A stretch of DNA of 64,000 bases from Callorhinchus milii (taxonomy: Eukaryota): assembly GCF_018977255.1 (NCBI RefSeq), contig NW_024704742.1:12340001-12404000 (forward strand), read 5' to 3'. The notes beneath the pieces were generated by a model. That model was not told the origin of the DNA. It saw only the letters and a list, made by a program, of their open reading frames with translations, and did not search any database. Below are positions 1-64,000 of the stretch, one piece after another. Made by a program: the position numbers and the translations under genes. The number at the start of each line of letters is the position of its first letter. Positions within the stretch are counted from its first letter, which is position 1.

Positions 1-251
1 ATCTTGAGTGATAGTTGATAATTGCTTAAATGATTACAATAATTGTTATTAGAGATATGGATGTAACCAAGCTTGTTTAAGCTTGTTTCTACCATGTGAG
101 ATAGCGTATTGGAATTTCAGACAGTAAAAAACCTCAAGATGAGCACAGACTGTAAGAGCCATCTGCCCCTTTTCAGTCACTTTTTCTTTATTTTGAATTG
201 CAAGTTTATGTTTCCTTTAGTTACCCATTAGGTGACAGCCTGGCACACTCT

Positions 252-660
252 AACAACAACTATAAATTTCATTTGCATAGCGCCATTCACATCAGGAGGA
301 TGTCCCAAGACAGTCAGGATTTGGACCCGAGCTAGGGGTTTGGATCAGGAGGGGTGAAGAGGTAGAGGTAGAAGAGTGACCGAAGGTGGGGTCGAAGAGA
401 AGGATCTTGAGATGGGCCTTGAAGGAGGCAAGGGAGTGGGTCAGGTGAAGGGACTCTGGGATGGAACTCCAAAGGGTGGAGTCAGAAAGGCCTGACGGCC
501 TATGGTGGGACAGGCCAGGTAGGGGACATGGAGCAGGCCGGAGCCAGCTGAGTGGTTAGGTCTGTATGGAGTTACGAGGTCATAGAGGTAAGGAGAAGAA
601 AGGCAGTGAAGGGCTTTGAAAGTATAGTCTCACCTCTGAGTTAGAAGATTGTGGGTCTTG
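252..660 (-). mobile_element. L2 3' fragment (diverged)
   Basis: caacaac tail, ttcacatcaggaggatgtcccaag stem-loop, ccttgaaggaggcaaggga. Confidence 0.75.
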
Positions 661-699
661 GAAGTCACATAGTCTAAGATCACATGCCAATGCAGTCCT

Positions 700-1020
700 A
701 TGTGGGGAGGGGAACTTGTATTGCCAGAGGTGCTGTCCTTCGAATGAGACATTAAACCGAGGCCCCATCTACCTGTTCAGGTTGATCCCATGGCACTATT
801 TGAAAAGAGAAGTGTGTTTCTTCCGGTGTCCTGGCCACAATTCCCAAATAAAATTGGTCGCCCACTCCATGGCTGTTTGTGGGACCCTGCTGTGCGCAAA
901 TTGACTGCCGCATTCACCCACAAAATACACATTCAATTTACACTATATCCTGTGAAGCACTTTGAGATGACTCGACGATGTGATAAGGCACTATACCAAA
1001 TGCAAGGATTATTATTATTT
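700..1020 (+). mobile_element. Older Deu-domain SINE (SacSINE1/AmnSINE-like), 5'-truncated
   Basis: gaggtgctgtccttcgaatgagacattaaaccgaggcccc...gatcccatggcactatttgaa...gctgtttgtggga. Confidence 0.8.
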
Positions 1021-3087
1021 TACATTTTAATTACTTTATCCTGGGTTTAAGACGACCTGCAGCTTTGGATTCCCCAGATTGAAGTTGCAGATTTGACTTG
1101 TGGTCTGCAAGTTGCCAACAAGTTAGGATGCTACAGTACGCTACTGCACCCTTAAGTTAGCAAGAAGAAAAGAAACAGACAGGATTTCTACTTCTGATTG
1201 TTTTTAGAGATATCATAGCTAAAGTGTGGAATGGGGAGTTGGACTCAGACTTCACAAAACATTCTTGGATGGGCCTTTGAGAGGCCCATGTGTGAGGCAT
1301 GTCAGTGAGTGTTGGCAGACCACTCAACTGTAGGGAGTGTTAGAGCCAAGCCTGACCTCTCTTCACATAACTCATACACAGCCACAAAATCAGTAGGAGC
1401 ACTGAGGGTTCTGGATCAAGGTCAGTTTAGCTTTCCCCATGCAGCTCTGACTGAGACCAGCAAACTGAGCAAAAGATTTATATTTGACCCAACAAACTCT
1501 TAGTTCATCATCTGCAACTCTATCCACTGAGCCATCAGAGCTGCAGGAAGATGTATTTTTAACTCATTGTTCCAAATACAAAAATTGCCATCATGAGCCA
1601 ATCTTTGCATCTTTTCTAATCCATCCAGAGCTCTTTAGGAGAATCAGATTTGGATATTATATTTTACATAAGATTCCATCCAATTTCTTTAGAAATTGAG
1701 AGATGTCTGTCCCTATTTTCTATAGAAGTAGTGATATAACATAGCATTCTTTTGTTTTGTTAATGTATTAGTGAAATAATTTAAATTTGTCATGGTGCTT
1801 ATGCGAAAATGTGTCATTAGTAATAATCCTTGCATTTAAAATAGTGCCTTATCACATCGTTGAGATGCCTCAAAGCGCTTCACTCTAAAGTGGATTGAGT
1901 GAATACTGTGTATTTTGGGGCGAAATGTCAGCCACTTTGGAACTCTCTCCCTCAATCTCTCTGCTTTGCCCACTCCTTCCCCATTTGCAGATCATCCCTG
2001 AAGAATTTCCTATTCGACTGTGCTTATGGTCACCTCCCCCATCCCCCAGGTGAGCATCAGGCTCCGCTATTGTTAAGCGCTCCGAGACGCTACCCTGCAT
2101 GAAGGGTGCTATATACACGCAAGTTGTTTAAAATAATAACTCAGAATAATTTTTGCATCTTATATAGAATTTTTTTTATATAGAGGCCATCTCAAAATGC
2201 TTCATCAGGATATACTGCAAAGTGTAGTGACTATACGGCCTATGAAATACAAAAAGCGTATTTTGTAGGCAATACAGACAGCAGCCATTTGCGAACCCAC
2301 AAACGTCTGACCCTGAGGCAAGAGAATTATCAATCTGATGGGTTAAAACAGATTGGGTCGTTCACTGTCATTCCCAGAATCTCTAGTTATTTAAGCTTCT
2401 TCAAGGTTAGGTCTCAAGTGGGTTGTTATAATAATGTAGAATTGTCGACTTCAGTGCAATGGTTAGTTATCTGCACTGGTGATCAGGCCTTTATATTCCT
2501 TTTGATAATTTCCAGCTCTTGATCACAATTGTGTAGGCAAAATTTGCTTCAATTTATAACTGACTTATCCAGGCTTTCAACGAAGATTGTAAAAAGGAAA
2601 ATATAACAGAGGTTACATAATAGCATTAAATGCCAATACCCTTTAGCAGAGCTTTGTGTGGAGATGTCCTCAGCCCCTGGTCATTGCAATTAGGGAGTAA
2701 AGGTACAAATCAGACTATCTGCTTCTAATCATTTTTTGGGGGTTCAGTCTGCTGTCTGACACATGTGGAAACCCATCATGCTTAAGAGTATCTAGTTGAA
2801 GTTCTGTTGCTTTGCTTGCAGTGCAAACTGGCATAAGTGTTGTTTGATATCAGGAATAGAAGATTCCATTATCTTAAGTAAAGCAGTCAGAAGGCTTGAG
2901 GACATTCCTCACTGTGATGGTCCCCTAAATAGTCATTGATTCCAGGTATGTAAAGTATTTCCTTACAAGGCTTCTATCAGGAACACAGAGAATGTTTGAG
3001 TTCCTCTGCTCACCACTCTTGCCAATCCCATAGACATAGTGCAATATCTAGAGGCATAAATCAAGAAATATCCAATCAAGAACATTT

Positions 3088-3560
3088 ATGGTAGATAATG
3101 ATTTGGGAGTACAAGTTTGCAGGGCTATGGAGTCCTGTAGCTCAGTGGTTAGAGCACTCGCTTTGCAAGCGAGAGACCTGAGTTCAATTCCAGGCAGGGC
3201 GAAACCTTGGGCAAGTTTCCTTACTCCACACGCCTAATAATAATCCCTCCAAAACCAAAAACAATAATAAATTGGTCATTTTCAATCTACGACTGTTTGT
3301 GTGACATTGCTGTGCGCAATTGGCTGCCGCGTTCGCCCACAAATATACAGTCAATTCACTTTACAGTGTGTTCTGTGAAGCACTCTGGGACGTCCTCCCG
3401 ACGTGAAAAGCGCTATATCAAATGCAAGGATTATTATTATTATTATGGGGAGAGTGCGGAGGAGTGGGATTGATTTGGATAGCTCTTTCCAAAGAGCCGG
3501 CGCAGACACAATGGGCCAAATAGCCTCCTTCTGTGCTGTATAATTCCATGATTCTATGAA
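3088..3560 (+). mobile_element. CR1 3' end interrupted by a SINE (3129-3446)
   Basis: cagggctatg|gggagagtgcgg...gggccaaatagcctccttctgtgctgt...ctatga resembles the CR1 3' UTR at 49905-50050. Confidence 0.8.
3129..3446 (+). mobile_element. tRNA-Ala-headed composite SINE, young short subfamily with L2-matching tail
   Basis: A box TAGCTCAGTGG, anticodon arm CTCGC-TTTGCAA-GCGAG, B box GTTCAATTCC, Deu-like 3' body, (TTA)n tail. Confidence 0.93.
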
Positions 3561-5440
3561 CATTTACCTTGTTGGTCGACCATAAAGGTTGGCCATCACT
3601 GATTTAAAAGTTTTACCTCTCAACTCTAGAGATTGCAGAAATTCTGAATGGAAAGAAAAATGATCAACCCAACTACCCATTTTGTGTACTAGACGGAATT
3701 GCATACACATTCTCGGGAAACTACTTTCATTATTCATTACTGTTACTCAAGATTGATATTTTTCAAAAGGGTCATTGACTAACAACAACATCAAAATTAC
3801 ATTTATAGAGCGCCTTTCACGTTGGGAGGACGTCCAGTCAGGTGTCGGTGGTGTAGGGGTGAGGGAAGGCAGAAAGGTGGGAGGGTGACCAAAGGTACGA
3901 TCGAAGAGAAGGGTCTTGAGACCAGCCTTGAAGGAGGCAAGGGAGGAAGCGAGGTGAAGGGACCGTGGGATGGAATTTAGGTGCCCAAGCAGTCCCTCCT
4001 CAACTCAAGTGATGACCATTTCAACTTTCATGGGTGCTCATTCCAACTCATAGATCCTATGTGGAACCTTGGAGGTTTGTTCAAACCTCAACTCTCCTTG
4101 AAAATTTTAATCTTGGCTTTTGCCATTCTGCGCCTAATACTGTCTGGAATTAGCTAAGCAAGATGCATCCCACTATATAATAATTACGTAAGCAAGATGC
4201 ATCAACACTATATAATAATAATCCTTGCATTTGATGCATAAATATAAATGTAACCTGTTGTTGTTGATCGCCCAGAAATCCACAGCCAGGACACTTGTGT
4301 ATCGCTCAATCCCACTCGAGAGGTGTTTAGACCTTTCACTTTCCTGCTTGGTGTGCAACTCAGTTTATTAAACGTTTTGAAGTGTTCTTTTATTTGAAAG
4401 ATTCTTTATAAATGTAAGTTTTAGTGTATTCAAGATATTGATTTCAGTCAACGGAATATATATCCATACATGTAGGGTTTATTAAATAGTGTATGTCAAT
4501 TCTTAAATAAAATTTAATAATAATGATAATCGTTACATTTGGTGAATTTGGTTATAGTGCTTTTTACGTCAGAGAATGTCCCAAATCACTTCACAGGACA
4601 TAATGTAAAGAGCAGTGTTTTGTTTTGTTGGTGAACATGGTAGTTAATTTTGCACATGGCAATGTACCAAAACAGTAATGAAGTGAATGATCAATAGTTT
4701 ACTGAGAGTTTACATTTTATTTTTCATGTTTACATGTCACACAGCTTTGATGAGTGCTGGGGGAATTATATTCAACATTGTATACATCGAAACTCCCTTG
4801 AGTTCCTCAAATAATAATAATTAAATTCCAAATCAATGATTTGGGAATTTAAATTTTGGTAAATCTAGGCAAAACCCATATTTGCATTTTTTATAAAAAA
4901 TTCATGATGTTGTTTCAAAGTAATGTGATCTAATCTTTCATGTTCTGATCACTTTTTACAGTATAAGTAATCTAATTTCTTGACTATTGCATTATTATAT
5001 GTAGGGCGAAATGTTGGGCAAGTTTCCTTACTCTACACACGCACCTCTGTTTACCAAGCAGTAAGTAGGAACCCGCTTGTTAGTTGATTGGCAGATTGCT
5101 TTTCCGGGGTACTAATTCCTTAAAAAAAAATTGGTCACTCAATCCACGACTGTTTGTGGGACACTGCTATGTGCAATTGGCAATATCCAGCACTGATATT
5201 CCTACCCTTTTGAGGCCAATTAAATAAATACCAATACCCAATAATAAATGTCTTGGGGAGAGGAGGGATAGATTAAATAACAAAATGTTCCTTGGGTTCA
5301 GTACACTCCAGAGAGGCATGTCTATTGATGTTTGCAGTCATCCAAGATATTGTCAATGGTTTTACCTGTCACTCTGACACTTGTAAGCAGTCCTAGCTGG
5401 ACAGGCAATGTGCCTTACAGATATGATTCCCTTTTCAATG

Positions 5441-5750
5441 TAAAATACAATACAAATTACATTTGTATAGCGGCATTCACACTGGGATACGTCACAAGGT
5501 GCTGGGCAGTCACAGATTTGGATCCGAGCTGGGGAGGGTGAAGGGCAGAGAGGGTAGAAGGGTGGCCGAAGGCACGGTCGAAGAGGAGGGACTTGAGTCA
5601 TGCCTTGAAGGAGACAAGGTGAAGGGAATGTGAGATGGAGTTCCGTAGGGTGGGGGCAGAAAAGCTGCCCATTGGGGCCCAGCCGCCAATGGTGGAGCGG
5701 GCCAGGAGGGGGGCGTGGAGCAGACCAGAACCTGCTGAGCGAACAGGTAG
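5441..5750 (-). mobile_element. L2 3' fragment (diverged)
   Basis: ttacatttgtatagcg tail and ggcacggtcgaagagg. Confidence 0.7.
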
Positions 5751-6210
5751 AATAGCTATAATGAGTAATAGCTTTTTTCCTCACTTTTCTCAAGAATTCT
5801 GAGTGAGGTAGAGAGCAGGTTAGACTGCACAATCATGCGTGATTCTTTCTCTGCAGGCATCTAGTTTTCTTTTCTTGTGTAATATTTTCATTTCAATAAA
5901 ATTATTGATATCTACATAGCCCGGTGATGTTCACGACCGAATGCAATATCACTGGTGCATGTAATTAACAACAACAACTTGCATTTATTAGTCAGATTTT
6001 GTTTGAAACTTGCGGCAGTAAAGTTGGTAATGTACCTGCTCTTCATGGAGACTTGTGAATTTGTGAATATATTTGTTTTATAATGCAAAATAATTTATTT
6101 GTCATTTTTGAAACATAATGGGGATTTTTTTAAAAAATTGAATACACTCTTTTGAATGTCTTCCCTTACAGTTGCAATTGAGGTAGAGTAGTGAGATGGA
6201 TTATGTGGTC

Positions 6211-6381
6211 AAAACACAAAATACTGCAGATGCTGGAATCTGAAACAAAAACCGAGAGAGTTGGGAAAACCCAGCAGCCTCTGTGGAGAAAGGAAAGTGA
6301 GTCGACTCACTTTTGAGTTTGACTCACTTTCTCCATAGAGACCTGACCTGCTGAATTTTCCCAACTCTCTTTGTTTTTGTT
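6211..6381. repeat. Palindromic (foldback) interspersed repeat
   Basis: aaatactgcagatgctggaatctgaaacaaaaac start; arms gagagttgggaaaa...ctctgtggagaaa pair with tttctccatagag...ttttcccaactctc. Confidence 0.8.
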
Positions 6382-6639
6382 GGAGTATGTGGTTCTTTGC
6401 TGGATAGTCTCTCATTTTGTTTTCGACACCTTAATCAACTGCTCAGCATGTTTGGATCAATCACCTTTAATAGTTACTTTCATTCATAATTTTTTCTGTC
6501 ATTTATCCCATGCCACAGGATGCAAAGTAATAGAATTTAGTTGAAATCAAACACAAGGATAAATCGTTTTGCTCTGCATAATCAGTTTAACTGTACAGCT
6601 CTGTGCTGAACCAAAGCATAATTTCTGTTTCTTTTTCAG

Positions 6640-6697
6640 GATGATGATGTATCCGATGAGGGCATCGGCAGTGACAGTGGACCTAATGACCTTGCAG
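6640..6697 (+). CDS. ABCA1-like: ABCA1-like exon (58 nt): [19 protein letters not shown]
   Basis: ttttcag|GAT...GCAG|gtgagc; resembles ABCA1 SDAGLGSD; phase fits the next exon. Confidence 0.82.
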
Positions 6698-9600
6698 GTG
6701 AGCTTCCCGTAAAACAGTATTAAATAACAACTAACCTCATGGTGAATATGTGTAATAGATTACCTGAGCAGTGGCAGAGAGGATTGCTGAACTTGTTGAA
6801 CAATTCAATTGAGTGGTGAGAGAGAGAAAGAAAACGCAGTGTCGTATAGGAAGACTTTTCCAATTCCTGCACATTCCTAGGTTTCTAATTTCTTGCAGCT
6901 CTCTCTCACAGTTAATGGTTCCATTTTAAACAGAAATGAGAAGAATACAGATTAGGTTAATGAGCATCTGAAAGGACAATTATGTGTTAACACTTTTGGT
7001 TAACGCACAATTGTGAAGAGGTGCCATTAAGTTTCTCTCTCTCCCCATTTGTATTTCAGATCCCCATCATTTTCTTTCTTCATTATTGCACATAATTCCT
7101 TGCAATGCAAATGCTGACCAATCTTGATCTGTAGAATTAAAATATTTCATATTTTCTGAAATTTTATGAAACATGCTATTCATATTATTTTCATATTAAA
7201 AATTACATATTTTAATGTGAAAATATAATAGTAGCGACATGTTTCATATCTTAATATAAAAAAGCACAAGTGCCATCCTCATGAATACCTTCCATTCCTT
7301 CCATAGGGTTGATATCCTTCCTAAAGCGGAGCACTGATATAAAACGTGGCTTCACCAATGATTTGTACATATTTTACATGATCTCTATGGTTTTATATTT
7401 TACACTCTTCATTAAAGCTAGAATTCAGTTAGTTTCTTAGTACAGCTTTGACCACTTCCACTGTGTGTACATTAAAAATTTAGCCTCTAAATCCAGATTA
7501 TTTATATATATATTAATAATCCTTGAATTTGATACAGCGACTTATCACGTCTTTGAGACATCTCAAAGCACTTCACAGAATATACTGTAAAGTGTATTGA
7601 CTGTGTATTTTGTGGGCGAAACTCGGCAACCGAGATGTCAAAAAACAGAAAACCATACTAACTGAATCGAAAAGCAGTGCATCAACGGAAAACTCCTTTA
7701 CAAACAAATCTATTGCAGTTGTTTAACTGAAATGTACGTGTTGCATTTCCCTGCTGTCATGCAGGCTGGTAGGAGTGATTACAGCAACAACAAGATTACA
7801 TTTGTATAGCGCCTTTCATGTCGGGAGGAAGTCTCAAAGCGCGGATTATGGGTGTAGCCTTATCTCATCTTAAATGGGGAGGAACTAATACTTAAAAGGT
7901 ACTGATTTTCTGTAACTCATAACATAACATGTAGGCGCAGGAGTAGGCCATTCGGCCCTTCGAGCCTGTCCTGCCATTCAATCATGGCTGATCTTCTAAT
8001 CTAACTCCAGCGAATAACCTGACACAGCCTTAAAACTCTTTTTGTTTTTTTTGTTCGCTTTAATTTCCTTATTCATTTCAGGTGAAAATGCTATTACAGG
8101 ATTGATCATGAAGCATGTACCCGAGGCTCAGTTTGTTGAGAGTATTGGCCAAGAGATGACATATATTTTGCCATACGAAGGGGCAGGTGATGGAAGTTTT
8201 GCTGAACTGTTTAAAAATTTAGATTTGGAGCTCCAGAGATTCGGTATCTCAAGCTACGGGATTTCAGATACTACACTTGAAGAGGTATTCTTTCATTGAA
8301 ACATTGCTTTCTTTGTTACTACTACTGCTTCAACTTGCATTTATACAGCGCCCTTCACGTGGGGTAGTAGTATCCCAGAGCTCTTCACAGTGGCTGAGTC
8401 TGACCCTAAGCCAGGGGGAGATAATAATAATAATAATAATAATAATCCTTGCATTTGATATAGCGCTTTTCACGTCGGGAGGACGTTCCAAAGCGCTTCA
8501 CAGAACACACTGTAAAGTGAATTGACTGTATATTTGTGGGCGAACGCGGCAGCCAATTGCGCACAGCAATGTCCCACAAACAGTCATGGATTGAAAATGA
8601 CCAATTTATTATTGTTTTTGGTTTTGGAGGGATTATTATTAGGCTCTGTGTGGAGTAAGGAAACTTGCCCAAGGTTTCGCCCTGCCTGGAATTGAACTCA
8701 GGTCTCTAGCTTGCAAAGCGAGTGCTCAACCACTGAGCTACAGGACTCCACAAATGGAGTGGGGGGTGGGGGGGTAACTTAAGTACAAACAAAAAGGAAG
8801 GTCCTTAGGTGGGATTTGAAGATGGGGAAGGAGGGGGCAAGGTGGAGGGATTGAGGGACAGGGTTCCGGAGTTCCTGGGCGTAGTGACTGAAGGCATGGC
8901 CACCGATGGTGGAACGGAGGGCACAAGGGACAAACAGGAGGTTGGAGCCAGCTGAGTGGAGGCAGCAGGTGGGGAATGGGGGTAAGCAGGTCGAAGAGGT
9001 AGGGAGGTGTGAGGGAATGATATGATTTTAAAATGAGTGAGAGTATCTTCAATTGTTAGAAGATGGGGGGGTTCCCAAATTCTTTGTAATAAATCAGCAC
9101 TAAAACACTCTTGTAGCACCAACAGGTGTTTCATTTTAACATAGCAGCCGAGTCACAAAATTGATGCCTCCAGCATGGCACCATAGTCAGTTAGTATCAT
9201 AATTGGATAATGCCTCCTCTGAGCTCATATCATTTCTTTGAGCTAGGAAATAGCCTGGTGAAGAAGCAAATGGGAGAAAGTAGATAGAAAAAACCAAAAG
9301 CTCTGCTACCATCAGATCCAAATGACTGCTGGGGAATCTCTCTAAGCTCCGTGAAGCAATTTGAGACATCCACCTGAGATGAAGGCGTAATATAAGTCTA
9401 AAGTGTTGTTGTTCTACGTTGACTTTGACTTCAGAAATCCCAAGTTTTAGAAATCGACAAAATTGATCAAAAGCTTCAATCCTCCCTTGAAATCTGGGAA
9501 CACAAGACTCTTCTTATGTGTCCATATACTGCTAAACAACAGGCCATACGGCTTTTTCATCCTCTCAAGGAGATGCAAGAAGATTCTCCCTAGCTTTCCA

Positions 9601-12600
9601 ATATGATTACAAACTTATTAATGTGTACACCATTTGGAAGTGTAATGTGGTGGTGCATTTTCTGTCATATTTTGCCTTTGAGTGACTGTCATTTTCCTTT
9701 TAACAGATTTTTTTGAAAGTGGCAGAAGATACTGGTGTGGACACATTAATGCCAGGTATGAAGTATGGCAAGAGTTGAGCAGATTTGAAGAAATGCCATT
9801 GAACATGATTTGTAAAAGACTGGACACAAATTCTTTGAAATCAGCTTAAATCATATCAGGTCTTCGAGACGTCTGAAAGCGCTTCACAGAATATACTGTA
9901 AAGTGAATTGACTGTATTTTTCATAGGTTAAAAATGGCAGCCAATTGCGCACAGTAGTGTCCCACAAACAGCCATGGATTGAGTGACCACATTATTATTT
10001 TTTGAATGGATTACTCCCCCCGGAAAAGCGATCCACCAATCGACTGACGACCGGGTTCCTACTTACTGCTGGGTAAACAGAGGCATGTGGAGTAAGGAAA
10101 CTTGCCCAATGTTTCACCCTGCCAAGACTAATACCCAGGTCCTCTCTTTTGCAAGTCGAGCACTGCAACCACTATGCTACAGGACTTGTTTGTGGTTCAC
10201 AACCCAGAACCAACACCCTCTTATAACCTTAATATCTAAACTATTTTTTCTGGGTTTAGGTTCACTGTCTCATTTAGATTCTTGTATTCCTCTTTCTTGG
10301 TTCCTCTCCTGTGAAGTGGAGTATTTTCCAGATTCCAGTATTATGCTGTATGCTAACATCTGATTTCAGAGCTCTGACAATATGCCACTTAATACATACA
10401 CACATAAACAGCAACAACAAAATTACATGTGTATAGCGCCTTTCACATCGGGAGCTGGGGGTTGGCATGGGGGGAGGGTGGAGAGCGGGAGGGAAGCAGG
10501 GAGGGTCTTGAGGTGGGTCTTGAAGGTGGTGAGGGAGGAGACGAGACGGTGGGACTACGGGATGGAGTTCCAGAGGATGGGTTCAGAGTGGAGGAATATA
10601 AAATAATATGAAATATTATAAAATACTCAAATTGGGTGATAGTTGTCATTGGTGTCAGGAGTACTTATATCACCAGTACTTCAATAACATCAAAATGACT
10701 TTGTTTTGCCTTCATGGATGTTCACAAGATCACTTGAGAACTTTCAAAGAACCATTGAGTGGAGCTGTCATAGGTTCATAGGTTCACACACTCTGTGTTT
10801 ATACTGCAAATAAAACTGCTTCTGAAACTATCTTGTCTGAGTGCTGGTAAGAATCCAGGCTCCATCACAATTCATGATACCCATTTATTCTGCATGTTTC
10901 ATATCAATCGCATAGCACAATGTAGTTCTTGGCCCAGCAAAAGTTGAACTGTGTTGTTCTTGCTTCTGTGTTGCTTGGTTTAAGAAAGTACAAAATTCTC
11001 CCAAAATAGCAACAATGCGGTTCAATGTTATTTAAGTCCAACATAAAACTTAATGCTATTATTTGCTTCTTGAATTTCTCTAGATCTAACGAGCCAGATT
11101 TAAGCACTCTTGAGACTCTACCCATGGGAACAACAATAAAAAAACAACTTGCACTTTTATAGCACCCTCCACGCAGGGTAGCATTTCAGAGCACTTAACA
11201 GTGGCAAAGCCTGACTCCGAGTCTGCGGGGGATGGGTTGGGGGGGTGTTGGGGCAGGGAGGTGGCTGTAAGCACGGTTGAAGAGAAAGGTTTTCAGGCGG
11301 GACTTGATAAAGATCACCTTCCTCCCCTCCACCACATTGCCCGTCTCCAACCGTACCTTACCCCAAATGCAGACGAAACCCTTGTGCAAGCGCTTGTCAC
11401 CTCCCGCCTGGATTACTCAAACACACTTCTTGCCGCTCCACTATTCAAAAAATCCAGCTCATTCAAAATACTGCCGCCAGTATACTGACCTAAACAAACT
11501 CCGTACCCACATCTCACCAGTTCTGGCCAGGCTCCACTGGCTCCCCATCACCGAAAGGATCGACTTCAAGATCCTCACTCTTGTGTTCAAATCCATTCAC
11601 TCCCTATCACCTCCCTATCTTTCCGACCTCCTCACTCCCAATCCACCACCCAGCGCCTCCACTCGACTGGCACCGGCCTCCTGCTTGTCCCTCACACTCT
11701 CTGCCCCACCATCGGAGATTGCGCTTTCAGACACTACGCCCCCAAAATCTGGAACACTCTCACTCAATCCCTCCACCTTACCCCCTCTCTCCCCTTTTTC
11801 AAGTCCCGCCTTAAAGCCTTCCTCTTCGACCGTGCTTACAGTTACCTCTTCTCCCCCCCGACAGGATCCACCATTGTTAAGTGCTCTGAGACACTGCACT
11901 GCATGGGGGGCACTATATAGGTGCAAGTTGTTATTGTAAAGTGAATTGACTGTATACTTTGTGGGTGAAATGTGGCAGCTAATTACGCAGAGCAGTGTCC
12001 CACAAACCGTCATAGATTGAGTGACCAATTTATTTTTTAAAAATATAATCACATTGTTTTCCATATAATGTACATGAAATGTTAGTTTTTTACACCTTTG
12101 TGGACAGCTGTGGAGTTCAATATTCAGATCAATGATGTTATATTGTATAACAGTACAACACGATTGGAAGATTATTCATATTTACAATATTTACTACCCA
12201 CTTGCCAATATATTGCAAAAAAATTCCCAATATTCTATGAAATCCAATTATTGCCAATTTCCAATCTCATTGAGCACAAATACTGCTGAATACCTATGGA
12301 ACTTTGAAAGACTTCTTTAAAATAAAAGGTTACCTTTGCTAAAACAAGTCAGCAAATGTTGCTGCTACATCAAACACACCAGTATAATATTGTAAATCAA
12401 CAGGGAGCTCTGCAGCAGCACACCTGTGTAAGTCAGCATGCAGTGGCACCATAACAGTAAGTCTTGTTGGTCATCAAATATAAGAGAAGAGTTACATCTA
12501 TTATCAATCTCTGGATGTTAACAGACAAGCAGTAGCACAGCCATAAAGTATTCTCCTGGTCCTGTTTTAGCAAAGGTAAAAAGTCAAACATACAGGTGGA

Positions 12601-15600
12601 GGCAACAAGAAGATTTATCTTTTTCTCTTTCTCTCACACTTAATAGGAAAGAATTCATTTAAAAAGGATTGGAAAAGAAGTTCAAGAGAATTGAGGCAAG
12701 TGACCATATCGAATCTTGACAAGAATCCTGGAATAATGAAGGCGAATGATGACACTGGTATGGTTTCCAAGTACTTGAATATGAAATGTTTACCGCAAAC
12801 CTTTGAAATGTTTACTCCCCAATTTCCATTTGTATTTGACTCACTGTGCCTTGCGACTATTATCTGTTGATCTCTTTGTAAAATTATGAACTTATGAAGT
12901 TTGGTAAGAATTAATTTTCTCTTGAAGCACAATTATATTGACAAGTAGTTTTACCTAAGGGAAAAGGGTTTTCGTCTAGAATTAAGATTTTATAAAATAC
13001 AATGCAATACAAAATTACATTTGTATAGCACCTTTCACATCAGAAGGTCATCCCAAGGCGCTGGACAGTCAGGGATTTGGACCTGAACTGGGGGGCTGGA
13101 GGGCACGGAAGGTAGGAGGATGGCCGAAAGCATGGTCAAAGATAATCAGTTACACCATACCATCGCGCTTGCAGTATTAATGGTATTTTTAGCAAAGTTT
13201 TTTTTTTCCATTTGTAGTACATTGACAGACATGGATTGCGCTATTGAGGATCCAGTGACAGCCATGTCACACTGATTTGAACACATCGTTTTGCATTACT
13301 GAACATGTTACAGATTTGACATGGTGTTCCCACGTATTTTGTCAGTTGCTGATTCTATTTGTTCCCTTTTATCATGACAATAATAGCTGAGTTTTGTATT
13401 TCAATAGAAATTTGCCAGTCAAGTAAAATGTGGCACAGCAAAAATCGGAAATAAAAAAATTCAAAAACCTTAACATTTAATCTGCAATATTTAATGAGGT
13501 TCCTTTATACAGAATCTGACTCTGGGAAATGAGATTTCCATTCAGTAACCAGAGGTACATCAGTCAGCCCTGCAGAAACAATGTGATCTACGTGTGAAGC
13601 AGAGTTCCCTTGGGTTAACAAAAATTGGTTCAGGAGCTGAATTTACAATGTCCTTTTCAAACCTCAGTCATGAATTTCTTTAAAAAAATCTATTATAAAT
13701 CTTTGAAAATGAGAATTTGAATACAGCTCCTGAACCAAACAGGAAAAATGAATCAAGAAGCATAGGGAATTGTAGATGTCCTTTTTTAATGTTGGTTTTT
13801 AAATATTTTAAAATGAGATAACAAATCATTTTCATTGGTTACATAATTAAAATCATGGTGATGATAATCTATAATTACCTGCATATACCTGCATCTACAC
13901 ATGGCTAATAGACTTTATTGTCATATGAAGAATTGACACTCGCCTGTACATTAACCTGAGTTAGGACTTATACAAAAAAATGAGGAGGAGAAGGAGATGT
14001 TTAAGAGGCAGATCGATACTTGGGAAGTAAGGGTACTCAGAGATATGGAGAAATATTCGGGGAAATTGGATTAAAGGATCTGTCATAATTGAATAAACTG
14101 GTGGAACAGGTTTGCTGTACTGTATAGCCCTTCCTGTTCCTATTTCTCTACATTTCCTACTCTAAAATAATTACGTAATATAAATCTTGATGAAAAAAAC
14201 TTTTCTTTATATTTTAAGATGGTGTCACATTCACTTCATCCTGAGAACAAGTAGTGTTTTCCTTATGGGGGAGGGGAAATACTTTCTGTTTAATGGGACC
14301 TGATACTTCATTGACTTAGGAGTCTAGGGAAACTGTGTGAGAGAGAGTATTAAGGAACTCACTGCTGTTAATGTGTTTTACCAGGGCCAAACAGTTCCAG
14401 ACTATCGCAAAGATGCTATTCCCATTTAATAAATGGAGCCCCTCTTTATCAGTAATATCATCAGATGAACAGCTTCACATAAGAACAGTCTAGAGCCAGG
14501 CAAGAAAGCTAGAGGTTTATCACTGCCATTTTTTATTTTATATACCTATAGATATACATACTTAGTATGCAATTAGCTGCCATGTTTCGCCCACTAAATA
14601 TAGTCATTACATTTTATAGTGTTCCTTTTGAAGGTCTTTGAGAAGTCTCAAAGATATAAGGCACTATATCAACTGCAAGGATTATTATTATTATGTGTAT
14701 ATATATAGATATATACACAATATAAATTTACATTTACATGGTGCCTTTCATGTCAGGAGGGCTTCTCAATTTAAAACTTCTTTCCTCTATAGTTAGAAGT
14801 ATTTGAAAGTGAAGCATTTCCCATTGTGGAGCAAAATCTAACATTAATTTAGACAAGTGTAGTCAGAAAGCAACGAGAAAGGGCCATGTTCATACATATA
14901 ATCAAATGTCCCTTCCGAATGGCTGCCATGTATTTATGTAAAGAGATGCCCAATAGTGGATACAATACTTTAACTGCAACCTAACCTGTAAAGCCTGTCC
15001 AAACCTTTATAGTACTAGCTGGCATTGATGTTTTGTTTCTGAATCATTGGGTGGAGGCAGGAATAAAATGATTGTATCTTATTTCCATTAAGTTATGTAT
15101 TTCCAATTTGTATCTTTATGTTTTAATATACTTGACTTAAATGTCTTTGTACTTTTCCACTTTGCATTCCATGGTTTAGCTTACTGGAAGTTTAACCACA
15201 GAGCACATTGTATGGATGTGAATATTAGACATGACGAGCTGCATGAGATGGCTGATTACTGTCAAGATTAGCTGCAGAAAATGTTGTGTGTAAATGTTCA
15301 TTAATGTATGTGTATATTATAGAATCTGAATATTTTAAAGTTTTTCCTCAAGTTACATTCTTATTTTTGTAAAACCGTGTTACAAGAGATATTGCGAGGA
15401 ATGATGTGGAACTTCATTAATTAATGATGTTGTGTACAATGCATTTTTTATTTTATTTTGCCGTCTCATCTCGTGCACAATTTTCTTCTTTGAATTCATG
15501 TTATAGATCTCGAAACAGATGCTTCAGAAGGATTAACTGGACGGGGGTCATATACTATTGACGGCAAAAAACTAATGTGCAGACAATTCTTTGCTCTCTT

Positions 15601-18600
15601 CATTAAAAGGTTTCACCATGCCCGAAGGAGTCAGAGAGGATTTTTGGCTCAGGTATTCTTTGTCTTCTATTGCAAAACCCACTGCTTAACTCTCAAAACA
15701 GAAATTCCCACTTCTAGGGCAAAAATATTGCATTCAAAATACAATACTTAAGAGTTCAATTGGTAAAATGCGTTTTTACCAATTTTCAAAGTGACAGCAC
15801 TACAACACACACAAGTAAACAGGTGTTTCTGATTCAAGTTATCAATGTTTCCATGCAAAAGACAAGTCCAATTTCGTGTATGAAATCTATATAATAATAA
15901 TTAATAATAATCCTTGCATTTGATATAACACCTTATTGAGTCATTGAGACCTATCAAAACACATCAAGGGATTTTACTGATACAAGATTTTACTCTACTC
16001 AAAGCTGGAGTACAGTTTCGCAAGTGTTGATGTTGGTCTCTTGCCTCCTTCAACTCCCGTCTAAAGACCTTCCTCTTCAATCATGCCTTTGGCCACCCCT
16101 TCACCCCAACCCCCACTGTCCTCAACCCCTCCTGACCCCAACTCCCAGCTCAGGTCCAAAAACTCCTGACTGTCCAGAGCCCTGGGACGTCTTTCCGACA
16201 TGAAAGGTGCTATACAAGTGTAATTTGTTGTTGTTGTTGTTCGCACAGTATTCATTCATAGGGACTATCATATCTGAACCCAATTTTGTCCTCAGTCATC
16301 ACTCATTTCTTCCATTTCAAGAGAGATTACTGGAGTAAATAACTCTAGTTGATTTGTTACCTCTCCATCTTTGAGAAACGTGGTATTGCACTGGACATCT
16401 AGAACATCATGGTTACTGGACTGGTACTCCCTGTCCAGTATAATTTCTTCCGCAAAGCTGACAGCAGATATCCAGCAAATATCTGATAAGGAGCCTCTGT
16501 GACTTGGGTCAACAACTGCTGAAATGTATTACCCAGAGCAGATAGTGACCAGGTTTTAAACTGGGATCTTCCATTGTTATGAATCAACCACATAGTGCAT
16601 TTGTTTATGGGGCCATTGAGCAATCTATTGGTAGAACGCATAGAACTCAGGTTTTGGATACCCTGGTAATGGGTTTCTGCATGTGTTAGATACTCAGTTA
16701 ATCAAAAAAAGATTATATTGTAGCTTCTCAGAAAATTCAGTGGATTTTAGCACTTGTTCATGAATTTTTTCGCTATAAATTTAGGTTTTATTTGTTTGAC
16801 CCAAAATGTAACATTCTGAAGAGAATTTTTAAAAATTCCATTTCATTCATAAATAAAAGGACAATATTTCCTGCGACATCAAGGAAGGCATAATGATAGA
16901 AACATAAGATATATAATTGTATTAATTTTAAAAAATGCATACAGTATTTATTATTCCCATCCAGCTGTTATCCGAATTCTCTGAGAAGCTATCGTATTAT
17001 AGTTCATTTAAAATTCACACCCATCTGTTGTCACAGGAGTCCCCCATTCTGTTGTGAAGGTGAAGAGAGCTTGGCAGATGAATTGACCATAAGCTGTTAC
17101 AAAATATATAAGGGAAAAGAGAGGCATTGATAGCTCTTTGTTTGCCACTAAGTTGGGCTTTGGTTACAATGCCCAAGTTCACACTCACCAAAACTGTTTT
17201 CCCTTTCATTGCTACTTTAAGACATAGTTTTAGTACAAATTAAAGTCATTTTTAGAGATACGTTAAAACACAAAACCTGCTGCCAACTATTGCACTGTGT
17301 ATACATGAATACATGTATTGGACCCGACTACACAAGTTCTACTGATAAACGTGTCTTAACAATTTGCTTGCAGTTGCATGATTTCATCAACGTTATGATC
17401 TCCAATATTGTTCATAATTGTAGCATGTTGGTCAGACCCATGGTTACAGATTTTATTATTTCCAATCTGTATGGCTTGGCTGAAGCTCTAGGGGACTAAT
17501 ACCGTTCAGTGCACGCATGAGGCATCACAAGTAGAAATCCTTCTGCCTTGGCATATATGGTATGTTTAGTTCACTTTATACGCTACTGTAAATGGCTCTA
17601 TTGGATTGCAAGCATGTGAATCAATGCAGTTTTTTCCTTCTGAAAATTAAAAATGAATCATTACTGTCAAACTGCTTTTTTTATATTATATGTATAGTAG
17701 ATAACACACTCAAGTACTGCCACTCATTTCCTTCACCGACATTATAAGTCACCAGAACAGAGCTGACTTGACAGAACGGATGAGCATGAAAATGTCTCTT
17801 CATGGTTGAATTTCTACAAAAACTAGCAATTTTGAAAGTGTTAAATCTTGTTTTTTCTCAGAGATATACTCTTGAAATTAAACACTGCCATCTACCTTTT
17901 GAATCCACAAACTATACAGACTCCTGTAACTTAGTGGTTAGAGCACTCGCCTCATAAGTAAGAGGACCTGGGTTCAATTTCAGGAGAGAGCAAAATGTTA
18001 GGCAAGTTTCCTTACCCCACACGCCTCTGTTTACCTAACAGTTAGTAGGAACCCAGTTGTTAGTCGATCAGCGGATCGCTTTTCTGTGCGCAATTGGCTG
18101 CTGTGTTTCACCTGCAAAATATACAGTCAATTCACTTTACAGTATATTGAGCACTTTGAAGCATTTTGTGACATTGTAAAGATGTGATAAGGCGCTATAT
18201 CAAATAAAAAGATTATTAAATTGCAATCATGAACAAAATGTCAAAAGTGTGCAATGGTTATTTGTTTTTCTTCTTCTTGTCTTCAGGTTGTGTTGCCGGC
18301 CCTGTTTGTCTGCTTAGCTCTAGTATTCTCTCTGATTATTCCTCCTTTTGTGGAGTTCCCAAGTCTGGAGCTACAGCCATGGATGTATGGATCAGCACAG
18401 CACACATTCTTCAGGTATGAGGATCTGAAAACAGTAAAAAAAAACTTTTGGCATTGCTCATTGGCTTCATCAGATATCAAGCACAAAAAAGTACAAGTGC
18501 CTCCCACTGTGTATTTGTTATCTCCCTTGTCCCCTCTGCGCCACCATTGGCAGCATTGCTTTCAGTAACTATGCCCTAAATCTCTGTAAGTCCCTGCCTC

Positions 18601-21600
18601 AATCCCTCTGTCTTCCACCATCTTTTCCCATCTTCAAATCATTCCTGATGACTTTTCTCTATAGCCGTCTCCCTTTTCTTTCCAGTTCGGTATCAATCAG
18701 TTAAGCATCCACAGTTAAGCGTCCAAGATGCTACTTACGTGAAGGATGCTATACAAATGCAAGTTGTTGTTCTCATAGATTTCTATAGTTAAGCTAAGCT
18801 TACAGATTCACATTGGGTACCAGTCTCAAGTGTGTTGGCCACAATCCTCTAACTCACTCCAATTGTTAATCTCTATATGTGAGACATATATAAAGAGATA
18901 ATTGTAAGCCAACTATTCCACCATTAAATGGTAGCGATTGGCATTACAGTCAGTCATATCTGAAATATTCACAAGTATAGTTAACTGAGTGACTTTTCTC
19001 TCCCTACTATAGTGCTGCCTTAGCTATAATTGATGAAGTCATATTCACATCATCGAGTCAACTATCTGCATTTATATAGAACCCTTCACGCAAACACTTC
19101 ACAGGATCTACTGTAACATGATGTGTCCGTGTGTTTTTTGTGCATAACTGCATGTCAAAGATGTATATTGAGTTACAAGATATCAGTGGTTTTCTTTGGC
19201 TAATGGATTCAGCTTCCAAAAGCTCTACCAAATGGTTCAAACTGTACCTATGAGTTGATGGTGACAGTGAAGAACCACATTTGACCAATGTGCCCTCCAA
19301 ACACCTCTAGAAGGGGTGCACAATAATCCAAGTAAAAAAATAAGTGGAAAAGAAAACGGGGTAAGTATGTAAGGCAGGTAAAAGACTTCAATGAGGTGGT
19401 TTTATCCAAGTGAGAGGTCGTTGAGGGAAAGGGAGAGTAGAGAAAAGTGCCTCAGCACATTGGAACATCCTTGTAGGATTTAATGTTATCTATCAACGGG
19501 AGTATTTGTACTAATAAGGCAATTGAAAATCTCCCATCTCTAGGTATTTTGACAGCATCAGAATTGCATTGTTTTAAAGTAATGAATAATTCCTTGCTCT
19601 TAGCCTAGTGTTTTGCTTTGCGTTGTGTTCCAACCAGCACTGGAACTAATCATTCATTAACAATTAATTTGATGTTATATGAATAAATGCATTAAAAGTA
19701 GAATCTCTCATTTTTTCAGTATCTTATTTTTTATGACTTGGATTAGATATATACTGGAAAAGGAAAAAAATTGCAAGGCTATAGAGAAAGAGCGGGGAGT
19801 GAAACTAATTGGGTAGCTTTTTCAAAGAGCCAGCACAGGCACGAAGGGCCAAATGGCTTCCTGTGTTGTATGATTGTGTGTGTTGTATGATTCTATGATG
19901 ATTTGGTTATTTTCCCCTCTTTCACTCTGCAGTCTATGTACATAATATGTACATATTAAACTGTACATTTTCTGGCAGAAAGCATTTGTGATTTAACTAT
20001 ACAAATGAAATTAAGCCAATGACTGAACAATCTTTTTCCTTCAGAATGATGTTTTATACCTTATTCTGTCAATAGATTTTTTTTTGTTATTATAAGTGGC
20101 AAATGATACAACATTCTCGAAAAAGAAAATCACTAAAATAAAATGCATTTTACGGATGTAATATTTTTAATCGATCACAGTTGTGGAGTATTCAGTGTGC
20201 ACTGCTCAGCATAGAAACCCAATGTTTAGTACAGTATTCCCAAGAATAGCCTGCTTTCACACGGGAAATCTATATTTTGATGTTTCTACAAATACATTTT
20301 AAATTAATACCATGAAAGGGAAATCAGTCATGCTGCTTTAAGGAGACTAGGTTTTGGATTAATCATTATCAATCTTATTAATGCAATATTTTCTTTAAGC
20401 ACATGAACTGAATTAATTAAGTGTAGAATGCTAATAAACATGGTAGGAACACTGACATCTCTGTCAGATGTGCTTAGTCATGTTCAAATTGCAGTGCAAG
20501 TGTTTGAACTCAATGCTATATTCTACTGGTCGTTCACAGAGAAAGCATCTTGTGGATTAAAATGGTGTAGAAAATATTTTGTTATTGCTGAGGCACTGAA
20601 ACATTCTTTTTGCAAAGAGGGTTTTAGGAAATTTACAGTAGTAAAATAATACCAAGAAAGAGCTGTGGTATATTCATCCATTGAGCATAGAAGTACCAGA
20701 AGCAGGTCGAGAAGCTATCAGCAAAACTGCAATAAACCTCTAACTGGAGAAAGAGAGAGGTGTGTTTTGATTAATGCAAACTGTGCTGCAGTTTAGGCAT
20801 ACCTTAGGCACCAGCAGGATTTGTAGGATGTTCAACTCAGAGCTTTGATGGTACTAATTCTTCACAAAATTTGACAAATGCTCAGTAGCTTCGATTTCTC
20901 TTCTGTGTGGTTGCCAGCATTTGCGTCAGATGACAAAAAGAATGAAGCGAGGTCACAGAGGCATTGGGTTTACAAAGAAACAACAACAACAACAAGATTC
21001 CATTTATTCAGCGCCTTTCACGTCGGGAGGACGTCCCAAGCCGCTGTACAGTTGGGTTAGGACCCGAGCAGGGGGGAAATGGTCAGGGTGAGGGGAGTGA
21101 AGGGAGGGAGCGAGGAGGGGGTAGAGAGTCGAGAGGGGAGCTGAAGGCACGGTCAAAGAGAAAGGTCTTGAGACCGGCCTTGAAGGAGGAAAGGGAGGAG
21201 GCGGCGAAGGCACTGGGGGATAGAGTTCCAGAGCCTCGGGGCTGAGAGGCTGAAGGCCCGACCACCGATGGTAGGGCGGTTGGGGCGGGGGATGTGGAGC
21301 AGACCGGAGCCAGAGGAACGGAGGGTACGGGCAGGTAGGTAGGGGGATAGTAGGTCGGAGAGGTAGGAGGGAGAGTGAGGCCGTGAATGGCCTTGTAGGT
21401 GAGGATGAGGATCTTGAATTTGATCCTCTGGGGGATGGGGAGCCAGTGGAGGCGAGCGAGGGTGGGAGTGATGTGGTCGCGAAGCCTGGTGCGGGACAGT
21501 ACACGAGCTGCAGAGTTCTGAATGACCTGCAGCTTGTGGAGGGAGGTGCCGGGAAGGCCGGCGAGGAGAGAGTTCCCATAGTCCAGCCTTGAGGTGATAA

Positions 21601-24600
21601 AGGCGTGGACCAGGGTTTCAGCAGCGTGAGGGGTGAGGTCGTACCGTAGTCTGGCGACATTCCGGAGGTGATGTAAGGCGGTGCCAGTTGTGGCGCGGAT
21701 ATGAGGGAGAAAGGACAGCTCAGGGTCGAACAGAACCCGAGGTTCCTGACTGGCTTTGAGAGGTGGAGAGTGCAGCCTTGGATGCTGATGCTGTCAGCGC
21801 CTGAGGTGCGGAGGCGCTGACGTGAGCCAATCAGGAGGGCCTCAGTTTTACGCACGTTGAGCTGGAGAAAGTTATCTCTCGTCCAGGACTCGATGTCGGA
21901 CAGGCAGCTGTCAGGACATCGGTGGTCGTGGAGTTGAGGGTAGAGGAGGAAAGGTAGAGTTGGGTGTCATCCGCATACATGTGGAAGTTAACCCCATGTC
22001 TGCGGATGATGTCACCAAGGGGGAGCATATAGAGGGTGAAGAGGAGGGGACCGAGGACAGAGCCTTGAGGGACACAGCACAAGACAGTGCGGGGGCCGGA
22101 GGAAAAACCATTCGTGGAAACAAAGTGAAGACGGTGGGAGAGGTACGACCTAAACCACTCAAGGACAGGGCCTTGAAGGTTGAGGTGGGAGGACAAGCGG
22201 TGGAGGAGGATAGCATGGTCGACCGTATCGAATGCTGCCGATAGGTCGAGGAGGACGAGGAGGCAGAGGGAGCCCTGGTCACAGATGGTCAGGATGTCAT
22301 TGGTGACCTTGACCAGGGCAGTTTCTGTGCTATGGGCAGCACGGAAACCCGACTGAAGGGGTTCGAATAGTGAATGGTTGGAGAGGAAAGAGCGCAGCTG
22401 GGAGGCGACAACTCGTTCCAGGACCTTGGACAGGAAGGGGAGGTTGGAGATGGGCCGGTAGCTTGATAGCTGCGACGCATCAAGGGAGGTTTTTTTCAAG
22501 GTGGGAGTGATGGTGGCAGTTTTTAAGGGAATGGGAACAGAGCCAGAGGAGAGGGACAGGTTGACGATGTCTGTGATATGTGGGGCAAGGAGGTGGAGCT
22601 GGGAGATAAGGAGTGGAGTGGGGATGGGGTCAAGGGAGCAGGTGGTGGGTTTCAGGGATAGGATGAGTTTGGTGACAGAGGGTGGGGAAACGGGTACGAA
22701 GTGTGTAGGGGAGGATGGGTAGGAGTCGGAGTGTGGGAGGGAAGGGGTGGGGGGGTGGGTGGATGTTGGAGGGGAAGTGACCGCGGAGCGAATTCCCTTG
22801 ATTTTGGATTCAAGGAAATCCAGCATCTCCTCGCAGTGAAGGTTGGAGGAGATGACCTGCGCGGGGTGGCGGGGGGGACGGAGGAGTTGGGGTGTGGTAG
22901 AGAACAGTAGCCTGGGGTTGTTCTTCGCCTCCAGGATTATCCTGGAGTAGAAGGACGATTTGGCCGAGGCTAGAGTGGAGCGGTAGATTTTGAGGAGGTC
23001 CAGCCAGATTTGTCGGTGGACCGTTAGGCCAGATTTGACCAGTTGCGTCCAGCGGCCCGCACCTGGCTCTTCAGTGAGCGGAGGTGGGTGGTGAACCAGG
23101 GGGAGGAGCGAGAGTAGGAGACAGTACGGGAGGTGATGGGGGCAAGAGTGTCAAGTGTGGAGGAGAGGGTATTGTGGAGGAGGGTGAGAGCAGAAGAGGG
23201 GCCAGTGAGGGTTGAAGGCCAGAGGGAGAGGAGTTCAGAGGACTCCAAGGCAGCGGTTAGGGATTGTGGGGGTAACTTCTTCCAGGGGCGGTAGAAGATG
23301 GTGGTGGGTCTGGTGGAGATGGGGAGGGGGGTGGAGGTGGTGAAGGAGATGAAGTGGTGGTCGGAGATGGCCTTGTCGGTGATAGTGACATCCGAGACAC
23401 TTGGTGATCACCAAGTTGAGTGGGTGGCCGTGACTCTGAGTGGGGGAGTTGATGTGGAGGGAGAGGTTGAGCGAGGAGAGCAGGGAAGAGAAGTCTGAGG
23501 AGATGGAGCAGGAGGGGGTGAAGTGCAGGTTAAAGTCGCCCAGGATGATGAGGCGATCAGAGCAGAGGCAGAGAGATGTAAGAAGTGTCGAAATATCGGA
23601 GATGAAGGTGGGAGAGGTTTTAGGGGGCCGGTAGAGGAGGAGGATTTTAAGTGAGAGGAAGGAGGGGTGGGAGAGGGTGAGGTGCTCAAAAGAGGGGAAA
23701 GAGCCAGAGGAGTAGGGGGATAGGGCAAGTGGTGTCCTTGAGATAAGGGCAACACCACCGCCACGGAGGTTGGGGCGAGGGATGTGGTGGGAGGTGTAGC
23801 CGGGTGGTGTGGCCTCCGTGAGGGGGAAGGTGTTGCCTGGGGTGAGCCAGGTTTCCGTTAAGGCCATGATGACCAGGGCCTTGTTACAGAGGGAGCGGAC
23901 GTTTTGTTGTCCGATGTGGATGGAGCGGTTGACAGACGGGTGTGTGGTGAGGGGAAGGGGGTCCAGGTTGTGAGGCAGGGGTGAGGGGAATGGGGATAAG
24001 GGAGGAGAGGTTGGCTCCCCGGGTCTGTGTCCGGGGTGGCTGGCGAGTGTGGTGAGGAATGGGACAGTCGGTGTGGCTGCTGCTGGACAGCCAACGCCGA
24101 GTGCCACGGTGAGCCCGGCGGAGGATTCCCAGGCTGGAGCAGAGGGAGGTTGTGGGAGGGTCAAGTGGGGATAGAAAGCGAGAGGGACGGAGAGAGAGGA
24201 GGACAGAGCGGGAGAGTTGTAGAGGGGGGAGGGTTTGGTGGTAGAGAGGAGGGAGGAGGGAGGGGGTGAGGGGGCTCGGGTCATAGCGGCAGCCATAGTG
24301 CGCACGCGGGGACCGGGAGCGAGCGGTCAGGTGGATGGAAACATTATCACATAGGCTGGGGCAGCGAACCCAACAGGACCATGGTGGGCCCTGATGTGAG
24401 GCCGGGGGGCGCACTTCTGAAAACTACAACTATGACGTCAGCGGTTCCCCCACTCCGCCCCCACCCGTTCCCTCCTCAGCCCCACACCCCGCACACTGGC
24501 TGCACTCCCTGCCGCGTCGAGTTTAAATACCTGGGTAGGTAGGCCCAGGCTCCTCCCCGCGCTGTCCTGGCGCCGCTCCCTGTCAAGAAAGACTGTAACC

Positions 24601-27600
24601 AAGGGACAGACTTTACAGAGTTAAAATATTCAGGCGTAGAACTGAGAAAGGAGCAGTGCTGGAGGACATTAAGACTCTCTAGAAATGCAGTCATTGAAAT
24701 TTGAGGGTCTGTATGACTTAACCTGTTCTTTTTGGTGCCTATGAAGGTCATAGTTGCTAAAGCAATTCACCAGTGGTTTGTTTCTGTCACTTGCAGAGGA
24801 TATCTTCGGCATCAACCAACGAATTATCTTAATCACTTGCATTCAAGAAGTGACTGTTGCCCTTGTTGACCGATCCCTTCTAATCAATCAATGTACTAAT
24901 AGTTTCTTTAAGAATGTCTATTTAAATCGCAAATCATTTTGCCTTTGGTCACCCGGTAACCTCTACAATAAAGCAAGCGATATTACCCGAGATTGGGAGC
25001 TGGCCATGCTTCCTCAAATCTCGATGTCTCTCTCTTTTCTCGTCCAAGACGTAGGGGTTTCCCAATATTCTTCTCGTCCCAGACGTAGAGGTTTATGATG
25101 TTCCTTCTTCTTCGATGTGGATATTACCTCGTCCCAGTCGCAGGGGTTATCCGATAGTTCGTCAGATCTGCAAGTCTGCTGATCAGTTGGTCTCCAGGGT
25201 CAATCTCCCGAACAAAGGACTCACAAAAGTTTTATAGTCCCAGATGACCTTTGATCACGTGACTCATTTGTTGACTCTGCAAGACCCTGCTCAATTCCAT
25301 ATTCGGAGTTGTTTTGTTCCTTTGCCCAAAACTGATCTGACCAATTTCGTCTGGGTTCTTCTGTTTGTTTCGTCTGGGTTCTTCTGTCTGTTTCGTCTGG
25401 GTTCTTCTGTCTGCTCGCCATGCACATTGTTCAATAGTAACCTTTTCTTCATTCTGCAACACCCTGTTTCGTGGGCCAATTGTTTTTAACTATGTAGAAC
25501 AACACTTATAGAAATGGTAACATTTTTAAACCATTCCTGACTTCACAAGGGTTAATCTTATTGTCAATCTTACCGCAAATATTTCTGGACCAGGTGTGCA
25601 GATATTTTGTGTTGTATAACAAAAGCTCTTGTATGTTTGTGTATAATTCCTAGGATTGGCATGACTTAAGTATTGATGTCCCAGAATTGGCGAAGGAAAA
25701 ATTAAGAGCCACTAAACATTAAAACATGAACATCTTCTATCTGGAATTATACTGACACTAAAATACCTTTCTCTTTCTCTCTCTCCCTGACTCTCTGGCT
25801 CTTTTATTCTTCCTCTAACATTTTTATCTCTCTTTCTTACTGTTTCATTCTCTCTGACTTTATTTTTCTCCATCTCTCTCTCTCACTCCCCATCTCTAAC
25901 AAATCACAAAATAGACTCACTTGCCTTGAGTTGCCAGTTCATTTAAATGTTTCACAGCATCACAGCTCCACTTTCCTTCTCGATCGGGCACCCATGTGGA
26001 TGGTTATTGTACAGATGCACATAATTCTATTGTAAATGCTGATTTCCAGCCAAAACTGAAATGTAAAGGAAACACCAGATTAGTTGCTACAACAACAACA
26101 ACTTGCATTTATATAACGCCTTTCATGCAGGATAGCGTCCCGGAGCGAATCACAGTGGCGCATTCTGACAATGGAGGGCACAAAGGTGAAACAGGATGCC
26201 CGAACCACCCAAGTGGAGGTAGTGGGTGGTGGAGTGGGGGGTAAGCAGATCGGCTAGGTAGTGAGGTGCTAGGGCATGAAGGGATTTGAAATCGAATGAG
26301 AGGATCTTGAAATCGATCCGTTCGGTGATTGGGAGCCAGTGGAGCCTGGCAAGTTGCTGAGTGCAATAAATACAGAGACTTGGAACCTATAAACTTCTTA
26401 GCAAGAAAACACTTGTTTTAGTAGGGAGGACACCCAAGTAGGGTGAATTAAATGAAAGGAGGAGCATTTGAAGGAGAACAAATAAGAAAAAACACAAATG
26501 GAACCAACTGGAATAGAGTTCTGTCTGAGGTAATAATGTATCTGCCAGTTCAATGAAACTTCCTATTTTCTTTGTTTTCATTGTGTTGTTTTTTGTCTAT
26601 TAACAGCAATGATGCCACTGAAAATGAACAAGTCGCACAAGTGGTTGACTCAATGGTGAACAATCCTGGATTTGGAACACGATGCATGAACAATGATCCA
26701 ATACCGTAAGCCTAATAATTAAATCATGTCTATGTAACTCCATTCCTTTGGAAGTCCCTTTGGAACTCCATCGCACATTCCCTTCACCTCGCCCCTCCTT
26801 GCCTCCTTCAAGGTGCGTCTCAAAACCCTCCTCTGTGACCACGCCTTGGGCCACCCTCCTAACCTCCCTTCCCTTTACCCTTTCCGATCCCGACACCCAG
26901 TTCGGGTCCAAATCCCTGACTGTCCTGCACCTTGGGACATTCTCTCAACGTGAAAGGCGCTATACGAATTCATACATTTGTAATGGATTGTATGTAAGAG
27001 TTCACCTGTGTATCTGTGATGTGCATATATAATTGAATATAATAACATATAATTGAAACAATATGCAACTAATTGAATCGGTGCAGCTGATAACCCGTAA
27101 ACAGAGTAAAAAGTACATTGTAGATCTATTCATACCAGACATGTTGCTAGAAAAATGCAAGGAGTGAAAACGATGTGTAAAAATGAACGTAACTGTACAC
27201 TCCAATGTATAAAGTGATGTTAACAAAATAGGAATCCACTGTGTTTAAAGTCATTGGAAATGCATCATCAGATAAAGTAAAAATGCCACCAACTGATGCA
27301 CGCTCTTTTAAATATGTTTGCCTAGGAAACTTCCCTGCATGAGCAATGATATGGCCTGGTACATCCCACCAGTACCACCATCTGTCAATGATACACTTAT
27401 GAATGGTAATTGGAGTATGGCAAATCCCTCCCCATCGTGTCAATGCAGCACTCCAGAGAAGATCATCATGTTGCCGGACTGCATCCCTGGTGCTGGAGGG
27501 CTGCCACCTATTGAGGTACAAGATCTATATTACACCTGCCTTTTTTGACTTTGGGTTGTTTCAATGTAGAATCTAAAAGATAATTGTTTCAACTGCAAAA

Positions 27601-30600
27601 CTTGTGTAAGTAAAGGCCTGCCTCTATTGATATATTCAGAAGGTAAGTCAGAATTAGAGGGAAAAATTCTATACAGTGTTTGTAGCTGTTGATAATTGAT
27701 TATCAACTGATTATAAGAGAAATAATAAGTTGGTCACTCAATCCACGACGATTTGTGGTACACTCCTGTGTGAAATTTCACCCACAAAATATACATTGAA
27801 TTCACTTTACAGTATATTCTGTGAAGCTTGTCAAAGACGTGATAAGGCACAATATCAAATGCAAGAATTATTATTAATATAAATTTAATCATAGAATATC
27901 TTTTCAAGATCCTTCCAGATTACTTGGTGAAGAACTGGGGAGCTATGGAGTTCCGACAGAATTGTGACTACAATTGCGGATACACATGTCCAGCTCCTGT
28001 CCCAAACAGCACTCTAGAAACACAATTTCCAATGACATTATATTGTGCAGGTGCCACATTAAATTAAATTAATGAGGGAGGTGCCAAATATTCTTAGCTT
28101 GAAAAGGATGGAAAAAAAATAAGAAAAAATCGAAGCATTTTGAGATGAAAAGGCAAAGGGTTTCATAGGCTCTTTTATTCATTTTTATTTTGTTGATAAT
28201 TAATGTACTCACACATAATAATAATATTAATAATAATTCTTGCATTTGATACAGCACCTTACCACGTTCTTCTAGACGTCTCAAAGTGCTTCACAGAATA
28301 TACTGTAAAGTGAATTGACTTGACTGTACATTCTGTGGGCGAAACACGGCAGCCGATTGCGCACAGCGATGTCCCACAAACAATCGTAGATTGAATGACC
28401 TAATTATGATTATGTTATTTATTTTGTGAAGGGATTATTACCCCTGGAACTAGCAGATTCCTTCATGTAACACGTGGAGTCCTGTAGCTCAGTGGTTAGA
28501 GCACTCGCTTTGCAAGCAAGAGACCTGAGTTCAATTCCAGGCAGGGCGAAACCTTGGGCAAGTTTCCTTACTCCACACGCCTAATAATAATCCCTCCAAA
28601 AAAAAAAAAAAAACAATAATTAAATTGGTCATTTTCAATCTATGACTGTTTGTGGGACATTGCTGTGCGCAATTGGCTGCCGCGTTCGCCCACAAAATAT
28701 ACAGTCAACTCACTTTACAGTATATTCTGTGAAGCGCTTTGGGACGTCCTCCCGACGTGAAAAGCGCTATATCAAATGCAAGGATTATTATTATTATTAT
28801 ATATTATTTCTATTTAAACTTGTTATACTTCTTTGAATAATACCATTTTTTATTTTGTTACAGTAGCACAATGTACTAGGATTTTCTCAATGTATATATT
28901 TGGCAGTTGTAACTCCCATTTCTCTATTGAAAAACTATGGCATATCATGATGAATATTTGTGAATATTTCACAATGCATGACTTGAAAGCAAAATCACTA
29001 GTACAGCACAAAACACAAGAAGGTATGTCAGGTACAGGGGACCAGAAGCAGGTTCAAGTTTGTCTCTGAGAATATTTATTTTCTTGGAAGTAAATGATGA
29101 CTTCAATGCCACTCACTGTTGAACAGTTCTTCTGTCCTGTCCATTAGTGTTTTTTTTTGCTATTCTCTGAGATAAAAAGCATGTTTCCATATATAGGGCA
29201 GGAGTGTCCAATTTATAAATGGAAAGATTAAGTGGCGAGATTGTTCATTGATGCCCATTGTTTGCTACATTGGCACAAGCAATTTGGTTGTGACCACATC
29301 TTATTTTCCCACCAGCAGAATAATAGCAAACAGTCAGACTTCTTCTGCAGTAATTGGAAATAAAGTAGTATGTTTGCATTAGTTAAAAAACAGCACAGAC
29401 TTTATTTCTATGTCTGCATTGAGGGATAAAATGTAATATGGCCAGAAAATGGGGTGGAGCATCTTGGTGAAGAATGAACTTGCACATCAAATTATCTCAC
29501 TTAACTCACTATAACCACTGATGTTGTGGAGTGTGCATTGTTTTATTACTCCACATCTAATACTAAATGCATTGATTGCACTCTCTCTTAGTAAATATCT
29601 TTAGATTTAATGTTGTAATGATATGTTTGCACTTTTATTATCCTACGGGTTATTCTTTTTATATATGGTCAAACATGAATTAAGAAATGCCAAGTATGTC
29701 TGGAAAAACAAGGCAAAATACTGCAGATGCTGGAAATCTGAAATAAAAACAAAAGTCACCGGGAACACTCAGCAAATCAGGCAGCATCTATGGAGAGAGG
29801 AAAGTGGTTTAAAGTTTCAAGTCAATGACTTTTCGCCATCTCCATAGATCTGCCTGACCTGAGTGTTCCCAGCGACATCTGTTTGATGTCTAGTTTGGTA
29901 TCACAGCAACAATGTTCATGTTTCAAGCAGTACTGGAAATGGAACGTTTGTCACACGTATGGTCATAATGACAACTGGCAACAGCAATGCTATGGATACT
30001 TCCTGCAAAATAGTCTTGTAGCAAATGCCAGGCTGACATCCACATGACACCATAGAACTAGTAAAATTCTATCTTAGAGCTACATACATGCCAATCATTT
30101 AATTTTGATGGTGGTATGCTTTTGCTTGTATTGCCAACATTTTTCATGTTGATTTGCACACTTTCTCAAAAAGTTTGCAGTTCCTGTAGTGCTACTGCAA
30201 TAACCACATCACGAGCCTACAGGAAGCCATATTAAACGTGTTAGATGTAATACTGAACATTTCTGAACGAAGAAATTCTATAATGAAAGCTGATCAACTG
30301 TGTATAAACATAAAGGAGTATAAAACACCATAATAATAATAATAATCCTTGTATTTGATATAGCGCTTTTCACGTCGGGAGGACATCCCAAAGCGCTTCA
30401 CAGAACATACTGTAAAGTGAATTGACTGTATATTTGTGGGCGAACGTGGCAGCCAATTGCGCACAGCAATGTCCCACAAACAGTCGTAGATTGAAAATGA
30501 CCAATTTATTTTTGTTTTTTGGTTTTGGAGGGATTATTATTAGGCTCTGTGTGGAGTAAGGAAACTTGCCCAAGGTTTCGCCCTCTGCCTAGAATTGAAC

Positions 30601-33600
30601 TCAGATCTCTCGCTTGCAAAGCAAGTGCTCTAACCACTGAGCTACAGGACTCCAGTAGTTTAGCTTGCATGATATTTCTGAAGTTTTTTTTTTTAATTTT
30701 TTTTAAAAATTACCATTTTTGGTAAAGATGTTTGCATTATGTGATCAGGCTTCAAGGGAACACATTACCTTGGTTTGCTGTAGTTTCTTAACTGAAAAGT
30801 ACATCTGAGAAACGACACCTTTGGGATTCATTGGGCACACTCAGCAGTAGTTGAAGCAAAACATTAAAACTGTTCATTGAAGAGTTATGTTCAAGGGGCT
30901 GTTGGTAAGACTTCAAGTCTTGTGCTCCACAGAGGATGGGCATTGATGGGTTTCTTATCTGTGAACTGAAAAGAAATGTTTTCATTTTAAATATTTGTTT
31001 CCTTGGTGGACAACACTCAGTGTTACACCTATTTCTGCTGCCAGTTGTGCTGTGCTCCCACATGTACTGACAACAAAAACAAAGATTACTTTTGTATAGC
31101 ACCTTTCACGTCGGGAGGATGTCCCAAGGTGCTGGACAGAGTACAGCATTTCAGACCCGAGCTGGGATCAGGGCGGGAGTAGGGAGGGGAGGGGAAGGGG
31201 GGTGGCCGATGGCATGGTCAAAGAGGAGGGTCTTGAGCCGGGACTTGAAGTAGCATAAGGAAGGGGTGAGGCAGAGTGACTGGGGGATGGAATTCCAGAG
31301 GTTGGAAAGCCTTCCAGTGACTGAAGGCTCTGCCGCCAATGGTGGGGTGGGTGGGTCGAGGGACGTGAAGCAGGCCAAAGCCGAGGGGGTTAGGAGGTCG
31401 CAGAGGTAGGGTGGGGCGAGGCCATGCATCTGAATGCTAACTACAATTAAGCCAAGTCACAGATATGAAAAAAAACTCTTCTCGGGTATTGGGACAATCT
31501 CCCGACGTGAAAGGTGCTATACAAATGTAATTTTGTATTTTATTGTATTGTATCAACATGTAAAATGTCTATCCCTTCCACTTTTCTTCCTAAATGGGAC
31601 GTGGGGTTCGGTAATATATGATTGTGCATAGTTGAAGCTTGTTATCTTTTGTCAAGCGGATAGATGCACTCTACTTGAGATCACTCCAATTACATCCCAT
31701 CATACAGCCAAACCTTAATGCAGTGTACCTACCCTACATTTCTCAGATAATTTTGAATGATATGACATTTAGGAATTTTACCCATCCTTGTCATTTGGCC
31801 ACATCATTTTATTGTGATCAAGTATAATAATAGCTCTAGTTTTGCCATCCCCCAAATTCTTTGTGAACAATATGAACAGCAGGAGACCTAAGGCAAACAT
31901 TTTGCTTGTTACTATTTCCCAGATGGAACCTTGTTCAATTATCATAGCCTTATGCCTTTATCACTAGCTTGAGCCATCTATTGGAATACCATCGTTTAAT
32001 CTAACCAGCCAATTTGTCATTAATACTAAAGACTTTTATCTCATTCAGAAACTCCAGCTGTGGTTTTTGAAATGTCATTTTGAATCCAATCATATTAAAT
32101 TAACTTGGATTTGCCTCAACCACTAATTCAGTAATGTGCTAGAAGAGCTGGATGTGCTTCATGAGGCATGACCCCCTAACTTCTAAATCCATGCTATCTG
32201 GCCATTATGGGCTCAAGGTTTGCTGCATAAAGTAATCTCAAGTATTTTTCCAATTACTATTAGATTAATGAACTATAGCTCCCTCAACATGTCATTTTAT
32301 TAAGCATCAGAATTGCATGAGCTACTTTAAGATTCTTGGATACACCCTCTGTATTTATGAACGAATTACACAAATTACAGCAGATCATTCTATAAAGTTG
32401 AGGTTGCAAAAGCACTCAAGTGATAAAAATCATTTTGTTCCCAGTGCTGGAAAAGGTGTCTCACAAACTAATATCCATTTTCTGCGGGAAATCTCCTTCC
32501 TCCTTGTTAAGTCAACTCGCAAGACATCATCTCTGGGCCGAGATCAGCTAATGAGATACAAGTATGATGTACAGGAGATTACCACAGAAAACAGTACGCA
32601 TCACAATGACTTGACAAGAACTTTGCAAGTAGTTTGATGTTTACGTTTCTTTTCAATTTGAATCCCTGAAAAATTCTGTGCACAAGATCACAAGGTTAGA
32701 TTGGACGAGGAAGGCTCTCGGCCCATCTGATCTCATCCTTAATATAATAATAATAATAATAATCCTTGCATTTGATATAGCGCCTTATCACCTCTTCAAG
32801 AAATCTCAAAGTGCTTCACAGAATACACTAAAGTGAATTGACTGTATGTTTTGTGGGAGAAACGTGGCAGCCAATTACGCATAGCAGTGTCCCACAAACA
32901 GTCGTGGACTGAAGTGACCAATTTATTTTTTTTGAAGGAATTATTACACACAGAAAAGCGATCCGCCAATTGACTAACAACCGGGTTCCTACTTATTGCT
33001 AGGTAAACAGAGGCGTGTAGAGTAAGGAAACTTGCCCAACATTTCGCCCTGCCGGGATTTTAACCCAGGTCTCTCATTTGCGAGGCGACAGGACTCCATA
33101 GGTATCATTCCCGAGCATCCTTCCATCATAGCATTGTGCTGATTCTCCTGCTGATCAGGTGATGGTCTGATTCCATCCTCCCTTCCATTTGCCCTTTGCA
33201 GCATCAAGCCATTTCTTAAATGAGTTCTGTGGAGTTAACAATAATAATACTTGGGTTTTCTACAGTACCTTATCAAGACAGGAATACCTCAAATGTTTTC
33301 AAGGTCTTCTGTCAATTGTAGCAACTGTATGTGTATTGATAGACAAACATGCCTGCCAATTTACAGAGAGCTGCGCTCCACAAACAACCATGAAGTGAAT
33401 GACCATTTTTATGTGGTTTATTATTGGTTAGGACACTGAGAGAAACTCCCTTTACTTTTCAGTTAATACAACAGGTCCTTTAATGTCCATCTTATGTCAG
33501 GTCCTCATTTACATCTCATCTGAAGGATGGGAGTGGTCTAATGTCAGCCATGACAAATGTCCCAATGGGGTGCTGGTACCTACAACTATCTGATTTGAAG

Positions 33601-36600
33601 GCAAGAGTTCAACTAACTGACTCAAGTTGAAACCAAACAGATGTTCTAGTCTCCACCAATCTTCCTGGCAATCCATTCCAGCTATTCGTTTCCCCCTATC
33701 TAAAGAAATACATTGAATAATAGCATATTATAACACAGAATCAGGCCATTTGGCCTATTGTGCCTATGCCAGCTCTTTGGAAGAGCTATCCAATCAGTCC
33801 CACTCCCTCACTCTTTCCCCATATTCTTGCAATTTTTTCCTTTTCAATTACCTATCTAATTCTCTTTTGAAAGATTTTATTGAATCTGTTTCCAGCACAC
33901 TTTCAGTCAGTGCATTCCAGATTGTAACAACTCTCTGTGTAAAAAATATTCTGCTCATCTCCCCTCTGGTTCTTTTGTCAATGATCTTAAATCTATGTGC
34001 CCTGGTTACTGAACCACCTGCCAGTGGAAATAGTTTCTCCCCATCTATTTTATCAAAACCCCTCATAATTTTTGAACACCTTTATTAAATCTGGTAATTT
34101 CTGGTAAATGTCCTCAAATTGCATTTCACAATCCTCAACCCATATCTTTTTATCCTGATGCACTGGCATATATGAAACTATTGCTCTAGATTTGCCTTCT
34201 CAATCCCATTTAGAATCTTATATATCTCTATATGGTTCCCTCTAAGATGTCTCTTTTTCAGGGCTGAAGAGCCAGAGGAGATTGAGGCTCTATCAAGATA
34301 CCATTTTTGAACTGGTAGCAAAGGTCTTGAGGGTCCCTTAGATTTCCAGAACAGGTCTACCTGTGAAGTTCATAACTAAACCCATGAGTGAGTGTGTGTG
34401 TCTGATTAACTGATTAACTGATCTTTTATGAGTTCTCGGATTGCTGAATTGCTGCATTTACAAGTGAATTGTTTATGTTATCTAGCATTGACTAGAGAAC
34501 TGTGTTGATTAGAATTCAAGATTTGACTGCTGCACTGTTCTACAAGGAGTAGGTTACCATCATTTCTACAGAAATGCAGAATACCTGTTGCAGAAACAGC
34601 AGCAGATTTGTGAATGTAGTTCCTCCCCAAAAGGTCTTGGCATCAGCAAATGTGCACTATACAGTTTAGGTAGTTTACATTCAATCCTACAACCACTGAA
34701 GCTTCTAACTCACCACAGGTGATGTGCAATACAGAATCTTACTTGTCAATACACAATTCATAGAATCAACATGTCACTATTTTATCCTCAGCCAACCACC
34801 TCTGACTGCAGCATTTGAATATAATAATTGTTGCACTTCACATACTCCAAGCTGGTTCTCAAAGCATTGGGTCAGGCCTTGGTATCACTGGCCATTTATT
34901 GCTCATTCCAGAAGCAGCCCTACTGATGCAGTTCCAACCACACAAGACAATGTTTATGAACATTGGGATTGTGAAGTAGTGATTCCCATGTCTTGACAAT
35001 TTTATATTGATAATCAAACAAACTGATAACAGCTATTCTGCACCTCTGTGGAATTGCAGAATTGTGCAGAAGTCAAATCTTGAATTCTTCTCAACACATT
35101 TCTCCAGTCAATGCATGAATAATGACCCACTGGAGTTGCAGGAACTGTATCCATTACACCATTGCGGTTGCCCCCAATTTTACTGTTAATGGTCTTCAAC
35201 AACAACAACAAATTATATCAAGAGAATGTCCCAAGGCGCTGGACAATCAGGATTCCTCACCCAAGCTGATAGTTGAGATTAGGAGGGGTGGAGTGCGGGG
35301 ACGGAATGCAAGTTGAATGCAAATGATTTTAATAATAATAATAATAATCCTTGCATTTGATACAGCGCTTTTCACGTCTTCTAGACATCCCAAAGCGCTA
35401 AATAATTTAATAATAAATTGGTCATTTTCAATGCACGACTGTTTGTGGGCCACTGCTGTGGGCAATTGGCTGCCACATTTTGCCCACAAATATATGGTCA
35501 ATTCATTTTACAGTATATTCTGGGAAGCGCTTTGAGATATCTAGAAAACGTGAAAAGCGCTATATCAAACGCAAGGATTATTAAATTAATGCCATAGAAT
35601 ACTTGGGATTTTGTGCATGCTGTAGCGCTTGTTACATTACGTACTAGTGTACTCTGTACTCTGAACTGTGGACAGGAAGATAGTGGCAGTGCTTTTATGC
35701 ATGTCATGCTGAGCTGTGCTGCTCACAAGGAAGGTCATAATGGAATGATACAAACACAGTACATGAAAGCAATGCCATGATCTTCCTGCCCAAAGTTCAG
35801 ATGTATATCCCTACCCATTGAGCCATAACACCATATATCAATGGAAGATTCAATTAAATTAGTCTTGTCTTTCATAAAATATATGACAAATTTTCCGTTG
35901 ATTCTCTGTGGTTGCCTGGTAATTCCAGCATCTTTTGTTTGGAGGGAATAGAGTTGTTTTACTTTGAACGTACTTGCACAAAATAGGCATGAGCGGTTTT
36001 TCCTTTCTTCTCTTTTCGTGTTATATTTAGCTTTCATAAATTGGAGTAATGTTTCAGCTCCTAAGAATAGCAGGATACTCAATTTGTCCCTGGCATTAAT
36101 TAGTTGGCACCACACATTGGCACACTTTTGTGGATGACCTAGTCATTCATTCTTTTCTTTCCAGTTCCAGCTGTGCCCGAAGCTTACAGAATAGGCTATT
36201 AAATGATATTATATGATATTATATGATATTATATGATATTACATGATATATAGGCTCTTATATGATATATTATATATGATTATATTATATGCAGAATGGG
36301 CTGCAGAATAGGCTGTTATATAACCTCGACACTGCTTTCACTGTTTCCTACAATAATGTTTAGGAAGTTTCTGGTTGGGCATTCGCTTTAACAAAGAAAA
36401 TCAGTTTCTTTAATAAATCAGTTAATCAGGCACACACACTCTCTTTACCTTCATATCATATAGGTATGAAGAATTCTGGATCCACAATGAGTATATTTTG
36501 TGGGCAAAACTGTATATATTGTGTGGTACTTTCAGTCACTACAGAGTTTGCAACTCAGTTGTTATTAATGACTAATATTATGAATCGCTTCGATTTAGAT

Positions 36601-39600
36601 CCCTATGACTCATGCTATGTTGCATTTTTTTCAAACTGACATTATTACTGCCCATATCCTTAAAACCTCAATAACTTTTATATTTATATAGCACCCTTCA
36701 CACAGGCTCTTGGAGAGCTTAAAATCCATGTCTATTTGTGTATTATCCATATATCCTTCGTAATAACCTCAGAGTATAAAATGTGTGTGTTCGGTTGATA
36801 AATGCTTACCTCAATTTTGCAAACTGATCACTAAAAAGTAAAGACCACATTATTCAAATGTCAATTAAATGAAGGATGCATTAATTCAATACAGCACTGT
36901 TTCAATGAATTATTCAATAAGTGAGTCGCTTTAAGAATTACATGCCTTGAATATAAAGATAATCTGCAGGAGAAATTAAATTTAGCCTTAATGCAATTTT
37001 AATATAGAAACAAAGATCACAAAAGGATTTGGATAAAGAAGGTCCTTCAGTCCATTTATTCTCAATCTGTTCAGAGCACCAATAACACCATCCTCCTATT
37101 ATGTCATGCAATTTCTCAAATTAATTAAATGCCTTGGTCTCAAATTGTTCTTCATGTGTCTGCCTCGCTCAGTTTTAGCGCTATTGGTCTGCTCCACGTC
37201 CCCCGCCCCAACCGCCCTACCATCGGTGGTCGGGCCTTCAGCCTCTCAGCCCCCAGGCTCTGGAACTCTATCCCCCAGTGCCTTCGCCGCCTCCTCCCTT
37301 TCCTCCTTCAAGGCCGGTCTCAAAACCTTTCTCTTTGACCGTGCCTTCAGCTCCCCTCTCGACTCTCTTCCCCCTCCTCGCTCCCTCCCTTCCCTCCCCT
37401 CACCCTGACCATTTCCCCCATCCTTGCTCCCTCCCTTCCCTCCCCTCACCCTGACCATTTCCCCCCTCCTCGCTCCCTCCCTCCCCTCACCCTGACCATT
37501 TCCCCCCTGCTCGGGTCATGACCCAACTGTGCAGCGCCTTGGGACGTCCTCCTGACGTGAAAGGCGCTTTATAAATGGAATCTTGTTGTTGTTGTTGTTG
37601 TTGTTATTGCTTTCGAAGGTTACTCCACATGTGGATTTTGAGCAAATGGTCGAGTTTGACACTCTATTGCAGTGTTGAGGAAGGTGCTGCTTTTTCAGAG
37701 GTGCTGTCCTTCAGATGAGATATTAGTCTGACGTCCCATCTGCCTTTTGAGGTGGATGTTAAAGTTCCCATAGCACTATTCAAAAAGGGAAGGGTGTTTC
37801 TCCCTATGCCCTGACCAACAATCCCCAGATAAAAAAACGTCATTCACTTCATAGCAGTTCATGGACCGTACAAAAGTCACTAAACTTTTCAGAAAACATT
37901 GTGAAGACTTTGAGCCGTTTCAATTCAATAGGATGCAATATCAAATGCAACTTTTATTATTACTCCTGATAATTTCTTCCAGCCATTGATTACATCTCTG
38001 TAAAGAATTACAGTGTAGCCTTGTTATAGTGCACTTCATCATAGTGCAAGTTCAGTTGTGACATTGGTTGACTGTATTCACTCCATATGTGGACAACTGG
38101 CCCATTGCTTCCTGCAGGCCAGTCAGATAGTCCTGGTTACTGAGTTGCCATTGACATCATGTTGATGGTGACCAGATGAATTGGAAATCAGATGTTTTGC
38201 TTTTAGTGCAGGAACTGGTCGATGCACAAAGAGCGAGTCTGCTTCATGAACATTCAAACCCACTATCGCATCTTGTTACAGCATGGGTTGGGATTTTATG
38301 AATCCAAACCCTGCTTAGAACAGGGCTCCACTATACTTCTTGGCTTTCTACCTATAATTTGCCTTCACCTTCACAACCCTGAACCTGTTTTCTCTTGTCC
38401 TTGGTGTACAAGGCAAAATTGGTCTGTGTTATTTTCTCTGTCCTATTATCCATCTTGAAAACCTTTCTAACATGCTCTCTGATATGCCTTTTTTAGACAT
38501 TCCTCACAGCAGTCATCAGAATGTTTGGAGCTGTATCCAATGATGGTTATTCCCTGGATCTTCAAAATTTCCTTTCATTCCATTACAGTACAGCACATTA
38601 TTCATGTCTGGTTGGAGTTATTCATCTCTGACCAGGATCTCTCCATCCTTCTCTTTAGCCTATTTTATCTGTACTCACAACTATATTGTGTTTCATCCAC
38701 AAACATACACAGTAAATCATACAAAGCACTTTGAGACATCCTCCTGATGTGAAATATGTTATATTAAATGCAAGTGTTGATCTTATTATAATGTATCTAC
38801 ATGTTTGCTAATTGTTCACTTTGCACAAGCAATTTTTCTAATGGAAGATCCAAGAGGCAATATTGAGTGAGCGGTGAAGATCTTTCTGACTAATGCAAAA
38901 ATTCAGTTAGTGTGAACACTAACCTCTGGTTCTGTAAAATAAGCCAAGAATAAGCATGGGGTGCCATTTCTCATGGAGTCCTGTAGCTCAGTGGTTAGAG
39001 AACTTGCCTCACAAGTGAGACACCTGGGTTCTATTCCCTGGCAGAACGAGACATTGGACAAGTTTCCTTACTCTACTCGCCTCTGTTTACCTAGCAGTAA
39101 GTAGGAACCCGGTTGTTAGTCGTGATTGCCGCATTTTGCCCACAAGCTATACAGTCAATTGACTTTACAGTATAACCTGTGAAGCACTCTCGAAAACATG
39201 ACAAGGCTCTATATTCAAATGCAAGGATTTTTTGATTATTTCACACAAACGCATAGTATTGATTTTATTTACATTGACAGGGAAATATAAATTCTAGTGA
39301 TTGGAAGTAGCATCACTATCCACGGAGTTAATGAACACCAAGGGATTTCTATGAATTGTAAACAAGAAAGATGGGCTGAAGTGTAGAGTCAAAGTGACAG
39401 AATATTAGTAGTAGAGCTGCACGGTGTTTATAAAACCATATTACTATTGTCTTATATATTTATCTGAAATGTCTCAACAAATCTTTCTAATTAATGTTGG
39501 ATGCGTTTTACAAGGTAATTTACTTTGTATTTTGTTGACAGATCTTCTAACTGGAAAGTAAAACATTTTTTAATTTGTTTGTACTTTACAGCAATAGCCT

Positions 39601-42600
39601 TCAATATTGATGCTAAGAGCCATCATTTAACTGTGTTTATTTGCAGCGACTTCAAAACACAACAGATATATTACAGAACATGACAGGAAGAAACGTAACA
39701 GACTATCTTGTGAAAACATATGAAGAATTCTACAAAATAAGGTATGAAAATTGACATGAAAAGCACAGTGTTATTCTTGGAAACATTAAGATGAATAACC
39801 TGCTGAGTTGCTATACAAGTTGACATTGCTGCTTTCTTTTACCGTATGCTATTATTTTTTGTGTGAAGTTGTTGGATTACATTGTAATATGTAACTCAGG
39901 TGTGCTTCAGGATGACACCCAACTGTACCTCTTTGCCTCCACCCTTCACTCCAGGACCACTGCTGCCCTGACAGAATGTCTGTCAGACATCAAGTCCTGG
40001 ATGAGAGCTAACTTATTTCAGTTGAATGTCAACAAGACCGAGGCTCTCCTGATTGGCTCCCGTCAGCGCCTCCACACCTCAGGCGCTGACAGCATCACCA
40101 TCCATGGTTGCACATTCCACCTCACTGAGCCAGTCCGGAACCTTGGCATTGTGTTTGACACTCAACTATTCTTTCTACCTCACGTCCGTGCCATGACCCA
40201 CTCCTCCTTCCTCCACCTCCGCAACATCTCCCGGCTCCAGCACTGTCTCACACCATAGGCTGCCGAAATCCTAATGTACGCATTTGTTACATCAAGGCTT
40301 GACTATGCAAACTCCCTGTTTGTCGGCCTCCGCAACTCCTCCTTCCATAGGCTGCAAATCATTCAGAACTCTGCAGCCCGTGTCCTCTCCCGCACTAGGC
40401 TCCATGACTCTATCACCCCCATCCTCACCTGACTCCATGGCTTCCCATCACACGGAGAATACAGGCCACTGGCACTCTGCCCCCACCCTCTGAAACTCCA
40501 TCCTGCAGTCCCTCCGCCTCGCCCTCTCCCTTGCCTCCTTCAAGACCCATCTCAAGACCCTCCTCTTCAACCATGCTTTTGATCACCCAGCTTCCCCCCC
40601 TGCCCTCCACCCTCACTAATCCGAACCCAGCTCAGGTCCAAAACTCTGATTGTCCACTGCCTTGAGACATCCTCTTGATGTGAAAGGCGCTATACAAATG
40701 TAATTTTGTTGTTGTTGTTTCGGCCCTGAAGGTATGGAGGGATTTCAGTTGGGGAAGTGAACTCACAAGCTGAGATTAACAAAAGCATCATTGCTGCCAA
40801 CCTTCTGCAACTTTCAGAGATGTTTAATGTGTCTCAGGTAAAACATTTAAGTAAATATGTGTAAATATTGTGAAAGATTATATGAAATGTACTGTGACTG
40901 CAAAAAAGGATTCGGAAAAATAAGAAGAAAACAACACAAGTGTGGTATCATGTCGCCCGCAAAATATACAGTCAATTCACTTTACAGCATATTCTGTGAA
41001 GGGCTTTGAGACATTTAGAAGAAGTGAAAAGTGCTATACCAAATGCAAGGATTATTATATAACATGAAATAAAATCCCAACTGCTAGCCATCCACTGTAA
41101 ACCAATTAACTTCTCTTCAGGTAAACTACATGAGCACACGTGACAGTGTATCAAAGTATGTGACGCGGCTTCAAAACAGAAGCGGTGACATGGGCTCATT
41201 TGAGCTCATTGTCTGGGGTGACACTTCAATCATTACAACAACAACTTGCATTTATATAGTGCCTCTCACGCAGGTTACCGTCCTAGAGCTTGACATTGGC
41301 AGAGCACGATGGTGAGTTCATAGGCACAGTCGAATAGGAAGGTCTTCAGGCACGACTTGAAGATTGGGAAGAAAGGGTAAGGTGGAGGGATTGAGGAAGA
41401 GTGTTCCAGAGTTTCAGAGCTTAGTGGCTGAAAGCAGGCCCACCATGGTGGAACATAGGGCATGAGGACCATGCAGAAGGCCGGAACCAGTTGAGCAGAG
41501 GCAGTGGGTTGTGGGGTAAGCAGGTCGGAGAGGTAGAGAGGGCATGAAGGGATTTGAAAACATGTGTGAGGATCTCAAAATTGATCCATCTGGTGTGATG
41601 GAGGTATGGAGTTTAGTGCAGGTGAGTATGCGGGCGGCGGAGTTTTGGATCAGCTGGATCCTGTGCATGGTGGAGCTAGGGAGATTGGCCAAGAGGGCAT
41701 TAAACTTGAATTGCCAGTAGTGTCATCCTTCAGTTGAGACATTACCCGAGGACCTATTGCCTATTCCATGGATACAAAAGATCCCACAGCACTATTCGAA
41801 TAAAGAAGGAAGTCCCATCACGATGACCTGGTCAACAATCCTCCAGACAAACAAAAGTTAATCATTTACTCTGTGGCTGTTTGTGGGACATGGCTGCTTG
41901 CCATATCTGGCTGCAAATACATAACTGCTATACTTTACAGTAAATCCTGTGAAGTAATTTGAGGTATTTCCGTAACATGATAAGGCATTATGAAATGCAA
42001 GGAGTATTACTATTATTATCTTAGAACAAAGAAAGTTGTGGGCTCAAGCTCATGGTCCAGGCTGATGGAAGAGGTATTTCAAAACAGATTTTGACCTAGT
42101 TCCTTACTTAAGCAACATATTTATGGAGATAACAATTTTGACTCCTGATTCATATTCAATTTTTTTTCATGGCATAGCATGCATAACATTTTTATTTTAT
42201 ATGCTCTTTATTTATTTTTTATGCACATTTTTATTAATGGCTCTGAGGAGAATGACCAGTGAAGACAATTCACTAGCAGTCAGTATGGCCAGACTGTAGA
42301 GATGTCTAAAATCAGGCAGGTAGAGTTGCTATCAGACACTGATTGTGACTGCAGTACATACATGATAATTAAGCAGCATCCCATCCAGTTTAATAATAAT
42401 GGTGAAGCTGTCCAGTTGTATTGGGAGGTGACTTAAGGCAGAAGGGATTAGATGAACTGATTAATTATTCTTCTAGTGCTCAGTCAATGTTCTCAACATT
42501 TTAAGTAAATCAGAATTAGACAGCAATACTCTAACTAGAAATGAATGTGATGTTGTTTAGCAGTGCTTTATTGTGCAGATTGGAGGAGGAAATTCTCCTC

Positions 42601-45600
42601 ACTTTCAGTTATTTCCCTCCAACCTGGTTCCAAACAAGGTCTGAAGCAGAGAGGGCTGAGGGTTATGCTTCCAGCTGAGCATTAGAAGAAAGACTTTGCC
42701 AAGACATTCATCAATGGCAGAAGATTGAAAAGGAGAGTGAAATGAAGAAGGCCCTTTGGCTCATATTTAATGAATCTCATATCTTAGCCTCAACTAAACC
42801 TCTTGGTAACCCATTCTTTTCCAGCACTTTATTATCCTCTGTGAAAGGAAATGCTTCCTCGTATATATCCGAGACATACCCTTTACATTTCAAACTTGTT
42901 TCCTCTCTTTCGGTATCCTTTTTGTATCTGAAAGTATTTTCAGGACACTCTGTCAGGTGACTGAGGATTCCGAAGGATAGGAGTCTGACTCTCGTAATGT
43001 TTCTAGTCTCCCTGTGATAAAGGAATAATAATAGTAATAATAATCCTTGCATTTGATATAGTGCCTTATCACATCTTCTAGATGTCTCAAAATGCTTCAC
43101 AGAATAAATGTAAAATGAATTGACTTGACTGTACATTTTGTGGGTGGAATGCAACAAACACAACAACAAAATTATATTTATATAGCGCCTTTCACGTCCG
43201 GGAGGACGTCCCAAGTTGCTGGACCGACAGAGTTTCGGACCCGAGCTGAGGGTCGGAGTGGGAGAGGGGGAGGGCAGGGGGTAAGTAAGGAGGTCGAAAG
43301 CACGGTTGAAGAGGAGAATCTTGAGGTGGGTCTTGAAGGTGGTGAGGGAGGGGGTGAGACAGAGGGACTGTGGGATGGAGTTCCAGAGGGTGGGTGCAGA
43401 GTGGCAAAAAGCCCACTATCAGCGGGCAAGCAAGTCGGAGCACGTGAAGTAGGCCAGAGCCCACTGAGCGGAGGGAGCAAACAGGATGGTAGGGGGTTAG
43501 GAGGTCGGAGAGATAGGGGGGAGCAAGACCATGGAGGGCTTTGAAGGTGAGGACCAGGATTTTGAACTGTATCCTCTGTGTGATGGGAAGCCAGTGGAGT
43601 TGGACAAGGATGGGGCTGATAGGGTCGCAGAGCCTATTGGAGGAGAGGACACGGGCTGCAGAGTTCTGGATGATTTACAGCCTGTGGAGGGAAGATTTGG
43701 GAAGGCCGACAAGCAGTGAATTTGCATAGTCAAGCCTCGATGTAATGAAAGCGTGCATGAGGGTTTTGGCGGCCTGTGGTGTGAGACAGTGTCGGAGCCG
43801 GGCGACGTTGCAGAGGTGGGGAAGGCAGAAGCATGATTGTTGGGTAGAAAGGATAGTTGAGGGTCGAACAAGACCCCAAGGTTCCGGACTGGCTTAGTAA
43901 GGTGGAGTTTGCAACCATGGATGGTGATGCTGTCAGCGCCTGAGGTGAGGAGGCATTGACGGGAGCCAATCAGGAGAGCCTCGGTCTTGTTGACATTCAA
44001 CTGAAGAAAGTTAGTTCTCATCCAGGACTTGATGTCTGACTGATGTCAGCACAGCTGTGGTCCTGGAGTCAAGGGTGTAGGCAGAGAGGTAGAGTTGGGT
44101 GTCATCCGCACACATGTGGAAGTTGACCCCATGTCTGCGGATGATGGCACCAAGAGGGAGCATGTAGATATTGAAGAGGAGGGGACCAAGGACAGAGCCC
44201 TGAGGAACGCCGCACGAGACTGTCCGGGGGCTACAGGAGAAACCGTTTGAGGAGATGAAGTGTGAGAGGTTCGATCTGAACCAATAAAGGACAACGCTAT
44301 AGAGGCTGAGGTGAGAGCAGAAGCGATGGATGAGGATAGAGTGGTCGACAGTGTTGAAAGCAGGAGAGAGGTCAACGAGGACGAGGAGGCAGAGGGAGCC
44401 CTGGTTGCAGATGAACAGAATGTCATTTGTCACTTTGACCAGGGTGGTTTCTGTGCTGTGGGCAGCACGGAAGCCCGAATGGAGGGGTTCAAGAAGGGAG
44501 TGGCAGGAGAGGAAGGAGCGAAGCTGAGAAGCAACAAATGCAGCAACCAATTTTGCACATCAGTGTCCCACAAACAGGCGTGGATTGAGTGACTAATTTT
44601 TTTTGTCCTTGCATTCGACGTAAGAGCCTTATCATGTTGTTGAGATGTCTTAAAGCACTTCACAGGATTTTACTTTTAAAGTGTGGTGACTGCATATTTT
44701 GGAGGTAAACACAGCAGCCAATTTGCACACAGCAATGTCCCACAAATAGCCATAAGTCTGGAAATACATAATTACAACACTTGACAGTAAATCCTGTGTA
44801 TCTCTTTAAGTGCTCCAAGCTGTGACCCCGGTATAAATGCAAGTTGGTGTTGTGAAGTGAATGAAAGGGAGTCACGGCAGTCACAGCAATCTCCCAACAT
44901 GCAAAGCACTATACCAATTAGAAGGATTATTATTATTTATTATTTGTGCTCTGGGACACTACCCCGCGTGAAGGGCTCTATACAAATGCAAGTTGTTGTT
45001 GTGTTAGGTGGAAACCTAGAACTGTTATTATTAGGTGGAAATCTAGGGGCAAACGGTTTTGAAAAATAGTTGTTATAAAATTTTACTGACAAGTTGCAAA
45101 ATGCCATTATTTTTTCAGAGTGACAAAAAACTTCTTCAAAATGCTGAAATTCTGATGGAAAAACTTGTTGTAAAGGACAATGTAAAGGTAGGAAGAGTCT
45201 GAATGTCTGAGGTGTTTCAAAGCAACAATAAGGTACTGCTGGATAAGTGGCATCAACTCCATACCAAGAGATCATGGAAGAGATCCATACCAAGAGATCA
45301 CCCCTGCGTAGGATTGGGGTGGTGGGGGGGAGAAAATGTCAGGTCTCATAATTATCGTCAGGAGGATGGAGGAGAAACCGAAAACTCAGACTGTCCCACC
45401 CTAAGCGCTTTGAGACATCTCAAAGACTTAATAAAGTGCTATATCAAATGCAAAGATTATTGTATATATTATCCTTCTGGCTGGAGGTTAACCCATGCCA
45501 GATAGCAGACTCGAAAAGAAAAGAGAAAACAGAGTGTATCAATGCAAAGATCCAGTTATATTCTTTTAATGGAAAACTATGGGAGCAGAAGGTTGGGGAA

Positions 45601-48600
45601 AGTGTATCCGGACAGGATGACTCTTGCTTTCCCATTCTTTTCAATCTGTGCAGAAAATATAATGCCACAAACTTCCTTCATGTAGAAAATACTTCACTCA
45701 CTTTTATATTTTAAAAAAACTACCAATGAATTTACGCCAAAAAAAATCATAAATGATGTATATGACTTCAGTTCTGGGAGAAAACTGAAATACTGGAAAT
45801 CCACAATAAGATCAGCATACCAAAAGAAAATCAGAGCATTATCCATCATAAATGGGCATCAATATTTTCTTCTATTATCACTGGACTCTGTCCTTGTGCT
45901 TGATTTGTACAATAACTTTATGATAGTCAAATAATTCTCAAATTGGGCTAACAATATCAGACATATTATTTCATGTCAGACCTAGTGAATGAAGCATTGC
46001 ATATTTACAGAGTGCAAATAATGTACAGCACAGAAAAAGGCCACAAAACCCAACCAGTCTATGTCAGTAGTTATATCCCACAAGAGTCTTCACCCATTCC
46101 TTACTCCCTCTCATATTTGATTGCTCCAGGACGCTACCCTGCGTGAAGGCTCTATATAAATGCAATTTGTTGATCGCGCTTGCCCTCTTCTTTCACACAG
46201 TTGTAGAGTGAAGTGAAGGTTCAATACCTTTAATACTAAACTATTTTTATCACATAGATTTTGCACTCATTTGTATGGAGCCAATTATTTACAACACTCA
46301 ACAATTAACATCATCTGAGTACTTTAATAATACTAATAATCCTTGCATTTGATATAGCATTTTTCACATCTTCCAGATGCCTCAAAGCGCTTCACAGAAT
46401 ATACTGTAAAGCAAATTGACTGTATATTTGTGGGTGAAGCATGGCAGACAATTGCACACAGCAGTGTCCCACAGTTCTTTTGATATTGTAATTCCAGAAT
46501 ACCAATCTTACCCTTGTTTTCTTACATGAGCCCAATGTCCTGACATACACTACTACTAATAGTATTAGGAATAATAGTAATCGTTACATTAGGTATAGCA
46601 CCTTTCATGTCGGGAGGATATCCCAAAGCGCGCCCCAAAGCGCTTCACAAGGTATACCATAAAGTCAGTGACTGTTTTGTGGGGAAAGCAAATCTTCCTG
46701 ATGACCTTTCGCCCACAAAATACACATTTTACTACACTTTACAGTATATTCTGTAAAACACTTTGAGACGTCTCAACAACGTGATAAGGCACTATGTCAC
46801 TATGCAAGGAGTATTATTAGCAGTATTATTTATTACTTGTTCCATATATTGAGCCCCTCTTTAAAGAAGCGCTGCTAGTATTTGTCTGAAAATTGCTCCT
46901 TCACGTACTGCCACCTGACAATAAATCCAATCTTTTGCTTAAAAACTGCTGAATGGTACTTCTGAAATTTCAAGGGATATCCAACTACTCTTTTGCAAAA
47001 TATATCAAAGTTGGTAGCTGTTGTCCATTTATCTTCGTGCTTTATTCTCACTTCTAACATATAAAATCGTTTATTCAGAAAATCCTTACATCACAGTAAT
47101 ATGTCATATTTTTCCCATTAGCAATTAGTCTGTAATAGCCCCAGTGACAAGTCTTTCGGGGTATATTGTTTCCCTATTCTGCTCCAGGTTTGGTTTTATA
47201 ACAAAGGATGGCACGCAATGGTTTCATTCATTAATGTGGCAAGCAATGCAATTCTCCGTGGCAATTTACAGCCTGGCAAAGATCCGAGAGATTACGGCAT
47301 CACTACCTACAACCATCCTTTGAATCTGACAAAGGTGCAGCTGACTGACGCAACTTTGTGAGTACAAATTGCAAATAATTATCATTACACCTGCAGAGCA
47401 AATGGGATTTGTTAACAGGTTACGTTAGTGCCATCTTGAGGCTGAAATCTGCCATCAACTTATTTCAGTTTTCGATCCCGGCAGCCTTGATTCGCACTAA
47501 AGTCTGCTTTACGCGAGTAATATTTCTGATTTTCTCTCTGTACATTTTAAAATATATATATTTCTTGCTATTATAGCACTATATTGCCTCCCAAGTAATC
47601 AAAAACATAGTATGGTCTGAATCCATCTAAGTTACAATTAATGATTCGGTGCATGACAAATTCAGCATGTGCCTGCTGATTCTTTCCAACAGTGCATTGA
47701 ATTTTGTCCAGCAGTTAATGTCTGTTTAACAAATGCTTTAGAACTAAACTGGATGGTGATCTGCATAATGAAATCTACATTGAAAATAATTAGACTGTTT
47801 TAAAGGAATATTATCCTGCTCCTTAATTAAACAGTCCATTACCTGGGTCTGAGTAAAAGATCATACTACTTGTGGGTCTGGGTGATTAGAAGATCACAAA
47901 AAAGGTTTGGACCCCCTCTCTCTCCCACTCTGCCTTCAAACCTGAAGCTGTGGGAAGCTCTTTGAGATATCTTCCCAATGGAATGACGTTTTATGAAAGT
48001 GAAATTAGTTATTGAATTCTTCAAAGTATTGATTCTACCCTACAAGCCAAAGCCTGAATGGGTAGGATGGTCCGAGCTGGACAAGTAATGGAAAAGCTTG
48101 ACGGACATTGCTTTCAATGGCAAGCTATGGGGCTTTAATTGGTAAAACTCCAGCGGTTACCCCCAGTGCACATTCCAGGTCCTTGAGCCTTGGCTGTTGA
48201 CAGTGTGTGCCTAATACTCCCCGGAATTAGGTTAACCGGATTTGTCAAATTTTCACATACAAGCGGGATGCATATAATTCTGTTTGTTTTGGATACTCTT
48301 AAGCACGATGATGGGTTTCTGTATGTGTCAAACATCCAGCCGAGCAAACAAAAAGAATCCAGTTTGATTTTATGACACTAGCTTTGTCATGTTATGAATT
48401 GTTGTTTTGTTGAATTGATTTGAATATAACTTTTCTCGTGTGTATTTCTTCTTTCTTTATCCAGTTCTACCACTTCTGCAGATGTTGTGGTTTCCATCTG
48501 TGTTATATTCGCGATGTCGTTTATTCCTGCCAGCTTTGTGCTCTTCCTGATCCAGGAGCGTGTCTCTAAAGCCAAGCACCTGCAGCTTGTCAGTGGTGTC

Positions 48601-51600
48601 AACCCTACAATTTATTGGATTGCCAATTTTGCCTGGGATATGGTAAGATATGTTCATATACTGTAGCAATTTTAAACTCCACAAAACAAATTGTAGATGA
48701 ATAGAAAAAATATCAAATTATTTTCCGACTAAACAAGATTATCCAAATATTGATTCACTGTGAAGTACTTCTTTAACTATATTCTTGAGGGTGTAATCAA
48801 CTTTGTTATCAAACTTTTTGTGGAGTCCTGTAGCTCAGTGGTTAGAGCACTCGCTTTGCAAGCAAGAGACCTGGGTTCAATTTTCGGCAGGGTGAAATCT
48901 TGGGTAAGTTTCCTTACTCCACACGCCTAATAATAATCCCTCAAAAAAAAAGTTTGTGGGACACTGCTGTGCGCAATTGGCTGCCACATTTCACCCACAA
49001 ATATACAGTCAATTCACTTTACAGTATATTCTGTGAAGCACTTTGAGACGTCTGGAAGACGTGAAAAGCACTATATCAAATGCAAGGATTATTATTAGTA
49101 GTATTATTTTTGTAATCTTTGGGGGATTATATCATACACCTTGCTTTTTATTATTTGCATTTTGTAAGAATCAATATTACTGCATAACAAATCAACATAA
49201 ATGTCCAGGCTAGATTACGCCAACTCTCTGCCCATCAGACTACCAGCCTCTTCCCTTCACAAATTGCAGAATATCCAGAGCTCTGCAGCTTGTGTCCTTT
49301 CCCGCAACAGGCTCTGCGTGCCTATCACACCCATCCACACCAGGCTGCACTGGCTCCCAATCCCTCAGTGGATCGTGTTCATGAACATTATCCTAACTGC
49401 TAAATCACTCCCATGGTCTTGCCATCCTACCAACCTGTCCCTCCCTCCACTCAATTCATTGTAACATTTGCTTAATTTACATCATTATTTTGAGTGCACA
49501 TAAGCCTAGATGTTATGTTAAATACAGGCATTAATTGTACAGTGTACAGTTGATTGGAATTTAGTAGATTTGGCTAAAGTGCTAAGAAGGAAAATTGAGA
49601 CCACATAAAATGCCCAAAACAAGTTCTAGGAAGTGTGCAGTGTTGCGAATACGATAACGTGCCTCTCTTTTGATGTCAAGACTTTCAACCCACACTATAG
49701 AGCATAATGCAGATTTCTGAAAGTTATGACAAATGGTTTATAGGTATTACAAGTTTCCCTCAGAAGCGTCTTTGGCAAACGTAACTTTTTAATGAATATT
49801 AAAACCACCCCTGAGGGTGTTGTGTAAATCGGGTACAATTGTAAATTCCAATTTATCGCTTTTGCTGCTGGATTTAGTGAATTTAAATTTTCTTTACTGT
49901 TATTCATAGATTCATAGATTCATAGAATGTTATGGCACAGAAGGAGGCCATTCGGCCCATCAAATCTGTGCCGGCTCTTTGACAGAGCAAGTCACTTTCA
50001 CTAACCCCAATCACCAGCTTTCGCCCCATAACCCTGCAAACACGTCTTCCCCAGATACCTATCCAGTTCTCTCTTAAAAGCTGTTATCGAATCGGACTTC
50101 ACTGCCCTTTCGGGCATATAATTCCAAATTCCAACAACTCGCTGAGTGAAAAAAATTCTTCTAACCTCCCCTCTGCTTCTTTTGGTAGATATTTTAAGAC
50201 TGTGACCGCGGGTCACAGACATACCTACCAGCGGAAACAGCTTTTCGCTATCTATCCTGTCGAAACCTTTCATGATCTTGAAGACCTCTATCAGGTCCCC
50301 ACGTAACCTTCTCGGCTCCAATGGGAAAAGTCCTAACTTCTCCAGCCTGTCCTCATAGCTAAGGATCCCCATTCCTGATATCATTCTCGTGAATCTCCTC
50401 TGCACCCTTTCCAGTGCCTTAATATCCTTCCTGAAGTAAGGTGCCCAGAACTGAACGCAACAACAACAACAACAAGATTCCATTTATAGAGCACCTTTCA
50501 CGTCGGGAGGACGTCCCAAGGCGCTGTAAAGTTGGGTCAGGACCCAAGCAGGGGGAAGTGGTCAGGGTGAGGTGAGGGAAGGGAGGGGACGAGGAGGGGG
50601 GAAATGGTCAGGGTGAGGGGAGGGAGGGAGCGAGGAGGGGGTAGGGAGTCGAGAGGGGAGCTGAAGGCACGGTCAAAAAGAAAGGTCTTGAGACCGGCCT
50701 TGAAGGAGGAAAGGGAGGAGGCGGCGAAGGCACTGGGGGATAGAGTTCCAGAGCCTAGGGCCTGAGAGGCTGAAGGCCGGGCCACCGATGGTAGGGCGGT
50801 TGGGGCGGGGGATGTGGAGCAGACCGGAGCCAGAGGAACGGAGGGTACGGGCAGGTAGGTCGGGGGATAGTAGGTTGGAGAGGTAGGAGGGTGCAAGGCC
50901 GTGAATGGCCTTGTAGGTGAGATGAGGATCTTGAAATAGATCCTCTGGGGGATGGGGAGCCAGTGGAGGCGAGCGAGGGTGGGAGTGATGTGGTCGCGAA
51001 GTCTGATGCGGGACAGTACACGAGCTGCAGAGTTCTGAATGACCTGCAGCTTGTGGAGGGAGGTGCCGGGAAGGCCGGCGAGGAGAGAGTTCCCATAGTC
51101 CAGCCTTGAGGTGATAAAGGCGTCGACCAGGGTTTCAGCAGCGTGAGGGGTGAGGTAGTGCCGTAGTCTGGCGACATTCCGGAGGTAATGGAAGGCGGTG
51201 CCAGTTGTGGCGCAGATATGAGGGAGAAAGGACAGCTCAGGGTCGAACAGAACCCCGAGGTTCCTGACTGGCTTTGAGAGGTGGAGAGTGCAGCCTTGGA
51301 TGCTGATGGTGTCAGCGCCTGAGGTGCGGAGGCCCTGACGCGAGCTAATCAGGAGGGCCTCAGTTTTACGCACGTTGAGCTGAAGAAAGTTGTCTCTCGT
51401 CCAGGACTCGATGTCGGACAGGCAGCTGTCAGGACATCGGTGGTCGTGGAGTTGAGGGTAGAGGAGGAAAGGTAGAGTTGGGTGTCATCCGCATACATGT
51501 GGAAGTTAACCCCATGTCTGCGGATGATGTCACCACAGGGGGAGCGTATAGAGGGTGAAGAGGAGGGGACCGAGGACAGAGCCTTGAGGGACACCGCACA

Positions 51601-54600
51601 AGACAGTGCGGGGGGCGGAGGAAAAACCATTCCTGGAAACAAAGTGAAGACGGTGGGAGAGGTACGACCTGAACCACTCAAGGACAGGGCCTTGAAGGTT
51701 GAGGTGGGAGGACAAGCGGTGGAGGAGGATAGCATGGTCGACCGTATCGAATGCTGCCGATAGGTCGAGGAGGACGAGGAGACAGAGGGAGCCCTGGTCA
51801 CAGATGGTCAGGATGTCATTGGTGACCTTGACCAGGGCAGTTTCTGTGCTATGGGCAGCACGGAAACCCGACTGAAGGGGTTCGAATAATGAATGGGTGG
51901 AGAGGAAAGAGCGCAGCTGGGAGGCGACAACTGGTTCCAGGACCTTGGACAGGAAGGGGAGGTTGGAGATGGGCCGGTAGCTTGATAGCTGCGACGCATC
52001 AAGGGAGGGTTTTTTCAAGGTGGGAGTGATGGTGGCAGTTTTTAAGGAATGGGAACAGAGCCAGAGGAGAGGGACAGGTTGACGATGTCTGTGATATGTG
52101 GGGCAAGAAGGTGGAGCTGGGAGATAAGGAGTGGAGTGGGGATGGGGTCAAGGGAGCAGGTGGTGGGTTTCAGGGATAGGATGAGTTTGGTGACAGAGGG
52201 TGGGGAAACGGGTACGAAAGTGTGTAGGGGAGGATGGGTAGGAGTCGGAGTGTGGGAGGGAGGGGGTGGGTGTGGGTGGATGTTGGAGGGGAAGTGACCA
52301 CGGAGCGAATTCCCTTGATTTTGGATTCAAGGAAATCCAGCATCTCCTCGCAGTGAAGGTTGGAGGAGATGACCTGCGCGGGGTGGCGGGGGGGACGGAG
52401 GAGTCGGGATGTGGTAGAAAACAGTAGCCTGGGGTTGTTTTTCGCCTCCAGGATTATCCTGGAGTAGAAGGACGACTTGGCCGAGGCTAGAGTGGAGCGG
52501 TAGATTTTGAGGAGGTCCAGCCAGATTTGTCGGTGGACCGTTAGGCCAGATTTGACGCAGGTGCGTTCAGCGGCCCGCACCTGGCTCTTCAGTGAGCGGA
52601 GGTGGGTGGTGAACCAGGGGGTGGAGCGAGAGTAGGAGACAGTATAGGAGGTGATGGGGGCAAGAGTGTCCAGTGTGGAGGAGAGGGTGTTATGGAGGAG
52701 GGTGAGAGCAGAAGAGGGGTCAGTGAGGGTTGAAGGCCAAAGGGAGAGGAGTTCAGAGGACTCCAAGGCAGCGGTTAGGGATTGTGGGGTAACTTCTTCC
52801 AGGGGCGGTAGAAGATGGTGGTGGGTCTGGTAGGGGAGGGGGGTGGAGGTTGTGAAGGAGATGAAGTGGTGGTCGGAGACGGCCTTGTCGGTGATAGTGA
52901 CATCCGAGACACTGAGGCCCTGGGTGATCACCAAGTCGAGTGGGTGGCCGTGACTGTGAGTGGGGGAGTTGATGTGGAGGGAGTGGTTGAGTGAGGAGAG
53001 CAGGGAAGAGAAGTCTGAGGAGATGGAGCAGGAGGGGGTGAAGTGCAGGTTAAAGTCGCCCAGGTTGATGAGGCGATCAGAGCAGAGGCAGAGAGATGTA
53101 AGAAGTGTCGCAATATCGGAGATAAAGGTGTGAGAGGTTTTAGGGGGCCGGTAGAGGAGGAGGATTTTAAGTGAGAGGAAAGAGACGTGGGAGAGGGTGA
53201 GGTGCTCAAAAGAGGGGAAAGAGCCAGAGGAGTAGGGGGATAGGGCAAGTGGTGTCCTTGAGATAAGGGCTACACCACCACCACGGCGGTTGGGGCGAGG
53301 GATGTGGTGGGAGGTGTAGCCGGGTGGTGTGGCCTCCGTGAGGGGGAAGGTGTCGCCTGGGGTGAGCCAGGTTTCCGTTAAGGCCATGATATCAACGTTC
53401 TCATCAAGGATGAGATCGTTGATGACCAGGGCCTTGTTACAGAGGGAGCGGACGTTTTGTAGTCCGATGTGGAGGGAGCGGTTGACAGAAGGGTGTGTGG
53501 GAGGGGAGGGGGTCCAGGTTGTGAGGCAGGGGTGGGGGAATGGGGATGAGGGAGGAGAGGTTGGCTCCCCGGGTCTGTGTCCGGGGTGGGTGGCGAGTGT
53601 GGTGGGGAATGGGGCAGTCGGTGTGGCTGCTGCTGGACAGCCAACGCCGAGTGCCACGGTGAGCCCGGCGGAGGATTCCCAGGCTGGAACAGAGGGAGGT
53701 TGTGGGAGGGTCAAGTGGGGATAGAAGACGAGAGGGACGGAGAGAGAGGAGGACAGAGCGGGAGAGATGCAGAGGGGGCAGGGTTTGGGGGTAGAGAGGA
53801 GGGAGGAGAGAGGGAGGGGGTGAGGGTCATAGCGGCAGCCATAGTGCGCACGCGGGGACCGGGAGCGAGCGGTCAGGTGGATGGCATTATCCCATAGGCT
53901 GGGGCAGCGAACCCAACAGGACCATGGTGGGCCCTGATGTGAGGCCGGGGGGCGCAAAGGTTTTTTTTTTTTTTTTGCGCGCACACTCCTGAAGACTAAA
54001 CTATGACGTCAGCTTTTCCCCCGCTCCGCGCCCACCCATTCCCTCCTCAGCCCCACTGTCCCCCCAGCTGCACTCCCTGCTGCCGCGACCTTAAATACCT
54101 GGGTAGGTAGGCCCAGGCTCCTCCCCGCGCTGTCCTGCCGCCGCTCCCCGTGTGAACGCAGTACTCCAGCTGAAGCCTAACCAGTGTTTTGTATAGATTA
54201 ACCATAACCTCCCTGCTCTTATACTCTATGCCCCTACTAATAAAGCTCAGTACATCAAATGCCTTTTTTACTGCCTTATCTACCTGCCCCGCTACCTTTA
54301 ATGATTTGGTTACTTGAACACCCAGATCTCTCTGTACGTTGCCTCCTATCATTTTTCCTACCTAAGTGTATCACCTCACACGTATCCACATTGAAATCCA
54401 TCTGCCACATGTCAGCCCATTCCACCATTCTGTGTATGTCTGCTTGCAGTTGGTTACAGTCCTCCTCACTATTTACTACCCTACCTGTTGTCAGAAACTA
54501 TTTTCAATCCATCAGTGTTGTTTATATTTTATGAATAACAAGCTTTTCACCCTACAGCGTGCTGCAATTTAATCCAGTAAAAATTGTAAATCCCACTTTC

Positions 54601-57600
54601 CTTCCAGACACTTCTATTGAATTTAATAAATAAAACATTTCTGCCCTTTTTCTTGTTATTATTTGGTTGAGGTTCTAATCTTCCCAGTTATTCTCACCGT
54701 CAGTGGTTACAGCATTCACCTCGCAAACAAGAGACATAGATTTGATCCCAGCAGGGTGAAAAATTCGGCAAGTTTCCTTACACCACATGCCTCTGTTTAC
54801 CTAGCAGTAAGTAGGAACCAGGTTGTTAGTAGATTGGCAGATCACTTTTCCATGGGTAATAATTTCTTCAAAAAAATAATAAATAGGTTTGTGGGACACT
54901 GCTGTGTGCAATTGGTTGCCGCGTTTTGCCCACAAAATATACAGTCAATTCTCTTTACAGTATATTCTGTGAAGTGCTTTGAAACGTCTCAAAGTTGTGA
55001 TAAGGCACTATATCAAATGCAAGGAGTATTATTATCTCCCTTGGTTGCTCCCATTGATTGCTGTCAAGAGCAGTTGGGTTGCTACTGTAAGGTCAGAAGG
55101 TGTGTGTGTACGAAGCACAGGCTCATATGACGTCCTTCTTCCCATGATGACACCAGGGCTTGGAGGGGACCTTGAACCCATTCTGTGGCTACACTTGCTG
55201 TAGCAGCAATGCACTTTGCCTTTGCACTGGGTGAATTCAAATATCCCAATTAGCTTCCAGTGGACATTTTCTTCAACTGCTGCTGGGAGGACAGTGGGCA
55301 GCTGTGAAAAATAATTCCACTCCTGCAGTTAGTCGATCCTTTTTTTTGTCTTTTTTTTATAAATGCAGATGTTTTTGGAGTCCAATGGAGTATACACTGT
55401 GTGAGTCCAGTGAGAATATTGTTTTCTTTGATGGTAGAAGTAAGTCTAGGTTTTTAACCTCATCTTTCCTCCAGATTAAGTGAAAAACCATACAGAGGTT
55501 CATGCAGTGTTATTAACTGGCCCACTTCCTTCTCTGAGCCCCCTCTAATAATCCCCAACTACTGATGCAAATCAGAAACACAAACCTTATTATAATAAGA
55601 AACACAAACCTTATAATAATAATCCTTGCATTTGGTTTTGGGGTCTTATCATGTCATCGCAATATCTCAAGTGCTTCACAGGAATTACTACAAAGATGAA
55701 GTAACTGTGTATTTGTAGGCAGCCTATTTGCGGACAGCAATGTCCCACCAAACTATAAAGTGAGTGGCCAATTTTATCTGGAGGATTGTTGGCCAGGACA
55801 CCAGGAGAAATTCCCTTCTCTTTTCGAATAGTCCATCTGAACAGGCAGACAGGATCTTGATTTAATATCTCATCCAATTACATTCTTTGACAATGTAGCA
55901 GTCCCCCAGAATTAAAGGATCAGTTTAAACTCAAAGCCCCAACAAGGGACTTGAATCCGCAATCTTCTGACTCAGAGAAGAGAATGCTACCAACTGAGAC
56001 AGGATGACGGATTTATTTACTTCCATTCCAATTAGTAATTTTTTTGTCTCCTTTTTCTTCTGAAAATATTTCTCTCATTCTTCCTCCCAAAATACACTTT
56101 TTAGATGTCTCAAACACGCAATGAAGCACGATATTAAATGCAAGGATTATTATTAATACTTCAAAGGAAGATAGAGCAGGAAGGTGACTATCACTTTGAA
56201 GATATCTCTTTTGAAAATACAGTACAACTTATTATACAATGCATTTTACACATATATATCATTTTACCCTGCTTATCATGTCGGGAGGATGTCTCAAAGT
56301 GCTGCACAACATGGGTGGCACTCAAGCTGGGGGTGGTAGCCGAGGGTTGTGACCAAAATTGTAGTCAAAAGGTTCATTTTTGAGACATGCCATGAAAGAG
56401 ATGAGGGAGTGAGCGAGTCAGAGGTTCTGAGGGATGGAATTTTAACAATGAATGGGCAAGGATGGAAGCCATTCCTTTATACCTCACTGTTGAATGATGT
56501 TGCAAGTAAATGTTAAGGATATAAGTAAACTTTATGAACCTCAAGAAAACAACAGAGAAGACTAAGTTGGAACAGAGGAGATTCATCATTTAGGAACACA
56601 GAAACTAATGTCCAAAGTACAACAACAATAAACAACAAAATGACATTTACGTCGGGTGGACGTCCCAAAGTGCTGAACAGTCAGGTGTCGGGGCCCGAGC
56701 ATGGGGGAGGGGTGGTGTAGGGGTGAGGGAAGGCAGAGAAGTGGGAGGGAGACCAAAGACATGGTCGAATAGAAAGGTCTTAAGACCAACCTTGAAGGAG
56801 GCAAGGGAGGAAGCGAAGCGAAGGGACCGTGGGATGGAGTTCCAGAGTGTGGGGGCAGAGAGGCTGAAAGCCCGGCCACCGATGATAGGGCGAGTCGGGC
56901 GGGAGACATGGAGCAGGCCGGAGCCTGATGAACGGAGGTAGCGGGCAGGCTCGTAGGGAGTTAGCAGGTCAGAGAGGTAGGAGGGGGCAAAGCCATGGAT
57001 GGCCTCAATGATGAGGACGAGGATCTTGAACTCGATCCTCTGGGGAATGGGGAGCCAGTGGAGTCGGGCGAGGGTGGGAGTAATGGGGTCATGGAGCCTG
57101 GTGCGTGAGAGTCCATGAGCTGCAGAGTTTTAGTAGCATCTAAAGTGATCTCTTTGAAATTAAATTCTCTGTATTTTCCTGAAACTGCATCCTAAGCTTT
57201 ATAATGATGTCACTTTGCATAATTATCTGAGAGGCACTTTAAGATATAGCACTTCATGGGGGCTATGTTAAATGCAAGGATTATTATTTCCATTTATTAA
57301 AATGGGGGCTTGTTCCTACCATTAGAAGTTCAAGGAGAGCAAGACAGGCTCGTACTTTAAAATGAACACAGGCTTATTGAAGGAGCGAAGTGAACCAGTT
57401 TAAACCTTGCTTTCTTAGCCCTAGGTTTACACAGAATGATGTGAAGAACTGATGTAAGCAAGTTTTTGGAGTTTATTAGAGGTCATGTGACGAAGTGACG
57501 TGGAAAGCTTAGAGTTTGATGTTGTACTTTGATAATGAATAGTGTGTGTGAAGTCCACAACTGTGTAATGTCAGAACCTATTGAACACACTATGCAAGAT

Positions 57601-60600
57601 GTATCAATGGAAGTATATGATACAAGTTGTACTTAACAATATGTAAGAAGGTATTGGAGATACCCCTAATGATGTAATTATAAAGTACTGGAAAGGATTG
57701 CTTGTTGATTGCAGAATTCAACAAATTCTTTTCTTTGGTTTTAATTATGTATTAGATAGTTCAGAACTACTGCAATGTGTGTGTATTTGGAGGGATGGGG
57801 GAAACAAGAGCCCTGGAGATACTAATCTTAACACAAGTCCATCATTTCAATCTTCTCATTGTATTAAATGAGATTATATGTTCTTGGGAAAACAATTATG
57901 GTTACAAATTTAACTTTTTGCATAATTCATGCATTATTTTCTCCCACTTGAAATGTATTGATTTATTAACGGTAATGTATTTGAGTCCAAAGAGATGTCT
58001 TTCTTATTTATGTTTATAAATAGTTGTTTTAAAATACTTCCCTTATCAGGCATATGGAATCCTCTCTTGGCTTTGTTTGTATATTTCTGGTTGCTCAAAA
58101 TGAAGAGGAATTTTCCTACAAACTCTTAAAGCTTGCAGTTAATCTTGGATGTAAAATTGTTTATGTACTATTTGTGCTCATTCAACCAATGTTTTGACGA
58201 GTGATGGTTATTTGGATTGGTAGATTTTTATATAAATATATTAAAACTGTTTACTCCTACAGTGCAACTACGCTGTTTCGTGTGTCATGGTTGTGGTCAT
58301 CTTCTTATGTTTTCAACAAAAATCCTACGTATCATCTGCCAACCTCCCAGTGCTGATCCTTCTCTTTGTGCTCTATGGGTGAGTCAAATAAATCAGTACA
58401 GTACTCAATTGTTGACTGTCACACTTTGTTGAAATGAAAATAGTGTCTTCACATTGGAAGGATGTCTCAAATTGCTCCACAGGAATTATTGTAAAATGTC
58501 GTAGCTGTATATTTTGTAGGCAAACACAGCAGCCAATTTGTGCACAGCAATATCTCACAAACAGCCATAAAGTAAAATTTGGGGGATGGTTGACTAGGAA
58601 ACCGGAAGAAACTCCCTTTTCTTTTCAGATAGTAACATAGGATGTTTAACGTCCATCCGAACAACCAGACAGGACTTTGGGGTCTCATTTGAAAGATGGC
58701 AACTCTATTATGCAGCATATCCCAGCACTATCCTAGAATGTCAGCTTAGACTGTGAGTTCAAAGTCCCGAGGTGTAGCTTGAATCCACATACATCTGACT
58801 CAGAAGCGAGAGTGTGAGCAACTGAGCCAGATTGACACTTAAAAATGAGTGTGAAGTAGAAAGTAAACAGTCCGAATTAATCTGAACTAGACGTCCATTT
58901 AATATAAAACATATAAAGTTCTTAAACATTCATCTCACATATGCTCCCTGGGTGCTATTATCTTAAACTTGTATAATAAAGTAATATTAATAATAATCCA
59001 AACATTTGATTTAGCACCTTATCAAGTCATTGAAAAGTCTGAAACCACTTTACAGAATATACTGTACAGAATATACTTTACAGAATATACTGTAAAGTGA
59101 ATTATATTTATAGTTCTCTTTATTTATGATAATTTATGTATTATTTATTTGGTGTCCTGACTCACAATGCCCCAGAATGCCACTTCATGGCTGTTTATTT
59201 ATATTTATTTATAATATTTATAGTTAAACAATAAAACCATTGCAGCTACTTCAAAGTATTATGGCGTTTTCCTTCCAGTTATCCTTGCTTTTTACCCTTT
59301 CACCATCCTAAATTTGAAGGATGCTATAAATGCAAGTTGTTGTTGTTGTGTCATGTCAAGAGGATGTCTCAAACACTTCATAACATTTACTGTAAAGTGG
59401 AGTGACTGTGTGTTTGTGGATAAAGGCGGCAATCAATTTGTACACAGGAATTTGACGGCAAACTGCTAAGGAGAGAATGGCTTACTTTATTTGGGAGATT
59501 GTTGGACAGGACACTGGGAGAATTTAGGATGTGTTGGAGCTTGTGGGTAGTAGAACTGGGAGAAGCCAGCAAGGAGAGATCTGGAGAAGTCCAATGTGGT
59601 GGTGATGAAGCCAAGGATTTCAGCAATGTTGGAAATGAATTAGCAGCGGAGGCGGGTGAGGAGAAACAGTCATGATCAGAGATCAGATGCAAGGAAGGAG
59701 AATTTATGGTTAAATAAAACACCAAGAATGTGGAAAACAACAACTTGCTTTTATATAATGCCCTTCACGCCAGACGGCATGTCAGAACGCTTGAAAACAG
59801 CCAGAAGGGTTGAGTCACTCAGCCAGAGGAGAATAACGGTGGCAGTGGAAGGAGCCGAGAAGGACAGCTTCTGTTTTGTCCAGCCACATGTAACCTCAAG
59901 GTGACACACTAGTTCTTCATAAACACAGCAGTGTACAGATGTTACCAAAAGCAGCTCAAATGGAAACATTATCCATCATAGGTTAGTCCAAACAGCTCTG
60001 CTGAGTTGTTTATTTGATCGTCTGTAGCAGTAAGCACAATCTCCATGGCTCACCCATCACTCACCATCTACATCACTTCTCAAGACCTATAATTCATATA
60101 TTTGCTGTGTTAGAACCACAGAAAGTTTACCACACAGACAGAGGCCATTTGACTCCTAGTGGCTGTACTCGTGCTGTGTTCTTCACCAGAATGATTGACT
60201 CTATGGTGTTTTGCCCACAGAATACATTCAACACTGTGAAGTGCTTTGACACATCTCAACAACGTGACAAAGCAGGTTGAAATGTGCTTAGATTGAATTT
60301 ACAGAACATTCCAATCGGTATCTCATCTGTCTGTTTGAAAAGGAAATTGCTTTTGTGCATTTCAGCTACAATGCTGTGACTTCATTAGAACTGGCTGAAA
60401 GTACCAGATCACTGGCCTGTTTCCATACTACACATTCTTTGTAAATCTTTGTAAATGCAACTAATGAGATGTTGCAGTGTGTATTATGGGGTTTGATGGA
60501 CTGAAGACCAGAGTTTACTTAAACATGCCAGTTCATAGATGCATTTATATTATATTTATATTATTTCATAGTATTTCAGGCTATTTTTTGGCTGTTTATC

Positions 60601-61890
60601 TTTTTCTTAATTTGTAGTATAATAACTTAATAAGTATAAGGTATCAGCCTCAAGTCAAGTACAAGCAGAATCTGAGCAGAAAACTTCCTGTACTCTGACT
60701 CAGTGCATTATAATTCCAACTTCAGAAAACCATTCCCCACTGAATTCTTTTTTTGAAATTTTCACACCGAGTATACCTGTGGCCTTTCTGGATGAGATTA
60801 CAAATTTAAGGTTGAATCTTCCACTATTCTAACCACTGTGTGCCCACTAACAAACATAGCTCCGTCCAGTGTGAAGGGCGTTATATCAATGCAAGTTGTT
60901 GTTGTGGTAGCCCTAAAGAGATCTCAGAATACCAAGGTATAGTTTGTTCTACTATCCTAACACCATACCAAAATCCAATTCATAACTGGCCAACATTTCT
61001 GCAAAGTAAACATTGTTTTCTCCATGGAATACCATCAGAGAGAGCAGCAAAATTTTGGAAGCTGAAATTGCCTAAAGTTATTTGTTTTCCTCATATTTGT
61101 TACAGCACCTTTCAATGTTGGGAAGACGTGTCAAATGTGTCACAGGATTTACTGTGAATGCAGAATGACTGAAAGCTCAACCATGAATGGGGGGTGGGGT
61201 AGGGAGGTGTATGGGAGGAAAGGACACAGATCGGGAGGGTGCAGAAAGTAGCAGAGATAGCATAACCAATGAGGATGGGGGTGATAGGCTCATGAAACCG
61301 GGTGAGGGAAAGGACATGAGCTGCAAAGTAGATACTCTGATAATAGATACTCTGCAGCTGTGAACTGCAGGTCATTTGAATACTTTTGCCTGAACTTGAT
61401 GAAGATGTGAATTTGATCTCGGCAACTCAGGTGAGAGGTTGTGGCAGAGGGTAGCGATTATGGGGAGTTATTGACTTGTGAGTCAATAAAGAAGCCCGCT
61501 ATAACTGTAATGTATTGCATTTTAGTTTGTTGTATTGTGTCCAGAGTCAAAATGTGATCAATGCACCTTGATAATTATTGTGCAGTTATGTAACAAGTTG
61601 TCTTGAAATTGATTCTTCCAGTTGTGCTTTTAAAAGCATCTCTGATGCATGAAGCAGAAATAAGACAATTTTGTTTTGCTTTTTGGTGTCAGTGGCAGAG
61701 GAACGCACTTCTTTAACGTGTCTCTCCATGTTTTATCTCTTTCAGATGGTCAATCATTCCTTTAATGTACCTAGCATCTTTCCTATTCAGTATACCCAGC
61801 ACAGCGTACGTGGTGCTGACCTGCATTAACATGTTCATCGGCATTAATGGCAGTATCGCCACCTTTGTGCTTGAGATCTTCGAGAATGAC
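6640..61890 (+). CDS. ABCA1-like: ABCA-subfamily ABC lipid transporter, ABCA1-like (partial gene; 15 exons in window, continues beyond both ends)
   Basis: 15 exons with canonical AG/GT ends and compatible phases join into one open frame. Motifs include [55 protein letters not shown] and [10 protein letters not shown]. Exon sizes 203/49/99/190/95/106/170/178/116/145 match human ABCA1 as I recall them. Exact orthology is not established. Confidence 0.93.
7918..8010 (-). mobile_element. CR1-type 3' end fragment (different family)
   Basis: caggagtaggccattcggcccttcgagcctg...atcatggctgatc, a CR1-type tail. Confidence 0.65.
8082..8284 (+). CDS. ABCA1-like: ABCA1-like exon (203 nt): [33 protein letters not shown]...[12 protein letters not shown]
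   Basis: tttcag|GT...GAG|gtattc; regulatory domain R1 motif; lies within ORF 8042..8299. Confidence 0.97.
8421..8749 (-). mobile_element. Composite SINE, young short subfamily (inserted in an L2 fragment spanning 8330-9070)
   Basis: Reverse complement nearly identical to 3129-3446. Confidence 0.93.
9707..9755 (+). CDS. ABCA1-like: ABCA1-like exon (49 nt): [16 protein letters not shown]
   Basis: taacag|ATT...CCAG|gtatga; matches ABCA1 IFLKVAEESGVD. Confidence 0.95.
9852..10166 (-). mobile_element. Composite SINE, long subfamily
   Basis: Contains the extra ctgtttacccagcagtaagtaggaacccgg segment. Confidence 0.85.
11130..11936. mobile_element. Two fragments of a second L2 family in opposite orientation (minus ~11130-11308, plus ~11312-11936)
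   Basis: [20 protein letters not shown] on plus; both outer ends carry the taccctgcgtg/gcaagttgtt-type tail. Confidence 0.8.
12647..12757 (+). CDS. ABCA1-like: ABCA1-like exon (111 nt): [37 protein letters not shown]
   Basis: Pyrimidine tract + taatag|GA...ACTG|gtatgg; open frame, phase 1-1, similar size to the ABCA1 114-nt linker exon; sequence poorly conserved. Confidence 0.7.
15507..15652 (+). CDS. ABCA1-like: ABCA1-like exon (146 nt): [48 protein letters not shown]
   Basis: ttatag|AT...CAG|gtattc; matches ABCA1 GKGSYQVKGW...ARRSRKGFFAQ. Confidence 0.95.
17918..18217 (+). mobile_element. Composite SINE, long subfamily
   Basis: tRNA head + ctgtttacctaacagttagtaggaaccc + Deu-like tail. 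Confidence 0.85.
18287..18414 (+). CDS. ABCA1-like: ABCA1-like exon (128 nt), TM7: [42 protein letters not shown]
   Basis: cttcag|GTT...TCAG|gtatga; lies within ORF 18254..18568. Confidence 0.97.
19755..19900 (+). mobile_element. CR1 3' end fragment
   Basis: caaggctatagagaaagagcggggagt...gggccaaatggcttcctgtgttgt...ctatga. Confidence 0.75.
20981..24584 (-). mobile_element. Full-length L2-clade LINE, copy 1 (~3.6 kb, single APE-RT ORF, no ORF1)
   Basis: APE motifs ([25 protein letters not shown]) and RT motifs ([41 protein letters not shown]); (TTG)n tail; GC-rich 5' UTR; probable TSD AAGAAA at 20975-20980 and 24585-24590. Confidence 0.95.
21083..24296 (-). pseudogene. Frameshifted endonuclease-reverse transcriptase ORF of L2 copy 1
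   Basis: Split over ORFs 23235..24305, 23024..23248, 21831..22826, 21004..21855 and 21083..21265. Confidence 0.9.
24750..25505 (-). mobile_element. Possible solo LTR or unclassified insertion
   Basis: CpG-containing non-LINE segment with tandem repeats, E-box CACGTG at 25256-25261 and minus-strand TATAAAA at 25230-25236; boundaries uncertain. Confidence 0.35.
25345..25413 (+). repeat. 3 x 23-bp tandem repeat (tttcgtctgggttcttctgt[t/c]tg)
   Basis: Directly visible; one mismatch among the units. Confidence 0.92.
26088..26350 (-). mobile_element. L2 3' fragment (second family)
   Basis: caacaacttgcatttatataacgcc tail; gggagccagtggagcctgg. Confidence 0.72.
26607..26705 (+). CDS. ABCA1-like: ABCA1-like exon (99 nt): [33 protein letters not shown]
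   Basis: taacag|C...ACC|gtaagc; PGFGTRCM motif. Confidence 0.96.
27326..27515 (+). CDS. ABCA1-like: ABCA1-like exon (190 nt), ECD2: KLPCMSND...[31 protein letters not shown]
   Basis: cctag|G...GAG|gtacaa; conserved ECD2 cysteines. Confidence 0.97.
28215..28450 (-). mobile_element. Composite SINE 3' half
   Basis: Deu-like body and tail on the minus strand, directly before the plus copy at 28476. Confidence 0.82.
28476..28800 (+). mobile_element. Composite SINE, young short subfamily
   Basis: Nearly identical to 3129-3446. Confidence 0.93.
29706..29886. repeat. Second copy of the palindromic repeat
   Basis: aaatactgcagatgctggaaatctgaaataaaaac; gggaacactcag...caggcagcatctatggaga pairs with tctccatagatctgcctga...ctgagtgttccc. 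Confidence 0.8.
30330..30653 (-). mobile_element. Composite SINE, young short subfamily
   Basis: Nearly identical to 8421-8749. Confidence 0.93.
31069..31430 (-). mobile_element. L2 3' fragment
   Basis: HGLAPPYL...LWNSIPQSL...[10 protein letters not shown]. Confidence 0.8.
32740..33098 (-). mobile_element. Composite SINE, long subfamily
   Basis: Same structure on the minus strand; head partly deleted. Confidence 0.85.
33236..33630 (-). mobile_element. Older Deu-domain SINE, degenerate
   Basis: Weak similarity to 55611-55998 and 58430-58840. Confidence 0.6.
33725..34090 (-). mobile_element. CR1 LINE 3' fragment
   Basis: [15 protein letters not shown]...[13 protein letters not shown]...FKRELDR plus CR1 3' UTR. 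Confidence 0.88.
36203..36290 (+). repeat. AT-rich minisatellite (atgatattat)n
   Basis: About four clean 10-mers followed by degenerate copies. Confidence 0.88.
37163..37960 (+). mobile_element. Older Deu-domain SINE split by a young L2 3' fragment
   Basis: Head gctcagttttagcgctattg resumes at 37610; Deu core gaggtgctgtccttcagatgagatatt. Confidence 0.72.
37187..37604 (+). mobile_element. Young L2 3' fragment (same family as the full-length copies)
   Basis: Near identical to the reverse complement of 20981-21305; (TTG)n tail; probable TSD TATTG at 37182-37186 and 37605-37609. Confidence 0.9.
38975..39240 (+). mobile_element. Composite SINE, long subfamily
   Basis: ggagtcctgtagctcagtgg head and long central segment. 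Confidence 0.85.
39647..39741 (+). CDS. ABCA1-like: ABCA1-like exon (95 nt): [32 protein letters not shown]
   Basis: ttgcag|CGA...AAG|gtatga; matches ABCA1 [21 protein letters not shown]. Confidence 0.96.
39911..40719 (+). mobile_element. L2 3' fragment (older related subfamily) ending ~12 nt before an exon acceptor
   Basis: DDTQLYL...[22 protein letters not shown]; (TTG)n tail ending ~40719. Confidence 0.9.
40732..40837 (+). CDS. ABCA1-like: ABCA1-like exon (106 nt): [35 protein letters not shown]
   Basis: ctgaag|G TAT GGA...CAG|gtaaaa; YGG motif; size 106. Confidence 0.93.
41234..41700 (-). mobile_element. L2 3' fragment (second family)
   Basis: [10 protein letters not shown]; caacaacttgcatttatatag tail. 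Confidence 0.78.
41710..42018 (+). mobile_element. Older Deu-domain SINE fragment
   Basis: gagacattacccgaggacc...aaagatcccacagcactattcgaa and tail. Confidence 0.72.
43154..44536 (-). mobile_element. 5'-truncated L2 nested in a SINE (SINE parts 43024-43153 and 44537-44600)
   Basis: RT motifs in ORFs 44011..44550 and 43497..44021; probable TSD AATGCA at 43148-43153 and 44537-44542. Confidence 0.9.
45119..45187 (+). CDS. ABCA1-like: ABCA1-like exon (69 nt): [23 protein letters not shown]
   Basis: tttttcag|AGT...AAG|gtagga; ends in DNVK (ABCA1 NNVK) before the VWF exon; phase 0-0. Confidence 0.88.
47188..47357 (+). CDS. ABCA1-like: ABCA1-like exon (170 nt): [27 protein letters not shown]...[14 protein letters not shown]
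   Basis: ctccag|GTT...TT|gtgagt; hallmark ABCA motifs. Confidence 0.98.
48465..48642 (+). CDS. ABCA1-like: ABCA1-like exon (178 nt): [59 protein letters not shown]
   Basis: atccag|T...ATG|gtaaga; TMD2 motifs. Confidence 0.98.
48822..49108 (+). mobile_element. Composite SINE, short subfamily with older tail
   Basis: Same head and internal deletion; tail gagacgtctggaagacgtg. Confidence 0.9.
49905..50459 (-). mobile_element. CR1 LINE 3' part (interrupted by L2 copy 2)
   Basis: [49 protein letters not shown]; (CTATGAAT)n-type tail. Confidence 0.92.
50460..54152 (-). mobile_element. Full-length L2-clade LINE, copy 2 (~3.7 kb), nested in a CR1
   Basis: Highly similar to copy 1 along its whole length; TSD TGAACGCA at 50452-50459 and 54153-54160; (TTG)n tail. 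Confidence 0.96.
50537..53843 (-). pseudogene. Frameshifted endonuclease-reverse transcriptase ORF of L2 copy 2
   Basis: ORFs 52170..53984 (APE), 51530..52018 and 51349..51801 (RT, YADD), 50537..51373 (C-terminus). Confidence 0.9.
54153..54490 (-). mobile_element. CR1 LINE, continuation upstream of the L2 insertion
   Basis: QRDLGVQV...[30 protein letters not shown] joins VQFWAPY across the TSD. Confidence 0.9.
54693..55033 (+). mobile_element. Composite SINE, long subfamily (degenerate head)
   Basis: ggcaagtttccttacaccacatgcctctgtttacctagcagtaagtaggaacc and tail. Confidence 0.82.
55611..55998 (-). mobile_element. Older Deu-domain SINE
   Basis: tRNA-like head (ctcagttggtagcattctcttctctgagtcagaag on minus) plus Deu body. 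Confidence 0.75.
56618..57131 (-). mobile_element. L2 3' fragment
   Basis: Similar to the 3' end of the full-length L2. Confidence 0.85.
58263..58378 (+). CDS. ABCA1-like: ABCA1-like exon (116 nt): [39 protein letters not shown]
   Basis: cctacag|TGC...GG|gtgagt; FQQKSYVSS as in ABCA1. Confidence 0.97.
58430..58840 (-). mobile_element. Older Deu-domain SINE
   Basis: Head ggctcagttgctcacactctcgcttctgagtcaga on minus plus Deu body. Confidence 0.75.
61746..61890 (+). CDS. ABCA1-like: ABCA1-like exon (145 nt): [48 protein letters not shown]
   Basis: tttcag|A...GAC|gtatgt; IPSTAYVVL motif. Confidence 0.97.
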
Positions 61891-62454
61891 GTATGTATTG
61901 TTAAACCATTTCTTCTGGTTTTGAGTGTCACAAAATCTGCCTGTTGATGTGGATGAGTTCAAGACTTGCTGTCTTTCTCAGCACAGGATGATATTAACTC
62001 TACAGGATTGAGCACTTTCCCTTAAAAAATATATAGTAATAATTTGGTCACTCAATCCACAACTGTTTGTGGGACACTGGCTGCCGTTTCTCCCACAAAA
62101 TATACAATCAATTCATTTTACAGTATATTCTCTCTTCTCCATCTCTGTTAGTTTGTTTTCCTTTAGAATTTTCAATTTGAATTTTACATTTTTATCTAAC
62201 TAATATAACCTATCTTTGAGCATCTTAACTCTCCAAAATCTGACATTTCAACTCTTTCTGACCTTCTTTGTCTCCTCCTCACTCTTAATATAGGGAAGCA
62301 TTTATTTGGATTGTATTTGTAGCTGGGTGAAACTTCCTTTCCATTATTCTCTGATTTCCTGTAATATATTTTTCATATGACTCTCAGAAAGCCCTATTTT
62401 TTTTAGCCTTGCAACCCTTAAATAGTTTTGACTTCTTTATTCAACTATTCTGTA

Positions 62455-62735
62455 GGAGTCCTACAGTAGTTAGAGCACTCGCCTCGCAAACGAGAGACAT
62501 TGGTTCAGTTCCCATCAGGAACTTGGGCAAGTTTCCTTACTCCACAGGCCTAATAATAAACCCTCAAGAAAAAAACAATAATAATTTGGTCACTCAATCC
62601 ACAATATTTTGTGGGACATTACTGCCGCGTTTCGCCCACAAATATACAGTCAATTTAATTTACAGTATAATCTGTGAAATGTTTTGAGACGTCTAGAAGA
62701 TGTGAAAAGTGCTATATCAAATGCAAGCATTATTA
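62455..62735 (+). mobile_element. Composite SINE, short subfamily with older tail
   Basis: Degenerate tRNA head; tail gagacgtctagaagatgtg. Confidence 0.85.
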
Positions 62736-64000
62736 TATATTCTGGCATTGCAAAACTGACTTGAAGATTCTTGTCTCAAAATGCTTCACAGGATTTATAG
62801 TGTAGTAAGTGTAGTGACTATGTATTTTGTAGGCAAATATGGCAGCCAATTTCAGCTGCTGGAAGGTGTTTCTTGAAGTCCAGGTTTATGAACACATATT
62901 TATATAACCAGGGCTTAGAATCCACCTTCATAGGGTTTCAGCTGCTGTTTAAGCTTCATACCTCCAGCTGGTGAAACTCATTCAGGGAGTAAGTAAGTGT
63001 GTCCAAGCTGTTAGCAGGAAGATGGTGGCAATAGGTTCGCACACTTCATGCTGAGCTGTGCTGCTCACCAAAAAAAGCTTACAAGGAGTTTCTGGTACCT
63101 GCCATCCATCTAGTAAGGGCTTGTCAGATGTCAAATTACCAATTAGTGACTATTCTTTGTGGTGGGGAGGGCGGTAGTGGGAGATGAGTAGGGTCTCCTT
63201 GAAGCTGAACTCTCCACTGAGTGGCATATTTGTCAATTGGCAATGAATCAACACTCTGTGATAAGTCTCAGTAGTCTGGTTTCTGAGCCAGGTAGGTCTG
63301 CAGTACTCCAGGCCACTTAGAGTAATAGCAAACCAGCCAGCCAGCCTCACCACAAGACCTGGAGAGACAGAGTGGTCAGCTCCTCCATACACAAGCTGCA
63401 GATTATCCAGAACTCTGCAGCCCATGGCCTTTTCTGCACTAAGCTAAACAAGTGCATCACCCCTATCGCCCACAAATATATGGTCAATTCACTTTACAGC
63501 ATGATCTGTGAAGTGCTTTGAGACGTCTAAAAGAGTGAAAAGCGCTATATCAAATGCAAGGATTATTATTGTTATCCTTGTCGGCTCTACTCTATGGGCT
63601 CCCCATCCTCTGCAAAATGAATTTCAAGATTCTCACCCTCAAATTCAAATGTCTCCATGGTTTTGCCCAATCTACCTCTGTGACCTATAACCCTACTGCC
63701 CCAGCTGCTTCCTCTGCTCAGCAAACACCGCCCTGCTGCGCTATGCTGAACAAGCCTTCAACCAGTCTCTCCCACTCTTGATTATTCTAATGGGCTACAG
63801 ATGTTTTCTCTTCCCATTTTTGAGCACCTAAAATAAGGATAAAAATTAAATACTCAACATTGATAATTCAATATGTTCCTAACAGACGAAGAGTTGCACA
63901 ATATATGGGGTGAAAATCCTCCGTCTTGTTACAACCCCCCCTTCCCCCCACTTCCCCCGCATGTCTTCAACAACAAGAACTTGCATATATAGCGCCCCTC

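Follow-up and report, generated by a model that had tools for sequence, protein, structure and literature searches.

A Callorhinchus milii ABCA1-like gene without the 33-nt microexon of ABCA1, ABCA4 and ABCA7: a probable fourth, old jawed-vertebrate member of the group

Gene and exon structure in the window

The window is the whole stretch of 64,000 nucleotides that was analysed (C1:12340001-12404000 of the 991.5-Mb Callorhinchus milii assembly). It contains the middle part of an ABCA transporter gene, here called X, that spans approximately C1:12.27-12.46 Mb. One window exon matched C. milii 'ABCA1-like' proteins at 93-98% identity, and most exons of the C. milii 'ABCA1-like' models were 100% matches to the window. 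The RefSeq protein of the gene (P0240, 2134 aa) has two ABC_tran domains, two ABC2_membrane_3 domains and R1_ABCA1 (Pfam), with a Walker A motif in each half (GHNGAGKT and GINGAGKT). A pseudogene was ruled out by the intact model and intact domains. Taken together, both Walker A motifs, the two ABC and two membrane domains, R1 and the short branches within its clade suggest that X functions as an ATP-driven lipid transporter. Mapping of P0240 gave exons of 203, 49, 111, 146, 128, 99, 190, 95, 106, 69 and 116 nt, among them the separate 111- and 146-nt exons that the original prediction, made from the letters of the window, had described. The features are listed below; exons were placed by P0240 mapping, which was exact for the 95- and 106-nt exons.

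6637-6697, plus strand: exon, 5′ boundary not fixed
8082-8284, plus strand: 203-nt exon after NBD1; best solved relative human ABCA1 (E 6e-24)
9707-9755, plus strand: 49-nt exon
12647-12757, plus strand: 111-nt exon
15507-15652, plus strand: 146-nt exon
18287-18414, plus strand: 128-nt exon
26607-26705, plus strand: 99-nt exon
27326-27515, plus strand: 190-nt exon (PSCQCS...GAGGLPP), the query used to locate three paralogues
39647-39741, plus strand: 95-nt exon, ends in the AG of a split Arg codon
39742-40731, plus strand: 990-bp GT..AG intron without a 33-nt exon or remnant (candidate listing and DNA comparison)
39910-40720, plus strand: 811-bp LINE 3′ fragment in sense orientation (window self-similarity, weak RVT_1)
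40732-40837, plus strand: 106-nt exon, its first base G completes the Arg codon
45119-45187, plus strand: 69-nt exon in the RefSeq model (45116-45190 in an Ensembl-derived model)
47188-47357, plus strand: exon (WFYNKGWH...), 3′ boundary not fixed
48478-48642, plus strand: exon, 5′ boundary not fixed
58263-58378, plus strand: 116-nt exon
61746-61890, plus strand: exon, 3′ boundary not fixed

RefSeq and Ensembl gene models are predictions, and the junction between the 95- and 106-nt exons was read from predicted models together with the genomic DNA. In the letters of the window, the 95-nt exon is preceded by an acceptor AG (39645-39646) and followed by a donor GT (39742-39743), whilst the 106-nt exon is preceded by an acceptor AG (40730-40731) and followed by GT at 40838. 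Joining 39741 to 40732 keeps the frame and splits an Arg codon, AG lying before the junction and G after it. P0240 maps letter for letter only with this junction. The in-frame splice proposed in the original prediction is therefore confirmed both by the splice sites and by the exact mapping.

The 990-bp intron had been described as mostly LINE with no matching microexon, and this description holds. Similarity to other copies in the window delimits an 811-bp repeat, leaving 168 and 11 unique bases (179 in all). The repeat has 25 other matches within the window. Its translation shows a DDTQLY motif and is degenerate, with stop codons, and its resemblance to the end of the RVT_1 profile is weak (E 0.0077, below the Pfam cut-off). 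A (TTG)n tail closes the fragment 11 bases before the acceptor. No tandem repeats of relevance were found.

Three paralogues in the same genome carry the microexon

Both flanking exons located three other loci in the C. milii genome, at C1:79.98 Mb, C5:18.95 Mb and C21:1.46 Mb. All three carry a 33-nt exon, with pyrimidine tract, AG and GT, flanked by the equivalents of the 95- and 106-nt exons. The encoded peptides are SLKNKLWVNEFR, SMKSKYWVNEQR and SLKSKKWVNEFR, of which SMKSKYWVNEQR belongs to ABCA4; with their flanking residues, and in the order in which the loci are given above, they read S-LKNKLWVNEF-R, S-MKSKYWVNEQ-R and S-LKSKKWVNEF-R. The pattern shared by ABCA1, ABCA4 and ABCA7 is S-[LM]-K-x-K-x-W-V-N-E-x, from 33 nt in phase 2 that add 11 residues where the second extracellular domain begins. 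The same difference appeared when a 67-residue piece of X was compared with solved human chains, which have exactly 11 extra residues: 56 chain residues of ABCA1 (5XJY) align to 45 query residues, and 77 chain residues of ABCA4 (7LKP) align to 66. That ABCA1, ABCA4 and ABCA7 carry a 33-nt exon at this position, as stated in the original prediction, is thereby verified in the same genome and in human ABCA1 and ABCA4 structures.

The neighbours of the three loci are characteristic. The gene at C1:79.96-80.00 Mb has SLC44 (79.83 Mb) and paralemmin (81.1-81.2 Mb) nearby, the setting of ABCA1. On C5 the gene is accompanied by SLC44 (19.13 Mb), calponin (19.146 Mb) and paralemmin (19.8 Mb), the setting of ABCA4, and on C21 by calponin (1.535 Mb) together with paralemmin (4.4 Mb), the setting of ABCA7. 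These labels follow the human gene orders, in part as given in PMC3405040. By synteny and trees, the three loci are the true ABCA1, ABCA4 and ABCA7 of this genome, and X is a locus distinct from all three. No choline-transporter (SLC44) or paralemmin matches were found near X at 12.3 Mb, which places it outside the SLC44A1/PALM2 block.

Like ABCA1 (human 5XJY/7TBW; C. milii C1:79.96-80.00 Mb), to which it is 52-58% identical, X has the architecture of a full-size ABCA transporter, and the two agree in exon layout (190, 95, 106 and 116 nt, among others). X differs in its locus 67 Mb away, in having no SLC44A1/PALM2 neighbours, in forming a clade of its own and in lacking the 33-nt exon with its 11 residues. 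With ABCA4 (human 7LKP; C. milii C5) it shares the motif GGIS[VI]G after the junction, where ABCA1 and ABCA7 have GGFSLG, and the two were paired, together with lamprey, in one analysis. In contrast to X, ABCA4 has the microexon and adjoins SLC44A3-, CNN3- and PALMD-like genes. The pairing of X with ABCA4 is unstable between data sets.

The microexon is absent from the DNA of X

Every in-frame AG...GT/GC piece of 9-147 nt within the 990-bp intron was listed. This gave 65 candidates, three of them of 33 nt (39769-39801, 40557-40589 and 40667-40699), and none like the paralogue peptide. The three paralogue 33-nt exons were also compared, position by position, with this intron and with the intron on either side of it. 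In the 990-bp intron the best DNA match was 17/33 bases, against 15 to 20 in 30 shuffles, and across all three introns the best matches were 17-20/33 bases, within the shuffled range. Since the matches of the paralogue exons lie within the range of the shuffles and no candidate resembles the peptide, the microexon is absent from the DNA of the X gene, and not merely skipped or unannotated.

It might be argued that the exon exists in X and was missed, being cryptic or tissue-specific or hidden by an assembly fault. Gene predictors often overlook microexons, and the intron does contain the three in-frame 33-nt AG..GT/GC candidates. However, besides being unlike the paralogue peptide, two of these fall within the LINE fragment, and the third combines a GC donor with a poor acceptor. 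The assembly gap that would have undermined the prediction was looked for, and there is not a single N in the intron or anywhere in the window (N count 0). Moreover, the direct junction recurs in 95/100 orthologue models from many pipelines, and the same pipelines do annotate the exon in ABCA1, ABCA4 and ABCA7. A missed exon is thus very improbable.

Orthologues of X and their junction

A search with the second extracellular domain of X returned 2837 matches, and the best 120 were examined. Within these, coelacanth stands next after C. milii (73% identity to X), followed at 65-71% by eel, tarpon, bowfin, gar, caecilians, salamanders, frogs, lungfish and many teleosts. No amniote, shark or ray was present among the best 120 of 2837, which suggests, without amounting to proof, that X was lost in amniotes and in sharks and rays. 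A recent, C. milii-specific copy of ABCA1 is ruled out by these orthologues in bony vertebrates.

The junction of the X clade follows the pattern KT[YF]...[KR]-R-[YF]GG[IL]SVG, to which the window gene conforms. Among the matches listed, 80 of 100 new ids showed the read-through pattern and 15 more were recognised by eye. The remaining five comprise three that the patterns did not locate, one sturgeon ABCA1-type chimera and one gar isoform, which carries an unrelated 14-residue insert. In-frame skipping of the exon is seen in some annotated ABCA1 models (P0059, P0241).

Teleost members of this clade bear the database name ABCA1-like, and proteins of that name have been reported. In channel catfish an 'ABCA1-like' of 2230 aa fell in a separate clade and was counted as a catfish duplication, according to the available text of PMC3655950, and a marine medaka 'ABCA1-like' of 2073 aa appears in that of PMC4607974. 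By name, size and the statement of a separate clade, the catfish and medaka proteins probably belong to the X family; the sequences compared here were others. In the accessible portions of both papers (2013 and 2015), 'ABCA1-like' is mentioned as teleost-specific (PMC3655950, PMC4607974). There it figures as an extra species-specific copy derived from abca1, whereas X as described here dates to the split between chimaeras and bony vertebrates.

Phylogeny and synteny

Three trees were built: FastTree with 46 rows, a quick IQ-TREE PMSF analysis with 32 rows and 1814 columns, and a careful one with 28 rows and the 872 best-filled columns. The three C. milii paralogue rows in them were stitched from tblastn pieces, and ABCA4 is represented by only 4-5 rows. 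X formed a separate clade in all three trees, with a support of 100 SH-aLRT on 1814 columns and 100/100 on 872 columns, so that the phylogeny asked for in the original prediction gives X a fully supported clade of its own. It unites C. milii with the ABCA1-like proteins of coelacanth, lungfish, amphibians, gar, bowfin and teleosts. In both IQ-TREE analyses the ray-finned fishes group together within it, and the order is roughly that of the species. C. milii was basal without resolution on 1814 columns and weakly joined to coelacanth on 872 columns (74/81). The grouping of ABCA1 with ABCA7 was strongly supported (100; 100/97), as was a vertebrate clade of ABCA1, ABCA4, ABCA7 and X that excludes tunicate, echinoderm and mollusc homologues (100; 98/96).

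These trees also bear on the identity of X. It was rejected as the ABCA1 orthologue, given that the ABCA1 clade includes the C1:80 Mb gene (support 100), the X clade is separate and X lies outside the SLC44A1/PALM2 block. The canonical ABCA1 that was to be expected elsewhere in the genome if X is a distinct paralogue is the gene at C1:79.96-80.00 Mb, with its microexon. A divergent paralogue that lost or never gained the microexon, as originally proposed, agrees with the separate clade, the separate locus and the direct junction in relatives. We judge, from sequence comparison, that X is probably a fourth transporter of the ABCA1/4/7 group, an old jawed-vertebrate clade truly without the 33-nt exon (probability roughly 0.85).

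Synteny sets X apart from the ABCA1 block and from the other 2R blocks. A fourth 2R block was found on C29 (1.96-3.48 Mb), comprising SLC44 (3.38 Mb), calponin (3.446 Mb), a weak paralemmin match (3.478 Mb) and RAD23 (1.96 Mb); it contains no ABCA match. X (C1, 12.3 Mb) therefore lies in none of the four C. milii 2R synteny blocks, including that of SLC44A2/CNN1/PALM3/RAD23A. This location is compatible both with an unlinked duplicate of older date and with a fourth copy that has moved.

Ancestral state and history of the junction

The insert was seen in 5/150 representatives, all five of ABCA1/4/7 type. It is absent from the homologues of Ciona savignyi, sea urchin, two molluscs, sea spider and damselfly, from a crinoid ABCA2-like protein, from fish ABCA2 and fish ABCA12, which run straight into RYG as the original prediction had stated, and from the lamprey gene P0086. 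The segment of X likewise continues straight into RYGG, a feature it has in common with invertebrate ABCA1-like proteins, ABCA2 and ABCA12. Because invertebrate homologues, ABCA2, ABCA12 and the lamprey gene are without the insert, the short form looks ancestral. The 11-residue insert would then have arisen once, in early vertebrates, since the three inserts of ABCA1, ABCA4 and ABCA7 are too alike for an independent origin. The term 'ancestral-type' applied to X in the original prediction thus stands for the state of the junction, as the outgroups are without the insert; for the history of the gene it is not shown, the trees not settling the matter.

The predicted protein of the lamprey gene (P0086/P0102) reads ...KTYAGFIEK-RYGG and, like X, is without the 11 residues. 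Unlike X it has GGFSLG, not GGISVG, and its place shifts between ABCA4 and ABCA1/7. A microexon may just have been overlooked in the lamprey model, in which the junction is covered only by prediction. NCBI names the gene ABCA1-like; in the part of PMC4458048 that is available, the same gene is called ABCA4 and is expressed in eye and intestine.

The position of X relative to the other three genes depended on the data set. On 1814 columns, AU tests (run under LG+F+G4) gave 0.87 for X with ABCA4 and lamprey (bp-RELL 0.73, best likelihood), 0.34 for X outside ABCA1/4/7, 0.063 for X and lamprey together outside, and 0.0497 for X with ABCA1/7. On 872 columns X joined lamprey+(ABCA1,ABCA7) (89/82; AU 0.89, again under LG+F+G4), with 0.28 for X and lamprey outside, 0.24 for X alone outside and 0.05-0.06 for arrangements of X with ABCA4. 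The two data sets therefore contradict each other: the arrangement ((A1,A7),(A4,X)) is best on the first and not on the second, and a position of X outside ABCA1/4/7 is rejected by neither. Polarised amino-acid characters gave no informative columns under strict settings. Under looser settings they were few and conflicting, 0 to 2 uniting ABCA1/4/7 against X.

Whether the exon was lost from X or was never present there stands at about even odds. One history, with a chance approaching one half, makes X the fourth 2R copy and the sister of ABCA4 (compare PALM3 with PALMD), which had the microexon, lost it and moved from its block. The exon would have been deleted or, being frame-neutral, permanently skipped, and this before the split between chimaeras and bony vertebrates. 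The best likelihood on 1814 columns points this way, as do the GGIS[VI]G motif common to X and ABCA4 and the fact that a C. milii ABCA4 exon has X proteins among its best matches. The C29 block, with SLC44, calponin, a weak paralemmin and RAD23, has no ABCA match, and in the available text of PMC3405040 the ABCA family has no paralogue beside PALM3. Skipping of this exon in frame, as in the ABCA1 models P0059 and P0241, also speaks for such a history. However, X at C1:12.3 Mb belongs to none of the four blocks, it does not join ABCA4 in the 872-column tree, no exon remnant is left in the X intron, and a further loss, or an annotation miss, is needed in lamprey.

Alternatively, X never had the microexon, having split from the ABCA1/4/7 stem before the insert, perhaps with lamprey P0086, and keeps the ancestral second extracellular domain; this is a tentative reading, somewhat short of an even chance. 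It is the most economical for the insert, requiring one gain and no loss, and is consistent with the outgroups and the lamprey gene being without it. ABCA1, ABCA4 and ABCA7 each sit in a 2R block and X in none. X outside the other three was not rejected (AU 0.34 on 1814 columns and 0.24 on 872 columns), and X with lamprey outside gave 0.28 on 872 columns, falling to 0.063 on 1814 columns. Yet this topology was the best tree in no analysis, it calls for one more duplication before 2R, with the other X copies lost, and at most two polarised characters unite ABCA1/4/7 against X. It is conceivable, then, if still doubtful, that X, perhaps with the lamprey gene, is the sister lineage of ABCA1+ABCA4+ABCA7, older than the 33-nt exon and lost in amniotes. 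Were this so, the microexon would be a datable vertebrate invention marking the ABCA1/4/7 stem, and in X the second extracellular domain would survive in its pre-insert form in chimaeras, ray-finned fishes, coelacanth, lungfish and amphibians.

Significance

ABCA1 is the gene of Tangier disease, ABCA4 that of Stargardt disease, and ABCA7 is an Alzheimer risk locus. Accounts of the family usually count these three, with one further copy 'lost' following the genome duplications. That picture changes with a fourth member conserved in jawed vertebrates other than amniotes. A teleost 'ABCA1-like' is already in print; what is new is how old the clade is, that it appears to be absent from amniotes and that the microexon is diagnostic. 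In the open-access literature searched, no paper was found that describes the clade as pan-gnathostome or the microexon as missing. Database naming misleads here, RefSeq labelling X as ABCA1 and others as ABCA1-like. This refines a known family and does not amount to a new kind of system. X nevertheless provides a natural experiment on these 11 residues of the second extracellular domain, the same fold being available in two versions, one that has the insert and one that lacks it. Should the insert play a part in lipid hand-off or folding, a comparison of X with ABCA1 or ABCA4, or a swap of the segment, would reveal it.

Intron of the window gene and repeat elements

The LINE fragment in the 990-bp intron of the window gene (X) contains, within its tail, a 33-nt piece in frame, preceded by AG and followed by GT. 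This piece could serve as a cryptic exon but bears no likeness to the 33-nt microexon of the paralogs. One part of two G-rich elements elsewhere in the window is shared with this LINE fragment, in opposite orientation.

20979-24583, G-rich, strongly GC-skewed element, copy 1
40667-40699, in-frame 33-nt piece with flanking AG (5′) and GT (3′)
50459-54151, G-rich, strongly GC-skewed element, copy 2

The two copies are 3.7 kb each with 92.9% identity, and they account for the peaks in window composition at 20-24 kb and 50-54 kb.

Junction variants in other proteins

Two models of canonical ABCA1, P0059 (Myripristis abca1a) and P0241 (Acipenser ruthenus), also omit the 11 microexon residues with the frame kept (KTYAQIIGK-RYGGFSLG). 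Either the microexon is genuinely alternatively spliced in these genes or it was missed in annotation. One gar isoform of X (P0264, Lepisosteus oculatus, UniRef) carries an unrelated 14-residue insert exactly at the junction, whereas the RefSeq gar models of X read directly through it. The 11 residues are likewise missing from the predicted protein of a lamprey gene (P0086, Lampetra fluviatilis; P0102, Petromyzon marinus), which is called ABCA1-like by NCBI and ABCA4 in PMC4458048, and whose position in trees shifts between ABCA4 and ABCA1/7.

Duplicated blocks, gene models and naming

A cluster of SLC44-, calponin- and RAD23-like genes, together with a weak paralemmin-like match, occupies C29:1.96-3.48 Mb of the C. 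milii genome and forms the fourth duplicated block. Among the 24 matches scored, no ABCA match fell within it. The eight Ensembl-derived isoforms of X in UniRef (P0002-P0009) differ widely; some extend into introns (P0004, for example, runs beyond 40837 to 40861), and in three of the eight the RYGG region is missing entirely. In RefSeq, X (P0240; C1:12.27-12.46 Mb) is named 'phospholipid-transporting ATPase ABCA1', and many of its orthologues in other species bear the same misleading name. By synteny and tree, the true C. milii orthologue of ABCA1 is the gene at C1:79.96-80.00 Mb.
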